A program made the position numbers and the translations under genes. A model generated the notes under the pieces. The model ran no database searches and was not told where the DNA came from. It saw only the letters and a list, made by a program, of their open reading frames with translations. 64,000 nucleotides of DNA from Callorhinchus milii (Eukaryota), in NCBI RefSeq assembly GCF_018977255.1, contig NW_024704843.1, positions 62,001-126,000 on the forward strand. The letters are read 5' to 3'. Positions 1 to 64,000 of this stretch are shown one piece after another. Numbering within the stretch: position 1 is the first letter of the stretch; each line of letters opens with the position of its first letter.

Positions 1-165
1 ACTCTCCAGTGAACACGTCATCTTGTTTGTTCATTCGTCTGGAACTGATGGTATTCATGATGCAATCTGTATTGTTACGTTCCCTATAAGTACAAATTTA
101 GTTCAATGTGACGGCAGTGTGTTCACTGAAGTCTCTGCCTTCGGCATCAAGATGTAACAGAGAGC

Positions 166-235
166 ATGGAACATCCAACGTTGTACACAGTAATTGCTAT
201 TTACTACCCCATTCTTGCAGCATTTGGAATTCCTG
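166..235 (+). CDS. GPCR gene A, coding exon 1 (MEHPTLYTVIAIYYPILAAFGIP + G, phase-1 donor)
   Basis: ATG at 166, 23 codons + 1 nt, then GTAAG at 236. Splices in frame to exon 2 (G+TT = Val), giving a continuous TM1 IYYPILAAFGIPVNLLAIVVL. Not in the ORF track. Confidence 0.9.
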
Positions 236-494
236 GTAAGTCTATTTGGTCGCAGTATTATCTATGATCAATAGCTTCCTGCATTGGGTGACAGAAGATA
301 TTTATTAAAGTGGCATATCAGGTTATTCATGTTCGTAGAGAAATATGTAGGTGTCGAAAGGCAGTATTTTTGAATGCGCATAGGAGCGAATGTACCAGGG
401 ATGAGGTGTACGTTAGTCTATGAAAGTAGCATCAGTAGTGGAAAGGGCTGTGATAAAATGTATTCAAAGACTAACAAAGACTGCACAGCACGGA

Positions 495-790
495 ATAATA
501 ATAATAATAATAATAATCCTTGCATTTGATATAGCGCTTTTCACGTCGGGAGGACGTCCCAAAGCGCTTCACAGAACACACTGTAAAGTGAATTGACTGT
601 ATATTTGTGGGCGAACGCGGCAGCCAATTGCGCACAGCAATGTCCCACAAACAGTCGTAGATTGAAAATGACAAATTTATTATTGTTTTGTTTTGGAGGG
701 ATTATTATTAGGCGTGTGGAGTAAGGAAACTTGCCCAAGGTTTCACCCTGCCTGGAACTGAACTCAGGTCACTGAGCTACAGGACTCCAC
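495..790 (-). mobile_element. tRNA-derived SINE with L2-type 3' end and (TTA)n tail; head partly deleted
   Basis: Reverse complement of the intact copy at 13186-13497; (AAT)n tail at 495-516. Confidence 0.85.
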
Positions 791-859
791 GATTTTTAGG
801 ATGGAGCTGAACACGACCAGAAATTGCCCTGAAAACAAAAGAGCCTCAAAATTTACAGT

Positions 860-1055
860 ATAGAAAAGGACTATTCAACCCATCGTGTCTGCGCTATCAA
901 CGATCTAGATGAGGACATTGAAGTTAATATATCTGAATTCGCAGATGACACAAAACTAGGAGGAAGTGTCAACACAGAGGACAACATTAAAAAATGCAGC
1001 GAGACATAGATAGGTTAGGTGATTGGGCAGATAGGTGGCAGATGAAGTATAATGT
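860..1055 (+). mobile_element. CR1-type LINE RT fragment
   Basis: Translates to DLDEDIEVNISEFADDTKLGGSV (RT FADD motif), followed by the W..WQM..N segment. Confidence 0.8.
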
Positions 1056-1059
1056 ATAA

Positions 1060-1430
1060 TGAAGAGGGACGCTCAGATGATTCTGACCAGGTTGTTGTTT
1101 ATAATGGCACGTCCAAGGCACCTCATTACCTATCTGACCTCCTCACTCTACACTCCACTACACAGTGCCTCCTGCTGGTCCCTCACACCCTCCGCCCCAC
1201 CTTTGGAGGTCGCGCTTTCATCCACAACGCCCCCAAAATTCTGGAACACTCCCTCAATACCCCCGCCTTGCCGACTCTCTCCATTCATTAATGGCCCGGC
1301 TGAAAACTTTCCTATTCGACCGTGCTTACGGCTGCCTCCCCCTTACCACCCGGATCGCAGTTAGGCTCCGCCACTCTTAAGCGCTCTGAGACGCTATCCT
1401 GCAAGCAGAGCGCTTCGTAAGTGCAAGTTC
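1060..1430 (+). mobile_element. L2-type LINE 3' fragment
   Basis: APHYLSDLL...GGRAF..NAP..WN..P...LKTFLFDRAY, homologous to the 3' end of the L2 at 29891-31777. Confidence 0.75.
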
Positions 1431-2299
1431 TTCTCCGCGGTGTTGTTGTAATCCACAGGCGTCGTTATTCCCTCCCATAGCCTTGTATTCTCTTCTCACT
1501 CAGGTGAATGTCTATCTTCCTCCTCAATGCACCGAATAAAATCATCAATTTAGACAAGAACTTTCACATTCTCTCTGGTCTCTGGGTAGAGGAATTTCTT
1601 CTCATTTCATTTTCTTATCCCAATATCGCTCACTTATACTTGTGTCGCTTGGTATCGGACTCCCCATAGAATGTCAGCAGCTTCCCAAATTGGCACAACC
1701 TCCGCGACACGATAGATCCCGATCTATCTATCCTCCCGACATCCCTGACCAGAATGACGCGATTTCACAGTCTGCATTACCCACCTCAGACCATTTCTGA
1801 TACCCAAGAAGTAAATCCCTCATTGATTGACGCAACGATTTCGTAATCCTCACCTTTACTCACAAATCAATTCATGTCGTGTCACCTCCCTGATCTCCTT
1901 CCCTGTCTGACCTGCTTACATTCAATAACTGTATCCCCTTTTGACTCAGTCGGCTTCCCTTCCATATGTTTGTTGTCCCCGTTACTCTGCCATCAGTACA
2001 TGTGGTTTGAGACACGACCCATCTCAAACTCTAGAATTTTCTGCCTCTATTCATTCACTGTGTTCTCTGGTTACCTGTCTTCAGATATTGCCGGAATACC
2101 TTACTCTTTGACTCAGTATTAACTTCCGCACTCTCTCCCCACCTTGGTGACAAGCCCCGCTGCTTTTCAGCACACAGGCATGAAAGTTTTTGTTATATAT
2201 GCAAGCCGTTTTTGCCGACAGAGTTCATAAAGGATGGTAGAGTGGGAAACTGATGCAATAATTTTAACTTTGCAAAAGCTATTGCATCAGCTGGAGATT

Positions 2300-2720
2300 T
2301 GCATTCGGTCCGTTTTTAGGAAATAAGTCAAGGATTTGGAGAATTGAAAGAAGCTTTACAAAAATGAAACCAGTGGTGATGCACTTTGGTAATGAGCAAC
2401 GAATGGAAAAGTTGGGTCTATTTACACTGGAGCAGAGAAGGTTGGTAAGTCGCCTTGTAGTGGTAGACCATTATGTAGGATTTTGAAAAACTGAACAGTA
2501 AAAAGCTGTTTGCACCAGCAGAGTATCGCTGTCTTGTGGCCAAAGTTACAAGTTTTTCACAAGAAGAAAGAAATAGGGAGCTTTTGTTGATCTTTGTTAC
2601 TCAGAGTGTTGTTGGGATATGAAATGGCCTGCCTATTCAGATGATAGTGGCATGTAGCCCGTTTTGGGATTAAAGTGGAAATTGGGTGCGATTTTAAAGA
2701 AAATAGCCTAAAAAAGATAT
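2300..2720 (+). mobile_element. Degenerate CR1 3' region
   Basis: Resembles the CR1 3' segments at 9270-9640 and 20290-20700 (ctggagcagagaaggtt..., tcagagtgttgttggg...). Confidence 0.55.
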
Positions 2721-4059
2721 AAGAATATTTTGGGCAGTAAAAGCGAATGCAAATTTTCTTTTGATAACCAGTACAGACCCACTAGGCCGAATAGATTGCT
2801 TTGGTTTGTACAGTTCTCTGATTCTATTATAACTTCTCTGAATCGAAATAGGTCTCCAATCTGATATAATGTTGGTCGCTTTTAATCCAGATAAGCTGCT
2901 ATCAAAAAGGAACTGATTAATTTTGGATCCGAAAAATCAAGTTGAACCATATTGTCGGAGCTATAGAGCAAAATCTCCACACTTCAAGTAATCCACAAAA
3001 TATTATGTTCCTGACAATGGTTACTTCTGATTTCTACATTATTGTTATACGGAATAGAGCTACACGATTCCAAAGCACAATAACTATAGTCGGTAATATT
3101 ATTTTGTGTCAAGATTGATTATGTATAAGCCAGTGTTTCATTGTTTACTATGGAAGATAAATAGTTACACGAAATTATAAAATTGTGAGTTTCTTGTTTT
3201 CTTATATTTCTGTGTTGATATTTTCCATCAGATTTTTAAAAATACCATCGATGATAAAGGTTTTAAAGTCATCTCTTTTCTCTTTGAGTATTCGGATGAA
3301 TGCGACTAAAACAGTGGTCTAATAATCCAAGGTTTATCAAGTAATACAAAGAGATGAACTGACTCTTAAAGCTCAGAAATAGATGCAGTGGAATCGACAT
3401 TGATTCTACTGGAAATTGCGCTGACCCAACTCAACAGAAATTCAACTAATTCAAAGTTACATTTATCGTTTATGTATTTTATAGACACTTCCCCTTGTCT
3501 TAAATAGTACGAACAATTTGCAGGCAAGTGATCTTTGACGCGGCACCTTGGCTTTAGTAAAATAACTGAAATGGATAGCTTCTGGGGAGGATTCATGTTT
3601 ATTTAGTGTTGATTTAATCAGATGGCAAGGAATGCGCTTCTCTCTCTGATCCCCGTTATTCACAGCTGTTCTCAATGACATGATCAGCTAATTGTTAGAT
3701 GAGAGTATGAGATAGAACCAGGAACTGAGCGAGTGAACGTTATCAGAACCTGACCTTTTCAGTTAATTTCCCTTCGGAAGCAATTGAAGAAATCGAAAGT
3801 AAACGCTGCCGAACATAACACGGATTTACGTTTCATATCAAACTAAGTTAGGTATGTGAATAATGTCCTTGTGCAATCAGCCGTTCAGAATGTTTCTTTA
3901 CGCTTTACATGATTTACAGTAAATTTCACTCACTGCATTTTGTGTGAACATGATTGAATCAATTCAATGAAAGCGCAACCAAATATGACATCTTTAATTT
4001 TTAACATATCAATTTTTATTTGTATAAATTACATTTTCTGCTTTTATTGCTTCTCGCAG

Positions 4060-4970
4060 TTAATTTGCTGGCGATTGTGGTCCTGTCACGTGGAAATTGC
4101 GGTCTCTCCCAATGCATCACTCGCTACTTGGTAGCCATGGCAGCGGCTGATCTCCTGGTTGTCCTTGCAGATGTGTTGCTGAATAAAATAAACAATTTGT
4201 ATTTCCCATTAAATATCTTATTCTACACTCCAGTGTGTAGTACTCGAGTTGTGTTGATGAGTATCGCTATCCACAGCTCTCTGTGGTTCACTGTGGCTTT
4301 CACTTTTGATCGTTTTGTAGCCATTTGCTGCCAAAAACTGAAACCAATATATTGCACGGAGAAAGTAGCCACAGTGGTTATTGTAAATCTGTCTATTTTC
4401 ATCTGCTCACTGAGCATTCCCTGGTATTTTGTATTTGATCCACATATTACAGTTAACTATTCTCCATGGTACTGCGTCTTTAAATCAAGCTTTCATACCT
4501 TGCAAACCTGGAAAGCGTTTGAAAGGCTTCACCGTATTGTTGTTCCCATGTTTGGTTTTGCTTTCGTTTGCCTGTTTAACTGTCTGACTATCAGGCACAT
4601 TCTTGTTGCCAACAACGTCCGCAGGAGGCTTCGGGTTCAGAGAAATGCTGAGAAAACTATTGATCCACAGTTAGAAAATCGAAGAAAATCCGTCATTTTA
4701 CTCTTCACCATATCGGGCAGTCTTGTACTACTGTGGATAACTAATGTAATACATTGCTTCAAATGGCAACTTTCCAATTTTAATTACACAGCAGCGTTTG
4801 TCATTAATAAGAGGTACATAGTGCAAGAAACTGGAATCATGCTACAAAGGTTGAGTTGCTGTACCAACCTCTGCATTTATGCTTTGACTCAGACCAAGTT
4901 CAGAGAAGAGCTTCGGAAAGGAATAGTTTATCCATTCCATATCATTGCTAAATTCATAAAGTTATGGTAA
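4060..4970 (+). CDS. GPCR gene A, coding exon 2; class A 7TM receptor, GPR139/GPR142-like (~326 aa spliced)
   Basis: Pyrimidine tract + CAG acceptor at 4057-4059. ORF 4020..4970 shows TM2 LVAMAAADLLV, TM3 AFTFDRFVAICC, TM6 LFTISGSLVLLW, TM7 NLCIYALTQTKFREEL, and a TAA stop. Confidence 0.9.
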
Positions 4971-5599
4971 GACTTGACTTCGCACATAGTAGAACTTCAG
5001 AAATATCAGTGAATGCATTCACATAAAGGGAAGCCTTATAACATGATGAACCAATCCACAATATGCGCTTGTTCTGTTTGCATAAGAAGGGATTTGCTAT
5101 TGTGTATTGAAAGACAAAATGTCACAAATATGTTATGAAATGTGTTTGAGTTTGCTGAATGTGCACTCCTCCACGGAAGCATTGTAAACTTGTTATTCAG
5201 AAGCATTTTATTTGTTTTGTGATTAAATATTGGGAATAAAATAAAAAATGTTGAATTCTGCAGAAAATCTAAAAGGAACAACAGTTTGACGCATTCATGA
5301 GTTGCTTTCCATCGAATTTCTTTCAAATAATAATAAGAATCACAAATGATGTAAAGTTTTTCAAGGTCTTCAAGACTTCTCAATGCTTCATTGTCAATGT
5401 GAGTTGACAATATATATATGAGCGAAACGCGGCAGGGATTTGCAAACAGCAGAATCCCACAAGCAGTCGTTTATTGAGGGACCAAACCGTTATTGAATCT
5501 TTGGAGCCGTTACTCTCCCGAAAAATATGATCAGCGAATCGACTACCAACCAGTTTCCTACTTGCTTCAAGATAAACAGAGGCTGGGTGTAGTTGACGA

Positions 5600-6035
5600 T
5601 TGGAAGAGTGTGTGAAGAAATGGGGTGAGTTGTGTGTAATGGCGTGTGGTGCAGGTTAGGGTTGATGTGCTGGTCAAGGTGTGAGTGAGAGTTGAGGGGC
5701 AGGGAGTGTGTGATGATGGGCAAGGCCGTGGTTTGTTTGACGAAGGGGAGCAACTGATTGTGGCTGAGAGTGGGGGAGAATGGTTGTGTTTGAAGTTGTG
5801 GAGGTTGGTGGTGGTTAGAATGGGGATGGGATACGTGTGGTTGAGGATTGAGAGGAGGTCCGTGTATTTTGACTGAGGAATGGGAGGGGCTGAATGTCGG
5901 TGAGGGTGGTTGTGGTGTGTGAGGGTGTAAGTGAGAATGGGGAGCGGATGGCTGCGGGCGCTGACGTTGATGATTTGGGATTGGGTGCAGATGCGGATGG
6001 GCTGGTTGTGTGTGAGGATAGGAAGAGGCTGGATG
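5600..6035. repeat. GT/GA-rich low-complexity tract (related tracts at 6720-6810 and 8415-8660)
   Basis: Recurring gtgtgagtgaggatgggg-like words. Confidence 0.7.
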
Positions 6036-6039
6036 CTTG

Positions 6040-6716
6040 TGACTAGTCACGTCACGTTTGACGTCCCACAGGGCTCTGTCCTTGGCCCTCTCCTCTTTAA
6101 TATACACATGTTCCTCCTTGCTGGTATCACCCACAGACATGAGGTTAACTTCCGCATGTATGCGGATGACACCGATCTCTATCTTTCTGCCTCCACCCTC
6201 AACTCCAGTGCCACTGCTTTCCCGACAGAGTGCCTGTCTTCCCCCAACTTCAGCTTCAGGATCACTGCTGTCTCGACAGACTGCCTGTCGGACATCAAGT
6301 CCTGGATGAGGGCGAATTTCTTACAGCTGAATGTGAACAAGACTGAGGCAGTCCTGAATGGCTCGCGCTAGCGCCTCTACACCTCAGGCTCCTGCAGCAT
6401 CAACCGTCTTGGTTGCACACTGCAACTCACCAAGCCAGGCAAGAACCTAGGTGACTTGCTCAACACTCAAATGTCTTTTCTACCCCACTTTCAAGCCACG
6501 ACCAGATCTGTCTTCCCTCAACTCAGTAACATATTCCGACTCCGCCACTGCCTCACCTCTCAAGACAATGTCATCGGGAAAAACCCGTCTCCTCCCCCCA
6601 GCACTTCCTCATCCGACTCCAGCTCCAGTCTGAAATGCCGTACTTTGTCCGGCGCCTTGGGAAGTCCTCCAGACGTGAAAGGCGCTATACAAATGCAATC
6701 ATGTTGTTGTTGTTTT
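6040..6716 (+). mobile_element. L2 LINE RT fragment, internally deleted, with 3' end and (TTG)n tail
   Basis: [17 protein letters not shown]...MYADDTDLYLS...CLSDIKSWMRANFLQLN. 3' end gcgccttgggaagtcctccagacgtgaaaggcgc followed by tgttgttgttg. Confidence 0.9.
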
Positions 6717-7079
6717 TGAGGAGGAGGGGTTGGATATGAGTGAGGACGGAGAGGGGCTGCGTGTGAGTGAGGATGGGGAGGGGCTGATTTTGGTTTTGTG
6801 TGCGCAGAAGGGCAACAACAACATATAACAACAAATCAGAATTGTGAAGCGCCCTTCCCGTGTGGGGCTGGGTGGAGGTGAGAATGCGGAAAGACGTCCC
6901 AGTTGAACCCACTGCGGGGAAACTTATCCCCAGTTTCCTGGTTGCCCAAAGCTGATATTATTGACGCACTGAATGGGGGGTGGAGTTTTTGATGCCCCCA
7001 AGTCCAGGCAGAAACTGTCCTTTCGGCCCAACTGTGTTTATGGTCCACATGAGTCTCCTACTAACACCCTCAACTACGC

Positions 7080-7560
7080 TTTCACGCAAAACCTTTTACT
7101 CCTTTCTCGCTCATGTACCTATGTAACTTTCCCTTAAATGTATATACCCTATTTGCCTGAACAGCTGCTTCTGGCATGTTCCACATGCCCACTACTCTCC
7201 GTGTAAAGAAACTGCTTCTAACTTCCTTGCTTGGTCTACTTGTGATTGTTTTACATTGATGGCCATTGGTTTTTGTTTCCCCTCGAAGTGGCAATATCAT
7301 TCCTACGTCTATCGTACTCTAATTCATTTTAAAGATCGCTATCTATTCAACCTTCGCCCTACTCTTTTTAAGAGAAAAGCGTCGAGTCCAGATATGTTCA
7401 GCCATTCCTCATAGGTATAACCTCTCAGCTCTCGGATCTGCCTTGTGAATCTCCTTCGCACTATCTCCAGTGCCTCTACATCTCTTCTATAATGTGGGGA
7501 ACAGAGCTGCACGAAGTATTATAAATTTGTTCTAATTATGTATAAGCTTGCATAATTCAT
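7080..7560 (-). mobile_element. CR1 LINE 3' fragment
   Basis: Minus-strand ORF with EVRSSFFTRRVVGMWN...FKGKLHRYM, typical of the CR1 ORF2 C-terminus. Confidence 0.8.
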
Positions 7561-7811
7561 ATTAAACATTACTTTTCATACGCAAATGTTTGTCAGTTTA
7601 TACTTCATCAAACGCTCACCCATTAAACAACGCTTATATTTGGCGGCTGTCAGTTTTTCAATCAGAGATAAAACAGTTCTCACGATGAGAATGTGCAGAG
7701 TCAGTCACGCCAACCTGATGGTAAACAAAGCAACAATAATAACCGAGGCTCTTTACAGATCTACACTACATCTACACTGCGTGCAGGCACTGAAGGTAAC
7801 CATCCGTGTTT

Positions 7812-8413
7812 GTACTAAGCTGTTCACAATGGTGTGAACGCTGAGCTGGTCACCGTGGGGTTAGTGTTGAGCTGGTCAACATGGTGTTAGTGCTGAGCTG
7901 CTCACCATGGTGTTTGTGCTGAGTTGGTCACCACCGTTTAAGTGCTGAGCTGGTCACCATGTTGTTAGTGCTGAGCTGGTCACCAAGATGCTCATGCTGA
8001 GCTGGTCACCATGGTGTTAATGCTGAGCTGCTCACCATGGTGTTTGTGCTGAGCTGGTCACAATGTTGTCAGTGCTGAGCTGGTCACAATGGTGCTTGTG
8101 CTGAGCAGGCCACCATGGTGTTAGTCCTGAGCTGGTCACCATGGTGTTTGTGCTGAGCTGGTCAGCATAGTTTTAGTGCTGATCTGGTCACCATGGTGTT
8201 AGTGCTGCGCTGCTCACCATGGTGTTAGTGCTGAGCTGGCCACCATGGGGATAATGCTGAACTGATCACCATGCTGTTAGTGCTGAGCTGGTCACCATGC
8301 TGTTAGTACTGAGATGGTCTACATGGTGTTAGTGATGAGATGGTCACCATGGTTTTAGTGCTGAGCTGGTCACCATGGTGTTCGTGCTGAGCTGGTCACA
8401 ATGGTGTTAGTGC
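7812..8413. repeat. 26-bp minisatellite (GTGCTGAGCTGGTCACCATGGTGTTA)n, ~22 units
   Basis: Directly visible head-to-tail repeats without spacers. Confidence 0.95.
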
Positions 8414-9269
8414 GGACGAAGGGACTGAGTTTGGTTGATTAGGGGGAGGCTCTTGGTGTAATTGAGGAGGGGTTGATAAGTGGGAGGGAATGAGTGTGGC
8501 TGATGGGGGCGGGGGCGGTCTGTGTGTTGGTGAGTATGATTAGGCCTTTGTGTGAGTGAGGATGGGAGGAGCTGCGTGTGTATTTGTTTGTGGATGGGGA
8601 GGGGCTGGAAGGGGCGTGGCAACAACAGTGTGCAGGACTGCTGAGGTTCAACTGGGATAGTGTACACCAACAAATTACACTTATGTAGCGTCCTTCACAT
8701 CGGAAAGGCCTCCCAGTTGAACCCCTGCAGGGCTTCTTATCCCCAGTGTTCTGTTTGTTCAAAGCTGTCAATAATCACACACTGAAATGGGGAGGAATTT
8801 AAAAAGCCCCCAACTACAGGCTGATTGAAGAGGCTTTGAGACCTGCAGTACAAGCGCATGTCCAGCAGTTGGCGGTGCCGCACTGTAATTCCTTTAGTGT
8901 GTTCACATTACAACACCCCCGTACATTGGCTGACCGCGGTATTACAGCTCCAAGAGTATTCAGTTAAAATATTCTTACGTTTTCAACAAAAGAAGAAACA
9001 ATCTGCATTTGTTTTGCCGCTTTGACTTCGCATCAAGACTCGGAGCCATAGCTCCGGATTGTTTTACAATAAAAGAATACATTCTCATTCCCTTGTATCT
9101 GTTTACGTAAATGAACAATTCCCCACTTAATCCGATGTCATTGATTTTATTACTCATTTACCCGTTCTGGGTATCACCATCTAATTCTAGAGAGTGGTCA
9201 GACAGGGAAATCAATTTCTTTCCTCGTCGTCTCTTCGGGTGGCTGTTGTTTATTTCAGTATCATAATAG

Positions 9270-9643
9270 ACGAATAAAAGGGGATCTTGTAGAAACCTGT
9301 ACGATCATCAAAGGGCATGATCGAATAGATAGTGGGAGATTGTTTCCCCTGGTTGGAGAAACTAAAACCAGTGGTTACAGTCTTAAAATCAGAGGTAGCT
9401 CTTTCGCACTGAGTTAAGGAAGAATGTGTTCACTCAAATGGTGGTGAATGTATGGAGCTCACTGCCCAAAGGGCTGTTGACGCTCAGTCCTTGAACATGT
9501 TCAAGACTGAAATGGATAGATTTCTTATTGCAAAACGGGTTAAGGGATGTGGGGATAAGGTAGTGTCAGGTTAGTTGCTGGAGTTAGATTAAAAGATCAG
9601 CCATTATTTAATGGCAGGACAGACTCGAAGGTCCAAATGGCCT
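9270..9643 (+). mobile_element. CR1 LINE 3' end
   Basis: ggggatcttgtagaaac...gtggtgaatgtatggagctcactgcc...ggcaggacagactcgaaggtccaaatggcct, running into the gap. Confidence 0.85.
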
Positions 9644-9802
9644 NNNNNNNNNNNNNNNNNNNNNNNNNNNNNNNNNNNNNNNNNNNNNNNNNNNNNNNNN
9701 NNNNNNNNNNNNNNNNNNNNNNNNNNNNNNNNNNNNNNNNNNNNNNNNNNNNNNNNNNNNNNNNNNNNNNNNNNNNNNNNNNNNNNNNNNNNNNNNNNNN
9801 NN

Positions 9803-10366
9803 CTGCTGCAGATTCCGTCTTCTTTACAGCTTTCTTGTTTTGGTAGGTTTTGGCGTGTTATACGCTATCGGTTCCTCTGTCATTTGGTATCGGGAGACTT
9901 GGCTTTGCTGATTCTGTTAGACACTGGTGGTTAACGGGGTGAATTTGGCTTTCTCACTGTACGTTTCACCGTGAGTAGATTTATTGGTGACCCCTGTCTT
10001 CCCCACGGGGTCGGATTATTTGCCTGGATGCCCTTTTCTGTTTGCAGAAGTCGGTGGCGCTGACGCCCTTGGTCTGGGTCAGGAAACTTTTCTCCGTCAG
10101 TCCCTTCAAAGAACACCTGACCTGGAATTTGTGAGTTACCGTCTTGTAGACTTTGGCGTCCTGAGCCTTCTTGATGGCGACCACGGACATGCCATTGCGC
10201 TGCTCAGCGCTCGCCGCAATCTGATGGATCTCTACCATCAGTTTGAAGCTGGATTCCAGCAACGGGTCAACTTCTTGGCGGTTTCGGGGGCAGCGGCGGC
10301 GGCGGCTGCTGCAGGAGTTTGCGTGACTTTGGGTGGAACAATTTCAGCGGTGAGAGGCTCAGTGTT
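9803..10366 (-). pseudogene. H1: Histone H1 pseudogene (frameshifted, start lost, 3' end runs into the gap)
   Basis: Globular domain AASAEQRNGMSVVAIKKA...SLKGLTEKSFLTQTKGVSA aligns to H1 AASKERSGVSLAALKKA...GLKSLVSKGTLVQTKGTGA. The Ala/Pro-rich N-tail (TAEIVPP...TPAAAAAAAAPETAKK) and Lys-rich C-tail remnants (VKRTVRKPNSP, KKAVKKTE) lie in other frames. Confidence 0.85.
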
Positions 10367-10451
10367 TGGAGCTGCTCAGAATAGTGAAGCCAGGCGGAGC
10401 TACAGAAACTTGCAGCCATACTCTCTTCTCAGCTTCCTGGTTCCTTATCTC

Positions 10452-10458
10452 TGTGTTT
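10452..10458 (-). promoter_or_regulatory. H1-box (AAACACA) upstream of the H1 pseudogene
   Basis: AAACACA ~90 nt upstream of the former start; GC-box-like CTCCGCCT at 10392-10399. Confidence 0.45.
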
Positions 10459-11134
10459 CTCTCGCTTGTTAGACTGACCGTTTCTCTAAAACTTGTTTGT
10501 TCTGTGAGTGAAGAATAGCGTTGTACACAACTTTATCCAGGAAAGTATACACCAGGCAGGTAATTTCCAGTGTAATTCGCTCTGTGCGAAGCATGTGCTG
10601 GTGTTTCCCAGAGTTTGTCACATTTTGGCTGCTCAGTTCGTAACACACTCAGGCAGAAGCTCCATAAAGTGTCAGTTTATAGGGGAAAGGATTTCTTTTG
10701 TTGTGCTAAAAGGTTGTTAATCATTAACTAAACCGATATAGATATCCAGAAATGTGTTACATTATGAATGAAGTTAAAACGGAACATTCGCAACCATTTG
10801 TCAATCCCCCATGAATTACAGTAAAAGGGATAAGCGCAGATACTAGTGATCTGAACCACACAGTACCAGTAGGAGACCAAAATTATACGATTTGTATTCT
10901 CTCCACAAAGCTGAACAGATAGAGCTTTGAAATCCATTGTCAGGTTACAGTGGCTGTGGACATAAGATCACAGTCTCAGACTCACACACGCACACACACA
11001 CGCGCACACACAAACACACACACATACATACAAGATCTGCCTCACAAAGTAATACCAAATGTAGATATTAGATGGCGATCCCTCACACAGCGCAAACATG
11101 TGGATGTGACCCAAGTAGCTCAGTGAGAGCCAGA

Positions 11135-12562
11135 AATTCAACCTGGAATGCAATGCTGACATCACTGGACTGCATTTGAGATATCACTGGAATGTAATGG
11201 TGACGTCATTGGTCTGCAATGGTGGAATTGCTGGACTGTAACGGTGATTCAATGAACTGGACTGTGAAAGTGACATGACTGGACTGTAATGGTGACATGA
11301 CTGTACTGTAATAGTGATATCATTATACTGCTACTGAGACATCACTGCACCTTAGAATTGACCTGAATGGACTGCAATGCTGACATGAATGGACATTAAT
11401 GCTGGCATCACTGGCCTTTAACGGCAACATGACTGGACCCTAATGGTGACTGAGTGTTCTGTAATGCTGACATTACTGGACTACAATGTTGGCATTACTG
11501 GACTACAATGTTGACATGATTGGACTCTAATTGTGACATGATTTGACGGTAATGGTGACATGATTGGACTGTAATGGTGACATGACTGGATTGCAATGGT
11601 GATATGAATGGACTGCAATAGTGACATGACTGGACTGTATTGGTGACTTAAATGGATTATAACTGTGACATGACTGGACGGTCATGGTGACATGACTGGA
11701 CGGTAATGGTGAAATAACTGGACTGTAGTGGTGACACGACTGGACAGTAATGGTGACATGACTGGACTGTAATGGTGACATGACTCGACTGTAATGTGGA
11801 CATGAATTGACTGCAATTGTGACATGACTGGACTGTAACGGTGACTTAAATGGACTATAATTGTGACATGACTGGACGGTAATGGTGACATAACTGGACT
11901 GTAATGGTGACATGACTCGACTGTAATGTGGACATGAATTGACTGCAATTGTGACATGACTGGACTGTAATGGTGACTTAAATGGACTGTAATTGTGACA
12001 TGACTGGACGGTAATGGTGACATAACTGGACTGTAATGGTGACATGACTGGACAGTAATGGTGACATGACTGGTCTCTAATAGTGACATGACGGGAATGT
12101 AACGGTGACATGACTGGACTGTAATGGTGACTTAAATGGACTATAATTGTGACATGACTGGACGGTAATGGTGACATAACTGTATAGTAATGTTGAGATA
12201 ACTGGCCTGCAATGGTGACATGACTGGACTGTAATGGTGACATAACTGGACTCTAATGGAGACATGAATGGTCTTTAATTGTGACATGACTGGATTGTAA
12301 TGGAGACATGACTGGACTGTAACGGTGATATATCTGGACTGTAATGGTGGCATGACTGGACTCTAATTGTGATATGACTGGACTGTAATGGTGGCATGAC
12401 TGGAATGTAATGGTAACATGAATGGACTCTAATGGTGACATGTCTGGACTCTAATGGCGACATGACTGGAATGTAATGGTGACATGACTGGACTGTAATG
12501 GTGACGTGACTGGACTGTAATGGTGACATGACTGTACTGTAATGGTGACATGACTGGACTGA
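11135..12562. repeat. 22-bp minisatellite (GACTGGACTGTAATGGTGACAT)n, ~60 units, with a 132-bp higher-order duplication
   Basis: Direct repeats; the variant word gactcgactgtaatgtggac recurs at 11782 and 11914. Confidence 0.95.
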
Positions 12563-13185
12563 TATGGAGAGGGAACCGCAGCGCTTTACAATCGTGGCTG
12601 ATAATCAGGAACATGGGGTTCAGGGCAGAGGCGAGAGAGGCCATTCTGCACATGTGTGGACATGGTGGGTCGACATTGTAAAGAACTATCACATACCTGT
12701 ACTCTAAAGCATTTTTAATAGAGAAGAAAAGATCAAGAAATATGCAGTTTTGCTCCAGTATATCGACATTTTATAGTGGTTATTCATTAACTTATTTGCA
12801 TCCTGCAATGTGTGGAACACAACAATACAACCCAGAATGCCTGGAAATAGCTTATGTTGACATACACTATAGCGACATAAAGTGTATGAAATTATGCGAG
12901 GGTTGTGATGTGCTTGGGCTGTGGTGCTGCTCTCAAACTATTAACACACACGTTTGTCAAGCTCCACTCCTCGCACTCTCTCTATTCTGAACATAATACT
13001 ATCTGATTTTATTCTTTCTCTCTCCAGTCTAACCTCACTTTCAAATCCACCACTCTCCGTCCATATTCTCACGCTTACCCCTGGGGTCTGTGATAGTTCT
13101 CGTTTCTATGTGGCGGATTGCGGAACACTATTGGTGTCATGATGCACCAAATCGGGTTACGGGAGTCAAGGATTTGACTCAGAAA

Positions 13186-13497
13186 TGGAGTCCTGAAGCT
13201 CATTGGTTAGAGCACTCGCTTTGCAAGCGAGAGACCTGAGTTCAATTCCAGGCACGGAGAAACCTTGGGCAAGTTTCCTTACTCCACATGCACAAAAAAA
13301 TCCCTCCAAAACCCAAAACAATAATAAATTGGTCATTTTCAATCTACGACTGTTTGTGGGACACAGCTGTGCGTAATTGGCTGCCGCGTTCACCCACAAA
13401 TATACAGTCAATTCACTTTACAGTGTGTTCTGAGAAGCGCTTTGGGACGTCCTCCTGACGTGAAAAGCGCTACATCAAATGCAAGGATTATTATTAT
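13186..13497 (+). mobile_element. Full-length tRNA-derived SINE (~310 bp)
   Basis: tRNA-like head (agctcattggttagagcactcgc...gagttcaattcc), central body, L2-like 3' end, (TTA)n tail. Confidence 0.9.
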
Positions 13498-14294
13498 GAT
13501 TAGAAACACAGAGTCGCCAAATGACAATAATGCAGATGGCCCTCGCATTTGACGACGGGTCTGTGACATCTACACGAATGTCGATGGCGAAGCTGGAATA
13601 TGGCGGGTGACGATCGTGCCATTACTGGTTCATTCCAGCTCAGAAAGCAATAGAAAAGCAGCTCCCCAACCCGGTCACCAGCAAACCAAGTCACCTGCCA
13701 ATTAAATAAGCAGATGACCGGGTCACTTGCCCGGTATCTGACCAGAAGCACTGGTCACTTACACAGATGACCAGGTGACCCGCTGGCTAACCCACCAGCC
13801 AGATATCTAACAGACGTGCCGCACTGCAGCTTTATCTGGAGGGTTGTTTTCTGGGTCACTCGGAGAGAGAAATTCGCTTTTCTTCTCCAATCTCGTCGTG
13901 GGCTCTTTAACTTCCACCTGAACAGGAATACTTGAGCGGGGTTTAACAAATCAACTGAACGACTGCGTCTTCGACAATGAAATACAACCAGCAGATTTGA
14001 TTGGCTTCTGTGATGCGCTCGCGGTTTTTGAAAAAATCGTTATAGAATTAGACGTAGAGAATGAAAATAATTTTTATTGTTTTTCCTCTTTTTAACATTC
14101 AGTTGTACAGATTTTTTGATGTGCCACGTTTTCTGGCGATGGGATTATCGTGTGGGGCGGTGGTTGGTTGGTTGCTTATGAGGTGCTTGATGTATAGAGA
14201 GAGCAATAGAAATGAACACAATCAGATAAGGATGGTATCACCATTGATGGTATGGGAGAAAGTGTGGTAATGGAGAGGGAAAGGCGACTGCTCC

Positions 14295-15070
14295 CGTATC
14301 CAACACACACAAACACACACGCACACACTCTCAAACACACTGACCCACACACGCGCATATTGACGCATACATAATAAAACACACAAAAGCACAGACACCG
14401 ACACACACACACACAAATACACACACACTAAAACACGAACACACACCGACCAGCAAACGTTCACTCAAGCAAACACATGCACTGACTTCCTCCATCACAA
14501 TCACACACACTACTGACCCACACACGCACACACACTCACACACAAACTGGTCTATACAGACACTGATCTATACACACACTGATCAACACAAGCGCAAGCA
14601 CAATTTCACACATACAGACTGAAATATACAAAAACGCAGACTCACAAACAGACACAGAAAGTGAAACACACACGCACAGAAACCTACACATGCACATAGA
14701 CATTTACACAAACTGTTCTACACACTCGCTCACACACTAATCTACGCACGGTCACGCACAGATTCGCAAATACATCTTAAAACATATAAAATCGCAGACA
14801 CAAACGCACATGCACGGACCTACACACTCACTCACACACACTCACATTGTCACATACCTACTAAAACACAAACAAAACATGAATACACATAAGCGTGCAA
14901 ACTTACACACGCACATACACTAGCAAAACATTAATACACATACGCGTGCAAACTTACACACGCACATACACTGACCTACAAACACGCACACACACACACT
15001 GAAACATTGGCACATATATACTAAAATACACAAAAACACAGATGCACCCACACACTGCGAAACAGGAACA
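14295..15070. repeat. CA-rich low-complexity tract
   Basis: Interrupted (CA)n. Confidence 0.85.
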
Positions 15071-15335
15071 CAAACATAAAATTGTACTCAATAACAAAAA
15101 TAGACATGAAGAGAAAGATTGACACTCGCCAACTTCTTGTATTAATCGAATCAGAACAACTCTCCAAACACTCTTACATCAGATGTTGGACGGACGGTGA
15201 AGAGGAAAATTTACTTTGTCTGTATCCTTGACCTGTAAGTTTTGATGGTCAGGTTGGATGGAGCTTTCCTCTATCTCTGACCCTAACGGGGCTTTGTACA
15301 GACAGTGTGGCGCTTTATAGGTTTCTGTTCATCGA

Positions 15336-16282
15336 TCAGGTTATCAGAGCCGCAAACAACTTTTGCAAATGAAATAATCTAACAATTAGAAGGAATGGAA
15401 AAGTCACCACTTTGCTGAGCTCCTCCCTGAATTTCGTCTGAGTAGCCGCGTAAATACAAGTGTTTGTGCAGGAACTCAAAAGCTGCAGCATGTAACCAGT
15501 GTGCAAGGTCATATACATCGGGTCATCAGGGCTTGTAACGTAATATGTCTTAGAAATCCTAAAATACAAGAAACATAGAACATATGTCATCCATAATAAT
15601 ATAAAACTGGTGGAAATAGCAAAGAGTAAAACGATTGCTTTTTTTCGGTTCTTCATCTCCGGATCACTGTCAGTCGCACCTCGATTCTTGTAACTATTGC
15701 TGTGTCCCCGCAATCTATTGCGGGCTCCGCTGGCCACCAGTATGTGCCTGACAGTCAGGGCGTTGAGCAACAAAATCATAACGAATGGGAGAATTGGGGT
15801 TAAAATATAATTAATTGTGTCAAACGCTGCCCAAGTTGGAGAAGTGAAATAGCTTGCTTTAGGTTCGCAACCCCACGGTATATCGTTAATTATGTGCTTT
15901 GGTTCAACTATAAAACCCCAGGGAATGTTTATCACAACGCACAGCGCACTCAATAGCGCTATCACTGTAACAGAAGTTTGTTCTGAACAATATTTTGTTT
16001 TCAGATTTTGGCAACAAATGGCCACATATCGATCAAAGGTGAAAGCCACAGTTAACCAGACAGAGGTTGACGTTGTAGAAGTAGCCAGTATCATAAGGAG
16101 CGCACACATAGGTGTGATGGACAGGAATGAATTCGGGAAATGAGGAAGAATTACTCGATAGAAAACCACTGATGTGATAATCACGAACAGATCTGCTGTG
16201 GACATGGCCACCAGATAGCGAGAGATACATTTGGAGAGTCCACACCGCCCACGAGACAGGATTACAATCGACACCAGGTTTG
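15336..16282 (-). CDS. GPCR gene B, coding exon 2; paralog of gene A (~338 aa spliced)
   Basis: (CT)n tract + CAG acceptor (16283-16285 on -). ORF 15336..16319 has LVAMSTADL, AFTFDRYVAICC, NTCIYAATQTKFREEL, with the same exon start and phase as gene A. Confidence 0.9.
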
Positions 16283-17329
16283 CTGGAGAGAGAGAGAGAG
16301 ACAGAGAAATGCCCATCACAACAATACAACAACTTGCATTTACTTAGCAAGTCGCTTCAATCAATAAAGTATCAAGAAATCGAAAGCAGTGACTCTCTGA
16401 ATGAAGAACAGTTGACTTTCTCTCCCACCTCAAAATCTAACTTAATGGATTCGATGTGTGATCGCACAAAACCTGACTCGCAAATGCCTGACATGCAAAG
16501 GTACCAAAACAGGGATAGAGAGAGACAGGTATCGATACACGCAGACATAAAGATACAGAGACAAACAGACAGAGAGATAGATAGATGCAACAATCACTTG
16601 GATTTATATAGAGCCCTTCAAGCGACTTGGAGCACTTGATACGAACTCGTACAGAGATAACGCGCAAGTTAGAGACAGACAATGGTAGAAGCTGTTAGAA
16701 CAGAAGCAAAGAGAGATATCTTGTCAGGGATTCTATCATTATTTTAAAATTTGTATGATTTTTAAATTGCCCGTTTAGAGTCTGTATCGTAACTGAAATG
16801 GAGTGAAACTGCATTAAAATGATACAGTTTTAATACAGGGTTTCTATACTCTTACGGGTTGTGTTTCTCGATCGGAAACACATAAATGTTGCTTGTGCCC
16901 TCGAACGCTGTTTCGCTGTGTCTACATAGGTAGAGAGAGACTCACACATTTATATAGTTTGGGATACAAAACTACATGCAGTCAAGGAAAGGTACAGACA
17001 AACACACAGACAGAGAGAGAGAGAGAGAGAGATAGAGAGAGTGAGAGAGAAAGGGACAGAGAGAGAGAGAGTAAAAGACAGGGAGACACACGGAGAGACA
17101 AATTTCTCATCGCTGTAGGGATTATTGTTTGACAATTTGGATTATTTTTTACTGCCTATCTAAAGTTTGAATTGTGTATCAAATAAAGTTACACAATTCT
17201 AAACATATGATTTCTATATAATTCTTACAGGTTATGTTTCTTAAAGACAACCATAAACTGTTGCTTATGTGGCAGTCATCCGGCCCTCATTAATAATAAA
17301 ATTATTAAGAATAATTAATAGAAATGCTT

Positions 17330-18200
17330 GCGTTCGATGCAACGCTTTAACGTTTCGTTGTGAGGTCTAAAATAGGTTCACAAAATAAGCTGAAAGTAAA
17401 TTAACTGTATATTTTGTGGGCGAAATGCGGCAGCCAAACGCACAGAGTTTTACAATTTAAAATTGTGGGTAAATTGCCAGGAAACAACACAGGCCAAAAG
17501 CATCGACTATCACGGTTCGGACCCTCAGCTCAATGTAATGTTGTGGTCTTCAATTCGCAAACTTATAACTGAGAGGTAAGAACACTAATAAATGAGTCAA
17601 ACGTATGGATAATAATTGGCTAAACCCACAGTTTAAAATAATAAAACCACTTGCGATTTTTCCCTCTGTGTAATATATAATCATGATAGTAATTTTACTT
17701 GCATTTGATATGACACTTTTCACTTGTTATAGACATATCAAAATGCTTCACTTGATATATCCATTTACCGAGCAGTAAGCAGACACCCGGTTGTTAGTCA
17801 ATTGGTAGTTCACATTTCCTAGGATAATAATCATTAAAATAAACATCTGGCCGCCAAATCCATGGTTGTTTGTGGTATAGTGCAATGCGCAAATGGCTGC
17901 CGAGTTTAATCTATCGGTGTAAAGACAATTCTCTGTGCACTATATTCTCTGCAGCACTTTGCTTTGTATGGAATACATACAAAGTGCAATATTAAATATG
18001 AGGAATATTATTATTTTTGTCAAGTGACTTGACTGTACGTTTGTGGATGAATCGCGGCAGTCAATTCCAAACAAAAATGTCTCACAGACGCACTTGGATT
18101 TTTTGTACGGATTACTATCTCCATTTCGCAACATTTCGCACTCCCGGGAATTGAACCCTGGTCTCTCGCTTGCGATGTTATTGCTCTTACCACCGAGCGA
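17330..18200 (-). mobile_element. Two degenerate copies of the same SINE (~17330-17560 and ~17995-18200) in the gene B intron
   Basis: Body words ttgtgggcgaaatgcggcagcc and ttgtggatgaatcgcggcagtcaatt, with head remnants. Confidence 0.6.
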
Positions 18201-18652
18201 CAGGAATCCATTAATATATATATATTAATAGTACGGTACAGACTGACTAACATTTGAGGCATCGCCACCTTTCGGCGTCCAAACATCCCAAAGCATTTGA
18301 GTTTACTGAAAAGCCTATTTGCTGACAATCGCGGCAATTAAAAGCAAACAAACAGATATAAATTAAATTATGAAGCATATCGCGAAGTTTTTTGCAAGTA
18401 GTTGTTGCCCAACAACCTGCAAACAAATCCCGCTCTCTTTTATTGTGCCACAGGATCTTTGATATCTGAAGGATCAAGTAGGACTTTACTTCTTAAATAC
18501 ATATACAAATCGCGGCATCTACAGCAAAGATCAACGGGTCGGGGTCTGCAAACCACATCTTTCTGATTCAGAGGAGAAAGTGCTACCAACTGAGTCAGGC
18601 TGCAAACTTTACTGCAAGCTCGTCTAACTAACGATTAAGTTAAACAACTTGC

Positions 18653-18722
18653 CAGGAACTCCAAAGGCAGCGAGAACCGGATAATAAATGTTTTGTATCC
18701 TGTGTATTGGCGCAATTGTCAT
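18653..18722 (-). CDS. GPCR gene B, coding exon 1 (MTIAPIHRIQNIYYPVLAAFGVP + G), GC donor
   Basis: Reverse strand reads ATG...ATT TAT TAT CCG GTT CTC GCT GCC TTT GGA GTT CCT G|GCAAGT. It has the same 70-nt length and IYYPxLAAFGxP motif as gene A exon 1; G+CA = Ala joins exon 2 in frame. Confidence 0.85.
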
Positions 18723-18810
18723 CTCGACAATGAACCGATGGTACCTCGTCTCCGTATCGACAGGAGATCAGAATAACTATGTAAGATTCCAGAGCAGAAA
18801 ACAAAGCCTA

Positions 18811-18817
18811 ATTTATA
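18811..18817 (-). promoter_or_regulatory. Candidate TATA box of GPCR gene B (TATAAAT)
   Basis: TATAAAT ~90 nt upstream of the ATG; gene A has TATAAG at 85-90, ~80 nt upstream of its ATG. Confidence 0.4.
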
Positions 18818-19719
18818 CCAACGTGAACGCTTGACTCAGAAGATTTATTACATGATGATGAACGAGGCTCAGCCATGTGAGAAACATGTGCTCTCCCTGA
18901 GCGGTGCAACTTACGTAAGTTATTTATTTTTAGCAACTTGTTATGGCATCCATGCGGAAACCCATCGCCACGGTTTCGACATCGAGAAGCCACCCTGCGT
19001 TCAGAATACTATGTAAATGCTGTTTGCTGTTATTAAAAGATCCAAACCAGAAACAATGGTCCACATATGTTGCCATTTGCAAATTAGTATATGTAATAAT
19101 AAGAATAATGTAAACCACACAGTGTATGAAATTGAAGGCACACTCTCTCGCTGGAGACTCGCACTCGGCTTGAACTAATTCTGGAATGTGTTGGTTATAG
19201 GATGGCAAGAAACAAGGCTTTGGGACCCCAGTGAAGGCACTGTTGCAGATCATCGAGCTATGAGGAAATGTTTCAGAATAATAACACAACATTAATAATA
19301 ATGATCCTTGACTTTGATAAAGCCATTTATTTCTTCAAGACTTCTCGAAACGCTTCGTAAATACACTGTAAAGTTAACTGACTGTTTTGTTTTGTGTGCC
19401 AAATAATTCCAACATGAATTCACTACATTCAATAGATTGTGGTATCAATTGAGTTTTCAGCTGCTAAACATCAGGATGTGAGCTTGGATTAGTTGCAGCA
19501 TTCTCACCTCTTGAATCAGCATTTTGTGTATTGAATCCCCAATTTGGGACAATCCAATCAAGTGCTGGATCCCTCTCTCTCCCTCTCGCGTCTGTTTCTC
19601 CCTCCCTTTGTCTGCATGCATGTCCCTCTTCTCTGTGTGTATGTCCCTCTGTCTGTTTTTCGCATAGATTATAATGGATATCCAATAGTTTGACCGCAAG
19701 AGACCAGAGGATGTTAAAA

Positions 19720-20285
19720 CGAAGAATGTCATCAGACTGGGAAAATATTATTAGGGGAGTTCAATAAGGATTTGCTTTCGGAAATCTGTTGTACAATATT
19801 TGAAATATCTGGAAATTGGGGTCACGAGCACAGTGGCTACGTTTACGTGTGACAATTACCTAATGAAGGCAGTAGGTTGCAAATCTGAACAAGATAGGTG
19901 ACAGTAGGATTTTCAACAAGGTTTGGAATTGGACAGAACAGTGGCAGATGAAACTCAGTGTGGAGAAATGTAAGGAACATCATAGGGAACAAAATAGCGA
20001 TTACTGAATGCAAGGAAAATAACATGTATGGAGAAGAAAATGGAGCTGGGGTTTCTGTCTGACAATAAACTGAATCTCATGCAACAATGCTCTGTGGCAA
20101 TGAGAAAAGCAAACCAGATTTTGGGATGTATCAAAAGATCAATACCAAGCCGCAACAGTAGGGTGATCATGCCACTCCACAAATTATTGTTGAGACAACA
20201 CTACGAATACTATGTCCAGTTCCGTTCGATGCATTACCAAAACGACGTTGGGTGAGTCGAGAGGATAAAGTGGAGGGTGACCAAA
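19720..20285 (+). mobile_element. Degenerate CR1 RT fragment
   Basis: WQMKLSVEK-like and QQCSVAMRKANQILGCIKRSI...YYVQF segments. Confidence 0.8.
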
Positions 20286-21300
20286 ATCATGGAATCACAG
20301 AATCGTATTCGGCCCATCGAGTTTCTGCCGACTCTTTGAATAGAGCAATGCAATATCAATCCCACTCCCCAACCCTTTCCCCATAACCCTGCAAACGCGT
20401 CCTCCTCAAATACCCGTCCACCGCGTTTTTAAAAGTAGTTATCGAATCGGCCTCGACCGCCCTTTCAGGCAATGCCTTCCAGATTTGAACAACTCGCTGC
20501 GTGAAAAAAATTCTTCTCACATCCCCTCTGCTTCTTTTAGATAGTATTTTGATTCTGTGACCTTCAGTCATTGACACACCCACCAGTGGAAACAGTTTTT
20601 TCTATTTCTAACCTATCAAATCCCCTCATGAATTTGAAGTGCTCCAGTAGGTCTCTTCGTAACCTTCTCTGCTCCAATTAGAATAAACACAGCCTCTCTA
20701 TCCTTCCTCATAATAAAGGTATCTCATTCCTGGTACCATCCTCGTCAATCTCCTCTGCACCATTTCCAATGCCTTAACATCCTTCCTATAGTGTGGTGGC
20801 CAGAGCTGGGCGCAGTATTGATACTGAGGCCTTAGCTATAATTTACATAGTTTGATCATAGCCTCCTCACCCTTGTACTCTATGCCACTATTTACGAAGC
20901 CTAGAATACTATTTGCCCTTTTTGCAGCCTTATCTACCTGTCCTGCCACCTTCAAGAATTCACTTACCTGCACCTCTAGGTCTCTCTGTTCTTTTACCCC
21001 CTTAAGATTGAATTACCAGCCTGTATTGCCTCCGCTCATTCTTTCTAAGTAAATGCATTACTTCGCATTTCTCTACACAGAAACTCAACTGCTATGTGTC
21101 TGCCCATTTTAACATTCTGTCGTTGTCTTCCTTTAATTGGCTCCTATGGCTCTCAATGTTTGCCACCCTTCCTTACTTTGTGTCGTGCACAAACTTGGAA
21201 ATAGTACTTGCTATACCCATCTCCAGATAATTTATGTACATTAAGAAGAGCAGTGGTCCTAATATCGATCCCTTGAGAACGCCACTTTACACCTCCCTCC
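20286..21300 (-). mobile_element. CR1 LINE 3' ~1 kb, opposite orientation to the adjacent fragment
   Basis: Minus-strand GHRIKILSKRSRGDVRRIFFTQRVVQIWKALPE...FKNAVDGYL, with the CR1 3' UTR near 20290-20350. Confidence 0.85.
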
Positions 21301-21479
21301 AGTCAATAAATCAGGCTTATGGGCTGACCATTCACTGATTCTGTTAACTTGATACTGACAATTGTGTACATTATTGACCTGCATGTTATATTTTTTGATA
21401 ACTCAAATGACAGCGTTTATATTTCTTATTAAGTGAAGAATTTTCAAAGTCCGTGTGGATTAATAACACTAAATTGGTT

Positions 21480-21900
21480 CTGAGGGTGCGTGAGAGAGGG
21501 TATGCGAGTGTGTGTGTGAGACGTTTGTGTGTGAGTGTATAAAAATGTAATAATAATCCTTGCAGAGTATGTCTTGAGAAGTGTGTGAGCGATGGTGTGT
21601 GTGATTGACACTGTGTGTGTGAAGTGTGTTTCATAGTGTGGGGGAACGTGAGGGATTGCGTGATGTTGTGGGAGAGAGAGAGGATTATGTTTTACAGTGT
21701 GTGTTAGTGTGTACGTGTGAGACTTTGTGTGTGAATGTTTATGCATTAGTGTGCGTTTGCGAGGATGTGTGTTTGAGGATTGTGTGAGGCCTATGTGTGT
21801 ATCTGAGAGTGTTTGTGTCTGATGTTGTGTGAATGTGAGTGAGGGTTTCAGTGTGAAGTGAGGGGCCACTGGTTTCAGGGGTGGGGTAAAGTGAGCCGGT
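21480..21900. repeat. GT-rich low-complexity tract
   Basis: Interrupted (GT)n. Confidence 0.8.
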
Positions 21901-22174
21901 GAATCTTTGAGGTAAATCTTTACGACGTTCAAACAGCAAGAAAATAAAGAAGAACAATAAGATTGTCAAACACACCCGTTGGTCAAGGAAACACACACAT
22001 TAATGCAAAACCTTATCCTGGTCTGACAGAAGCAGGAACTGTCGTCAGCTCAATATTTTGTACGTCTCCCCGCCTTTGGATCATATGATACTGTCACCCT
22101 ACAGTAGAGCCACGAGGAAACTGCGTGTTATTGTGCACATGATGGGGGCTGTACGCCAGGCTAAAATACGATCT

Positions 22175-22465
22175 GTAGTCTGGGCTGTGCTGGGTGTCTC
22201 ATGCTGGATGAAGGCTTTGTGCTGGGCTATGTTGGTGGCTGTGAGCTGGGCTATGCTGTGGGCTGTGTGATGTTAAATGATTCGTGTTGTGTGCTGGGTT
22301 ATGCTGCAGGCTGTGAGCTGGGCTGTGCTGGTTGTTGTGTCTTGGGCTATGCTGGAGGCTGTATGATGTGATATGATTGGTGTTGTGTGGTGGACTATGC
22401 TGAGGGCTGTGTACTGGGCTATGCTGGAGGCCGAGTGATGTGATATGATTCCTGGTGTGTGGTGA
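22175..22465. repeat. Degenerate ~24-bp-based tandem repeat (gctgggctatgctg...ggctgtga)
   Basis: 8-aa periodicity (HSPAHSLQ) in the minus-strand ORF. Confidence 0.75.
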
Positions 22466-23489
22466 CATATGATGGGCGGCTCAGTGTTTCCCTGGGTTTG
22501 GGCCAGAGACGAACAGATATAATACCGTTTAAATTGACACAATAAAGCAGTGATTGGTTTCTGCTGCATTGTTGGAGCGGGTGTTCACCTGGTTCAGATG
22601 AAAAATAGCGATTCAGTCTCCTTTTTCTGTTGAACATTAATGCTAACGTGAAATTGCTGGAAAAGGAAAGGGCGTTTCTACCAACAAAAATATCGAGATA
22701 AAATTGATAATTTGCTTAAGGACTGATTGAGCGACATTGATGCGTCTGCTGCAGTCGCCTCCAAAATCCATTGCCATTCCGCCGCATTAAATGCTTTGCA
22801 TGAAAAACAAGGTTTATTATTATTATGGTTAAGCACCATGGCATATGCTTAGTAGTGTAATTCGAGATTATCTTGTTGCATTATACTATTACAAGATAAC
22901 GTATCTTTGAGATTAGTTGGCTGCCTCAAAGCAATTGAACGTTAGCTAAGTCATAGAGGAGAATAACAGGTTCTTGAAGGCTACATGAGTCGCTGGGACA
23001 TCCACCTCCACCCAGCTGTAATTTGGACTCTGAAACCTGGTATATTGCAAGATGTAGAATGATTATGCTCCAGGCGGTAAAAATGTAAGGCGTGAAATTC
23101 TAGTGACATTACATAATATTTTTGAATGTCAGCAGATTTGGGAATCACACCACAGGATAAAAAGACAAACATTTTTCTCCATTGTTCAATAAAGCATAAA
23201 GCGAGCGACAGAAGCCCTGTGATTTCCAAATAGCCAACGTGGAGCAGATAGAACAGTTGCGATATCAATCAGATGGTTGTCAGTCACCAAAGGTAGAGGC
23301 GTGGTCGCTGAGGCTACAGCAAATCGCAGAGATGAGTAAGGAGATTCCTTGAGAGAAGCTGATATGAAAGAGAATTTACTGTGTTTCAAAGAGAACCTGT
23401 GAAGAAGTTTGAGACATGTAAGAAGTTGGGTCAAGTAGAAACATGTTTACGTATTAATGTTACTTTTTATTCTTACTCTTATTATTTCA

Positions 23490-24015
23490 TCCGACAGTTT
23501 GAGATAATCAGACAGTTTGAGATAAACAGACAGTTTAAGATGACCAGACAGTTTGAGATGACCAGACAGTTTGAGATGACCAGACAGTCTGAGATGACCA
23601 GGCAGTTTCAGCTGACCAAACAGTGCGAGATGACCAAACAATGTGAGGTGACCAGACAGTGTGTGATGACCAGACAGTGTGAGATGACCAGACAGTGTGA
23701 GATGACCAGACAGTGTGAGATGACTAGACAGTGTGAGATGACCAGACAGTGAGAGGTGACCAGACAGTGTGAGAGGTCCAGAGAGTGTGAGATGACCAGA
23801 GAGTGTGAGATGACCAGACAGTGTGAGATGACCAGACAGTGTGAGACGACCACACAGTGTGAGATGACCAGACAGTGTGAGATGACCAGACAGTGAGAGG
23901 TGACCAGACATTGTGAGAGGTCCAGAGAGTGTGAGATGACCAGACAGTGTGAGATGACCAGACCGTGTGAGATGACCAGAGAGTGTGAGATAACCAGTGA
24001 GTGTGAGATGACCAG
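23490..24015. repeat. 18-bp minisatellite (GAGATGACCAGACAGTGT)n, ~29 units
   Basis: Direct repeats; produces the MTRQCE and SGHLTL periodic ORFs. Confidence 0.95.
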
Positions 24016-25619
24016 GCGCTGCTGCTGCTGTTGCTGCTTTCCCTGCTGTGGCAGGTGTGACGGGGAACACTGTATGAAAGCTCAGGCTGTGGCTGTGCGG
24101 TGTGAGGGCAGGAAACTGATCACTGACTGACTGTACACCATCACAGCTGTTTCCTGACAATTGTGCTCTGAGTTTCCGTCCCACCTGAAGGCCGCCTGAA
24201 TCCTTCTGTGCGAAGCGTCTTTCCTGATTGCGCTCAGCAAAAAGACTTTACACATAAAAAACAATAACTTGTACAGCATTTTGCTGATAAACTGTGCTTG
24301 ACAGTTAACTGTTCTAAAACATCTGCAAACGAACATTTCCTTTAAACTCGCAGTCTTGAATTGCAAGTGACGCAAAGAAGCCCAAACCAATATAACAATA
24401 TAACGAGACTGAGAACTTGCCTGCATTTGTAATAGATGCTAATTTTATTTGTATTATATGTAAGAATACGGCAGAAAATTCAGATGGGTTGACACCGGCT
24501 TAACCCTCCAGGGAATGAAAATCCACATCACAAGCTTAGTGAAAGAGTATACACTATTATACTCAGGATAATGAGCCAGTATATCCTTGTTACATTACAC
24601 CCTGTGATATAAGTGTATTACATGAATATACTATATATTATTAACACAGTTTATTTTTCAGATACACTGACACTTTGATTTTCACAATGAGACTGTCGAT
24701 AAATACACATTCTTTGGAGTGAACAGCTTTGGGAGCCCACATACGCAGTCATTTTCGGACGATGGGAAAATGGAATAAATGATAATTTGTAAGACATGAC
24801 TTGAAGGTACATGGAAACAAAGCGGAGAAACGCAGTTAGAGAGAATTACCATGGAAGCCATTGCAGGCCCAGCGGTCTTGGCCATTCCTCATATACAATA
24901 GGAAATATTATCAACTACTGAGCGGAAAACACTATCAATAAAAAGAAACGCATCAATGCAAAAAAAAAAATTGAATGACCTTTTTCGAATGCACTAAATT
25001 GTTATCCTTTTGAAAATATTATTATATTTGGCCGCTTCCAAATTTTATCAAATGTTACTCTTTCTTCTCCGACACACCACCGAGGCACTGAGACCGCCAA
25101 CATTGTACTCACAGTCAGCAAATACAAATGTCATTAAAATAAGTGTCTTGTATAACAATCATAAATAAAAATGATAAAAANTAACGCAATTACCTGCCGT
25201 TTTTCGCCCACAATATTTACTGTCACTGGTATGCCTTTACAGTACATTCTGTGTTACCTTTTGAGACGCTTCAAATATGCAAAAAGTTGTTATATCAAAT
25301 CCAACGATTATTATATAACTTTAAATTATATTATACTTCACGTTCCTTCAATGCTGGAAGAGTTTGTCAGTCAGTCGCTCATGGAATCCTTTTCTGCCAC
25401 ATTGTTTGTGAGCCGTTACAGTGATGCATATCTATCTGTCGAGTGAGAATGTCTGATGTGCTTTGATAAGTTTCCTGTAAGTTAGATGCTCTTGTCTATC
25501 TTGTTAGCGGAGAAGATTCACTGCATTACTATTCTACTTTGAGCGGATTATTATCCCAGGAAGGGCAATCCGCCAATTAACTGACAAACGAGATCCTACC
25601 TGCTGCTCGGTAAATAAGG

Positions 25620-27570
25620 TCAAGAGCGTGGAAGAAAGAAACTTGCCCAATATTTTGCTCTGCTCGGAATCCAATCTGGGACCTCGCGCTTGTGAGGCAA
25701 GTGCTTCAACCACTGAGCTTCAGGAATCCACGGATCTAAAACTGGGACTTTTGTGCTGATCAGAGATTGCCTGTGTGACGGAACACTGGACCAGAGAGAA
25801 TTACAAATCTAAATAGTGCAATTCCTCGATCAGCAAAGAAGCCGAGATCGTCACATTACTTTTAGACAAGGTGGTGGGTTCAAGTTGGGATCTGACATAA
25901 CAGCGATGACTGGTTCTCTGTGTAATCAAACCGAGTCCTCTCTCCCGTGTCAGGTGGACTTTAAATAATGTGTGCCACCACTTGTAAAAGGAGAACATTT
26001 TTTCCAATTTACTGGGTAATAATCCATGTGTTGATTGGAAAATCATCTTAAGAGAGACAGGTAGCAAAATAAAGAGTGTCTGATCAGAATCCCTATTACA
26101 ATCTGCTCACAGTTACTGTCAGCTGCCAGGATTCAGAAGTTGATAATCCTTGCAATTGAAGTAATAGCCTCTCACGACTTCGAGGCATCTCAAAGTGCTT
26201 CACGGATAATACTATGGCTTTAATTGACTGCATTTTGTTGTAGAAACGAGGCAACACATTGCACTTTGCAAAGTTCAACAAACAATTGTGAGTTCACTGA
26301 CCAAATTATTATTATTTGTAAAGAGATTAACAACCCAAGAATAGTGACCTGCTAACGGAATTACAACCGGTTTCCTTCTTACCTTGGTAAACAGGTTGGT
26401 GGAGTAAGGATATGTGAGTTGGAGAAGTGTACCACTGATATCCCTTCTAATTGAAACTTCACATCACATTTTTTCTTGTCAGTTTTTTGCACTTCAATTT
26501 CTTCTTCCCTCGTCCCGAAGGACTGTCCCTGCATTTCACTTGGCTGAGATTCCATCAGCAGCTCTCGCCATTCGGCTTCTCACTCAAGTGATGGTTTCAT
26601 GACTGGCGTGAACGCATCAATATACACAATAAAACATTCAAACTCATTACATTAGTTAATCACCAATCATTGTTTTGAACTCAGTAAATATGGGGAACAA
26701 ATATAATAAAGAATACTTCTAGAAGTGTGCTTCGAGCTGAATTTCTATAAGTTTTCCATGAGACCAAAGAAAAATGTTGTCAGCAGAAACCAAAAGAGGC
26801 CTCGTCTAAAGCAGTTTAGCAAAGGAGGCTTCGTCTTACGTAGTCCGCTCACAAATGAACGGTCAATTAACTTAACAACATATTCCCTGAAACGCTTACC
26901 GACGTCTAGAAGAGTTGAAAAGCGCTACATCAAAAGCAAGGATTATCATTATTATTATTGTAGGAGAAAAGAGAGAAATAGTATGAGTAAGAAAAAGTAC
27001 ATTGGGATTTTTTTAAGATCATAGCCGGTCTTTACCTCAAGTCAAAATAACCGCCTTTGCCACTGATCGCTTAATACAATCAATATCAAATATTTTCCAT
27101 CACAATCTTAAAAATATGACGGGATCCAACGTCCACAGACATTTGAAAGCGAGATTTCCAGATAAACACGACATTTTTTGCTTTGCTTTTCACTCCTAAA
27201 TGACCTTGCTGATATTTCAGATTATGCCACTTGTTCGGGATTCTTCCAACATATGAAACAACATAAATTTTTGGCCATAAAATGCACATTCACTCCACTG
27301 TGCAATATATTCTCTAAAACACTTTGCGACCTTTTAATTACTGAAGAAGGCACGATATGAATCGCAAGGGTTATAATAATAATAATAATAATAATAATCC
27401 TTGCATTTGATATAGCGCTTTTCGCGTCGGGAGGACGTCCCAAAGCGCTTCACAGAATATACTGTAAAGTGAATTGACTGTATATTTGTGGGCAAACGCG
27501 GCAGCCAATTGCGCACAGCAATGTCCCACAAACAGTCGTGGATTGAAAATGACCAATTTATTATTGTTTA
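25620..27570. mobile_element. Cluster of SINE fragments: head ~25620-25732 (-), diverged SINE ~26140-26295 (-), 3' piece ~26870-26960 (+), 5'-truncated copy 27372-27570 (-)
   Basis: Local similarity to the 13186-13497 copy; (AAT)n tail at 27372-27397. Confidence 0.7.
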
Positions 27571-27974
27571 ATAATATTTCATGAATAATGATTATTTTTG
27601 TTATAATAAGAGCATATTACACATAATGCACCTATAATATTCCAAATAACATACTAAGTTGCCCGATATTATTTCCGAAAAGTAATACCTAATTTGCTTT
27701 TAAAATAATGAATAATTTCTTCTTAAACCATCATCTCAGGGAGCGTGTTCCAAATACTTATTACTAACTGTCTGAAATAGTGTTTCCGCAGATATGCTTT
27801 GAATTGACCCCAAAACACACATTCTGACAAATACATGGAATGAAGCAATTGAAGATGATTCAGAGTCAGCGCTATGTCTCATACGATTCAGACATACATT
27901 AATATTGATTTGCTGTAAATGCAGAATATACAGTTAATATTATTGATTATTGATCTGTGCAGGTCAGAAGGAAT

Positions 27975-28050
27975 GTGACACGTCACTCCCCTCAGTCCTG
28001 GAGCTATTGGTCGATTCTCAAACCCCTGCCCCAGTGGCCCGCGTTAAATA
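27975..28050 (+). promoter_or_regulatory. Candidate VH promoter: GTGAC-AC-GTCAC inverted repeat (CRE-like), inverted CCAAT, TTAAATA
   Basis: Motifs at 27975-27986, 28006-28010 and 28044-28050, within 170 nt of the leader ATG. No ATGCAAAT octamer seen in this interval. Confidence 0.4.
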
Positions 28051-28141
28051 GCGGTCACTGGGGACTGAGTCCATCTGTCCGGCTGATCTCTGGCCCTCGG
28101 TTATTCGGCACAAGTTTCAGTTATGACAAGTTCCGAGAAAC

Positions 28142-28190
28142 ATGAGGTCCCTGATTTCTCTCAGTCTGCTGCTGGCTGTCTTCTTCTCCT
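28142..28190 (+). CDS. IGHV: IgH V leader exon (MRSLISLSLLLAVFFS + T)
   Basis: Hydrophobic signal peptide, GTAAGT donor at 28191, 116-nt intron, TTACAG acceptor. Confidence 0.92.
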
Positions 28191-28306
28191 GTAAGTGCTA
28201 TTATTCTGACATTGTCTCTGTTTCTCTGTCGGTGTTATTTTCTCTGCAGTGTCACAGAGACAGGAGATTTCACCATCATTCACCTTCGGTCCTTTATTCC
28301 TTACAG

Positions 28307-28618
28307 GTGTCCAGGCCGGTGAGGTGCTGACACAGCCGCCGACTCTCACCGGTAAAACCGGCCAGTCCCTGAGACTGACCTGCAGAACCAGCGGATTTAA
28401 TTACAACAGCTACTACTACTGTATGTACTGGTACCGGCAGCTTCCCGGGAAGCAGCGGGAAAAGCTCCTCACTTCTGACAAACACTCCAGCAACAGTTTC
28501 GAGTCCGGGGTTGGAAACCGCGTCACTGTCGTCAGAGAGAATTCCAATAACATCTTCGATCTGATCATCAAAAGCCCGAGAGTGGAGGACACCGCGACCT
28601 ACTACTGTGCAGCGGAGT
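28307..28618 (+). CDS. IGHV: IgH V exon, IgM-VH-derived with VHH-like FR2, unrearranged
   Basis: CVQA|GEVLTQPPTLTGKTGQSLRLTCRTSGFNYNSYYYCMYWYRQLPGKQREKLL...EDTATYYCAAES. Canonical Cys/Trp/YYC present; open frame. Confidence 0.95.
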
Positions 28619-28657
28619 CACAATGAGAGGAAACTGGGCTGAACTCCTACAAATACA
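28619..28657 (+). other. V 23-RSS: CACAATG - 23 nt - ACAAATACA
   Basis: Heptamer 28619-28625, spacer 28626-28648, nonamer 28649-28657. Confidence 0.93.
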
Positions 28658-29071
28658 CAGGGGGAGGAAAGGCAGCCCCTCCCATCCTAAACTGACTGAT
28701 GGACATCCATGTGGTCAATGCTGTATCTGCAGCCAAGTTTAAAGGAAAAGCTGAAAATGGATTTACTCTCACACTAAATCTTCACAGTGAATCGTTGTTT
28801 GATTGGGGTGAATGAATTCCTTATTTGTGCTGCATTATTCTGTGATTTCAGATGGTCAGTGACACTGTGCTGTTGAGGCGGGAAGGATTGCGATTGGAGA
28901 CTGACTATGTTACGGTTCACAATCATCCTTTTGTTACAAAGTGTTGGAAATAATTGCTTTCTGTGTCTGTGGATATCAAAACATTACTCTGTATCCTCTG
29001 TGTCATGTCAGAGGAGAATAGTCCTTTCAAGTGAATTTTGTCTGTCAGTGTGGAGCAAACATTGGGGGATC

Positions 29072-29149
29072 AGTATTTGTATGAGACTGTATCACTGTGT
29101 GAACTGTGGGTCACAATGCTACACACAGTTACCTCCTCATACAAAAATC
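29072..29149 (+). other. IgH D1 segment TGAACTGTGGGT (29100-29111) with 12-RSS and 22-RSS
   Basis: AGTATTTGT-12-CACTGTG | D | CACAATG-22-ACAAAAATC. A 12/22 D1 is the known arrangement in chondrichthyan IgM clusters. Confidence 0.92.
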
Positions 29150-29463
29150 CTAGAGAGAAAAATTGATAATCCCTGTCATCACTACAACATCCACAGCTCC
29201 CATATTAGTGCTACCGAACGTAGGTCACTCTCGGAAATAACCTGGTGTTTTAACAATTTAATTAAGGTTAATTTATATTACAGGACGATATTAAACAAGA
29301 ATGAGTTCTGCTGAGCTGCTTTAACACGAAACCAAATTCTCTGATGAACATAAGAATTTATTTTGACTTAAACATCACACGGGGCCTCACGAGAGAATAT
29401 GAACTGAGATCCAGTTCTTATCTCAAATTCCAAGTCAATGTTTGTTAGTCCGTCTTGTGCAGG

Positions 29464-29532
29464 AGTTTTTGTCATGTTGTGTATCACTGTGTATGTACCT
29501 GGACCACAGCATTAACTGCCAATACAAAAACC
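29464..29532 (+). other. IgH D2 segment TATGTACCTGGAC (29492-29504) with 12/12 RSS
   Basis: AGTTTTTGT-12-CACTGTG | D | CACAGCA-12-ACAAAAACC. Confidence 0.92.
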
Positions 29533-29869
29533 CTTCAACAACAAACCAGCTAATCTCTCTCACTACTCGCTTGTGTAGCACCCACTGAAATTGCGGGGAT
29601 TTGGTATTTCTAATATGTTGCTACACCCCGAGGATTTCACGAGATTTTAAACGACATAAAACATCGGATTTATTCTTCAATCTGTTGGTGAGAAGAAACC
29701 TGGTTTGGCACGAACACAGCAAACTGACAAAGACACAAACATTTAAAAGGTAAACACAGCGCCGGGCAATTGTTTTCAGAACATGACAGACACATATCGT
29801 GACCTATGTGTGTGTTGGAGAAACCAACATTTACAGTAATATTGTGTTTGTGTGCTCTGCCCACACAGC

Positions 29870-29890
29870 AGTTTTTGCAGTGAACAGCCC
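29870..29890 (+). other. Orphaned nonamer (AGTTTTTGC) plus first 12 spacer nt of the J 23-RSS
   Basis: Immediately abuts the (CAA)n tail of the inserted LINE; the rest of the spacer is at 31783-31793. Confidence 0.85.
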
Positions 29891-31777
29891 AACAACAACA
29901 GCAACAAGATTCCATTTATAAAGCGCCTTTCACGTCAGGAGGACGTCCCAAGGCGCTGCACAGTTGGGTCATGACCCGAGCAGGGGGGAAATGGTCAGGG
30001 GAGGGGAGAGAGCGAGGAGGGTGGAAATGGTCAGGGGAGGGAAGGGAGGGAGCGAGGAGGGGGGAGATAGTCGAGAGGGGAGCTGAAGGCACGGTCAAAG
30101 AGAAAGGTTTTGAGACCGGCCTTGAAGGAGGAAAGGGGGGAAGCAAGGCGAAGGCACTGGGGGATGGAGTTCCAGAGCCTGGCGGCTGAGAGGCTGAAGG
30201 CCCGACCACCGATGGTAGGGCTGTTGGGGCGGGGGACGTGGAGCAGACCGGAGCCAGAGGAACGGAGGGTACGGGCAGGTAGGTAGGGGGATAGTAGGTT
30301 GGAGAGGTAGGAGGGAGCAAGGCCGTGAATGGCCTTGTAGGTGAGGATGAGGATCTTGAAATCAATCCTCTGGGGGATGGGGAGCCAGTGGAGGCGAGCG
30401 AGGGTGGGAGTGATGTGGTCCCGAAGCCTAGTGCGGGACAGTACACGAGCTGCAGAGTTCTGAATGACCTGCAGCTTGTGGAGGGAGGTGGCGGGAAGGC
30501 CGGCGAGAAGAGAGTTCCCATAGTCCAGCCTTGAGGTGACAAAGGCGTGAACCAGGGTTTCAGCAGCGTGAGGGGTGAGGTAGTGCCGTAATCTGGCGAT
30601 GTTCCGGAGGTGATGGAAGGCGGTGCCATTTGTGGTGCGGATGTGAGGGAGAAAGGACAGCTCAGGGTCGAACAAAACGCCGAGGTTCCTGATTGGCTTT
30701 GCGAGGTGGAGAGTGCAGCCTTGGATGCTGATGGTGTCAGCGCCTGAGGTGCGGAGGCGCTGACGTGAGCCAATCAGGAGGGCCTCGGTTTTTNGCACGT
30801 TGAGCTGAAGAAAGTTGTCTCTCGTCCAGGACTCGATGTCGGACAGGCAGCTGTCAGGACATCGGGGGTCGTGGAGTTGAGAGTAGAGGAGGAAAGGTAG
30901 AGTTGGGTGTCATCCGCATACATGTGGAAGTTAACCCCATGTCTGCGGATGATGTCACCAAGGGGGAGCATATAGAGGGTGAAGAGGAGGGGACCAAGGA
31001 CAGAGCCCTGAGGGACACCACGTGAGACAGTGCGGGAGGTGGAGGAGAAGCCATTCGTCGAGACAAAATGAAGACGGTGAGAAAGGTACGACCTAAACCA
31101 TTCAAGGACAGTGCCTTGAAGGTTGAGGTGGGAGGACAAGCGGTGGAGTAGGATAGCGTGGTCGACCGTATCGAATGCTGCCGATAGGTCGAGGAGGACG
31201 AGGAGACAGAGGGAGCCCTGGTCACAGATGGTCAGGATATCATTGGTGACCTTGACCAGGGCAGTTTCTGTGCTATGGGCAGCACGGAAACCTGACTGAA
31301 GGGGTTCAAAAAGAGAATGGGTGGAAAGGAAAGAGCGCAGTTGGGAGGCGACAACACTTTCCAAGACTTGGAAGGGTCTTGTGGGAGGGAAGGGGTGGGT
31401 GGTGGGTGGAAGTTGGAGGGGAAGTGACCGCGGAGCGGATTCCCTTGGATTCAAGGAATTCCAGCATCTCCTCGCAGTGAAGGTTGGAGGAGATGACCTG
31501 CGCGGGGTGGCGGGGGGGACGGAGGAGTCGGGTTGTGGTGGAAAACAGTAGCCTGGGGTTGTTCTTCGCCTCCAGGATTATCCTGGAGTAGAAGGACGAC
31601 TTGGCCGAGGCTAGAGTGGAGCGGTAAATTTTGAGGAGATCCAGCCAGATTTGTCGGTGGACCGTTAGGCCAGATTTGACACAGGTGCGTTCAGCAGCCC
31701 GCACCTGGCTTTTCAGTGAGCGGAGGTGGGTGGTGTACCAGGGGGAGGAGCGGGAGTAGGAGACAGTGCGGTAAGTG
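29891..31777 (-). mobile_element. L2-clade LINE, 5'-truncated and internally deleted, inserted in the J RSS spacer (candidate TSD AGCCC)
   Basis: RT motifs [29 protein letters not shown] and MYADDTQLY; C-terminal HWLPIPQRIDFKIL. 3' tail (TTG)n at 29891-29907; frameshift near 30850. Confidence 0.95.
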
Positions 31778-31793
31778 AGCCCAGTGACTGTAG

Positions 31794-31854
31794 CACAGTG
31801 CCTGCCGCAGCCTTGACTACTGGGGACAAGGCACAGCGGTGACGGTGACTGACG
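31794..31854 (+). other. IGHJ: IgH J segment (31801-31854: CRSLDYWGQGTAVTVTD + G) with heptamer CACAGTG at 31794-31800
   Basis: WGxG motif; GTAAGA donor at 31855, phase 1. The nonamer position is occupied by LINE sequence (GACAGTGCG). Confidence 0.95.
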
Positions 31855-32269
31855 GTAAGAACAGACACTAACTCACTCACTTCAGTGAACGTGTCTCTTT
31901 ATATATTCGTTTTGTTCACTTTAACAGCTTGTTAATGTAATTAACTCCGTGTTACCGGCTATTTCACACTTTAATCCACCTTGAAAGTATTTATCTGTTA
32001 CTGCTTTCAAAAGCAACTGTTCCATTATGGGTTACTCTCTCAATATTTAGGTAATTGTTGGTGATATTTCTGGTGGTTTGTGAAGATGCAGCAGAGGTCA
32101 ATCTGATGGACTTTCTTATTGCGTTGACTGGCGGCTGCTGGGTTTCGGTGTTTAATTGTGCAAAAGTGTTTGAAACTGTGCCCATGCTTTGGGAATTAGG
32201 GCCAGAAATGTGGTGGGATGAGTGATAGGAATGTTATCTGATCGCTTCCAACAGCAGTTGAGAATAACT

Positions 32270-32590
32270 GTGTGGCGTCCTGTAGCTCAGTGGTTAGAGT
32301 ATTCGCCTTCCAAGCGAGAGACCTGGGTTCTATTCAAGGAAGGACGAAATCTTGGGAAGGTTTCCATTACAATTCCTGACAATAATCCCTCCAAAAAACA
32401 AAACAGTAATATAATAAATTAGTCATTTTCAATCACGACTGTTGGTGGGACACTGCTCTGCGCAATTGGCTGCCGCCTTTCACCCACAAATATGCAATCA
32501 ATTAACCTTACATTCCATTCTGTGAAGTCCTTTGAGACGTCAAAGAGATGCGAAAAACCCGACATCAAATGCAAGGATTATTATTATTAC
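32270..32590 (+). mobile_element. Diverged full-length tRNA-SINE in the J-C intron
   Basis: gtggcgtcctgtagctcagtggttagag head ... aaatgcaaggattattattattac tail. Confidence 0.8.
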
Positions 32591-34659
32591 GTATTTAAAT
32601 CCATTGTTTAATATAAGGAAATTGGTTGCGATTCAGAATGACTCGTATGCGGAGGGGATGACAGTGAGAATAAAGCGGTTTATATTGCAGGGATGTGATT
32701 GAGAATACAGCAGCTCAATCGACACCAATGTTACAGAAATAATAGTGAAGGTCATTATTTTATTATCAGCATTAATGTGTTGCTCACAATCTCATTCCTT
32801 CAGCTGCACCACATACATCGGTCTCGATTTTATTCAGCGACACATTAAGCTCAGACTTCATTTCATTTGATTTTAACAGCGATTGAGTGAACAGGACCTC
32901 GATTCCTCACAGTGTTCGGAGACACAAGGGGTCGTTGTTGATCTGTAACCATCAACTTCCTTTTTTACAATAAATGTTGCGCAGAAAAACACAGATATGT
33001 TCAATAAACACATGGTAAAAGTTTGCACAGCAGGCTGCAATGTAACATATCCAGCTGCAGTGCAAGAGCCTGCTGTTCAAACCTTACCATTTGTTCATTG
33101 AGATGTTTAACGCACAGCGACACTGATCAGTGATACCAAACTAATGAATTCAGAGAAGATCATCTCAAACTCCAGAGTCGGCAGAGATGACGGTGAAAGT
33201 GGCCGCTTCTCATTTGACTGTAGATATATAATTTAGTTATTCTGTGTAAGTGTTTGTGCTGCAGGGATTTATGACTGTGAGTTAAATTGCATCATATATA
33301 ATGCTATGTGTGTGATGTGGAAGGATAGTGTGTGAGCTGCTGTGCAGTGAGTGAAACCTTCAGTCTCTCAGAGAGAAAGAGAATATAGAGTAACGTGTGG
33401 GTTAATGAACGGAAACACTTTGTGTTTGAGACGTGAGAGATAGGGTTACGATTGACCCTCAGGCTGTGAGGAGACTGTGTTGTGCTGAAGTGTAAATTCC
33501 CGCAGAATTATGGATAATCGTCAAATTCGGTTTGATTTCTGAAAGAGGTTGACTCGAGTTCTGAAGAGGAACCGGTACTCTAAATTATAAGTAAATTTAA
33601 GATTATTACACACTTCCGCAAAATCTTAAATTAGAGATATAATGATCTCTCGTTGTTTATTAATAGTTGTTTATTGGGATCTCAGATGTGAACAAAATTT
33701 ATTGATCAATGACGATAAAATGGTCGTGGGTGCAGGAAAGAGGAAACAGATGCACATTTACCAGCAACAGTTTTGCAAAGTATTCTGCGCAGCGCTTTGC
33801 GAATTCTCGAAGATGTAATCAGGCGCTAAATGAAAGGCAAATAATATGATTATTTTATTCCGAAATATGAAAGTAAACGTGTTTTGCTGCTGCAATGCAA
33901 TGCAGCGCCATTGACAACAAATCCCAAGACAGCGACGTCTCTTTTTATTTAAACTTTTCGGTGCAGCTGTGTGACACAATTACTCGTAAATGTGGTTATT
34001 TCTGCGTCTGTATTTAGCGCTGTGCAGCAGCTGTTGCAGGTTCCGTAGGTCACATTCACCAATCAGACAGGATTCCCTGTGAGAGACTTGTGTTGAGCAC
34101 AACACTGATTAGAGTCCTTCATTCCTCATGTGAACACTGAATCTGCCCATTATATGATCTCTGCAGTTGTGTTGACAAAAGATTTAATAGGGACCAAAAT
34201 TCTTCAACAGTCAAACAAATATTTTCCGCCCTGAAATTATTCGGTCTATTCATCTCACAGTTTAGTCTGTAAAACGCTTTGAGATGTCTCGAAAATGTGA
34301 TAAGACACTATATCAAATGGATGAACTATTGCACAACAATGTAAGATGATCCACAGGTCTGAATATCATTCGATAGATATTTTTTGGTGAATCCAGTGGA
34401 CGATTTGGAAATTGAAGCAACATTTGAATTTCAGCTATTTTTTAAAAAATGACACACGACTTTAACTCTTAAAAGAGAGTTAATCGGAATAAGACCAGTG
34501 AACATTTTGGCCTGAAACGATTTCAAATTAACATTATAACCACAGTCTGTCGCTCCGTGTTTCAAAACTGAAGCTGGTCAGGAGGTGACTTTGAGTTGCT
34601 TCACAGTCGATGCGCAGTCACTGACACCAGGTTCACATACAGATAGCTCTACATTTATA

Positions 34660-34764
34660 TATCTATGTTTATTTATTTATTTATTTATTAATCCATTTAT
34701 CTATTTATCTATTAATCCATTTATCTATTAATTTATTAATTTATTCATTTGTTCATTTGTTCAT
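34660..34764. repeat. (TATT)/(CATT) microsatellite flanking the 34765-34970 gap
   Basis: Direct reading. Confidence 0.85.
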
Positions 34765-35569
34765 NNNNNNNNNNNNNNNNNNNNNNNNNNNNNNNNNNNN
34801 NNNNNNNNNNNNNNNNNNNNNNNNNNNNNNNNNNNNNNNNNNNNNNNNNNNNNNNNNNNNNNNNNNNNNNNNNNNNNNNNNNNNNNNNNNNNNNNNNNNN
34901 NNNNNNNNNNNNNNNNNNNNNNNNNNNNNNNNNNNNNNNNNNNNNNNNNNNNNNNNNNNNNNNNNNNNNNAGGCAGACAGTCAGGCAGATAAACACACAC
35001 ACAGAGAGGGGGAAAGGAAGTCGATGCTCTGCTGTGTAAATTAGCAATTTCTCTCTCATACAAAAGTCACACTTGAGCCAACATTATTGGGATACTAAAT
35101 TTAAACTGGCAATTTTTTTAACGTTGGAGCCAATTCAGGAGCTGCTCTACAAAGCGCACCCCTCACCGCGCGCTACAAGTGCACAGTGCAGCTCTGGCCA
35201 TACAAACGGTGATAAAGATTACAAATATATGAAGGCTACATTTCTCCTTAAACCGTTATGTATGAAAACCTTGGTCTCAGCACAAACTCCAGCTGGGATG
35301 CTTTGCTGGAACAAGTACGCACACAGACATGAACACACCAATAAAATAATAATCATTGCATTAGCTACAGTGCCTCTCACGGCGGAGATAGGCCACAAAG
35401 CGCATCACAGGATTGAATGTAAAGTGCGTTGACTGAATTTTGTGGCCAAAACGCCAACAGTCCGTTTCGCAAAGCAAATCCCCACAAACAGGCGTAGAGA
35501 GTTTGGCCGATTTTATTTGGGGGGATTGTTGACGAGGGCGCGGAAAACAGAAAGAGACGGAAAGACATA

Positions 35570-35760
35570 GTTAGAGAGAAAGAGAGAGAGAGAAAGTGTA
35601 TGCGTGAGTGTGTGGGGGGGGGGGGGGGGGAGAGAGAGAGAGACAGAGAGAGTGTGAGAGAGAGAGAAATTGCCATCTGTTTTCCAATACGTCATGGGAT
35701 CTTCATGCATACACACACACACACACACAAACACACACAAACACACACACACACAAACAG
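35570..35760. repeat. (GA)n, G-run (~35614-35630) and (CA)n microsatellite cluster
   Basis: Direct reading. Confidence 0.85.
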
Positions 35761-36174
35761 CCATACAGACAGGACCTTAATGGCCTAATGCTGTTGCCTT
35801 CATTTCCCGAGAGCTGCTTTTCTCGGAGATAAAGTGCAGATATGAACGGAATAGGAATCATTTCACGCGGTTCAGTTCGAAAGGAGAAGACCTAACGATT
35901 CTCCGTGACAAACAGGGAAAGGGGAATTGAAGAGTTGCCAACTCCAAGCTCAGCTTAGAGTTCAATGCAAAGTATCAGATAACACGATTGAGGAGATTGC
36001 AATGTTTATTTTTCTAAAGATCAATTTGAACTGGGAAGGTTGAAAGAGATAAGTGATTGAGAGGGAAGTATCCACATCATGGTTGAGATCAATGTCTGTT
36101 TTCATATAAATACCAATTACACCTAACGCAATTTTTTTTCAACGTAACATAACTTATTATTCAATGTATTTCAG

Positions 36175-36504
36175 GGAATGTACAACCGAAACCATTGCCC
36201 CCAGTTGTGTTCCTCACACAGCCTTCCCCTGGAGACATCAAAATACACAACCAGGCCACTGCTGTCTGCTCAATAAACAGCTTCCGTCCGGACAAACTCA
36301 GTGTGAAATGGCTGAAAGACTGGGAACCCATCACCTCAGGTGTTGTGACCTCTCCCTCGGCTAAAGAGGACAACGGGACATTCAGCAGCAGCAGCCGCCT
36401 GACGGTCCCCGCCAGAGAGTGGAGCACTGGCGCGGTTTACACCTGCCAGGTGTCCCATGAACCCACCCAGACCATCATTGTCAAGAACATCACCACCCCA
36501 ACAG
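36175..36504 (+). CDS. IGHM: First constant exon, Cmu2-like (C2a)
   Basis: TTTCAG acceptor; GNVQPKPLPPVVFLTQPS...ATAVCSINSFRPDKLSVKWLKD...SRLTVPAREW...VYTCQVSHE...KNITTPT; GTAGG donor; 330 nt, phase 1/1. The motifs match shark Cmu2, not Cmu1. Confidence 0.92.
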
Positions 36505-36584
36505 GTAGGAGGAACAGCAGCAGCTGGTACACATGGCAGCAACGTGGCTCTCAGTGTCCTTTGACATTTACACCGGAGGCCTGT

Positions 36585-36870
36585 AGCTCAGTGGTTAGAG
36601 CCCTGGCGTTGCAAGCGACAGACGTGGATTCGTTTCCCAGACAGAGCAAGATGTTGGGCACTTTTTTTACATCACTCGCCTCTGCTTATCCAGCAGTAAG
36701 TCGGGACCGGGTTGTCAGTGAGTTGGTGTATCTCCTGGGCGCCAATGGCTGCCTCGTTTCACCCACAGAGAAAAATTAGTTGACACGACAGCATTGCCTG
36801 TAAAGCACTTGGAGACGTCCCGAGGAATTGATGAGGCACTATATGGAACGCAGCGATAACTATAATCATT
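36585..36870 (+). mobile_element. tRNA-derived SINE (different body) between the two Cmu2-like exons
   Basis: ggcctgtagctcagtggttagag head; L2-like 3' end gcctgtaaagcacttggagacgtcccgagg. Confidence 0.7.
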
Positions 36871-37229
36871 AACTTTAAGGGTAGAACAATCAGCATCGTA
36901 GACATGGGCATCTCAGTTTTCTTCTCCAGGATATTTGAACACTGCCATCACAGAAAACCTTCTATGGTCTGATGGTATCACACTCATTTCCCGATTGCTG
37001 ATTTAGTGGAATATATCAGAAGCAATGAATGAGTAGGTCACATAATTTCAATCTTTCTGAAGGAAAAAAAGATTAGATTATCTTGACTAGGAAGATAGAA
37101 AGGTCAATGAGTGAGAAGTGTCCATATTGTGGCTGAGCTCAATGTTTTTTTTCAATATTGGTATAAACTTCACATAGCAATATGTAAGTCCATGGAGCAA
37201 AACATGACCTATCGTTTAATCTATTCCAG

Positions 37230-37550
37230 ATAATGTACCTAAGCCATCGCCGCCAGTTGTTATCCTCACACAAACTTCCCCTGAAGACATCACCAGGCAC
37301 AACCAGGCCACTGCTGTCTGCTTAGCATTTGCTTTTCATCCAGACATACTCCGGGTTAAATGGCTAAGAGACTGGCTGCCCATCACCTCAGGTGTTGTGA
37401 GTTCTCCCTCTGTTAAAGAAGACAACGTGACATTCAGCACCAGCAGCCGCCTGACTGTCCCCGCCAGAGAGTGGAGGAGTGGCGCGGTTTATACCTGCCA
37501 GGTTTCCCATGAACCCACCCACACCATCATTGTCAAGAACATCACCTCAG
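37230..37550 (+). CDS. IGHM: Second constant exon, Cmu2-like duplicate (C2b)
   Basis: TTCCAG acceptor; DNVPKPSPPVVILTQTSPEDITRHNQATAVCLAFAFHPDILRVKWLRD...VYTCQVSHEPTHTIIVKNITS; GTGGGA donor; 321 nt. Clearly paralogous to C2a. Confidence 0.9.
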
Positions 37551-38226
37551 GTGGGAAACACGGCAATAGTTGGTACACATGGCAAGAACGTCACTCTCAG
37601 TTTCCTTTCAAATGTCCTCTGGTGAGAGCTCTATTGATACATTGCTTTCAGCCCCATTTGGATATTTCAATGGGAACAACACACAAGCGAGCTTATTCCC
37701 AGTTTTATTGATCTTTACGGCATGAGGAAATCGGGCCCCAATTCTCACGCAGTATTCAGTGGGTAGCAACAAAGGCCATGTTTCTGATCTGCTGCTCATG
37801 AGGAGCTCAGGCATCACTCACAGGTCCACGGGATTGTGGCTGTTATGCTCATATTCCACCCGCTTCCTCAACATCTACTCCCACTGAACTTTCTGATCAC
37901 AATTTGTATCAACCAGGGCAGATAGACATATAAACACAGAGTCACAGCTCATCCATCATATGTGTTACATCATGAGCGGTTGTCCGTCGGAGGGAATTGG
38001 AAATCAATAGGCCAAATATCACGCAATGCTTCAGGCAGCTTGAAAGCTCAACTTTCCAGTAAACTTTTCCATCAACGATTGATAATTGTATTAGGAAACA
38101 GCAATCTGTGGTCAGATGAGCCAGAATGTGAGAATGTTCATGGTCGGTCATTGCTTAACTTGACCCAATATGAAATTCTGGAAATGGACTGTTCTTTGTC
38201 TTTCTAAGTTTCTTTTACTTTTCTAG

Positions 38227-38538
38227 AATGCGAGGATCCCTCTGGAGGTGTCAAGATCTATTTCCTGCCACCTGCACAGCGACAGGTTTTGATGGATTCC
38301 TCTGTAACGCTAACATGTGTAGTGGTTAATGCACCACTTCACGTCAACGTGACTTGGACACAAGGAAATACACATTTGCAGTCTGGATATGGGAAAACTT
38401 CTGCCACTGAGCCTCAGAAAGTGATCAGTAAATTAAACATTTCTGTATTAGACTGGAACAGTGGTAAAGAATACTTCTGTGTAGCCAGCCATGATGATAT
38501 ACCATCTCCCATCAGAGAGAAGACGTTTAAGAAGACAG
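38227..38538 (+). CDS. IGHM: Cmu3 exon
   Basis: ECEDPSGGVKIYFLPPAQRQVLMDSSVTLTCVVVNAP...EYFCVASHDDIPSPIREKTFKKT; CTAG acceptor, GTGAG donor; 312 nt. Confidence 0.93.
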
Positions 38539-38795
38539 GTGAGGAGTGAAAAATAATTTACGTGTTTATTATAATTCCAGAATATAGGAAAACCACTGGG
38601 TGCAAATAATAAATTGCTTTCGAGAGATTTCAATCAACATCCGTGTTCCCATTCGCACCTGCAATTACAAACAGCTGAACGCAGTCTGAACAGAAAAACA
38701 CATCAATCTCAGCTTATTCTGCAGTCTCTTATGCTTTAAAGTTTTCTCTGATTGACCACTTTCAGTGTATTGACTCGATTGTGTTCTTCCAACAG

Positions 38796-39187
38796 TGGAG
38801 CACGTGAAACAACCTTCAGTGTATCTCCTCCTCCCGTCGGCAGAAGAATTGTCTGCTCAGCAGTCTGTCACCCTCACCTGCCTGGTGAAGGACTTCGCTC
38901 CCAAAGAGATCTTTGTGCAGTGGACTGAGAATGACCAGGTGATTGATTACAGTAACTACAAGAACACTGATGTGATGGCAGACAGTGCAGAGCGCAACTA
39001 CTCCATGTACAGCATGTTGTCCATCTCAGCCGGAGACTGGGACAGAGGATACTCCTACTCCTGTGTGGTCGGACATGAAACTTTCCCAATGAAGACTCTG
39101 ACCAGATCCGTTAATAAATCCAGCGGTAAACCGTGTTTTGTAAATATTTCCCTTGTCCTGATGGACACCGTGAATGCCTGTCAGTGA
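38796..39187 (+). CDS. IGHM: Cmu4 exon plus secretory tailpiece (internal TM donor after 39125)
   Basis: VEHVKQPSVYLLLPSAEEL...SCVVGHETFPMKTLTRSVNKSS|GKPCFVNISLVLMDTVNACQ*; N-glycan site and penultimate Cys typical of a mu tail. Confidence 0.95.
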
Positions 39188-39276
39188 GTGTCCCTCAATA
39201 CCATGTTGCCTATTTTCTTATGCACCCGCCTCCCTCCCATTGCATTGACTGTTTGTTTGCATGAACAAGTAACACA

Positions 39277-39282
39277 AATAAA
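39277..39282 (+). terminator. Polyadenylation signal of the secretory transcript (AATAAA)
   Basis: 90 nt after the tailpiece stop. Confidence 0.75.
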
Positions 39283-39759
39283 GATTATAGTTGCATTGAT
39301 GTGTCAGGTACAGAGAGGATGATTTGCAATTAATTTCACTGTCAACTTCCAAAGCAAGGACAAGTACATCCATTTTTGATGGGATGTTAGCATCAAGTTA
39401 ATAGGACAGTCAGGTTGGTTTGTACACTCTTAATCATGGTGATGGGTTTGCAGGTGTCAGGCACCCGTGTGACCCAAAAAAAGTTAATAGTCCGAAATTA
39501 TTCTACTTTACTTGCTACAGCCCAACTCAGACTGGATTTTATTTGCAGTTTGATTCAGAATCTAACAGTGAAGCTACACCTGTTCCTTTTCAACATATTT
39601 TCTTTCCCACCGAATAGCATCGCATTCCACGTGTAATAACATCGCGGACGTAAACTCCGGCTTTTTATTGCTACATTTCCATTAAAAGTATATACTTCTC
39701 ACACTGAAACTGATCCGAATACAGGAAAATGTTCATTTAAACATAAGCTTAGCCATACA

Positions 39760-40410
39760 TGGACATTGTAACCAAATGCATTCATTCAAACTCACATCCA
39801 CACATACTCACATACAACATCATATCCATCCAGGCCCACACACACTCACGTGTCCACCCATGTTCACAAACACACACATATACACACACAGAGACACAGA
39901 CACACAAACTCACATCCTCCCAGGGGCCACACACACATACACTCACACATCCCCGCAGGTCCACACATGCAGACACTTGCAGACGCAAACTCACGTCCAC
40001 CCAGTCCCACACACACTCACACACACTCACACATCCACCCTGGCTCACACAAACTCACTTATATCCACATCCAAACAATCCCTACACATTTTCGCACACA
40101 CACTTAATGGGCCGACACATTCACACTGATTTCCTTTAAGGCCCACAGATACTCACACACACCCACTTCCATCCAGGCCCCCGTAAGCTCACACTCACCC
40201 AGGCCCACGCACACTTAAACACACTCACATACCCATATTTACAATTAATTACACAGACAACTTGACACATTTACATCCACCAAGGCAGACACTCACACAC
40301 GCTTACATCAACCCATGTCGCCACACAAATACATACATGCAGGAACACGCACATATACACATATATACACATCCACGAATGACCACACACACAGACTCAC
40401 ACTCACCCAA
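39760..40410. repeat. CA-rich intronic tract (paralogous copies at ~44090-44750, 51620-52260, 55930-56620)
   Basis: Low-complexity CA/CACT words shared between the modules. Confidence 0.85.
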
Positions 40411-41594
40411 GCCAATACAAAATCAATAGCGCTATGGATGAACCTTTTTAAATTTAATCCTCATTTACTTTAGTTAATTTACAGAGACGTTTGTGCCGGT
40501 TCCTACAATAATATTAACGATTGTGAAATCGACATGGCTATCCATGATAAAAGAGATGATGGTCTAATAGGGTTGTTAGACACAGTCAGGAATAACTTTG
40601 GCAATTGTATAAGATTACAGACCCCTTAGCTGAGTTGGCCGAAAAGTGGAATTGCAGTTCAATATCAGTAACTGCTTCTGTTATAAGTGACGAGTGGAAA
40701 ACCTGGAGTAATAGTCGATGGGAGCGCATATCAAATGGAGTAAAAATGGACCCTGTGTTTTTTGTTGGGCAATCGACTGTTAATTAAATATAAATTTACC
40801 AGGATTATGGGTGGTGTACAGTGTGCGGTTCTGGGCATTTTATTAAACAAAGGAAATAAGAGCTCCTGAGAGGGTTTTGGGAAGTTTCACAAAGGTCAAT
40901 AGAGATGGTACCTGTGACTGACGTTACTGTGTTGAGGAATAGCTTCACATAGCGCGGCTGCTCTCGAAAGGAAAGAGCAGGTAAATCAGAAAGGGAAGAT
41001 CAGCAAATACAAGTTTTCAAATGTATTTAAGTTTTGAAAGGCTGATACAGTGAAAAGCGATAGTATCCATAAAAATGGGTATAAGAGGTCCAGTAAAATC
41101 ACTGTAAAATATAATGGCAAAGTCGATTTTTATATCGAGAATTGTTTAGAATAGAGAAACCTTCACCTCAGCATTATAATGTAAAGGAATTTCAAATATA
41201 TTTGAACAGAGACGATGTGAACTTGCAATAGAGCAGAAAGAAAGGTGGAATTGAAGGATTGGAGTAGATCTGTCCTTTTACTACCAACAGAGTCTCAATG
41301 GGAGAACTTCCTTCTTTCTGCATTTCCACAAATTGAGCTTTCCCAAAGTGTTCCTCAAATTCTTCCGCGGAATCTATATTGAGAGGAATATACGATAAAA
41401 TAATGTTTTTCTTCATTTGCCTTTGAATTAAAAGTTTGGAAGAAATGGTATGAAGTTCAGTGTTGTTTAATAGACGGAGAGAGCCCTTAATTATCTCGGA
41501 ATCTCTAAATACGTTAATAATATAACAGGAAAAATAAGAAATGTCTGAGGTGTCAATGCGCTCTGAAGATTTTTCCCTTTTTATAACCTCACAG

Positions 41595-41725
41595 ATTTGC
41601 CAAACGAGATGATGCTGGAAGGATTTCAAGAAGTTCAGTGTGACAACCTCTGGCCTACTGCTTCCACCTTCATCATCCTCTTCTTCCTTAACATTTTCTA
41701 CAGCGCTACCGTAACTCTTTTTAAG
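41595..41725 (+). CDS. IGHM: TM1 exon, module a ([44 protein letters not shown])
   Basis: ACAG acceptor, GTGAG donor, 131 nt; mu-type TAST-F...FYS.TVT transmembrane motif. Confidence 0.92.
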
Positions 41726-41854
41726 GTGAGGAGAGTAAATGCATTGAGGCCACGATGTCGTGCAACAGCTGCTGTTAAATATTCGGTGCATGGAAAGGCT
41801 AATAGTGAAGCTCATTGCAACCACTCTGTTGGCAAACTCAAACTCTACCTACAG

Positions 41855-41890
41855 GCCAAGATTCTTGTGACTGGGCTGTGTATAGGGTGA
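41855..41890 (+). CDS. IGHM: Probable TM2 exon, module a ([11 protein letters not shown])
   Basis: CTACAG acceptor 129 nt after TM1; the same small ORF is conserved in all four TM modules. Confidence 0.6.
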
Positions 41891-42054
41891 TCCTAATATC
41901 CCATCTCCCTTGCACACCCTATCACACCTGGCATATGCTCACCTGCTATAGACACAGGCAAGGTGCAAGGATTACTGTCTGTGTCAGCCCCAGCAGACAA
42001 ATACAAATTCACACAGAATCAGTTGGACCCTTGTGTATCCGTGTGTGTGCATAA

Positions 42055-42285
42055 TAATGATAATAATAATACTCCTTGCATTTGATATAGCTCTTTTCAC
42101 TTCGGGAGGACGTCACCAAGCGCTTCACAGAACATACTGTAATGTGAATTGAGTGTATATTTGTGGGCGAACGCGGCAGCCGATTGCGCACAGCAATGTC
42201 ACACAAACAGTCATGGATTCAAGATGATCAATATTTTTTTGTTTGTTTTTTTGAGGGATTATTATGAGGCGTATGTTTGTATGTT
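42055..42285 (-). mobile_element. 5'-truncated SINE (duplicate at ~53900-54125)
   Basis: Matches the SINE 3' half, with an (AAT)n-like tail. Confidence 0.8.
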
Positions 42286-43376
42286 TGTGTGGGTTTACCT
42301 GTTTGGATTGATATACACTTATAAACATAACCTTAAATATCATGACATCTTTATTTTTATTTTCCAGGTAAAATGAATTCATTAAGATCAGCTTCAACGA
42401 TGTGTCCCGTCCGTTTGTGCTTAACAACAAGCGTTGTGTGAAAGATTACGCGCTGCTTTTTTCACTCATTGTACAAATCACTTAAATTAAACATTGTATT
42501 GTGCAACTACTTGAATTTTAGTGGCTTTTGTTATTGTTAGTTTATTTTACAAATGTGCCTTTAGGTAACAATAACTGAAGTTGTTACTGTTACGCCTCTC
42601 TGATATTCTCTATTTGCTGTTTCCCATTTTTTCGTGTAAAGAAACAGAAAGTTAGTGGCTGAGATAATTTGTCCTCTTATTTTAATCTGAAGCTGAATTT
42701 TTGATTCTGCTCCGGTTTCATATTATCTCCAGATTCTGTCTGTTGTTTGCCAGAAGCATCAATAAAAATATTACAAATTCAATGATCTGTTTGTTTCCTC
42801 TTTCCTGTTCCTTTTGTGTCAATTGTGCCTTGCCGTTGCTTTCCAAATTATTCTGATTCCCAGTAACTCAGCATTAAACAAAAGCTGTTGAATTTAATGT
42901 CAAACTTCAGTTGCAGCTTTGCTGAGAACACTAAAGGCGATGATAGTTCCGCTTGAGATGGTTCTTCGCTCCAGTGAACAGCAGCTTTTTCCTTCCCATA
43001 TTGATCAGCCCCTCACCAAGATACAGCTTCAGACACATGACTATTCCAATATAGTAACATGCAGCTCTGTGTTAGAGTATTTATAGCACAATGTGAGAGC
43101 GCAATCTGTTTTATACATTGACAGAGCTTTATCTCCTGCCTGTGCTGAGCTGGACAATCTGACCAGGGCAGCACCTCAATTGGAGACCATAAAGCCCAAA
43201 TTCCTGCTGCGACGTTGGCCCATACACCTCTTCACAGGTCATACTGTGAAAATCATGGGGACGTCCTGCTGGTGTGAGAGACACTGAACCAAACACAGTG
43301 ATACTTATCATTGTTATTGATAACGACATAAACCTCACGGGCTGCAATACAATAGTATTTTGGATCTAATAGGCCT

Positions 43377-43486
43377 AAACATTCCCACTGAAGACCCTGA
43401 CCAGAAAGGTTAATAAATCTCGCGGAAAATCGAGTGTTGTAAACATTTCCCTTGTCCTGAAGGACACCGTCAATGCCTGTCAATGA
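43377..43486 (+). pseudogene. IGHM: Remnant Cmu4 3' end plus secretory tail, module b ([33 protein letters not shown])
   Basis: Homologous to ~39075-39187. No upstream Cmu4 found; the internal GT donor is changed to GA and AATAAA is degraded. Confidence 0.85.
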
Positions 43487-45445
43487 GTGTCTCTCAATAC
43501 CATTTTTCTTTATCTTTTAGGCATGCACCTCCCTAACATTGCATTGACTGTTTGGTTTCATGACAAAGTAACTCATATAGAGATTACAGTTGCACTGATG
43601 AGTCAGCTACAGCGGGCATGATTTACAAATAATTACACCGACAACTTCTATAATAAGGAGAGATACAACCTTTCTTTCAGGCGATTTGAACATCAATTTA
43701 ATAGAACTATCAGATTGGTATGTGAGCTATTAAGCAGTTTGATGGGTTAACACGTGTCAGAAACTGGGTTGATCAAAAAAAGGCGCTAATGCTCCCAAAT
43801 TAATCTACATTAATTGCTACCACCCAATCTAGTACTGGATTTTATTTGCAGTTTCATTTAGAATTGCACAAGTCAGCTACACCTGTTCCTTTCCATGATA
43901 CTTTCATTTCCACCGAATAGCATCGCAATCCGCATGCAACAGCATCTCTGCTGTAAGCAGCGACCTTTTATACTACATTTCCTTTAAAAGTAAATACTTC
44001 TTACACAGAACTGTTCCGGGTACTGGAAAATGTTCACTTAAACACACGCTTAGCCGTACTTTTACATTGTAAGTAAACGCATTCATTCACACTCACATCC
44101 ACACACCCTCACACACACAATCATGTCGACCGACACCCACAATCATTCACATGTCCACCCAGGTTCACAAACACACAGACACACACAAACACAGACACAC
44201 AAACTCACATCCACCCAGGCTCACACACTCACACATCCACCTAGGATCACACAAACTCGCACATACTCGCACCCAAACAAGTACTCACACACTCCCGCAC
44301 ACACAATTACAGGGGCCAACACATACTCACACTTACATCCATTAAGGCCGAGACACTCACACAAATAGGCTTCCACCCAGTTCCATACAAACTCACACGC
44401 AACCAGGCCGACTCACACTTACTTACACGCACACACCCAGCATCCCACACCTACACATTCACATCCACCAAGGCTCCCACACAATTATACATACTGAATT
44501 CCATCCAGGCTCACACACACTGTCACATAAGAAATTCCATGCAGGCCCACACACTGTCACCGAAATCCGTACACACTCAAACACACTCAAATCCACCCAG
44601 GTTCACACACAACTGCACACATACTCACGTACACTCACACTCAACAAGGACCATACACATTCGCACACACCCACAAAAACCCAGATTCCCTCGCATCCAT
44701 CAATGCCCACATACACTCACAAACCACTCACGCTCACCCAGGCCAACACACTCAATATCGCTCTGGAAGAATCCTGTTACACTTAATCCTGAGTTACTTT
44801 AGTTGATTTACACAGACGGTTTTGCCGGATACTCCACTGCTTTACTATAATATGAACGGTTTTCAAATCGACATGTTACTATTTATAGAATTATTGATGA
44901 TAGCATAATAGGAGTGTGGGTCACAGTCAGGAGCAACATGGGCAATTGCTTAAAATTACAGATCTTTTAGCTCAATTGGAATTGCACTTGTTGATTAAAT
45001 CAGCAGGAAAACCTTCTGTTTCAGGGCAGTGTGGAATATTTGGATCATAGGTCGATAGACCATATTTCAAAAGGTCAATTAAATATGAATATGAATGTCA
45101 ATTAAGTATGAAGTTAGTAGGATTCTGGGTAGAGTACAGATTGCGGTTCTGGGCATTTTATTAAACAGAGGATATACGAGCAGCTGAGAGGATTTTTGGG
45201 AGATTCACAAAGATCACTAAAGATGACGCCTGTGATTGACGTTACAGTGATGAGGATCCGCTTCAAACATTGTGGCTGCTCTCGAAAAAGAGACGGTAAA
45301 AGAGAAAGGGAAGATAAGCAAATACAATCTTTCAAATTTATTAATTTTTGAAAGAATGATGCAGTGAAAGGCGACACAAGCATATAAAACATCCAGGAAA
45401 ATCACCGTGAAATATAAAAGCTCAGTCGAATTTTATACCGAGAAC

Positions 45446-45600
45446 ATAAGAACATAACAATTAGGAGAAGGATTAGGCCATTCGGCCCCACGAGCCTGCC
45501 CCGCCATTTGATAAGATCATGGTTGATCTTCAGACTTAACTGTAATAACCTGCCCTATCCCCATATCCCCTAATTCCTCTATTGTTAAAAATCTATCAGT
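45446..45600 (-). mobile_element. CR1 3' terminal fragment (duplicate at ~57311-57470)
   Basis: agaacataagaacataa tail followed by ggccattcggccccacgagcctgc. Confidence 0.75.
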
Positions 45601-46031
45601 TTCAGCCTTGTTCATCATTTCAATATCAAAATGTAAAGGAATTCTAAATGGTATTTGAACAGTGACGATGTGAACTTGCAATAGAACAGACAGGAAGGTG
45701 GAATTGGAGCATTGGAGTAGATCTGTCCTTTTACGACGAGCACAGTCCCAATGGGAGCATTTCCTTCCTTATGTATTTCCTCAAATTTTTGACAAGTGTT
45801 CCACAGATTCTTCTCTAAATTCTATAATTGAGAGGAACAAACAATGAAACAATTGTTTTCTTTATTTCTCTTCCTATTAAAAGTTTGGAAGAATCTGCAT
45901 ATGTTTCTGTGCAGCTTAACAAAGGGATTGACTATGAAACTGAAAATACATTAATAATTCAACAGGAAAAATAAGAATTGTCTCAGGATTCATTTCGCTC
46001 TGAAGATATTTGCCCGTATTTGTCCTCACAG

Positions 46032-46162
46032 CTTTCCCAATCGAGATAATTCTGGAAAGTTTTCAAGCAGTTCAATGTGACAGCCTCTGGCCTACTGCTT
46101 CCAACTACATCATTTTCTTCTTCCTGAATATTTTCTACTACCCCACCGTCACTCTACTTGAG
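46032..46162 (+). CDS. IGHM: Diverged TM1 exon, module b (AFPIEIILESFQAVQCDSLWPTASNYIIFFFLNIFYYPTVTLLE); TM2-like at 46292-46327 (ATILVTGLCVG*)
   Basis: Intact CACAG acceptor and GTGAG donor, 131 nt, open frame; paralog of 41595-41725. Functionality unknown. Confidence 0.7.
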
Positions 46163-47123
46163 GTGAGGAGAGTAAATGCATTGACGCCATGATGTGGTGT
46201 AACAGCTGCTTTCAAATACTTGGTCCATGGGAATCCTGATAGTGATGCTCATTGCAACCACTCTGGTGCGAATCTCAACCTGCACCTACAGGCAACGATC
46301 CTTGTGACTGGGCTGTGTGTAGGGTGATCAAAATATCCTATCACCCTTACACAGCCTATCACACCTGGCATATGCTCACCTCCTATGGACATGGGCAAGG
46401 GGCAATGGTTATTTAAAGATTTAGTGTATCTCTGAGTTATTGTGGACAATATGAAGCATGTCGAAGGCTTTCCGTGGAATGTTTGCGAATCCAGAAATTG
46501 CAACAGTTAACAGCCATTTATTTAAAGTCAGTCTTGGATCAGTTCCTTGTATCAAGTACAGGCAACTGGCGGCAGTATTTCTACTGATATCAAAGATTTG
46601 CCAAATACATCAAATTTCCAATTGTTACGTAAATAAAATAAATCTCTACCATTTTGTAATTCGGCCCATGAACCCTTTCCTTATTAAGGAGAATCATCCC
46701 AGTACGACTCTTCCTTTAACTCACGACTATGTGCAGGCCTTTAGTGTACAAATCCAAGAACATTTGCAGCATGTGATGGAAATCTCGGAAGAAAAGTGTT
46801 CTGCCACAAAAGAAGGTTGTTCATCACTGAGATGCCACAGCAGCACAGACTATGGCATGATATAGCTCCTTAGAAGACAAACAGAATGTTGGGCGACAAC
46901 CTGAACCAGTTTAGGCCCAGATACTCAGAAAGCATCATCAAGATGCACATATGTTTTTCAGGCTGCACCTGTTCAATACTGAGTTTCCAAGGTGAAAGCG
47001 CTGGACAAGAGACAGCACAGAGATCGATGACGCTCATTCCCACAATCTGAATGATGTTCTAATATATGTTATGATGCATGTTTTCCCGCTTGACTGTGTG
47101 AGTGTGTGTTGGAAAGGGAGATT

Positions 47124-47154
<31 letters not shown>

Positions 47155-48654
47155 TGAGGGAGAGAAAGAGAGGGAGAGAGAGAGAGAGAGGGAAGCTGGT
47201 TGGGGAACAGTTTTGCACCAAGAGGTACAGGAATCAGGACTCTGTTTGGGGGAAAAATAATTTCAACATCACTCAGTGGGTTAGACTTGGGGGTGGGTTG
47301 GTGGTGGTGGTGATTTTGGATGAAGGAGGGGCAGTGGAGGAATGGTAGTGTGTATTTCTTAGTACTGGCTCCAACAAGTTATGCATCGTCTGGCTTGATC
47401 CCTGCTTTTTGGCCGGTTTGAACTATCCTATAAGTTACTGATTTGCCTTGAAGGGTTAACAAGATCTAAATTGAAAGCATCTCAAATGCCTTTCTTGTCC
47501 AGTTTGACTCTCTCGTCCTGGCAATGAGGCAGTGTCGCTGGTTTGTCAACAGCAGCGAATAGAATACTAAGGACTGACTTGTCTCAGGAACAGTTGTGAT
47601 CGAGACCACCACAAAGGCTCAGTATTGAACTTCCCATATATTGTTTCCAAGTATTCCAACCTGGAGTCAGTTCAGGACCAATGAGCACCTTTTCAGCTCC
47701 CCTGGTTTCCAGAACCATATCCAAATTATAATGCAACAAATGTATATACAATTGATAACTATGAGACAAATTAACTACAAGAAACACTGGACTGAATACT
47801 ACTGCCACAAGTACTGCGGTTCAAACAGCGTTTACAAGAAATGATTCATAATCGACGCGTGGTGATCTGAAATGAAGTCATTTTCTGATTTGCAGGAAAC
47901 ACCTGTAGTTTCTGACTCTAATTTAAACCGGTTTCCTCTGAATATGAAACTGACCCGAAACCTTCTGCAACAAACGGTTAAAAAATACTGCACCAAACAA
48001 CACAGAGTATTTTCCACCCATGCCTTATGACTGTGTAAATAAAATAATTGTCAAAGGATCAGATATGATTCTCCAATGGAAATAGAAACTCTTTATTATT
48101 ATCAGATTATATTTCATACCACAGCAATTATCTTAACTGACAGTAGACCGTTAGCAATTGCCAGAATATATATATACATCAAACCTTACATTTTCTACAC
48201 GTTAATGTTTAACTAAAATATCTTGGATATTTAAAGTTTGTGTAAGTGTCATCTTCCCACATAAATTGTAAATTTGAGAATTAAAACAAATATTTGAAAC
48301 ACGTTGCAGGTGAATCAGCACCAGAGAAAATAACAACTTGCAGTTTTTATCATGGAAGCTTTATTGTAGATTAGCAGCTACATGGTTAACAAGTGTGACT
48401 GCAGAACAGAACCTTTTCGTTTAATAAAATTAATCTTCTCTAAACGCTCATTTTAGAGACTATTAATACGATGCCAAATTATTCAGGAAATATTATAAAT
48501 TTCATGTCTAAGAATTTTCAACCAAGCGGTTGGGAAATAAATAAATTGTTTTATTCTGTCAGTCTCAGTGCTGAGGTTACCCTTATTTTTGTCCATCAAT
48601 ATGACTCATTTTGCTCATTCCCCACATTGAGAACCAAACTCAGATTACATGGCT

Positions 48655-48970
48655 AAACGCATGCCCTAACTGGCTCAGTGTCAGCACTCTCGCCTGTCAG
48701 TCAAGAAGCGGTGGGTTCAAGACCTATGTTTGCACGTGGGACTGGTCAAGTCCAGGCCGACACTGCAATACATTGCACGCCTGTATTTTAGGAGATTTGG
48801 TCTGTCCGTTTCTCTGGATGTTAAAGATGCTATAACTCTAATTTGATACAAAAGTGAATATCTCAGGGAATTGAGGCCAACAATCCCAAGTTTACAATAC
48901 CATGTTACCTTGGTAATGATGCTTACATTTATTTAGAGCCTGATCACATCTAAAAGACGTCTCAACGCGC
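48655..48970 (+). mobile_element. Old SINE with tRNA-like head and Deu-type-like body (duplicate at ~60520-60835)
   Basis: tggctcagtgtcagcactctcgcctg...gggttcaagacc head; ggccgacactgcaatac...ctggatgttaaagat body. Family assignment is from recall. Confidence 0.55.
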
Positions 48971-50071
48971 TTCACAGAATATACTGTAAAGTGAATTGAT
49001 TGTATATGTTGTTGGAAAATGCGATGCAGAAATCCGTATAGCTGTGCCCACATACAGTCGGGGATTGAAATGTCCAAATTATTATTATTATTATTTTATT
49101 ATTATTATTTTATCTTGATTGTTAATAATATTTGCATTGCAGACTCCATATTATCAGCTTGTTGAGGCATTTCACAGTAGGACAGGAAAAATCTATCTCC
49201 TTGTTTCGAATAAATATACAGTCAAATATACAGTCAAATATACACAAATATACAGTCAATTCACTTTACAGTGTGTTCTGTGAAGCGCTTTGGGACGTCC
49301 GCCCGACGTGAAAAGNNNNNNNNNNNNNNNNNNNNNNNNNNNNNNGACACAGATGGGGTGCCTCGGAGGATGTCGAGCCCGCCGAGGAGCGGGGCGAGTA
49401 TACGAGCAACTCCCTTTTGTACACATGGAGAACGTCACTCTCATTTTCCTTTCAAATGTCCTGGTGAGAGCTCTATTGATACATTGCTTTCAGCCCCATT
49501 TGGATATTTCAATGGGAACAACACACAAGCGAGCTTATTCCAGTTTTATTGATCTTTACGGGCATGAGGAAATCGGGCCTCAAATTCTCACGCCAGTATT
49601 CATTGGGTAAGCAACAAAGGCCATGCTTCTGATTCTGCTGCTCATCGAGGAGCTCAGGACATCACTCACAGTCCACGGGATTGTGGCTGTTATGTCCATA
49701 TTCCACCGCTTCCTCAACATCTACTCCCACTGAAACTTTCTGATCACAATTTGTATCAACCAGGGCGATAGACATATAAACACAGGTCACAGCTCATCCA
49801 TCATATGTGTTACATCATGAGCGGTTGTCCGTCGGAGGGAATTGGAAATCAATAGGCCAAATATCACGCAATGCTTCAGGCAGCTTGAAAGCTCAACTTT
49901 CCAATAAACTTTTCCATCAACGATTGATAATTGTATTAGGAAACAATAATCTGTGGTCAGATGAGCCAGAATGTAAGAATCATCATGGGCGGTCATTGCT
50001 TAACTTGACCCAATATGAAATTCTGGAAATGGACTGTTCTTTGTCTTTCTAAGTTTCTTTTACTTTTCTAG

Positions 50072-50383
50072 AATGCGAGGATCCATCTGGAGGTGTGAAG
50101 ATCTATTTCCTGCCACCTGCACAGCGACAGGTTTTGATGGATTCCTCTGTAACGCTAACATGTGTAGTGGTTAATGCACCACTTCACGTCAACGTGACTT
50201 GGACACAAGGAAATACACATTTGCAGTCTGCATATGGGAAAACTTCTGCCACTGAACCTCAGAAAGTGATCAGTAAATTAAACATTTCTGTATCAGACTG
50301 GAACAGTGGTAAAGAATACTTCTGTATAGCCAGCCATGATGATATACCATCTCCCATCAGAGAGAAGACTTTTAAGAAGACAG
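50072..50383 (+). CDS. IGHM: Cmu3 exon, copy 2
   Basis: Intact splice sites and open frame; 7 substitutions versus copy 1 by eye (4 synonymous). Confidence 0.85.
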
Positions 50384-50640
50384 GTGAGGAGTGAAAAATA
50401 ATGTACGTGTTTATTATAATTCCAGAATATAGGAAAACCACTGGGTGCAAATAATAAATTGCTTTCGAGAGATTTCAATCAACATCCGTGTTCCCATTCG
50501 CACCAGCAATTACAAACAGCTGAACGCAGTCTGAACAGAAAAACACATCAATCTCAGCTTATTCTGCAGTCTGTTATGCTTTAAAGTTTTCTCTGATGGA
50601 GCCCTTTCAGTCTATTGATTCTATTGTGTTCTTCCAACAG

Positions 50641-50987
50641 TGGAGCACGTGAAACAACCTTCAGTGTATCTCCTCCTCCCGTCGGCAGAAGAATTGTCTG
50701 CTCAGCAGTCTGTCACCCTCACCTGCCTGGTGAAGGACTTCGCTCCCAAAGACATCTTTGTGCAGTGGACTGAGAATGACCAGGTGATTGATTACAGTAA
50801 CTACAAGAACACTGATGTGATGCCAGACAGTGCAGAGCGCAACTACTCCATGTACAGCATGTTGTCCATCTCAGCCGGAGACTGGGACAGAGGAAACTCC
50901 TACGCCTGTGTGGTCGGACATGAAACTTACCCATCGAAGACTCTGACCAGATCCGTTAATAAATTCAGCGGTAAACCGTGTTTGTAA
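50641..50987 (+). CDS. IGHM: Cmu4 exon, copy 2 (50641-50970), with a frameshifted secretory tail (GKPCL*)
   Basis: Domain open and TM donor GTAAAC intact at 50971; a 1-nt deletion in the T run gives TAA at 50985-50987. Confidence 0.85.
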
Positions 50988-53439
50988 ATATTCCCTTGTC
51001 CTGTTGGACACCGTGAGTGCCTTTCAGTGAGTGTCCCTCAGTACCATGTTGCTTGTTTTCTTATGCACCCCCCTCCCTCCCATTGCATTGACTGTTTGTT
51101 TGCATGAACAAGTAACACAAATAAAGATTATAGCTGCATTGATGTGTCAGGTACAGAGAGGATGATTTGCAATTAATTTCACTGTCAACTTCCATAGCAA
51201 GGACAAGTAGATCCATTTGTTGATGCGATGTTAGCATCAAGTTAATAGGATAGTGAGGTTGGTTTGTATACTCTTAATCATGTTGATGGGTTTCCACTTG
51301 TCATGCACCCGTGTGACCCAAAAAAAGTTAATAGTCCCAAATTATTCTACTTAACTTGCTACAGCCCAACTCAGACTGGATTTTCTTTGCAGTTTGATTC
51401 AGAATCTAACAGTGAAGCTACACCTGTTCCTTTCCAACATATTTTCTTTCCCACTGAATAGCATCGCATTCCACATGTAACAACATCGCAGATGTAAACT
51501 CCGGCTTTTTATTGCTACATTTCCATTAAAAGTATATACTTCTCACATTGAAACTGATCCGAATACAGGAAAATGTTCATTTAAACATAAGCTTAGCCAT
51601 ACATGGACATTGTAACCAAATGCAATCATTCAAACTCACATCCACACATACTCACACACAACATCATATCCATCCAGGCCCACACACACTCACGTGTCCA
51701 CCCATGTTCACAAACACACACATATACACACACAGAGACACAGACACACAAACTCACATCCTCCCAGGGCCCACACACACATACACTCACACATCCCCGC
51801 AGATCCACACATGCAGACACTTGCAGACGCAAACTCACGTCCACCCAGTCCCACACACACTCACACACACTCACACATCCACCCTGGCTCACACAAACGC
51901 ACATATATCCACATCCAAACAATCCACTACACATTTCCGCACACACACTTACTGGGCCGACACATTCACACTGATTTCCATTAAGGCCCACAGATACTCA
52001 CACACACCCACTTCCATCCAGGCCCCCATCAGCTCACACTCACCCAGGCCCACGCACACTTAAACACACTCACATACCCATATTTACAATTAATTACACA
52101 GACAACTTGACACATTTACATCCATCAAGGCAGACACTCATACACGCTTACATCAACCCATGTCGCCACACAAATACATACATGCAGGAACACGCACATA
52201 TACACATATATACACATCCACGAATGACCACACACACAGACGCACACTCTCCCAAGCCAATACAAAATCAATAGCGCTATGGGTGAACCTTTTTAAATTT
52301 AATCCTCATTTACTTTAGTTAATTTACAGAGACGTTCGTGCCGGTTCCTACAATAATATTAACGATTGTGAAATCGACATGGCTATCCATGATAAAAGAG
52401 ATGATGGTCTAATAGCGTTGTTAGACACCGTCAGGAATAACTTTGGCAATTGTGTAAGATTGCAGACCCCTTAGCAGAGTTGGCCGAAAAGTGGAATTGC
52501 AGTTCAATATCAGTAACTGCTTCTGTTATAAGTGACGAGTGGAAAACCTGGAGTAATAGTCAATGGGAGCGCATATCAAATGCAGTAAAAATGGACCCTG
52601 TGTTTTTTGTTGGGCAATCGACTGTTCATTAAACATAAATTTACCAGGATTATGGGTGGTGTACAGTGTGCGGTTCTGGGCATTTTATTAAACAAAGGAA
52701 ATAAGAACTCCTGAGAGGGTTTTGGGAAGATTCACAAAGGTCAATAGAGATGGTACCTGTGACTGACGTTACTGTGTTGAGGAATAGCTTCACATAGCGC
52801 GGCTGCTCTCGAAAGGAAAGAGCAGGTAAATCAGAAAGGGAAGATCAGCAAATACAAGTTTTCAAATGTATTTAAGTTTTGAAAGGCTGATACAGCGAAA
52901 GGCGATTGTATCCATAAAAATGGGTATAAGTGGTCCAGGAAATTCACTGTAAAATATAATGGCAAAGTCGATTTTTATATCGAGAATTGTTTAGAATAGA
53001 GAAATCTTCACCACAGCATTATAATGTAAAGGAATTTCAAATATATTTGAACAGAGACTATGTGAACTTGCAATAGGGCAGAAAGAAAGGTGGAATTGAA
53101 GGATTGGATTAGATCTGTCCTTTCACTACCAACAGAGTCTCAATGGGAGAACTTCCTTCTTTCTGCATTTCCTCAAATTGAGCTTTCCCAAAGTGTTCCT
53201 CAAATTCTTCCGCGGAATCTATATTGAGAGGAATATACTATAAAATAATGTTTTTCTTCATTTGCCTTTGAATTAAAAGTTTGGAAGAAATGGTATGAAG
53301 TTCAGTGTTGTTTAATAGACGGAGAGAGCCCTTAAATATCTCGGAATCTCTACATACGTTAATAATATAACACGAAAAACAAGAAATGTCTGAGTTGTCA
53401 ATGCGCTCTGAAGATTTTTCCCTCTTTATAACCTCACAG

Positions 53440-53570
53440 ATTTGCCAAACGAGATGATGCTGGAAGGATTTCAAGAAGTTCAGTGTGACAACCTCTGGCC
53501 TACTGCTTCCACCTTCATCATCTTCTTCTTTTTTAACATTTTCTACAGCGCTATCGTAACTCTTTTTAAG
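53440..53570 (+). CDS. IGHM: TM1 exon, module a, copy 2; TM2 at 53700-53735 (AKILVNGLCIG*)
   Basis: Intact splice sites; DLPNEMM...TASTFIIFFFFNIFYSAIVTLFK. Confidence 0.85.
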
Positions 53571-55222
53571 GTGAGGAGAGTAAATGCATTGAGGCCACGA
53601 TGTCGTGCAACAGCTGCTGTTGAATATTCGGTGCATGGAAAGGCTAATAGTGAAGCTCATTGCAACCACTCTGTTGGCAAACTCAAACTCTACCTACAGG
53701 CCAAGATTCTTGTAAATGGGCTGTGTATAGGGTGATCCTAATATCTCATCGCCCTTGCACACCCTATCACACCTGGCATATGCTCACCTGCTATAGACAC
53801 AGGCAAGGTGCAAGGATTACTGTCTGTGTCAGGCCCCAGCAGACAAATACAAATTCACACAGAATCAGTTGGACCCTTGTGTATCCGTGTGTGTGCATAA
53901 CAATGATAATAATAATACTCCTTGCATTTGATATAGCTCTTTGCACTTCGGGAGGACGTCACCAAGCGCTTCACAGAACATACTGTAATGTGAATTGAGT
54001 GTATATTTGTGGGCCAACGCGGCAGCCGATTGCGCACAACAATGTCACACAAACAGTCATGGATTCAAAATGACCAATTTTTTTTTTTGTTTGTTTTTGG
54101 GAGGGATTATTATTAGGCGTATGTTGGTATGTTTGTGTGTGTTTACCTGTTTGGATTGATATACACTTATAAACACAAGCTTGAATATCATGACATCTTT
54201 ATTTTTATTTTCCAGGTAAAATGAATTCATTAAGATCAGCTTCAACGATGTGTCCCGTCCGTTTGTGCTTAACAACAGCGTCGTGTGAAAGATTACGCGC
54301 TGCCTTTTTTCACTCATTGTGCAAATCACTTAAATTAAACATTGTATTGTGCAACTACTTGAATATTAGTGGCTTTTGTTATTGTTAGTTTATTTTACAA
54401 TGTGCCTTTAGGTAACAATAACTGAAGTTGTTACTGTTACGCCTCTCTGATATTCTCTATTTGCTGTTTCCCATTTTTTCGTGTAAAGAAACAGAAAGTT
54501 AGTGGCTGAGATAATTTGTCCTCTCATTTTAATCTGAAGCTGAATTTTTGATTCTGCTCCGGTTTCATATTATCTCCACATTCTGTCTGTTGTTTGCCAG
54601 AAGCATCAATAAAAATATTACAAATTCAATGATCTGTTTGTTTCCTCTTTCCTGTTCCCTTTGTGTCAATTGTGCCTTGCCGTTGCTTTCCAAATTATTC
54701 TGATTCCCAGTAAATCAGCATTAAACAAAAACTGTTGAATTTAATGTCAAACTTCAGTTGCAGCTGTGCTGAGAACACTAAAGGCGATGATAGTTCCGCT
54801 TGAGATGGTTCTTCGCTCCAGTGAACAGCAGCTTTTTCCTTCCCATATTGATCAGCCCCTCACCAAGACACAGCATCAGACACATGACTATTCCAATATA
54901 GTAACATGCAGCTCTGTGTTACAGTATTTATAGCAAATGTGAGAGCGCAATCTGTTTTATACATCGACAGAGCTTTATCTCCTGCCTGTGCTGAGCTGGA
55001 CAATCTGACCAGGGCAGCACCTCAATTGGAGACCATAAAGCCCAAATTCCTGCTGCGACGTTGGCCCATACACCTCTTCACAGGTCATACTGTGAAAATC
55101 ATGGGGACGTCCTGCTGGTGTGAGAGACACTGAACCAAACACAGTGATACTTATCATTGTTATTGATAACGACATAAACCTCACGGGCTGCAATACAATA
55201 GTATTTTGGATCTAATAGGCCT

Positions 55223-55332
55223 AAACATTCCCACTGAAGACCCTGACCAGAAAGGTTAATAAATCTAGTGGAAAATCGAGTGTTGTAAACATTTCCCTTG
55301 TCCTGAAGGACAGCGTCAATGCCTGTCAATGA
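55223..55332 (+). pseudogene. IGHM: Remnant Cmu4 end plus secretory tail, module b, copy 2
   Basis: Duplicate of 43377-43486; the donor is also absent (GTG|GAAAAT). Confidence 0.8.
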
Positions 55333-57902
55333 GTGTCTCTCAATACCATTTTTCTTTATCGTTTAGGCATGCACCTCCTTAACATTGCATTGACTGTTTG
55401 GTTTCATGACAAAGTAACTCATATAGAGATTACAGTTGCACTGATGAGTCAGCTACAGCGGGCATGATTTACAACTTATTACACCGACAACTTCTATAAT
55501 AAGGAGAGATACAATCTTTCTTTGAGGCGATTTGAACATCAATTTAATGGAACTATCAGATTGGTATGTGTGCTATTAAGCAGTTTGATGGGTTAACACG
55601 TGTCAGAAACAGGGTTGATCAAAAAAAGGCGCTAATGCTCCCAAATTAATCTACATTAATTGCTACCACCCAATCTAGGACTAGATTTTATTTGCAGTTT
55701 CATTTAGAATTGCACAAGTCAGCTACACCTGTTCCTTTCCATGATCCTTTGTTTCCACCGAATAGCATCGCAATCCGCATGCAACAGCATCTCTGCTGAA
55801 AGCAGCGACCTTTTATACTACATTTCCTTTAGAGTAAATACTTCTTACACAGAACTGTTCCGGGTACTGGAAAATGTTCACTTAAACACACGCTTAGCCG
55901 TACTTTTACATTGTAAGTTAACGCATTGATTCACACTCACATCCACACACCCTCACACACACAATCATGTCGACCGACACCCACAATCATTCACATGTCC
56001 ACCCAGGTTCACAAACACAGAGACTCACACAAACACAGACACACAATCTCACATCCACCCAGGCTCACACACTCATACATCCACCTCGGATCACACAAAC
56101 TCGCACATACTCGCACCCAAACAAGTACTCACACATTCCCGCACACACAATTACAGGGGCCAACACATACTCACACTTACATCCATTAAGGCCGAGACAC
56201 TCACACAAATAGGATTCCATCCAGTTCCATACAAACTCACACGCAACCAGGCCGACTCACACTTACTTACACGCACACATCCAGCATCCCACACCTACAC
56301 ATTCACATCCACCAAGGCTCCCACACAATTATACAGACTGAATTCCATGCAGGCTCACACACACTGTCACATAAGCAATTCCATGCAGGCCCACACACTG
56401 TCACCGAAATCCGTACATACTCAAACACACTCAGATCCCAGGTTCACACACAACTGCATACAGGCACACACAAACACACACACAGACACACATACTCACG
56501 TGCACTCACACTCAACAAGGACCATACACATTCGCACACACCCACAAAAACCCAGATTCCCTCGCATCCATCAATGCCCACATACACTCACAAACCACTC
56601 ACGCTCACCCAGGCCAACACACTCAATATCGCTCTGGAAGAATCCTGTTACACTTAATCCTGAGTTACTTTAGTTGATTTACACAGACGGTTTTGCCGGA
56701 TACTCCACTGCTTTACTATAATATGAACGGTTTTCAAATCGACATGTTACTATTTGTAGAATTATTGATGATAGCATAATAGCAGTGTGGGTCACAGTCA
56801 GGAGCAACATGGGCAATTGCTTAAAATTACAGATCTTTTAGCTCAATTGGAATTGCACTTGTTGATTAAATCAGCAGGAAAACCTTCTGTTTCAGGGCAG
56901 TGTGGAATATTTGGATCATAGGTCGATAGACCATATTTCAAAAGGTCAATTAAATATGAATATGAATGTCAATTAAGTATGAAGTTAGTAGGATTCTGGG
57001 TAGAGTACAGATTGCGGTTCTGGGCATTTAATTAAACAGAGGATATACGAGCAGCTGAGAGGATTTTTGGGAGATTCACAAAGATCACTAAAGATGACGC
57101 CTGTGATTGACGTTACAGTGATGAGGATCCGCTTCAAACATTGTGGCTGCTCTCGAAAAAGAGACGGTAAAAGAGAAAGGGAAGATAAGCAAATACAATC
57201 TTTCAAATTTATTAATTTTTTAAAGAATGATGCAGTGAAAGGCGACACAAGCATATAAAACATCCAGGAAAATCACCGTGAAATATAAAAGCTCAGTCGA
57301 ATTTTATACCGAGAACATAAGAACATAACAATTAGGAGAAGGATTAGGCCATTCGGCCCCACGAGCCTGCCCCGCCATTTGATAAGATCATGGTTGATCT
57401 TCAGACTTAACTGTAATAACCTGCCCTATCCCCATATCCCCTAATTCCTCTATTGTTAAAAATCTATCAGTTTCAGCCTTGTTCATCATTTCAATATCAA
57501 AATGTAAAGGAATTCTAAATGGTATTTGAACAGTGACGATGTGAACTTGCAATAGAACAGACAGGAAGGTGGAATTGGAGCATTGGAGTAGATCTGTCCT
57601 TTTACGACGAGCACAATCCCAATGGGAGCATTTCCTTCCTTATGTATTTCCTCAAATTTTTGACAAGTGTTCCACAGATTCTTCTCTAAATTCTATAATT
57701 GAGAGGAACAAACAATGAAACAATTGTTTTCTTTATTTCTCTTCCTATTAAAAGTTTGGAAGAATCTGCATATGTTTCTGTGCAGCTTAACAAAGGGATT
57801 GACTATGAAACTGAAAATACATTAATAATTCAACAGGAAAAATAAGAATTGTCTCAGGATTCATTTCGCTCTGAAGATATTTGCCCGTATTTGTCCTCAC
57901 AG

Positions 57903-58033
57903 CTTTCCCAATCGAGATAATTCTGGAAAGTTTTCAAGCAGTTCAATGTGACAGCCTCTGGCCTACTGCTTCCAACTACATCATTTTCTTCTTCCTGAAT
58001 ATTTTCTACTACCCCACCGTCACTCTACTTGAG
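57903..58033 (+). CDS. IGHM: Diverged TM1 exon, module b, copy 2; TM2-like at 58163-58198
   Basis: Translation identical to 46032-46162; splice sites intact. Confidence 0.65.
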
Positions 58034-58991
58034 GTGAGGAGAGTAAATGCATTGACGCCATGATGTGGTGTAACAGCTGCTTTCAAATACTTGGTCCATG
58101 GGAATCCTGATAGTGATGCTCATTGCAACCACTCTGGTGCGAATCTCAACCTGCACCTACAGGCAACGATCCTTGTGACTGGGCTGTGTGTAGGGTGATC
58201 AAAATATCCTATCACCCTTACACAGCCTATCACACCTGGCATATGCTCACCTCCTATGGACATGGGCAAGGGGCAATGGTTATTTAAAGATTTAGTGTAT
58301 CTCTGAGTTATTGTGGACAATGTGAAGCATGTCGAAGGCTTTCCGTGGAATGTTTGCGAATCCAGAAATTGCAACAGTTAACAGCCATTTATTTAAAGTC
58401 AGTCTTGGATCAGTTCCTTGTATCAAGTACAGGCAACTGGCGGCAGTATTTCTACTGATATCAAAGATTTGCCAAATACATCAAATTTCCAATTGTTACG
58501 TAAATAAAATAAATCTCTACCATTTTGTAATTCGGCCCATGAACCCTTTCCTTATTAAGGAGAATCATCCCAGTACGACTCTTCCTTTAACTCACGACTA
58601 TGTGCAGGCCTTTAGTGTACAAATCCAAGAACATTTGCAGCATGTGATGGAAATCTCGGAAGAAAAGTGTTCTGCCACAAAAGAAGGTTGTTCATCACTG
58701 AGATGCCACAGCAGCACAGACTATGGCATGATATAGCTCCTTAGAAGACAAACAGAATGTTGGGCGACAACCTGAACCAGTTTAGGCCCAGATACTCAGA
58801 AAGCATCATCAAGATGCACATATGTTTTTCAGGCTGCACCTGTTCAATACTGAGTTTCCAAGGTGAAAGCGCTGGACAAGAGACAGCACAGAGATCGATG
58901 ACGCTCATTCCCACAATCTGAATGATGTTCTAATATATGTTATGATGCATGTTTTCCCGCTTGACTGTGTGAGTGTGTGTTGGAAAGGGAG

Positions 58992-59030
<39 letters not shown>

Positions 59031-61995
59031 AAGAGAGGGAGAGAGAGAGAGAGAGGGAAGCTGGTTGGGGAACATTTTTGCACCAAGAGGTACAGGAATC
59101 AGGACTCTGTTTGGGGGAAAAATAATTTCAACATCACTCAGTGGGTTAGACTTGGGGGTGGGTTGGTGGTGGTGGTGATTTTGGATGAAGGAGGGGCAGT
59201 GGAGGAATGGTAGTGTGTATTTCTTAGTACTGGCTCCAACAAGTTATGCATCGTCTGGCTTGATCCCTGCTTTTTGGCCGGTTTGAACTATCCTATAAGT
59301 TACTGATTTGCCTTGAAGGGTTAACAAGATCTAAATTGAAAGCATCTCAAATGCCTTTCTTGTCCAGTTTGACTCTCTCGTCCTGGCAATGAGGCAGTGT
59401 CGCTGGTTTGTCAACAGCAGCGAATAGAATACTAAGGACTGACTTGTCTCAGGAACAGTTGTGATCGAGACCACCACAAAGGCTCAGTATTGAACTTCCC
59501 ATATATTGTTTCCAAGTATTCCAACCTGGAGTCAGTTCAGGACCAATGAGCACCTTTTCAGCTCCCCTGGTTTCCAGAACCATATCCAAATTATAATGCA
59601 ACAAATGTATATACAATTGATAACTATGAGACAAATTAACTACAAGAAACACTGGACTGAATACTACTGCCACAAGTACTGCGGTTCAAACAGCATTTAC
59701 AAGAAATGATTCATAATCGACGCGTGGTGATCTGAAATGAAGTCATTTTCTGATTTGCAGGAAACACCTGTAGTTTCTGACTCTAATTTAAACCGGTTTC
59801 CTCTGAATATGAAACTGACCCGAAACCTTCTGCAACAAACGGTTAAAAAATACTGCACCAAACAACACAGAGTATTTTCCACCCATGCCTTATGACTGTG
59901 TAAATAAAATAATTGTCAAAGGATCAGATATGATTCTCCAATGGAAATAGAAACTCTTTATTATTATCAGATTATATTTCATACCACAGCAATTATCTTA
60001 ACTGACAGTAGACCGTTAGCAATTGCCAGAATATATATATACATCAAACCTTACATTTTCTACACGTTAATGTTTAACTAAAATATCTTGGATATTTAAA
60101 GTTTGTGTAAGTGTCATCTTCCCACATAAATTGTAAATTTGAGAATTAAAACAAATATTTGAAACACGTTGCAGGTGAATCAGCACCAGAGAAAATAACA
60201 ACTTGCAGTTTTTATCATGGAAGCTTTATTGTAGATTAGCAGCTACATGGTTAACAAGTGTGACTGCAGAACAGAACCTTTTCGTTTAATAAAATTAATC
60301 TTCTCTAAACGCTCATTTTAGAGACTATTAATACGATGCCAAATTATTCAGGAAATATTATAAATTTCATGTCTAAGAATTTTCAACCAAGCGGTTGGGA
60401 AATAAATAAATTGTTTTATTCTGTCAGTCTCAGTGCTGAGGTTACCCTTATTTTTGTCCATCAATATGACTCATTTTGCTCATTCCCCACATTGAGAACC
60501 AAACTCAGATTACATGGCTAAACGCATGCCCTAACTGGCTCAGTGTCAGCACTCTCGCCTGTCAGTCAAGAAGCGGTGGGTTCAAGACCTATGTTTGCAC
60601 GTGGGACTGGTCAAGTCCAGGCCGACACTGCAATACATTGCACGCCTGTATTTTAGGAGATTTGGTCTGTCCGTTTCTCTGGATGTTAAAGATCCTGTAA
60701 CTCTAAATTGATACAAAAGTGAATATCTCAGGGAATTGAGGCCAACAATCCCAAGTTTACAATACCATGTTACCTTGGTAATGATGCTTACATTTATTTT
60801 GCGCCTGGTCACATCTAAAAGACGTCTCAACGCGCTTCACAGAATATACTGTAATGTGAATTGATTGTATATGTTGTTGGAAAATGCGATGCAGAAATCC
60901 GTATAGCTGTGCCCACATACAGTCGGGGATTGAAATGACCAATTTATTATTATTATTATTTTATTATTATTACTTTATCTTGATTGTTAATAATATTTGC
61001 ATTGCAGACTCCATATTATCAGCTTGTTGAGGCATTTCACAGTAGGACAGGAAAAATCTATCTCCTTGTTTCGAATAAATATACAGTCAAATATGCAGTC
61101 AAATATACACAAATATACAGTCAATTCACTTTACAGTGTGTTCTGTGAAGCGCTTTGGGACGTCCGCCCGACGTGAAAAGCGCTATATCAAATACAAGGA
61201 TTATTATTATTATTATAATGCCCTGAGATTTTTAACTTCAACCTGAACTGGCCAACAAACCTCGATGTAACGCCCGTATGCTTGATAGCTGCTTCACAAC
61301 GCAGTCGAGACCGAGCACCGTGTTTAATAATATAATAATAATTGGGAGTGTACATTTTTCTCTTGATCGTAGAACCAAAAACCTTTACAGCATAGAAAAG
61401 GTTAATTGCTCCACTGTAAGTCTGATGGCTCTTTTAAGAGCAATCCTTCTGATCGCATTTTAATGCCCTATATTTGGTTCCCTTTCACCTTTGTCTCTGA
61501 CTCTCCTTTGACTTGTAACATGAATTATTGCACAATCACTGCTGCCGACAGACCAGCCCATATTCTAACGAGTCTGTAAGAGAAAAGCAATGTGTGGGCA
61601 TCGCCGTTTGCTCATTTTTGTTAGTCACCTCAATTAACACAGTCACAGCAACAAAACCTTGCCCTTATTCAGTGCTCTCAACACGGGTTAGCGTCTCAGA
61701 GCGCTCCAATCAGTTAGTCACTGCTTCACAGTGGGAATCATGTCTCTATGTTTCCTATGTTAAAACGCTTGATCATTTGAGGTACTTCTATCAGGTCATC
61801 CCTCAGATTTGATTCAACTGCTCTGATGGATCGGATCAGACTGTCCACCATTCCCAGATATTCTGAGGTTAATCTGCACTGAGGACTCGAGAAGTGCAAG
61901 TTGTTCATGTTGTGTATGTGCAACGATCTGTATCCAGGCTCACTGACTGAAGTAACACATTACCTAGTTAATAAATCCCCATGGGGCACACTAAG

Positions 61996-62334
61996 TAATA
62001 ATAATAATACTAATAATAACAATAATCCTTGCATTTGACATAGCGCTTTTCACGTCGGGGGGACGTCCCAAAGCGCTTCACAGAACACACTGTAAAGTGA
62101 ATTGACTGTATATTTGTGGGCGAACGCGGCAGCCAATTGCGTACAGCAATGTCCCACAAACAGTCGTGGATTGAAAATAACCAATTTATTATTGTTTTTG
62201 GTTTTGGAGGGATTATTATTAGGCTCTGTGTGGAGTAAGGAAACTTGCCCAAGGTTTCACCCTCTGCCTGGAATTGAACTCAGGTCTCTCACTTACAAAG
62301 CGAGTGCTCTGACCACTGAGCTACAGGACTCCAC
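61996..62334 (-). mobile_element. Full-length, well-preserved tRNA-derived SINE
   Basis: Reverse complement of the 13186-13497 type, with a complete head (gtggagtcctgtagctcagtggtcagagcactcgc) and (TTA)n tail. Confidence 0.9.
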
Positions 62335-62339
62335 TGTAA

Positions 62340-63560
62340 AGGCCCTGACATACACACATACACACAAAAACATACACACAACCGCAAGTATGCATACACA
62401 CACACACAAACATACAATCAGCAACAATCTCAGCACTGGGGGCACATTGCAGCCTCTGACACACACACAAACACACGCACACACGCACATGTACTCACAA
62501 TCAGCGCTACCCTCAGGAATGGGAGCAGATTGCATGCTCTGAGACACACAGACACACACAAACACGCACACACAGCGCCTTCCTGAGCACTGGGGACACA
62601 TTACATGTTCTGAAACAAACACACACACACTCACACACACACAGAGGTCTACACCCTCAACACTGGGAGCACATTACAGGCTCTGACACACACAGACACA
62701 CACAAACACATCCACTGACAGCTCCACCCTGAGCACTGGGGACACATTACAGGCTCTGACACACTCACACAGACACACACGCACACACACAACTACCGGG
62801 TCTCTCAGCACTGTTGGCACATTATAGGTTCTGAAGCAAGAACACACACATCAACAGCGCTACCTCAGCACTGGGAGCACATTAACGGCGAGGAAATAAA
62901 CAGCCACACACAAACACACACGATAACAGCGCGACCCTGAGCATTGGGGCATATTACGTCCTGTGACTCACACACACACACATAAACACACCCACAAACA
63001 ACGCCACCCTCAGGGATTGGGGGCACATTACAGCCTCTGACACACTCGCATGCACACACACACATACAAGCATACACAATCAACGCCACCCTCAGCACTT
63101 GGGGCACATTACAGCCTCTGACACACTCGCATGCACACACACACACACAAGCATACACAATCAACGCCACCCTCAGCACTGTGGAATATTACAGGCTCTG
63201 GCACACAAACAGCACAAACACAAACAAACACAGACAAGCCGCGCCATCCTCAGCGCCGCTGGCACATTACAGGCTCTGACACACACATATGCACAAAGAC
63301 ACAAAGACACACAGAAAAAGAGCTCCACACTCAGAACGGTGTGTACATTATACGCTCTGACGCACAAACACACACATACAGGGCCATCCTCAGCACTGTG
63401 GGCACATTAGGGGCTCTGAAACACACACACTCACACACACAGACACACAGACACAAACAGCGCCACGCTCAGCAGAGGGGGCATGTTACAGCCTCTGAAA
63501 CACACACACACACACGCAAACACTAAATTACCGCCATCCGCAACACTCTGTGTATATTAT
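62340..63560. repeat. Composite minisatellite: cagcgccaccctcagcactgggggcacattacaggctctgac core separated by variable (CA)n
   Basis: Roughly 15 recurrences of the core. Confidence 0.9.
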
Positions 63561-63649
63561 AGGCTCCGACATTCACAATCACACATAGTGAAAAACAGCG
63601 CCACCATAAGCAGTGGCAATAATCTTTCCATTCTCCGTGGGTACCAGTG

Positions 63650-64000
63650 TGGATCTTGAAGACTGGAGTTTTCCAAATGCTTCTCCTCTGTACAAAACAG
63701 CGGCAGGACAATAAACCAGGAAACTACCGACCAGACAGCCTAATATTAGTAATGTGGAAACTTCTAGAGAATGTAATCCAGTTCTAAATCAATTGAAACT
63801 TTTAAATTCAAAATTATGGGTTAATAATGATCAGGCAGCACGGATTTGCTAAAGGCACATCATGTCTAACAAACCTGATATTGTTTTTTTGATGACATAG
63901 CAGAGAGTGTGGCTGAGGTCGAGCAGTTGATGTAGTTTATATGCATTTTCAAAAAGTGTTTGTTGAAATGCCAATTAACAGAAGTGTGGCATCCTGGATA
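63650..64000 (+). mobile_element. CR1 LINE RT N-terminal fragment, degenerate
   Basis: KPGNYRP.SL..., QHGFAKGTSCLTNL, VDVVYMHFQK motifs. Confidence 0.85.

Follow-up and report, generated by a model that had tools for sequence, protein, structure and literature searches.

Does the IgH locus described here encode an IgM heavy chain without CH1, and can this gene copy still be assembled into an antibody gene? The 64,000 nucleotides of Callorhinchus milii DNA that were analysed (the window) contain, at 28142-42376, one cartilaginous-fish IgH cluster with leader, V, D1, D2, J, two Cmu2-like exons, Cmu3, Cmu4 with tail, TM1 and TM2 (Table 1). The region is best read as one member of a multi-copy holocephalan family of CH1-less, heavy-chain-only IgM genes, in a copy probably crippled by a LINE in its J signal (probability roughly 0.8). 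Its top-scoring proteins in the searches come from Callorhinchus milii. This reading builds on exon anatomy, domain identities, FR2 changes and recombination signals, all of which were observed directly. The original prediction had the cluster type right (IgM-derived, with a duplicated Cmu2 exon and a CH1 exon absent from the readable sequence). It misplaced TM2 and overlooked the LINE in the J recombination signal.

Table 1. Features of the IgH cluster, in window coordinates.
Feature	Position	Strand	Basis
Leader exon 1 (L1), MRSLISLSLLLAVFFS + 1 nt, donor GT	28142-28190	+	Direct reading
V exon, VH-derived	28307-28618	+	Pfam V-set, E 2.8e-16
V recombination signal, CACAATG - 23 - ACAAATACA	28619-28657	+	RSS scan
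D1 unit, 5' RSS-12 and 3' RSS-22	29072-29149	+	RSS scan
D1 segment, TGAACTGTGGGT	29100-29111	+	RSS scan
D2 unit, RSS-12 on each side	29464-29532	+	RSS scan
D2 segment, TATGTACCTGGAC	29492-29504	+	RSS scan
Displaced J-RSS nonamer AGTTTTTGC (29870-29878) and first 12 bp of the spacer	29870-29890	+	Joined flanks
LINE fragment, 5'-truncated, reverse transcriptase, inside the 23-bp J-RSS spacer	29891-31782	-	RVT_1, E 5e-26
Final 11 bp of the J-RSS spacer, then heptamer CACAGTG (31794-31800) and J	31783-31854	+	RSS scan, splice reading
J segment, CRSLDYWGQGTAVTVTD	31801-31854	+	Direct reading
Assembly gap, 206 N (length estimated), in the J-C2a intron, with simple repeats on both sides	34765-34970		Flank analysis
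C2a, first constant exon, Cmu2-type, Pro-rich N-terminus	36175-36504	+	C1-set, E 1.7e-21; tree; in-frame J splice
C2b, second Cmu2-type exon	37230-37550	+	C1-set, E 3e-19; tree
Cmu3 exon (C3), starts ECEDPSGG, one hinge-like Cys	38227-38538	+	C-domain match, tree, splice reading
Cmu4 exon (C4) and secretory tail GKPCFVNISLVLMDTVNACQ with stop	38796-39187	+	C-domain match, tree, splice reading
TM1 exon	41595-41725	+	Splice reading
TM2 coding part, GTAAAATGA (VK and stop), strong polypyrimidine acceptor in front	42368-42376	+	Canonical splice reading

The borders of every exon in 28142-42376 are AG/GT and splicing is in frame. With canonical splice sites the spliced frame is open in the secreted as well as the membrane form, and the translation of J-C2a-C2b-C3-C4 contains 0 stops. 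The layout is L-V-D1-D2-J-C with RSS spacers of 23 / 12-22(23) / 12-12 / 23. The leader is nearly the same as the leaders of C. milii and Hydrolagus IgM. No convincing octamer (up to one mismatch) was found in the 640 bp 5' of the ATG, the sole candidate being ATTTGCTT at 27692. The donor GT of J was corrected to 31855-31856 and the 3' end of C2a to 36504.

Cmu3, Cmu4, the secretory tail and the TM exons are of the IgM type, and C3 and C4 group with Cmu3 and Cmu4 in the domain tree. Cmu4 has an internal donor for the membrane form after 39125, and an AATAAA is located at 39277. The IgM tailpiece is kept: the penultimate Cys and a glycosylation site (NIS) are present, and GKPC contributes a further Cys. 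A TM2 exon at 41855-41890, as placed originally, was rejected in favor of the canonical exon listed in Table 1. A second copy of the cluster's 3' half follows downstream. The window also holds a repeat of 11.8 kb whose copies are 97.6% identical and meet at a gap; the 67 bp that separate the gap at 49316-49345 from the beginning of repeat copy 2 have no match elsewhere in the window.

The readable part of 31855-36174, the stretch from J to the first constant exon with its 206 unreadable N, contains no CH1 exon; this agrees with the original prediction. An unfiltered C-domain HMM search of 28000-42500 recovered the four C exons alone, with E between 1e-29 and 1e-38; the next best match had E = 1.6. 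Tblastn with three holocephalan CH1 domains (Callorhinchus, Hydrolagus) at E up to 1000 returned these four exons and otherwise noise. The exon after J is of the Cmu2 type, whereas in conventional IgM a Cmu1 with the light-chain Cys follows directly. In the C. milii gene models P0012 and P0013, J likewise leads directly into a Cmu2-type domain. No deposited cDNA with the V-J-C2a junction came up in a protein-database search, which yielded conventional IgM cDNAs and C. milii models of the Ensembl type and nothing else.

The domain tree, which included IgW C1-C6 and left out IgNAR domains, places C2a and C2b inside the holocephalan Cmu2 clade (98/92). Cmu1 forms a separate clade (99/95) with both exons outside, and the grouping of C2a with Cmu1 that was checked for here is not seen. 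The two exons are consecutive and share 82% of their DNA sequence. The homology extends into the introns (36018-36576 matches 37075-37622) and encompasses the pair 36526-36565 and 37572-37612, offset by ~1050, from which a tandem DNA duplication had correctly been deduced. The exons are more conserved than their flanks (65-74%) and have a dN/dS of 0.37 at a dS of 0.34; thus, both C2a and C2b have been under past selection. Each contains two Cys, for C2a as predicted, compared with conventional Cmu1, which has an extra Cys in LLPYCGQ. C2a and C2b are not sisters in the tree; they lie among conventional C. milii Cmu2 domains with weak internal support (82/68, 94/86). Because of this unpaired position and weak support, a shared origin with the duplication in ratfish is not demonstrated. 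The protein-database search retrieved no CH1-less ratfish sequence.

The V exon is of the single-domain type. Its FR2 aligns as WYRQLPGKQREKLL with WVRQVPGKGLEWLL of conventional VH, and the light-chain (VL) interface is rewritten (QREK versus GLEW). The changes at the VL contacts are V37 to Y, G44 to Q, L45 to R and W47 to K. Additionally, CDR1 (YYYCMYW) is 2 residues longer and carries an additional Cys. The FR2 change is common to 10 C. milii V genes including this one, which form one clade (100/99), and the closest solved structures are VH and VHH. Judged by its replaced VL-contact residues, the V domain is adapted to standing alone, which supports a CH1-less cluster type independently of the constant exons.

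The assembly gap is situated 2.9 kb 3' of the J donor and 1.2 kb 5' of the C2a acceptor, and it breaks no reading frame. A CH1 exon could in principle be hidden in it, and the join across the gap is unproven; the cluster would then encode a conventional, light-chain-pairing IgM with five C domains. The length of the gap is an estimate and the distance to C2a is a plausible intron size. However, no C exon of this cluster is as short as 206 bp (312-392 bp). Simple repeats of a type prone to breaking assemblies border the gap on both sides, an AT-rich tandem repeat (34653-34758) reaching within 6 bases of it on the left and low-complexity sequence on the right. With a V lacking the VL-contact residues, related gene models that join J to Cmu2 and a fully described ratfish cluster type without CH1, a hidden Cmu1 is extremely unlikely. 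It is highly unlikely, too, that C2a acts as a stand-in CH1 with a light chain still paired non-covalently. C2a does sit at the CH1 position and is a C1-set domain, but the extra Cys is missing, FR2 positions 37, 44, 45 and 47 are now polar or charged as in camelid VHH, and C2a is constrained like C2b and remains Cmu2-like. The 11.8-kb repeat with its junction gap could suggest that the second Cmu2 exon was produced by the assembly, with two haplotypes or paralogues stacked in tandem. Yet C2a and C2b have diverged to the extent given above and lie in uninterrupted sequence, the intron between them holds its own tRNA-like SINE-type insert, and the same architecture is published for ratfish. Next to no weight is given to stacking, and the CH1-less reading of the cluster is retained.

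The LINE fragment (~1.9 kb) has a conserved 3' tail that ends in (TTG)n at 29891, and its open frame extends to about 31800. A target-site duplication, AGCCC (5 bp), is found at both junctions, the left copy being the last 5 bp of 29870-29890. Joining 29870-29890 to 31783-31800 restores a signal of nonamer, 23 bp and CACAGTG (9 + 23 + 7). As nonamer and heptamer are parted by the LINE, D2 should fail to join J in the normal way, and the RSS/J-motif scan found no second J or other usable J signal in the window. Thus, the copy with the LINE probably cannot rearrange normally and is probably a non-working antibody gene, its coding exons all remaining intact. Alternatively, the cluster might be fully working, with the LINE specific to a haplotype or to the assembly or with recombination occurring regardless. 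The insertion could indeed be specific to one haplotype, and rare recombination can start from the heptamer alone. The open exons with intact splice sites, the good V, D1 and D2 signals and purifying selection on C2a and C2b are consistent with a working gene. On the other hand, the junctions of the LINE are clean, its 3' tail is canonical and a target-site duplication is present; at the distance from the J heptamer where a nonamer would lie, just 2 of 9 positions agree with the consensus for that element, and a second J is absent. A fully working cluster is therefore considered unlikely, and the copy is regarded as probably impaired at its J signal.

In the cluster type as such, RAG would join V, D1, D2 and J according to the usual shark pattern of signals (23 / 12-22 / 12-12 / 23), and J would be spliced straight to C2a, followed by C2b, Cmu3 and Cmu4. 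Since Cmu1 is missing, the predicted chain has neither the light-chain cysteine nor the chaperone-retained CH1 and can presumably be secreted free of a light chain. NCG is encoded in one reading frame of D1 and CTW in one of D2, and J carries an in-frame Cys (CRSLDYW). The extra Cys of CDR1 could form a disulfide with the Cys of J or with one from these D1 or D2 frames, which would connect CDR1 and CDR3. The retained tailpiece suggests that the chains would still be able to polymerise. Together, the tailpiece, the germline CDR1 Cys and the Cys of J and of a single frame in D1 and in D2 might yield a light-chain-free antibody that polymerises and carries up to ten or more single-domain sites braced by disulfides. 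In this format, FR2 would count as the third solution to have arisen independently at positions 37, 44, 45 and 47. This format is put forward tentatively and is rather doubtful. To our knowledge, no other known heavy-chain-only antibody has it.

Anumukonda et al. 2022 (Eur J Immunol 52:247) reportedly dealt with fish genes that encode heavy-chain-only antibodies, and the polymeric single-domain reading may partly be contained in that paper. The architecture and the heavy-chain-only reading are already published (ratfish 1998, a 2011 review and the 2022 paper) and are not new; with the class in the literature since 1998, no new question is opened. A ratfish IgM cluster has lost CH1 and duplicated CH2 and likely yields a light-chain-less dimer (PMC3149040). 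This CH1-less, CH2-duplicated cluster of Hydrolagus colliei is that of Rast et al. 1998, as described in the same source (PMC3149040). The architecture had accordingly been called rare but not new in the original prediction, which is correct; the third independent route to light-chain-free antibodies, offered there as its own inference, is the view already published (PMC3149040; Anumukonda et al. 2022). What the present locus provides is a confirmation of the cluster type at base-pair level in a chimaera genome, with a V changed at the same interface positions as camel nanobodies. Such convergent FR2 changes are of use in mining for single-domain binder scaffolds and in studies of convergent antibody evolution. 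In annotation, the copy should be flagged as probably non-rearranging, with the gene reaching TM2 at 42376 and its 3' half repeated downstream.

The cluster shares with that of Hydrolagus colliei the derivation from IgM, the lack of CH1, the second CH2-like exon, a single-domain-type V and a holocephalan host. It differs in species and in the LINE within the J signal of the Callorhinchus copy. Cluster layout and RSS spacer pattern correspond to conventional holocephalan and shark IgM (V-D1-D2-J-Cmu1-4). Identity with conventional C. milii IgM is 77-84% for the Cmu2, Cmu3, Cmu4, tailpiece and TM exons, and V is 68-72% identical to conventional VH. In contrast to the conventional cluster, Cmu1 is absent, two Cmu2 exons are present, the FR2 interface is replaced and CDR1 has an extra Cys.

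Like elasmobranch IgNAR, the locus represents a cluster-encoded heavy-chain-only antibody of cartilaginous fish. IgNAR combines IgW-related C domains, a NAR-type V and three D segments, whereas the C domains here belong to Cmu clades apart from IgW C1-C6, V is of the VH type and there are two D segments. With camelid heavy-chain IgG (VHH), the cluster has in common the absence of CH1 from the protein, substitutions at FR2 positions 37, 44, 45 and 47 (towards Y, Q, R and K in the cluster V) and a further Cys in CDR1 with CDR3 as its possible partner. In camelids, the CH1 exon is present in the gene and is skipped due to a splice-site mutation. The present cluster, on the other hand, has no CH1 exon in its readable sequence, is of IgM rather than IgG type, is organized as a cluster and not as a translocon, and originated independently. 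The resemblance to camelid antibodies is functional and convergent only.

The exon map, a phylogeny of the constant domains and the searches for further C domains agree on an IgM-derived cluster with no CH1 in the readable sequence and with a duplicated Cmu2-like exon, as proposed in the original prediction. The cluster lies in vertebrate DNA that contains five N runs. GT..AG borders are present in all its introns and the reading frames are open for the secreted and the membrane forms alike. Pfam assigns a V-set domain to V and C1-set domains to the four C exons. The recombination-signal spacers (V-23, 12-D1-22, 12-D2-12) are arranged as is standard for shark IgM. A splice donor for the membrane form lies within C4, after 39125, and an AATAAA is found at 39277. 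The earlier placement of the second membrane exon at 41855-41890 is improbable; the canonical form of this exon, GTAAAATGA (VK*), is located at 42368 and has a strong polypyrimidine acceptor.

Coordinates of the cluster and of associated elements (L1 to TM2 by direct reading with splice and translation checks)
Feature	Position	Strand	Remark
L1	28142-28190		
V	28307-28618		
D1	29100-29111		
D2	29492-29504		
LINE fragment, 5'-truncated, 1.9 kb	29891-31782	minus	between D2 and J
J	31801-31854		
C2a (first constant exon after J)	36175-36504		
C2b (second constant exon)	37230-37550		
C3 (Cmu3)	38227-38538		
C4 (Cmu4)	38796-39187		
TM1	41595-41725		
TM2	42368-42376		
Tandem repeat, 11.8 kb, copy 1	37570-49315		97.6% identity to copy 2
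N gap, 30 N	49316-49345		between repeat copies
Tandem repeat, copy 2	49416-61180		97.6% identity to copy 1

The secretory tail (39126-39137) reads GKPCFVNIS, compared with GKPSF in all retrieved C. milii relatives, and thus the tailpiece of the window copy carries one extra Cys. Upstream of the leader (27500-28141), the canonical Ig octamer ATGCAAAT was not found with up to one mismatch, except for ATTTGCTT at 27692. A TTAAATA motif is present ~95 bp ahead of the leader ATG.

A maximum-likelihood tree was calculated from 58 C domains, comprising the four window exons, C1-C6 of IgW from three species and Cmu1-4 from nine IgM chains, the latter representing two holocephalans and several sharks. 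Both C2a and C2b fall within the holocephalan Cmu2 clade (98/92) and within the overall Cmu2 clade (97/91). Cmu1 forms a separate clade (99/95) that includes neither of them; thus, the grouping of C2a with Cmu1, named beforehand as evidence to the contrary, is not observed. C3 groups with Cmu3 and C4 with Cmu4. In nucleotide alignment, 36018-36576 and 37075-37622 are 76% identical over 566 bp. As the homology covers the exons (82%) and also the intron flanks (65-74%), the suggested tandem duplication of a genomic unit is upheld. A dN/dS of 0.37 and a dS of 0.34 between C2a and C2b point to an old duplication with both copies retained by selection.

Unfiltered six-frame searches of 28000-42500 with a generic C-domain HMM detected C2a, C2b, C3 and C4 with E values between 1e-29 and 1e-38 and no fifth C domain, the next best match having E = 1.6. 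Searches of 31855-36174 with the CH1 domains of C. milii and Hydrolagus gave only noise. Accordingly, the absence of a CH1 exon is borne out in the readable sequence. C2a and C2b each contain two intradomain Cys and none beyond, in agreement with the earlier description of C2a; the extra Cys of conventional Cmu1 ('LLPYCGQ') is missing. The 206-bp gap at 34765-34970 lies entirely within the intron between J and C2a. On the left it is bordered by an AT-rich tandem repeat (TRF, 34653-34758), which ends 6 bases short of it, and on the right by sequence of low complexity. No exon frame spans the gap, and J and C2a join in phase 1 to 1 regardless of it. A CH1 exon concealed there is formally possible but very improbable; the gap is shorter than any C exon of the cluster, and the join across it is provisional. 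The odd, non-round sizes of the N runs in the window suggest measured estimates.

The best protein matches of the translated region are C. milii immunoglobulin models (83-92% identity), followed by Hydrolagus colliei and shark IgM (42-50%). No full-length identical database protein was found for this region, and the Cmu3 of C. milii model P0001 is identical to that of the window. The window therefore comes from C. milii or a very close relative, and its cluster is an allelic or paralogous copy of genes already annotated. In the C. milii gene models P0012 and P0013, J leads directly into a Cmu2-type domain. Some relatives (P0012, P0013, P0049) appear germline-joined with contiguous V, D and J, and this group has either one Cmu2 or J straight to Cmu4, which hints at more architectural variants of the family. 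The passage of PMC3149040 that cites Rast et al. 1998 describes a CH1-less ratfish IgM cluster, likely encoding a light-chain-less heavy-chain dimer, the protein being unexamined. This precedent bears out the original prediction in that the architecture is not new. A 2025 study (PMC12227049), which cites Anumukonda et al., uses a 'single-domain Hydrolagus IgM V'. Thus, the CH1-less, CH2-duplicated architecture and its heavy-chain-only interpretation are already known. For the window cluster, the sequence data favour this interpretation within the limits of such data, but the idea itself is not new.

Copy 2 of the downstream repeat starts 19 bp past the point that corresponds to the C2b end; before it lie the 30-N gap and 67 bases of unrelated sequence. 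It therefore carries only Cmu3, Cmu4 and TM exons (C3' 50072-50383, C4' from 50641), with no V-D-J-C2 visible upstream of this set. The repeat may reflect either a genuine segmental duplication or an artefact of assembly. In copy 2, the secretory tail is frameshifted by two single-base deletions in T runs, at 50980 and 50990 (39136 and 39147 in copy 1), which may be either pseudogene mutations or sequencing errors in homopolymers. Furthermore, relics at 43377-46405 and 55223-58276 (~79% identical), one behind each repeat copy, match the 3' end of Cmu4 and the TM region with an open but divergent TM1-like frame. They probably represent the remains of an older cluster.

Upstream of the cluster are two intronless rhodopsin-family GPCR ORFs at 4020-4970 (+) and 15336-16319 (-), matching 7tm_1 with E 5e-12 and 1e-17. 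Self-blastn ladders reveal long minisatellite or satellite arrays at 7795-8413, 11143-12565, 23490-24015 and 62392-63520. A tRNA-derived SINE-like family occurs at 494-770, 13186-13503, 27373-27569, 32276-32347 (tRNA-Gly-like head at 32276, ARAGORN), ~36577-36870, 42051-42270 and 62003-62286, with one element in the J-C2a intron and another in the C2a-C2b intron. The SINE-like tails share the motif GGGACGTCC…GACGTGAAA(A/G)GCGCT with the LINE.

The LINE fragment was overlooked in the original prediction. It matches RVT_1, the reverse-transcriptase domain, with E 5e-26; its 3' tail is canonical and terminates in (TTG)n at 29891, and a 5-bp target-site duplication (AGCCC) flanks it. Joining the flanks without the LINE restores AGTTTTTGC, 23 bp and CACAGTG immediately before J, which puts the insertion within the 23-bp spacer of the recombination signal of J. 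The 9 bp now at nonamer distance from the J heptamer match the consensus at 2/9 positions, and an RSS scan found no second J in the window. As RAG requires a heptamer and a nonamer spaced by 12 or 23 bp, D2-to-J joining in this copy should be rare at best. Because all exons are intact, the disabling is probably recent or polymorphic. In this view, the window holds a family member that was probably disabled not long ago.

The window V shares 68-72% identity with conventional holocephalan VH. In the alignment, its framework 2 reads WYRQLPGKQREKLL, compared with WVRQVPGKGLEWLL in conventional C. milii and Hydrolagus VH. The changes affect Kabat 37, 44, 45 and 47, which contact VL, and are evidence independent of the constant exons. 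Framework 2 of the altered type is found in ten C. milii V genes, which group in a single clade to the exclusion of conventional VH (100/99); within it, the window V falls into a subfamily of six (98/97). A lengthened CDR1 with an extra Cys is present in 5/6 of these members. The 5' end of J encodes an in-frame Cys (CRSLDYW), and D1 and D2 each encode a Cys as well, in one of their reading frames (NCG and CTW, respectively). A CDR1-CDR3 disulfide in this V domain is a reasonable inference. Camelid VHH is defined by the same four framework 2 positions that are altered in the window V, and the putative CDR1-CDR3 disulfide has its counterpart in camel VHH and in some IgNAR types.
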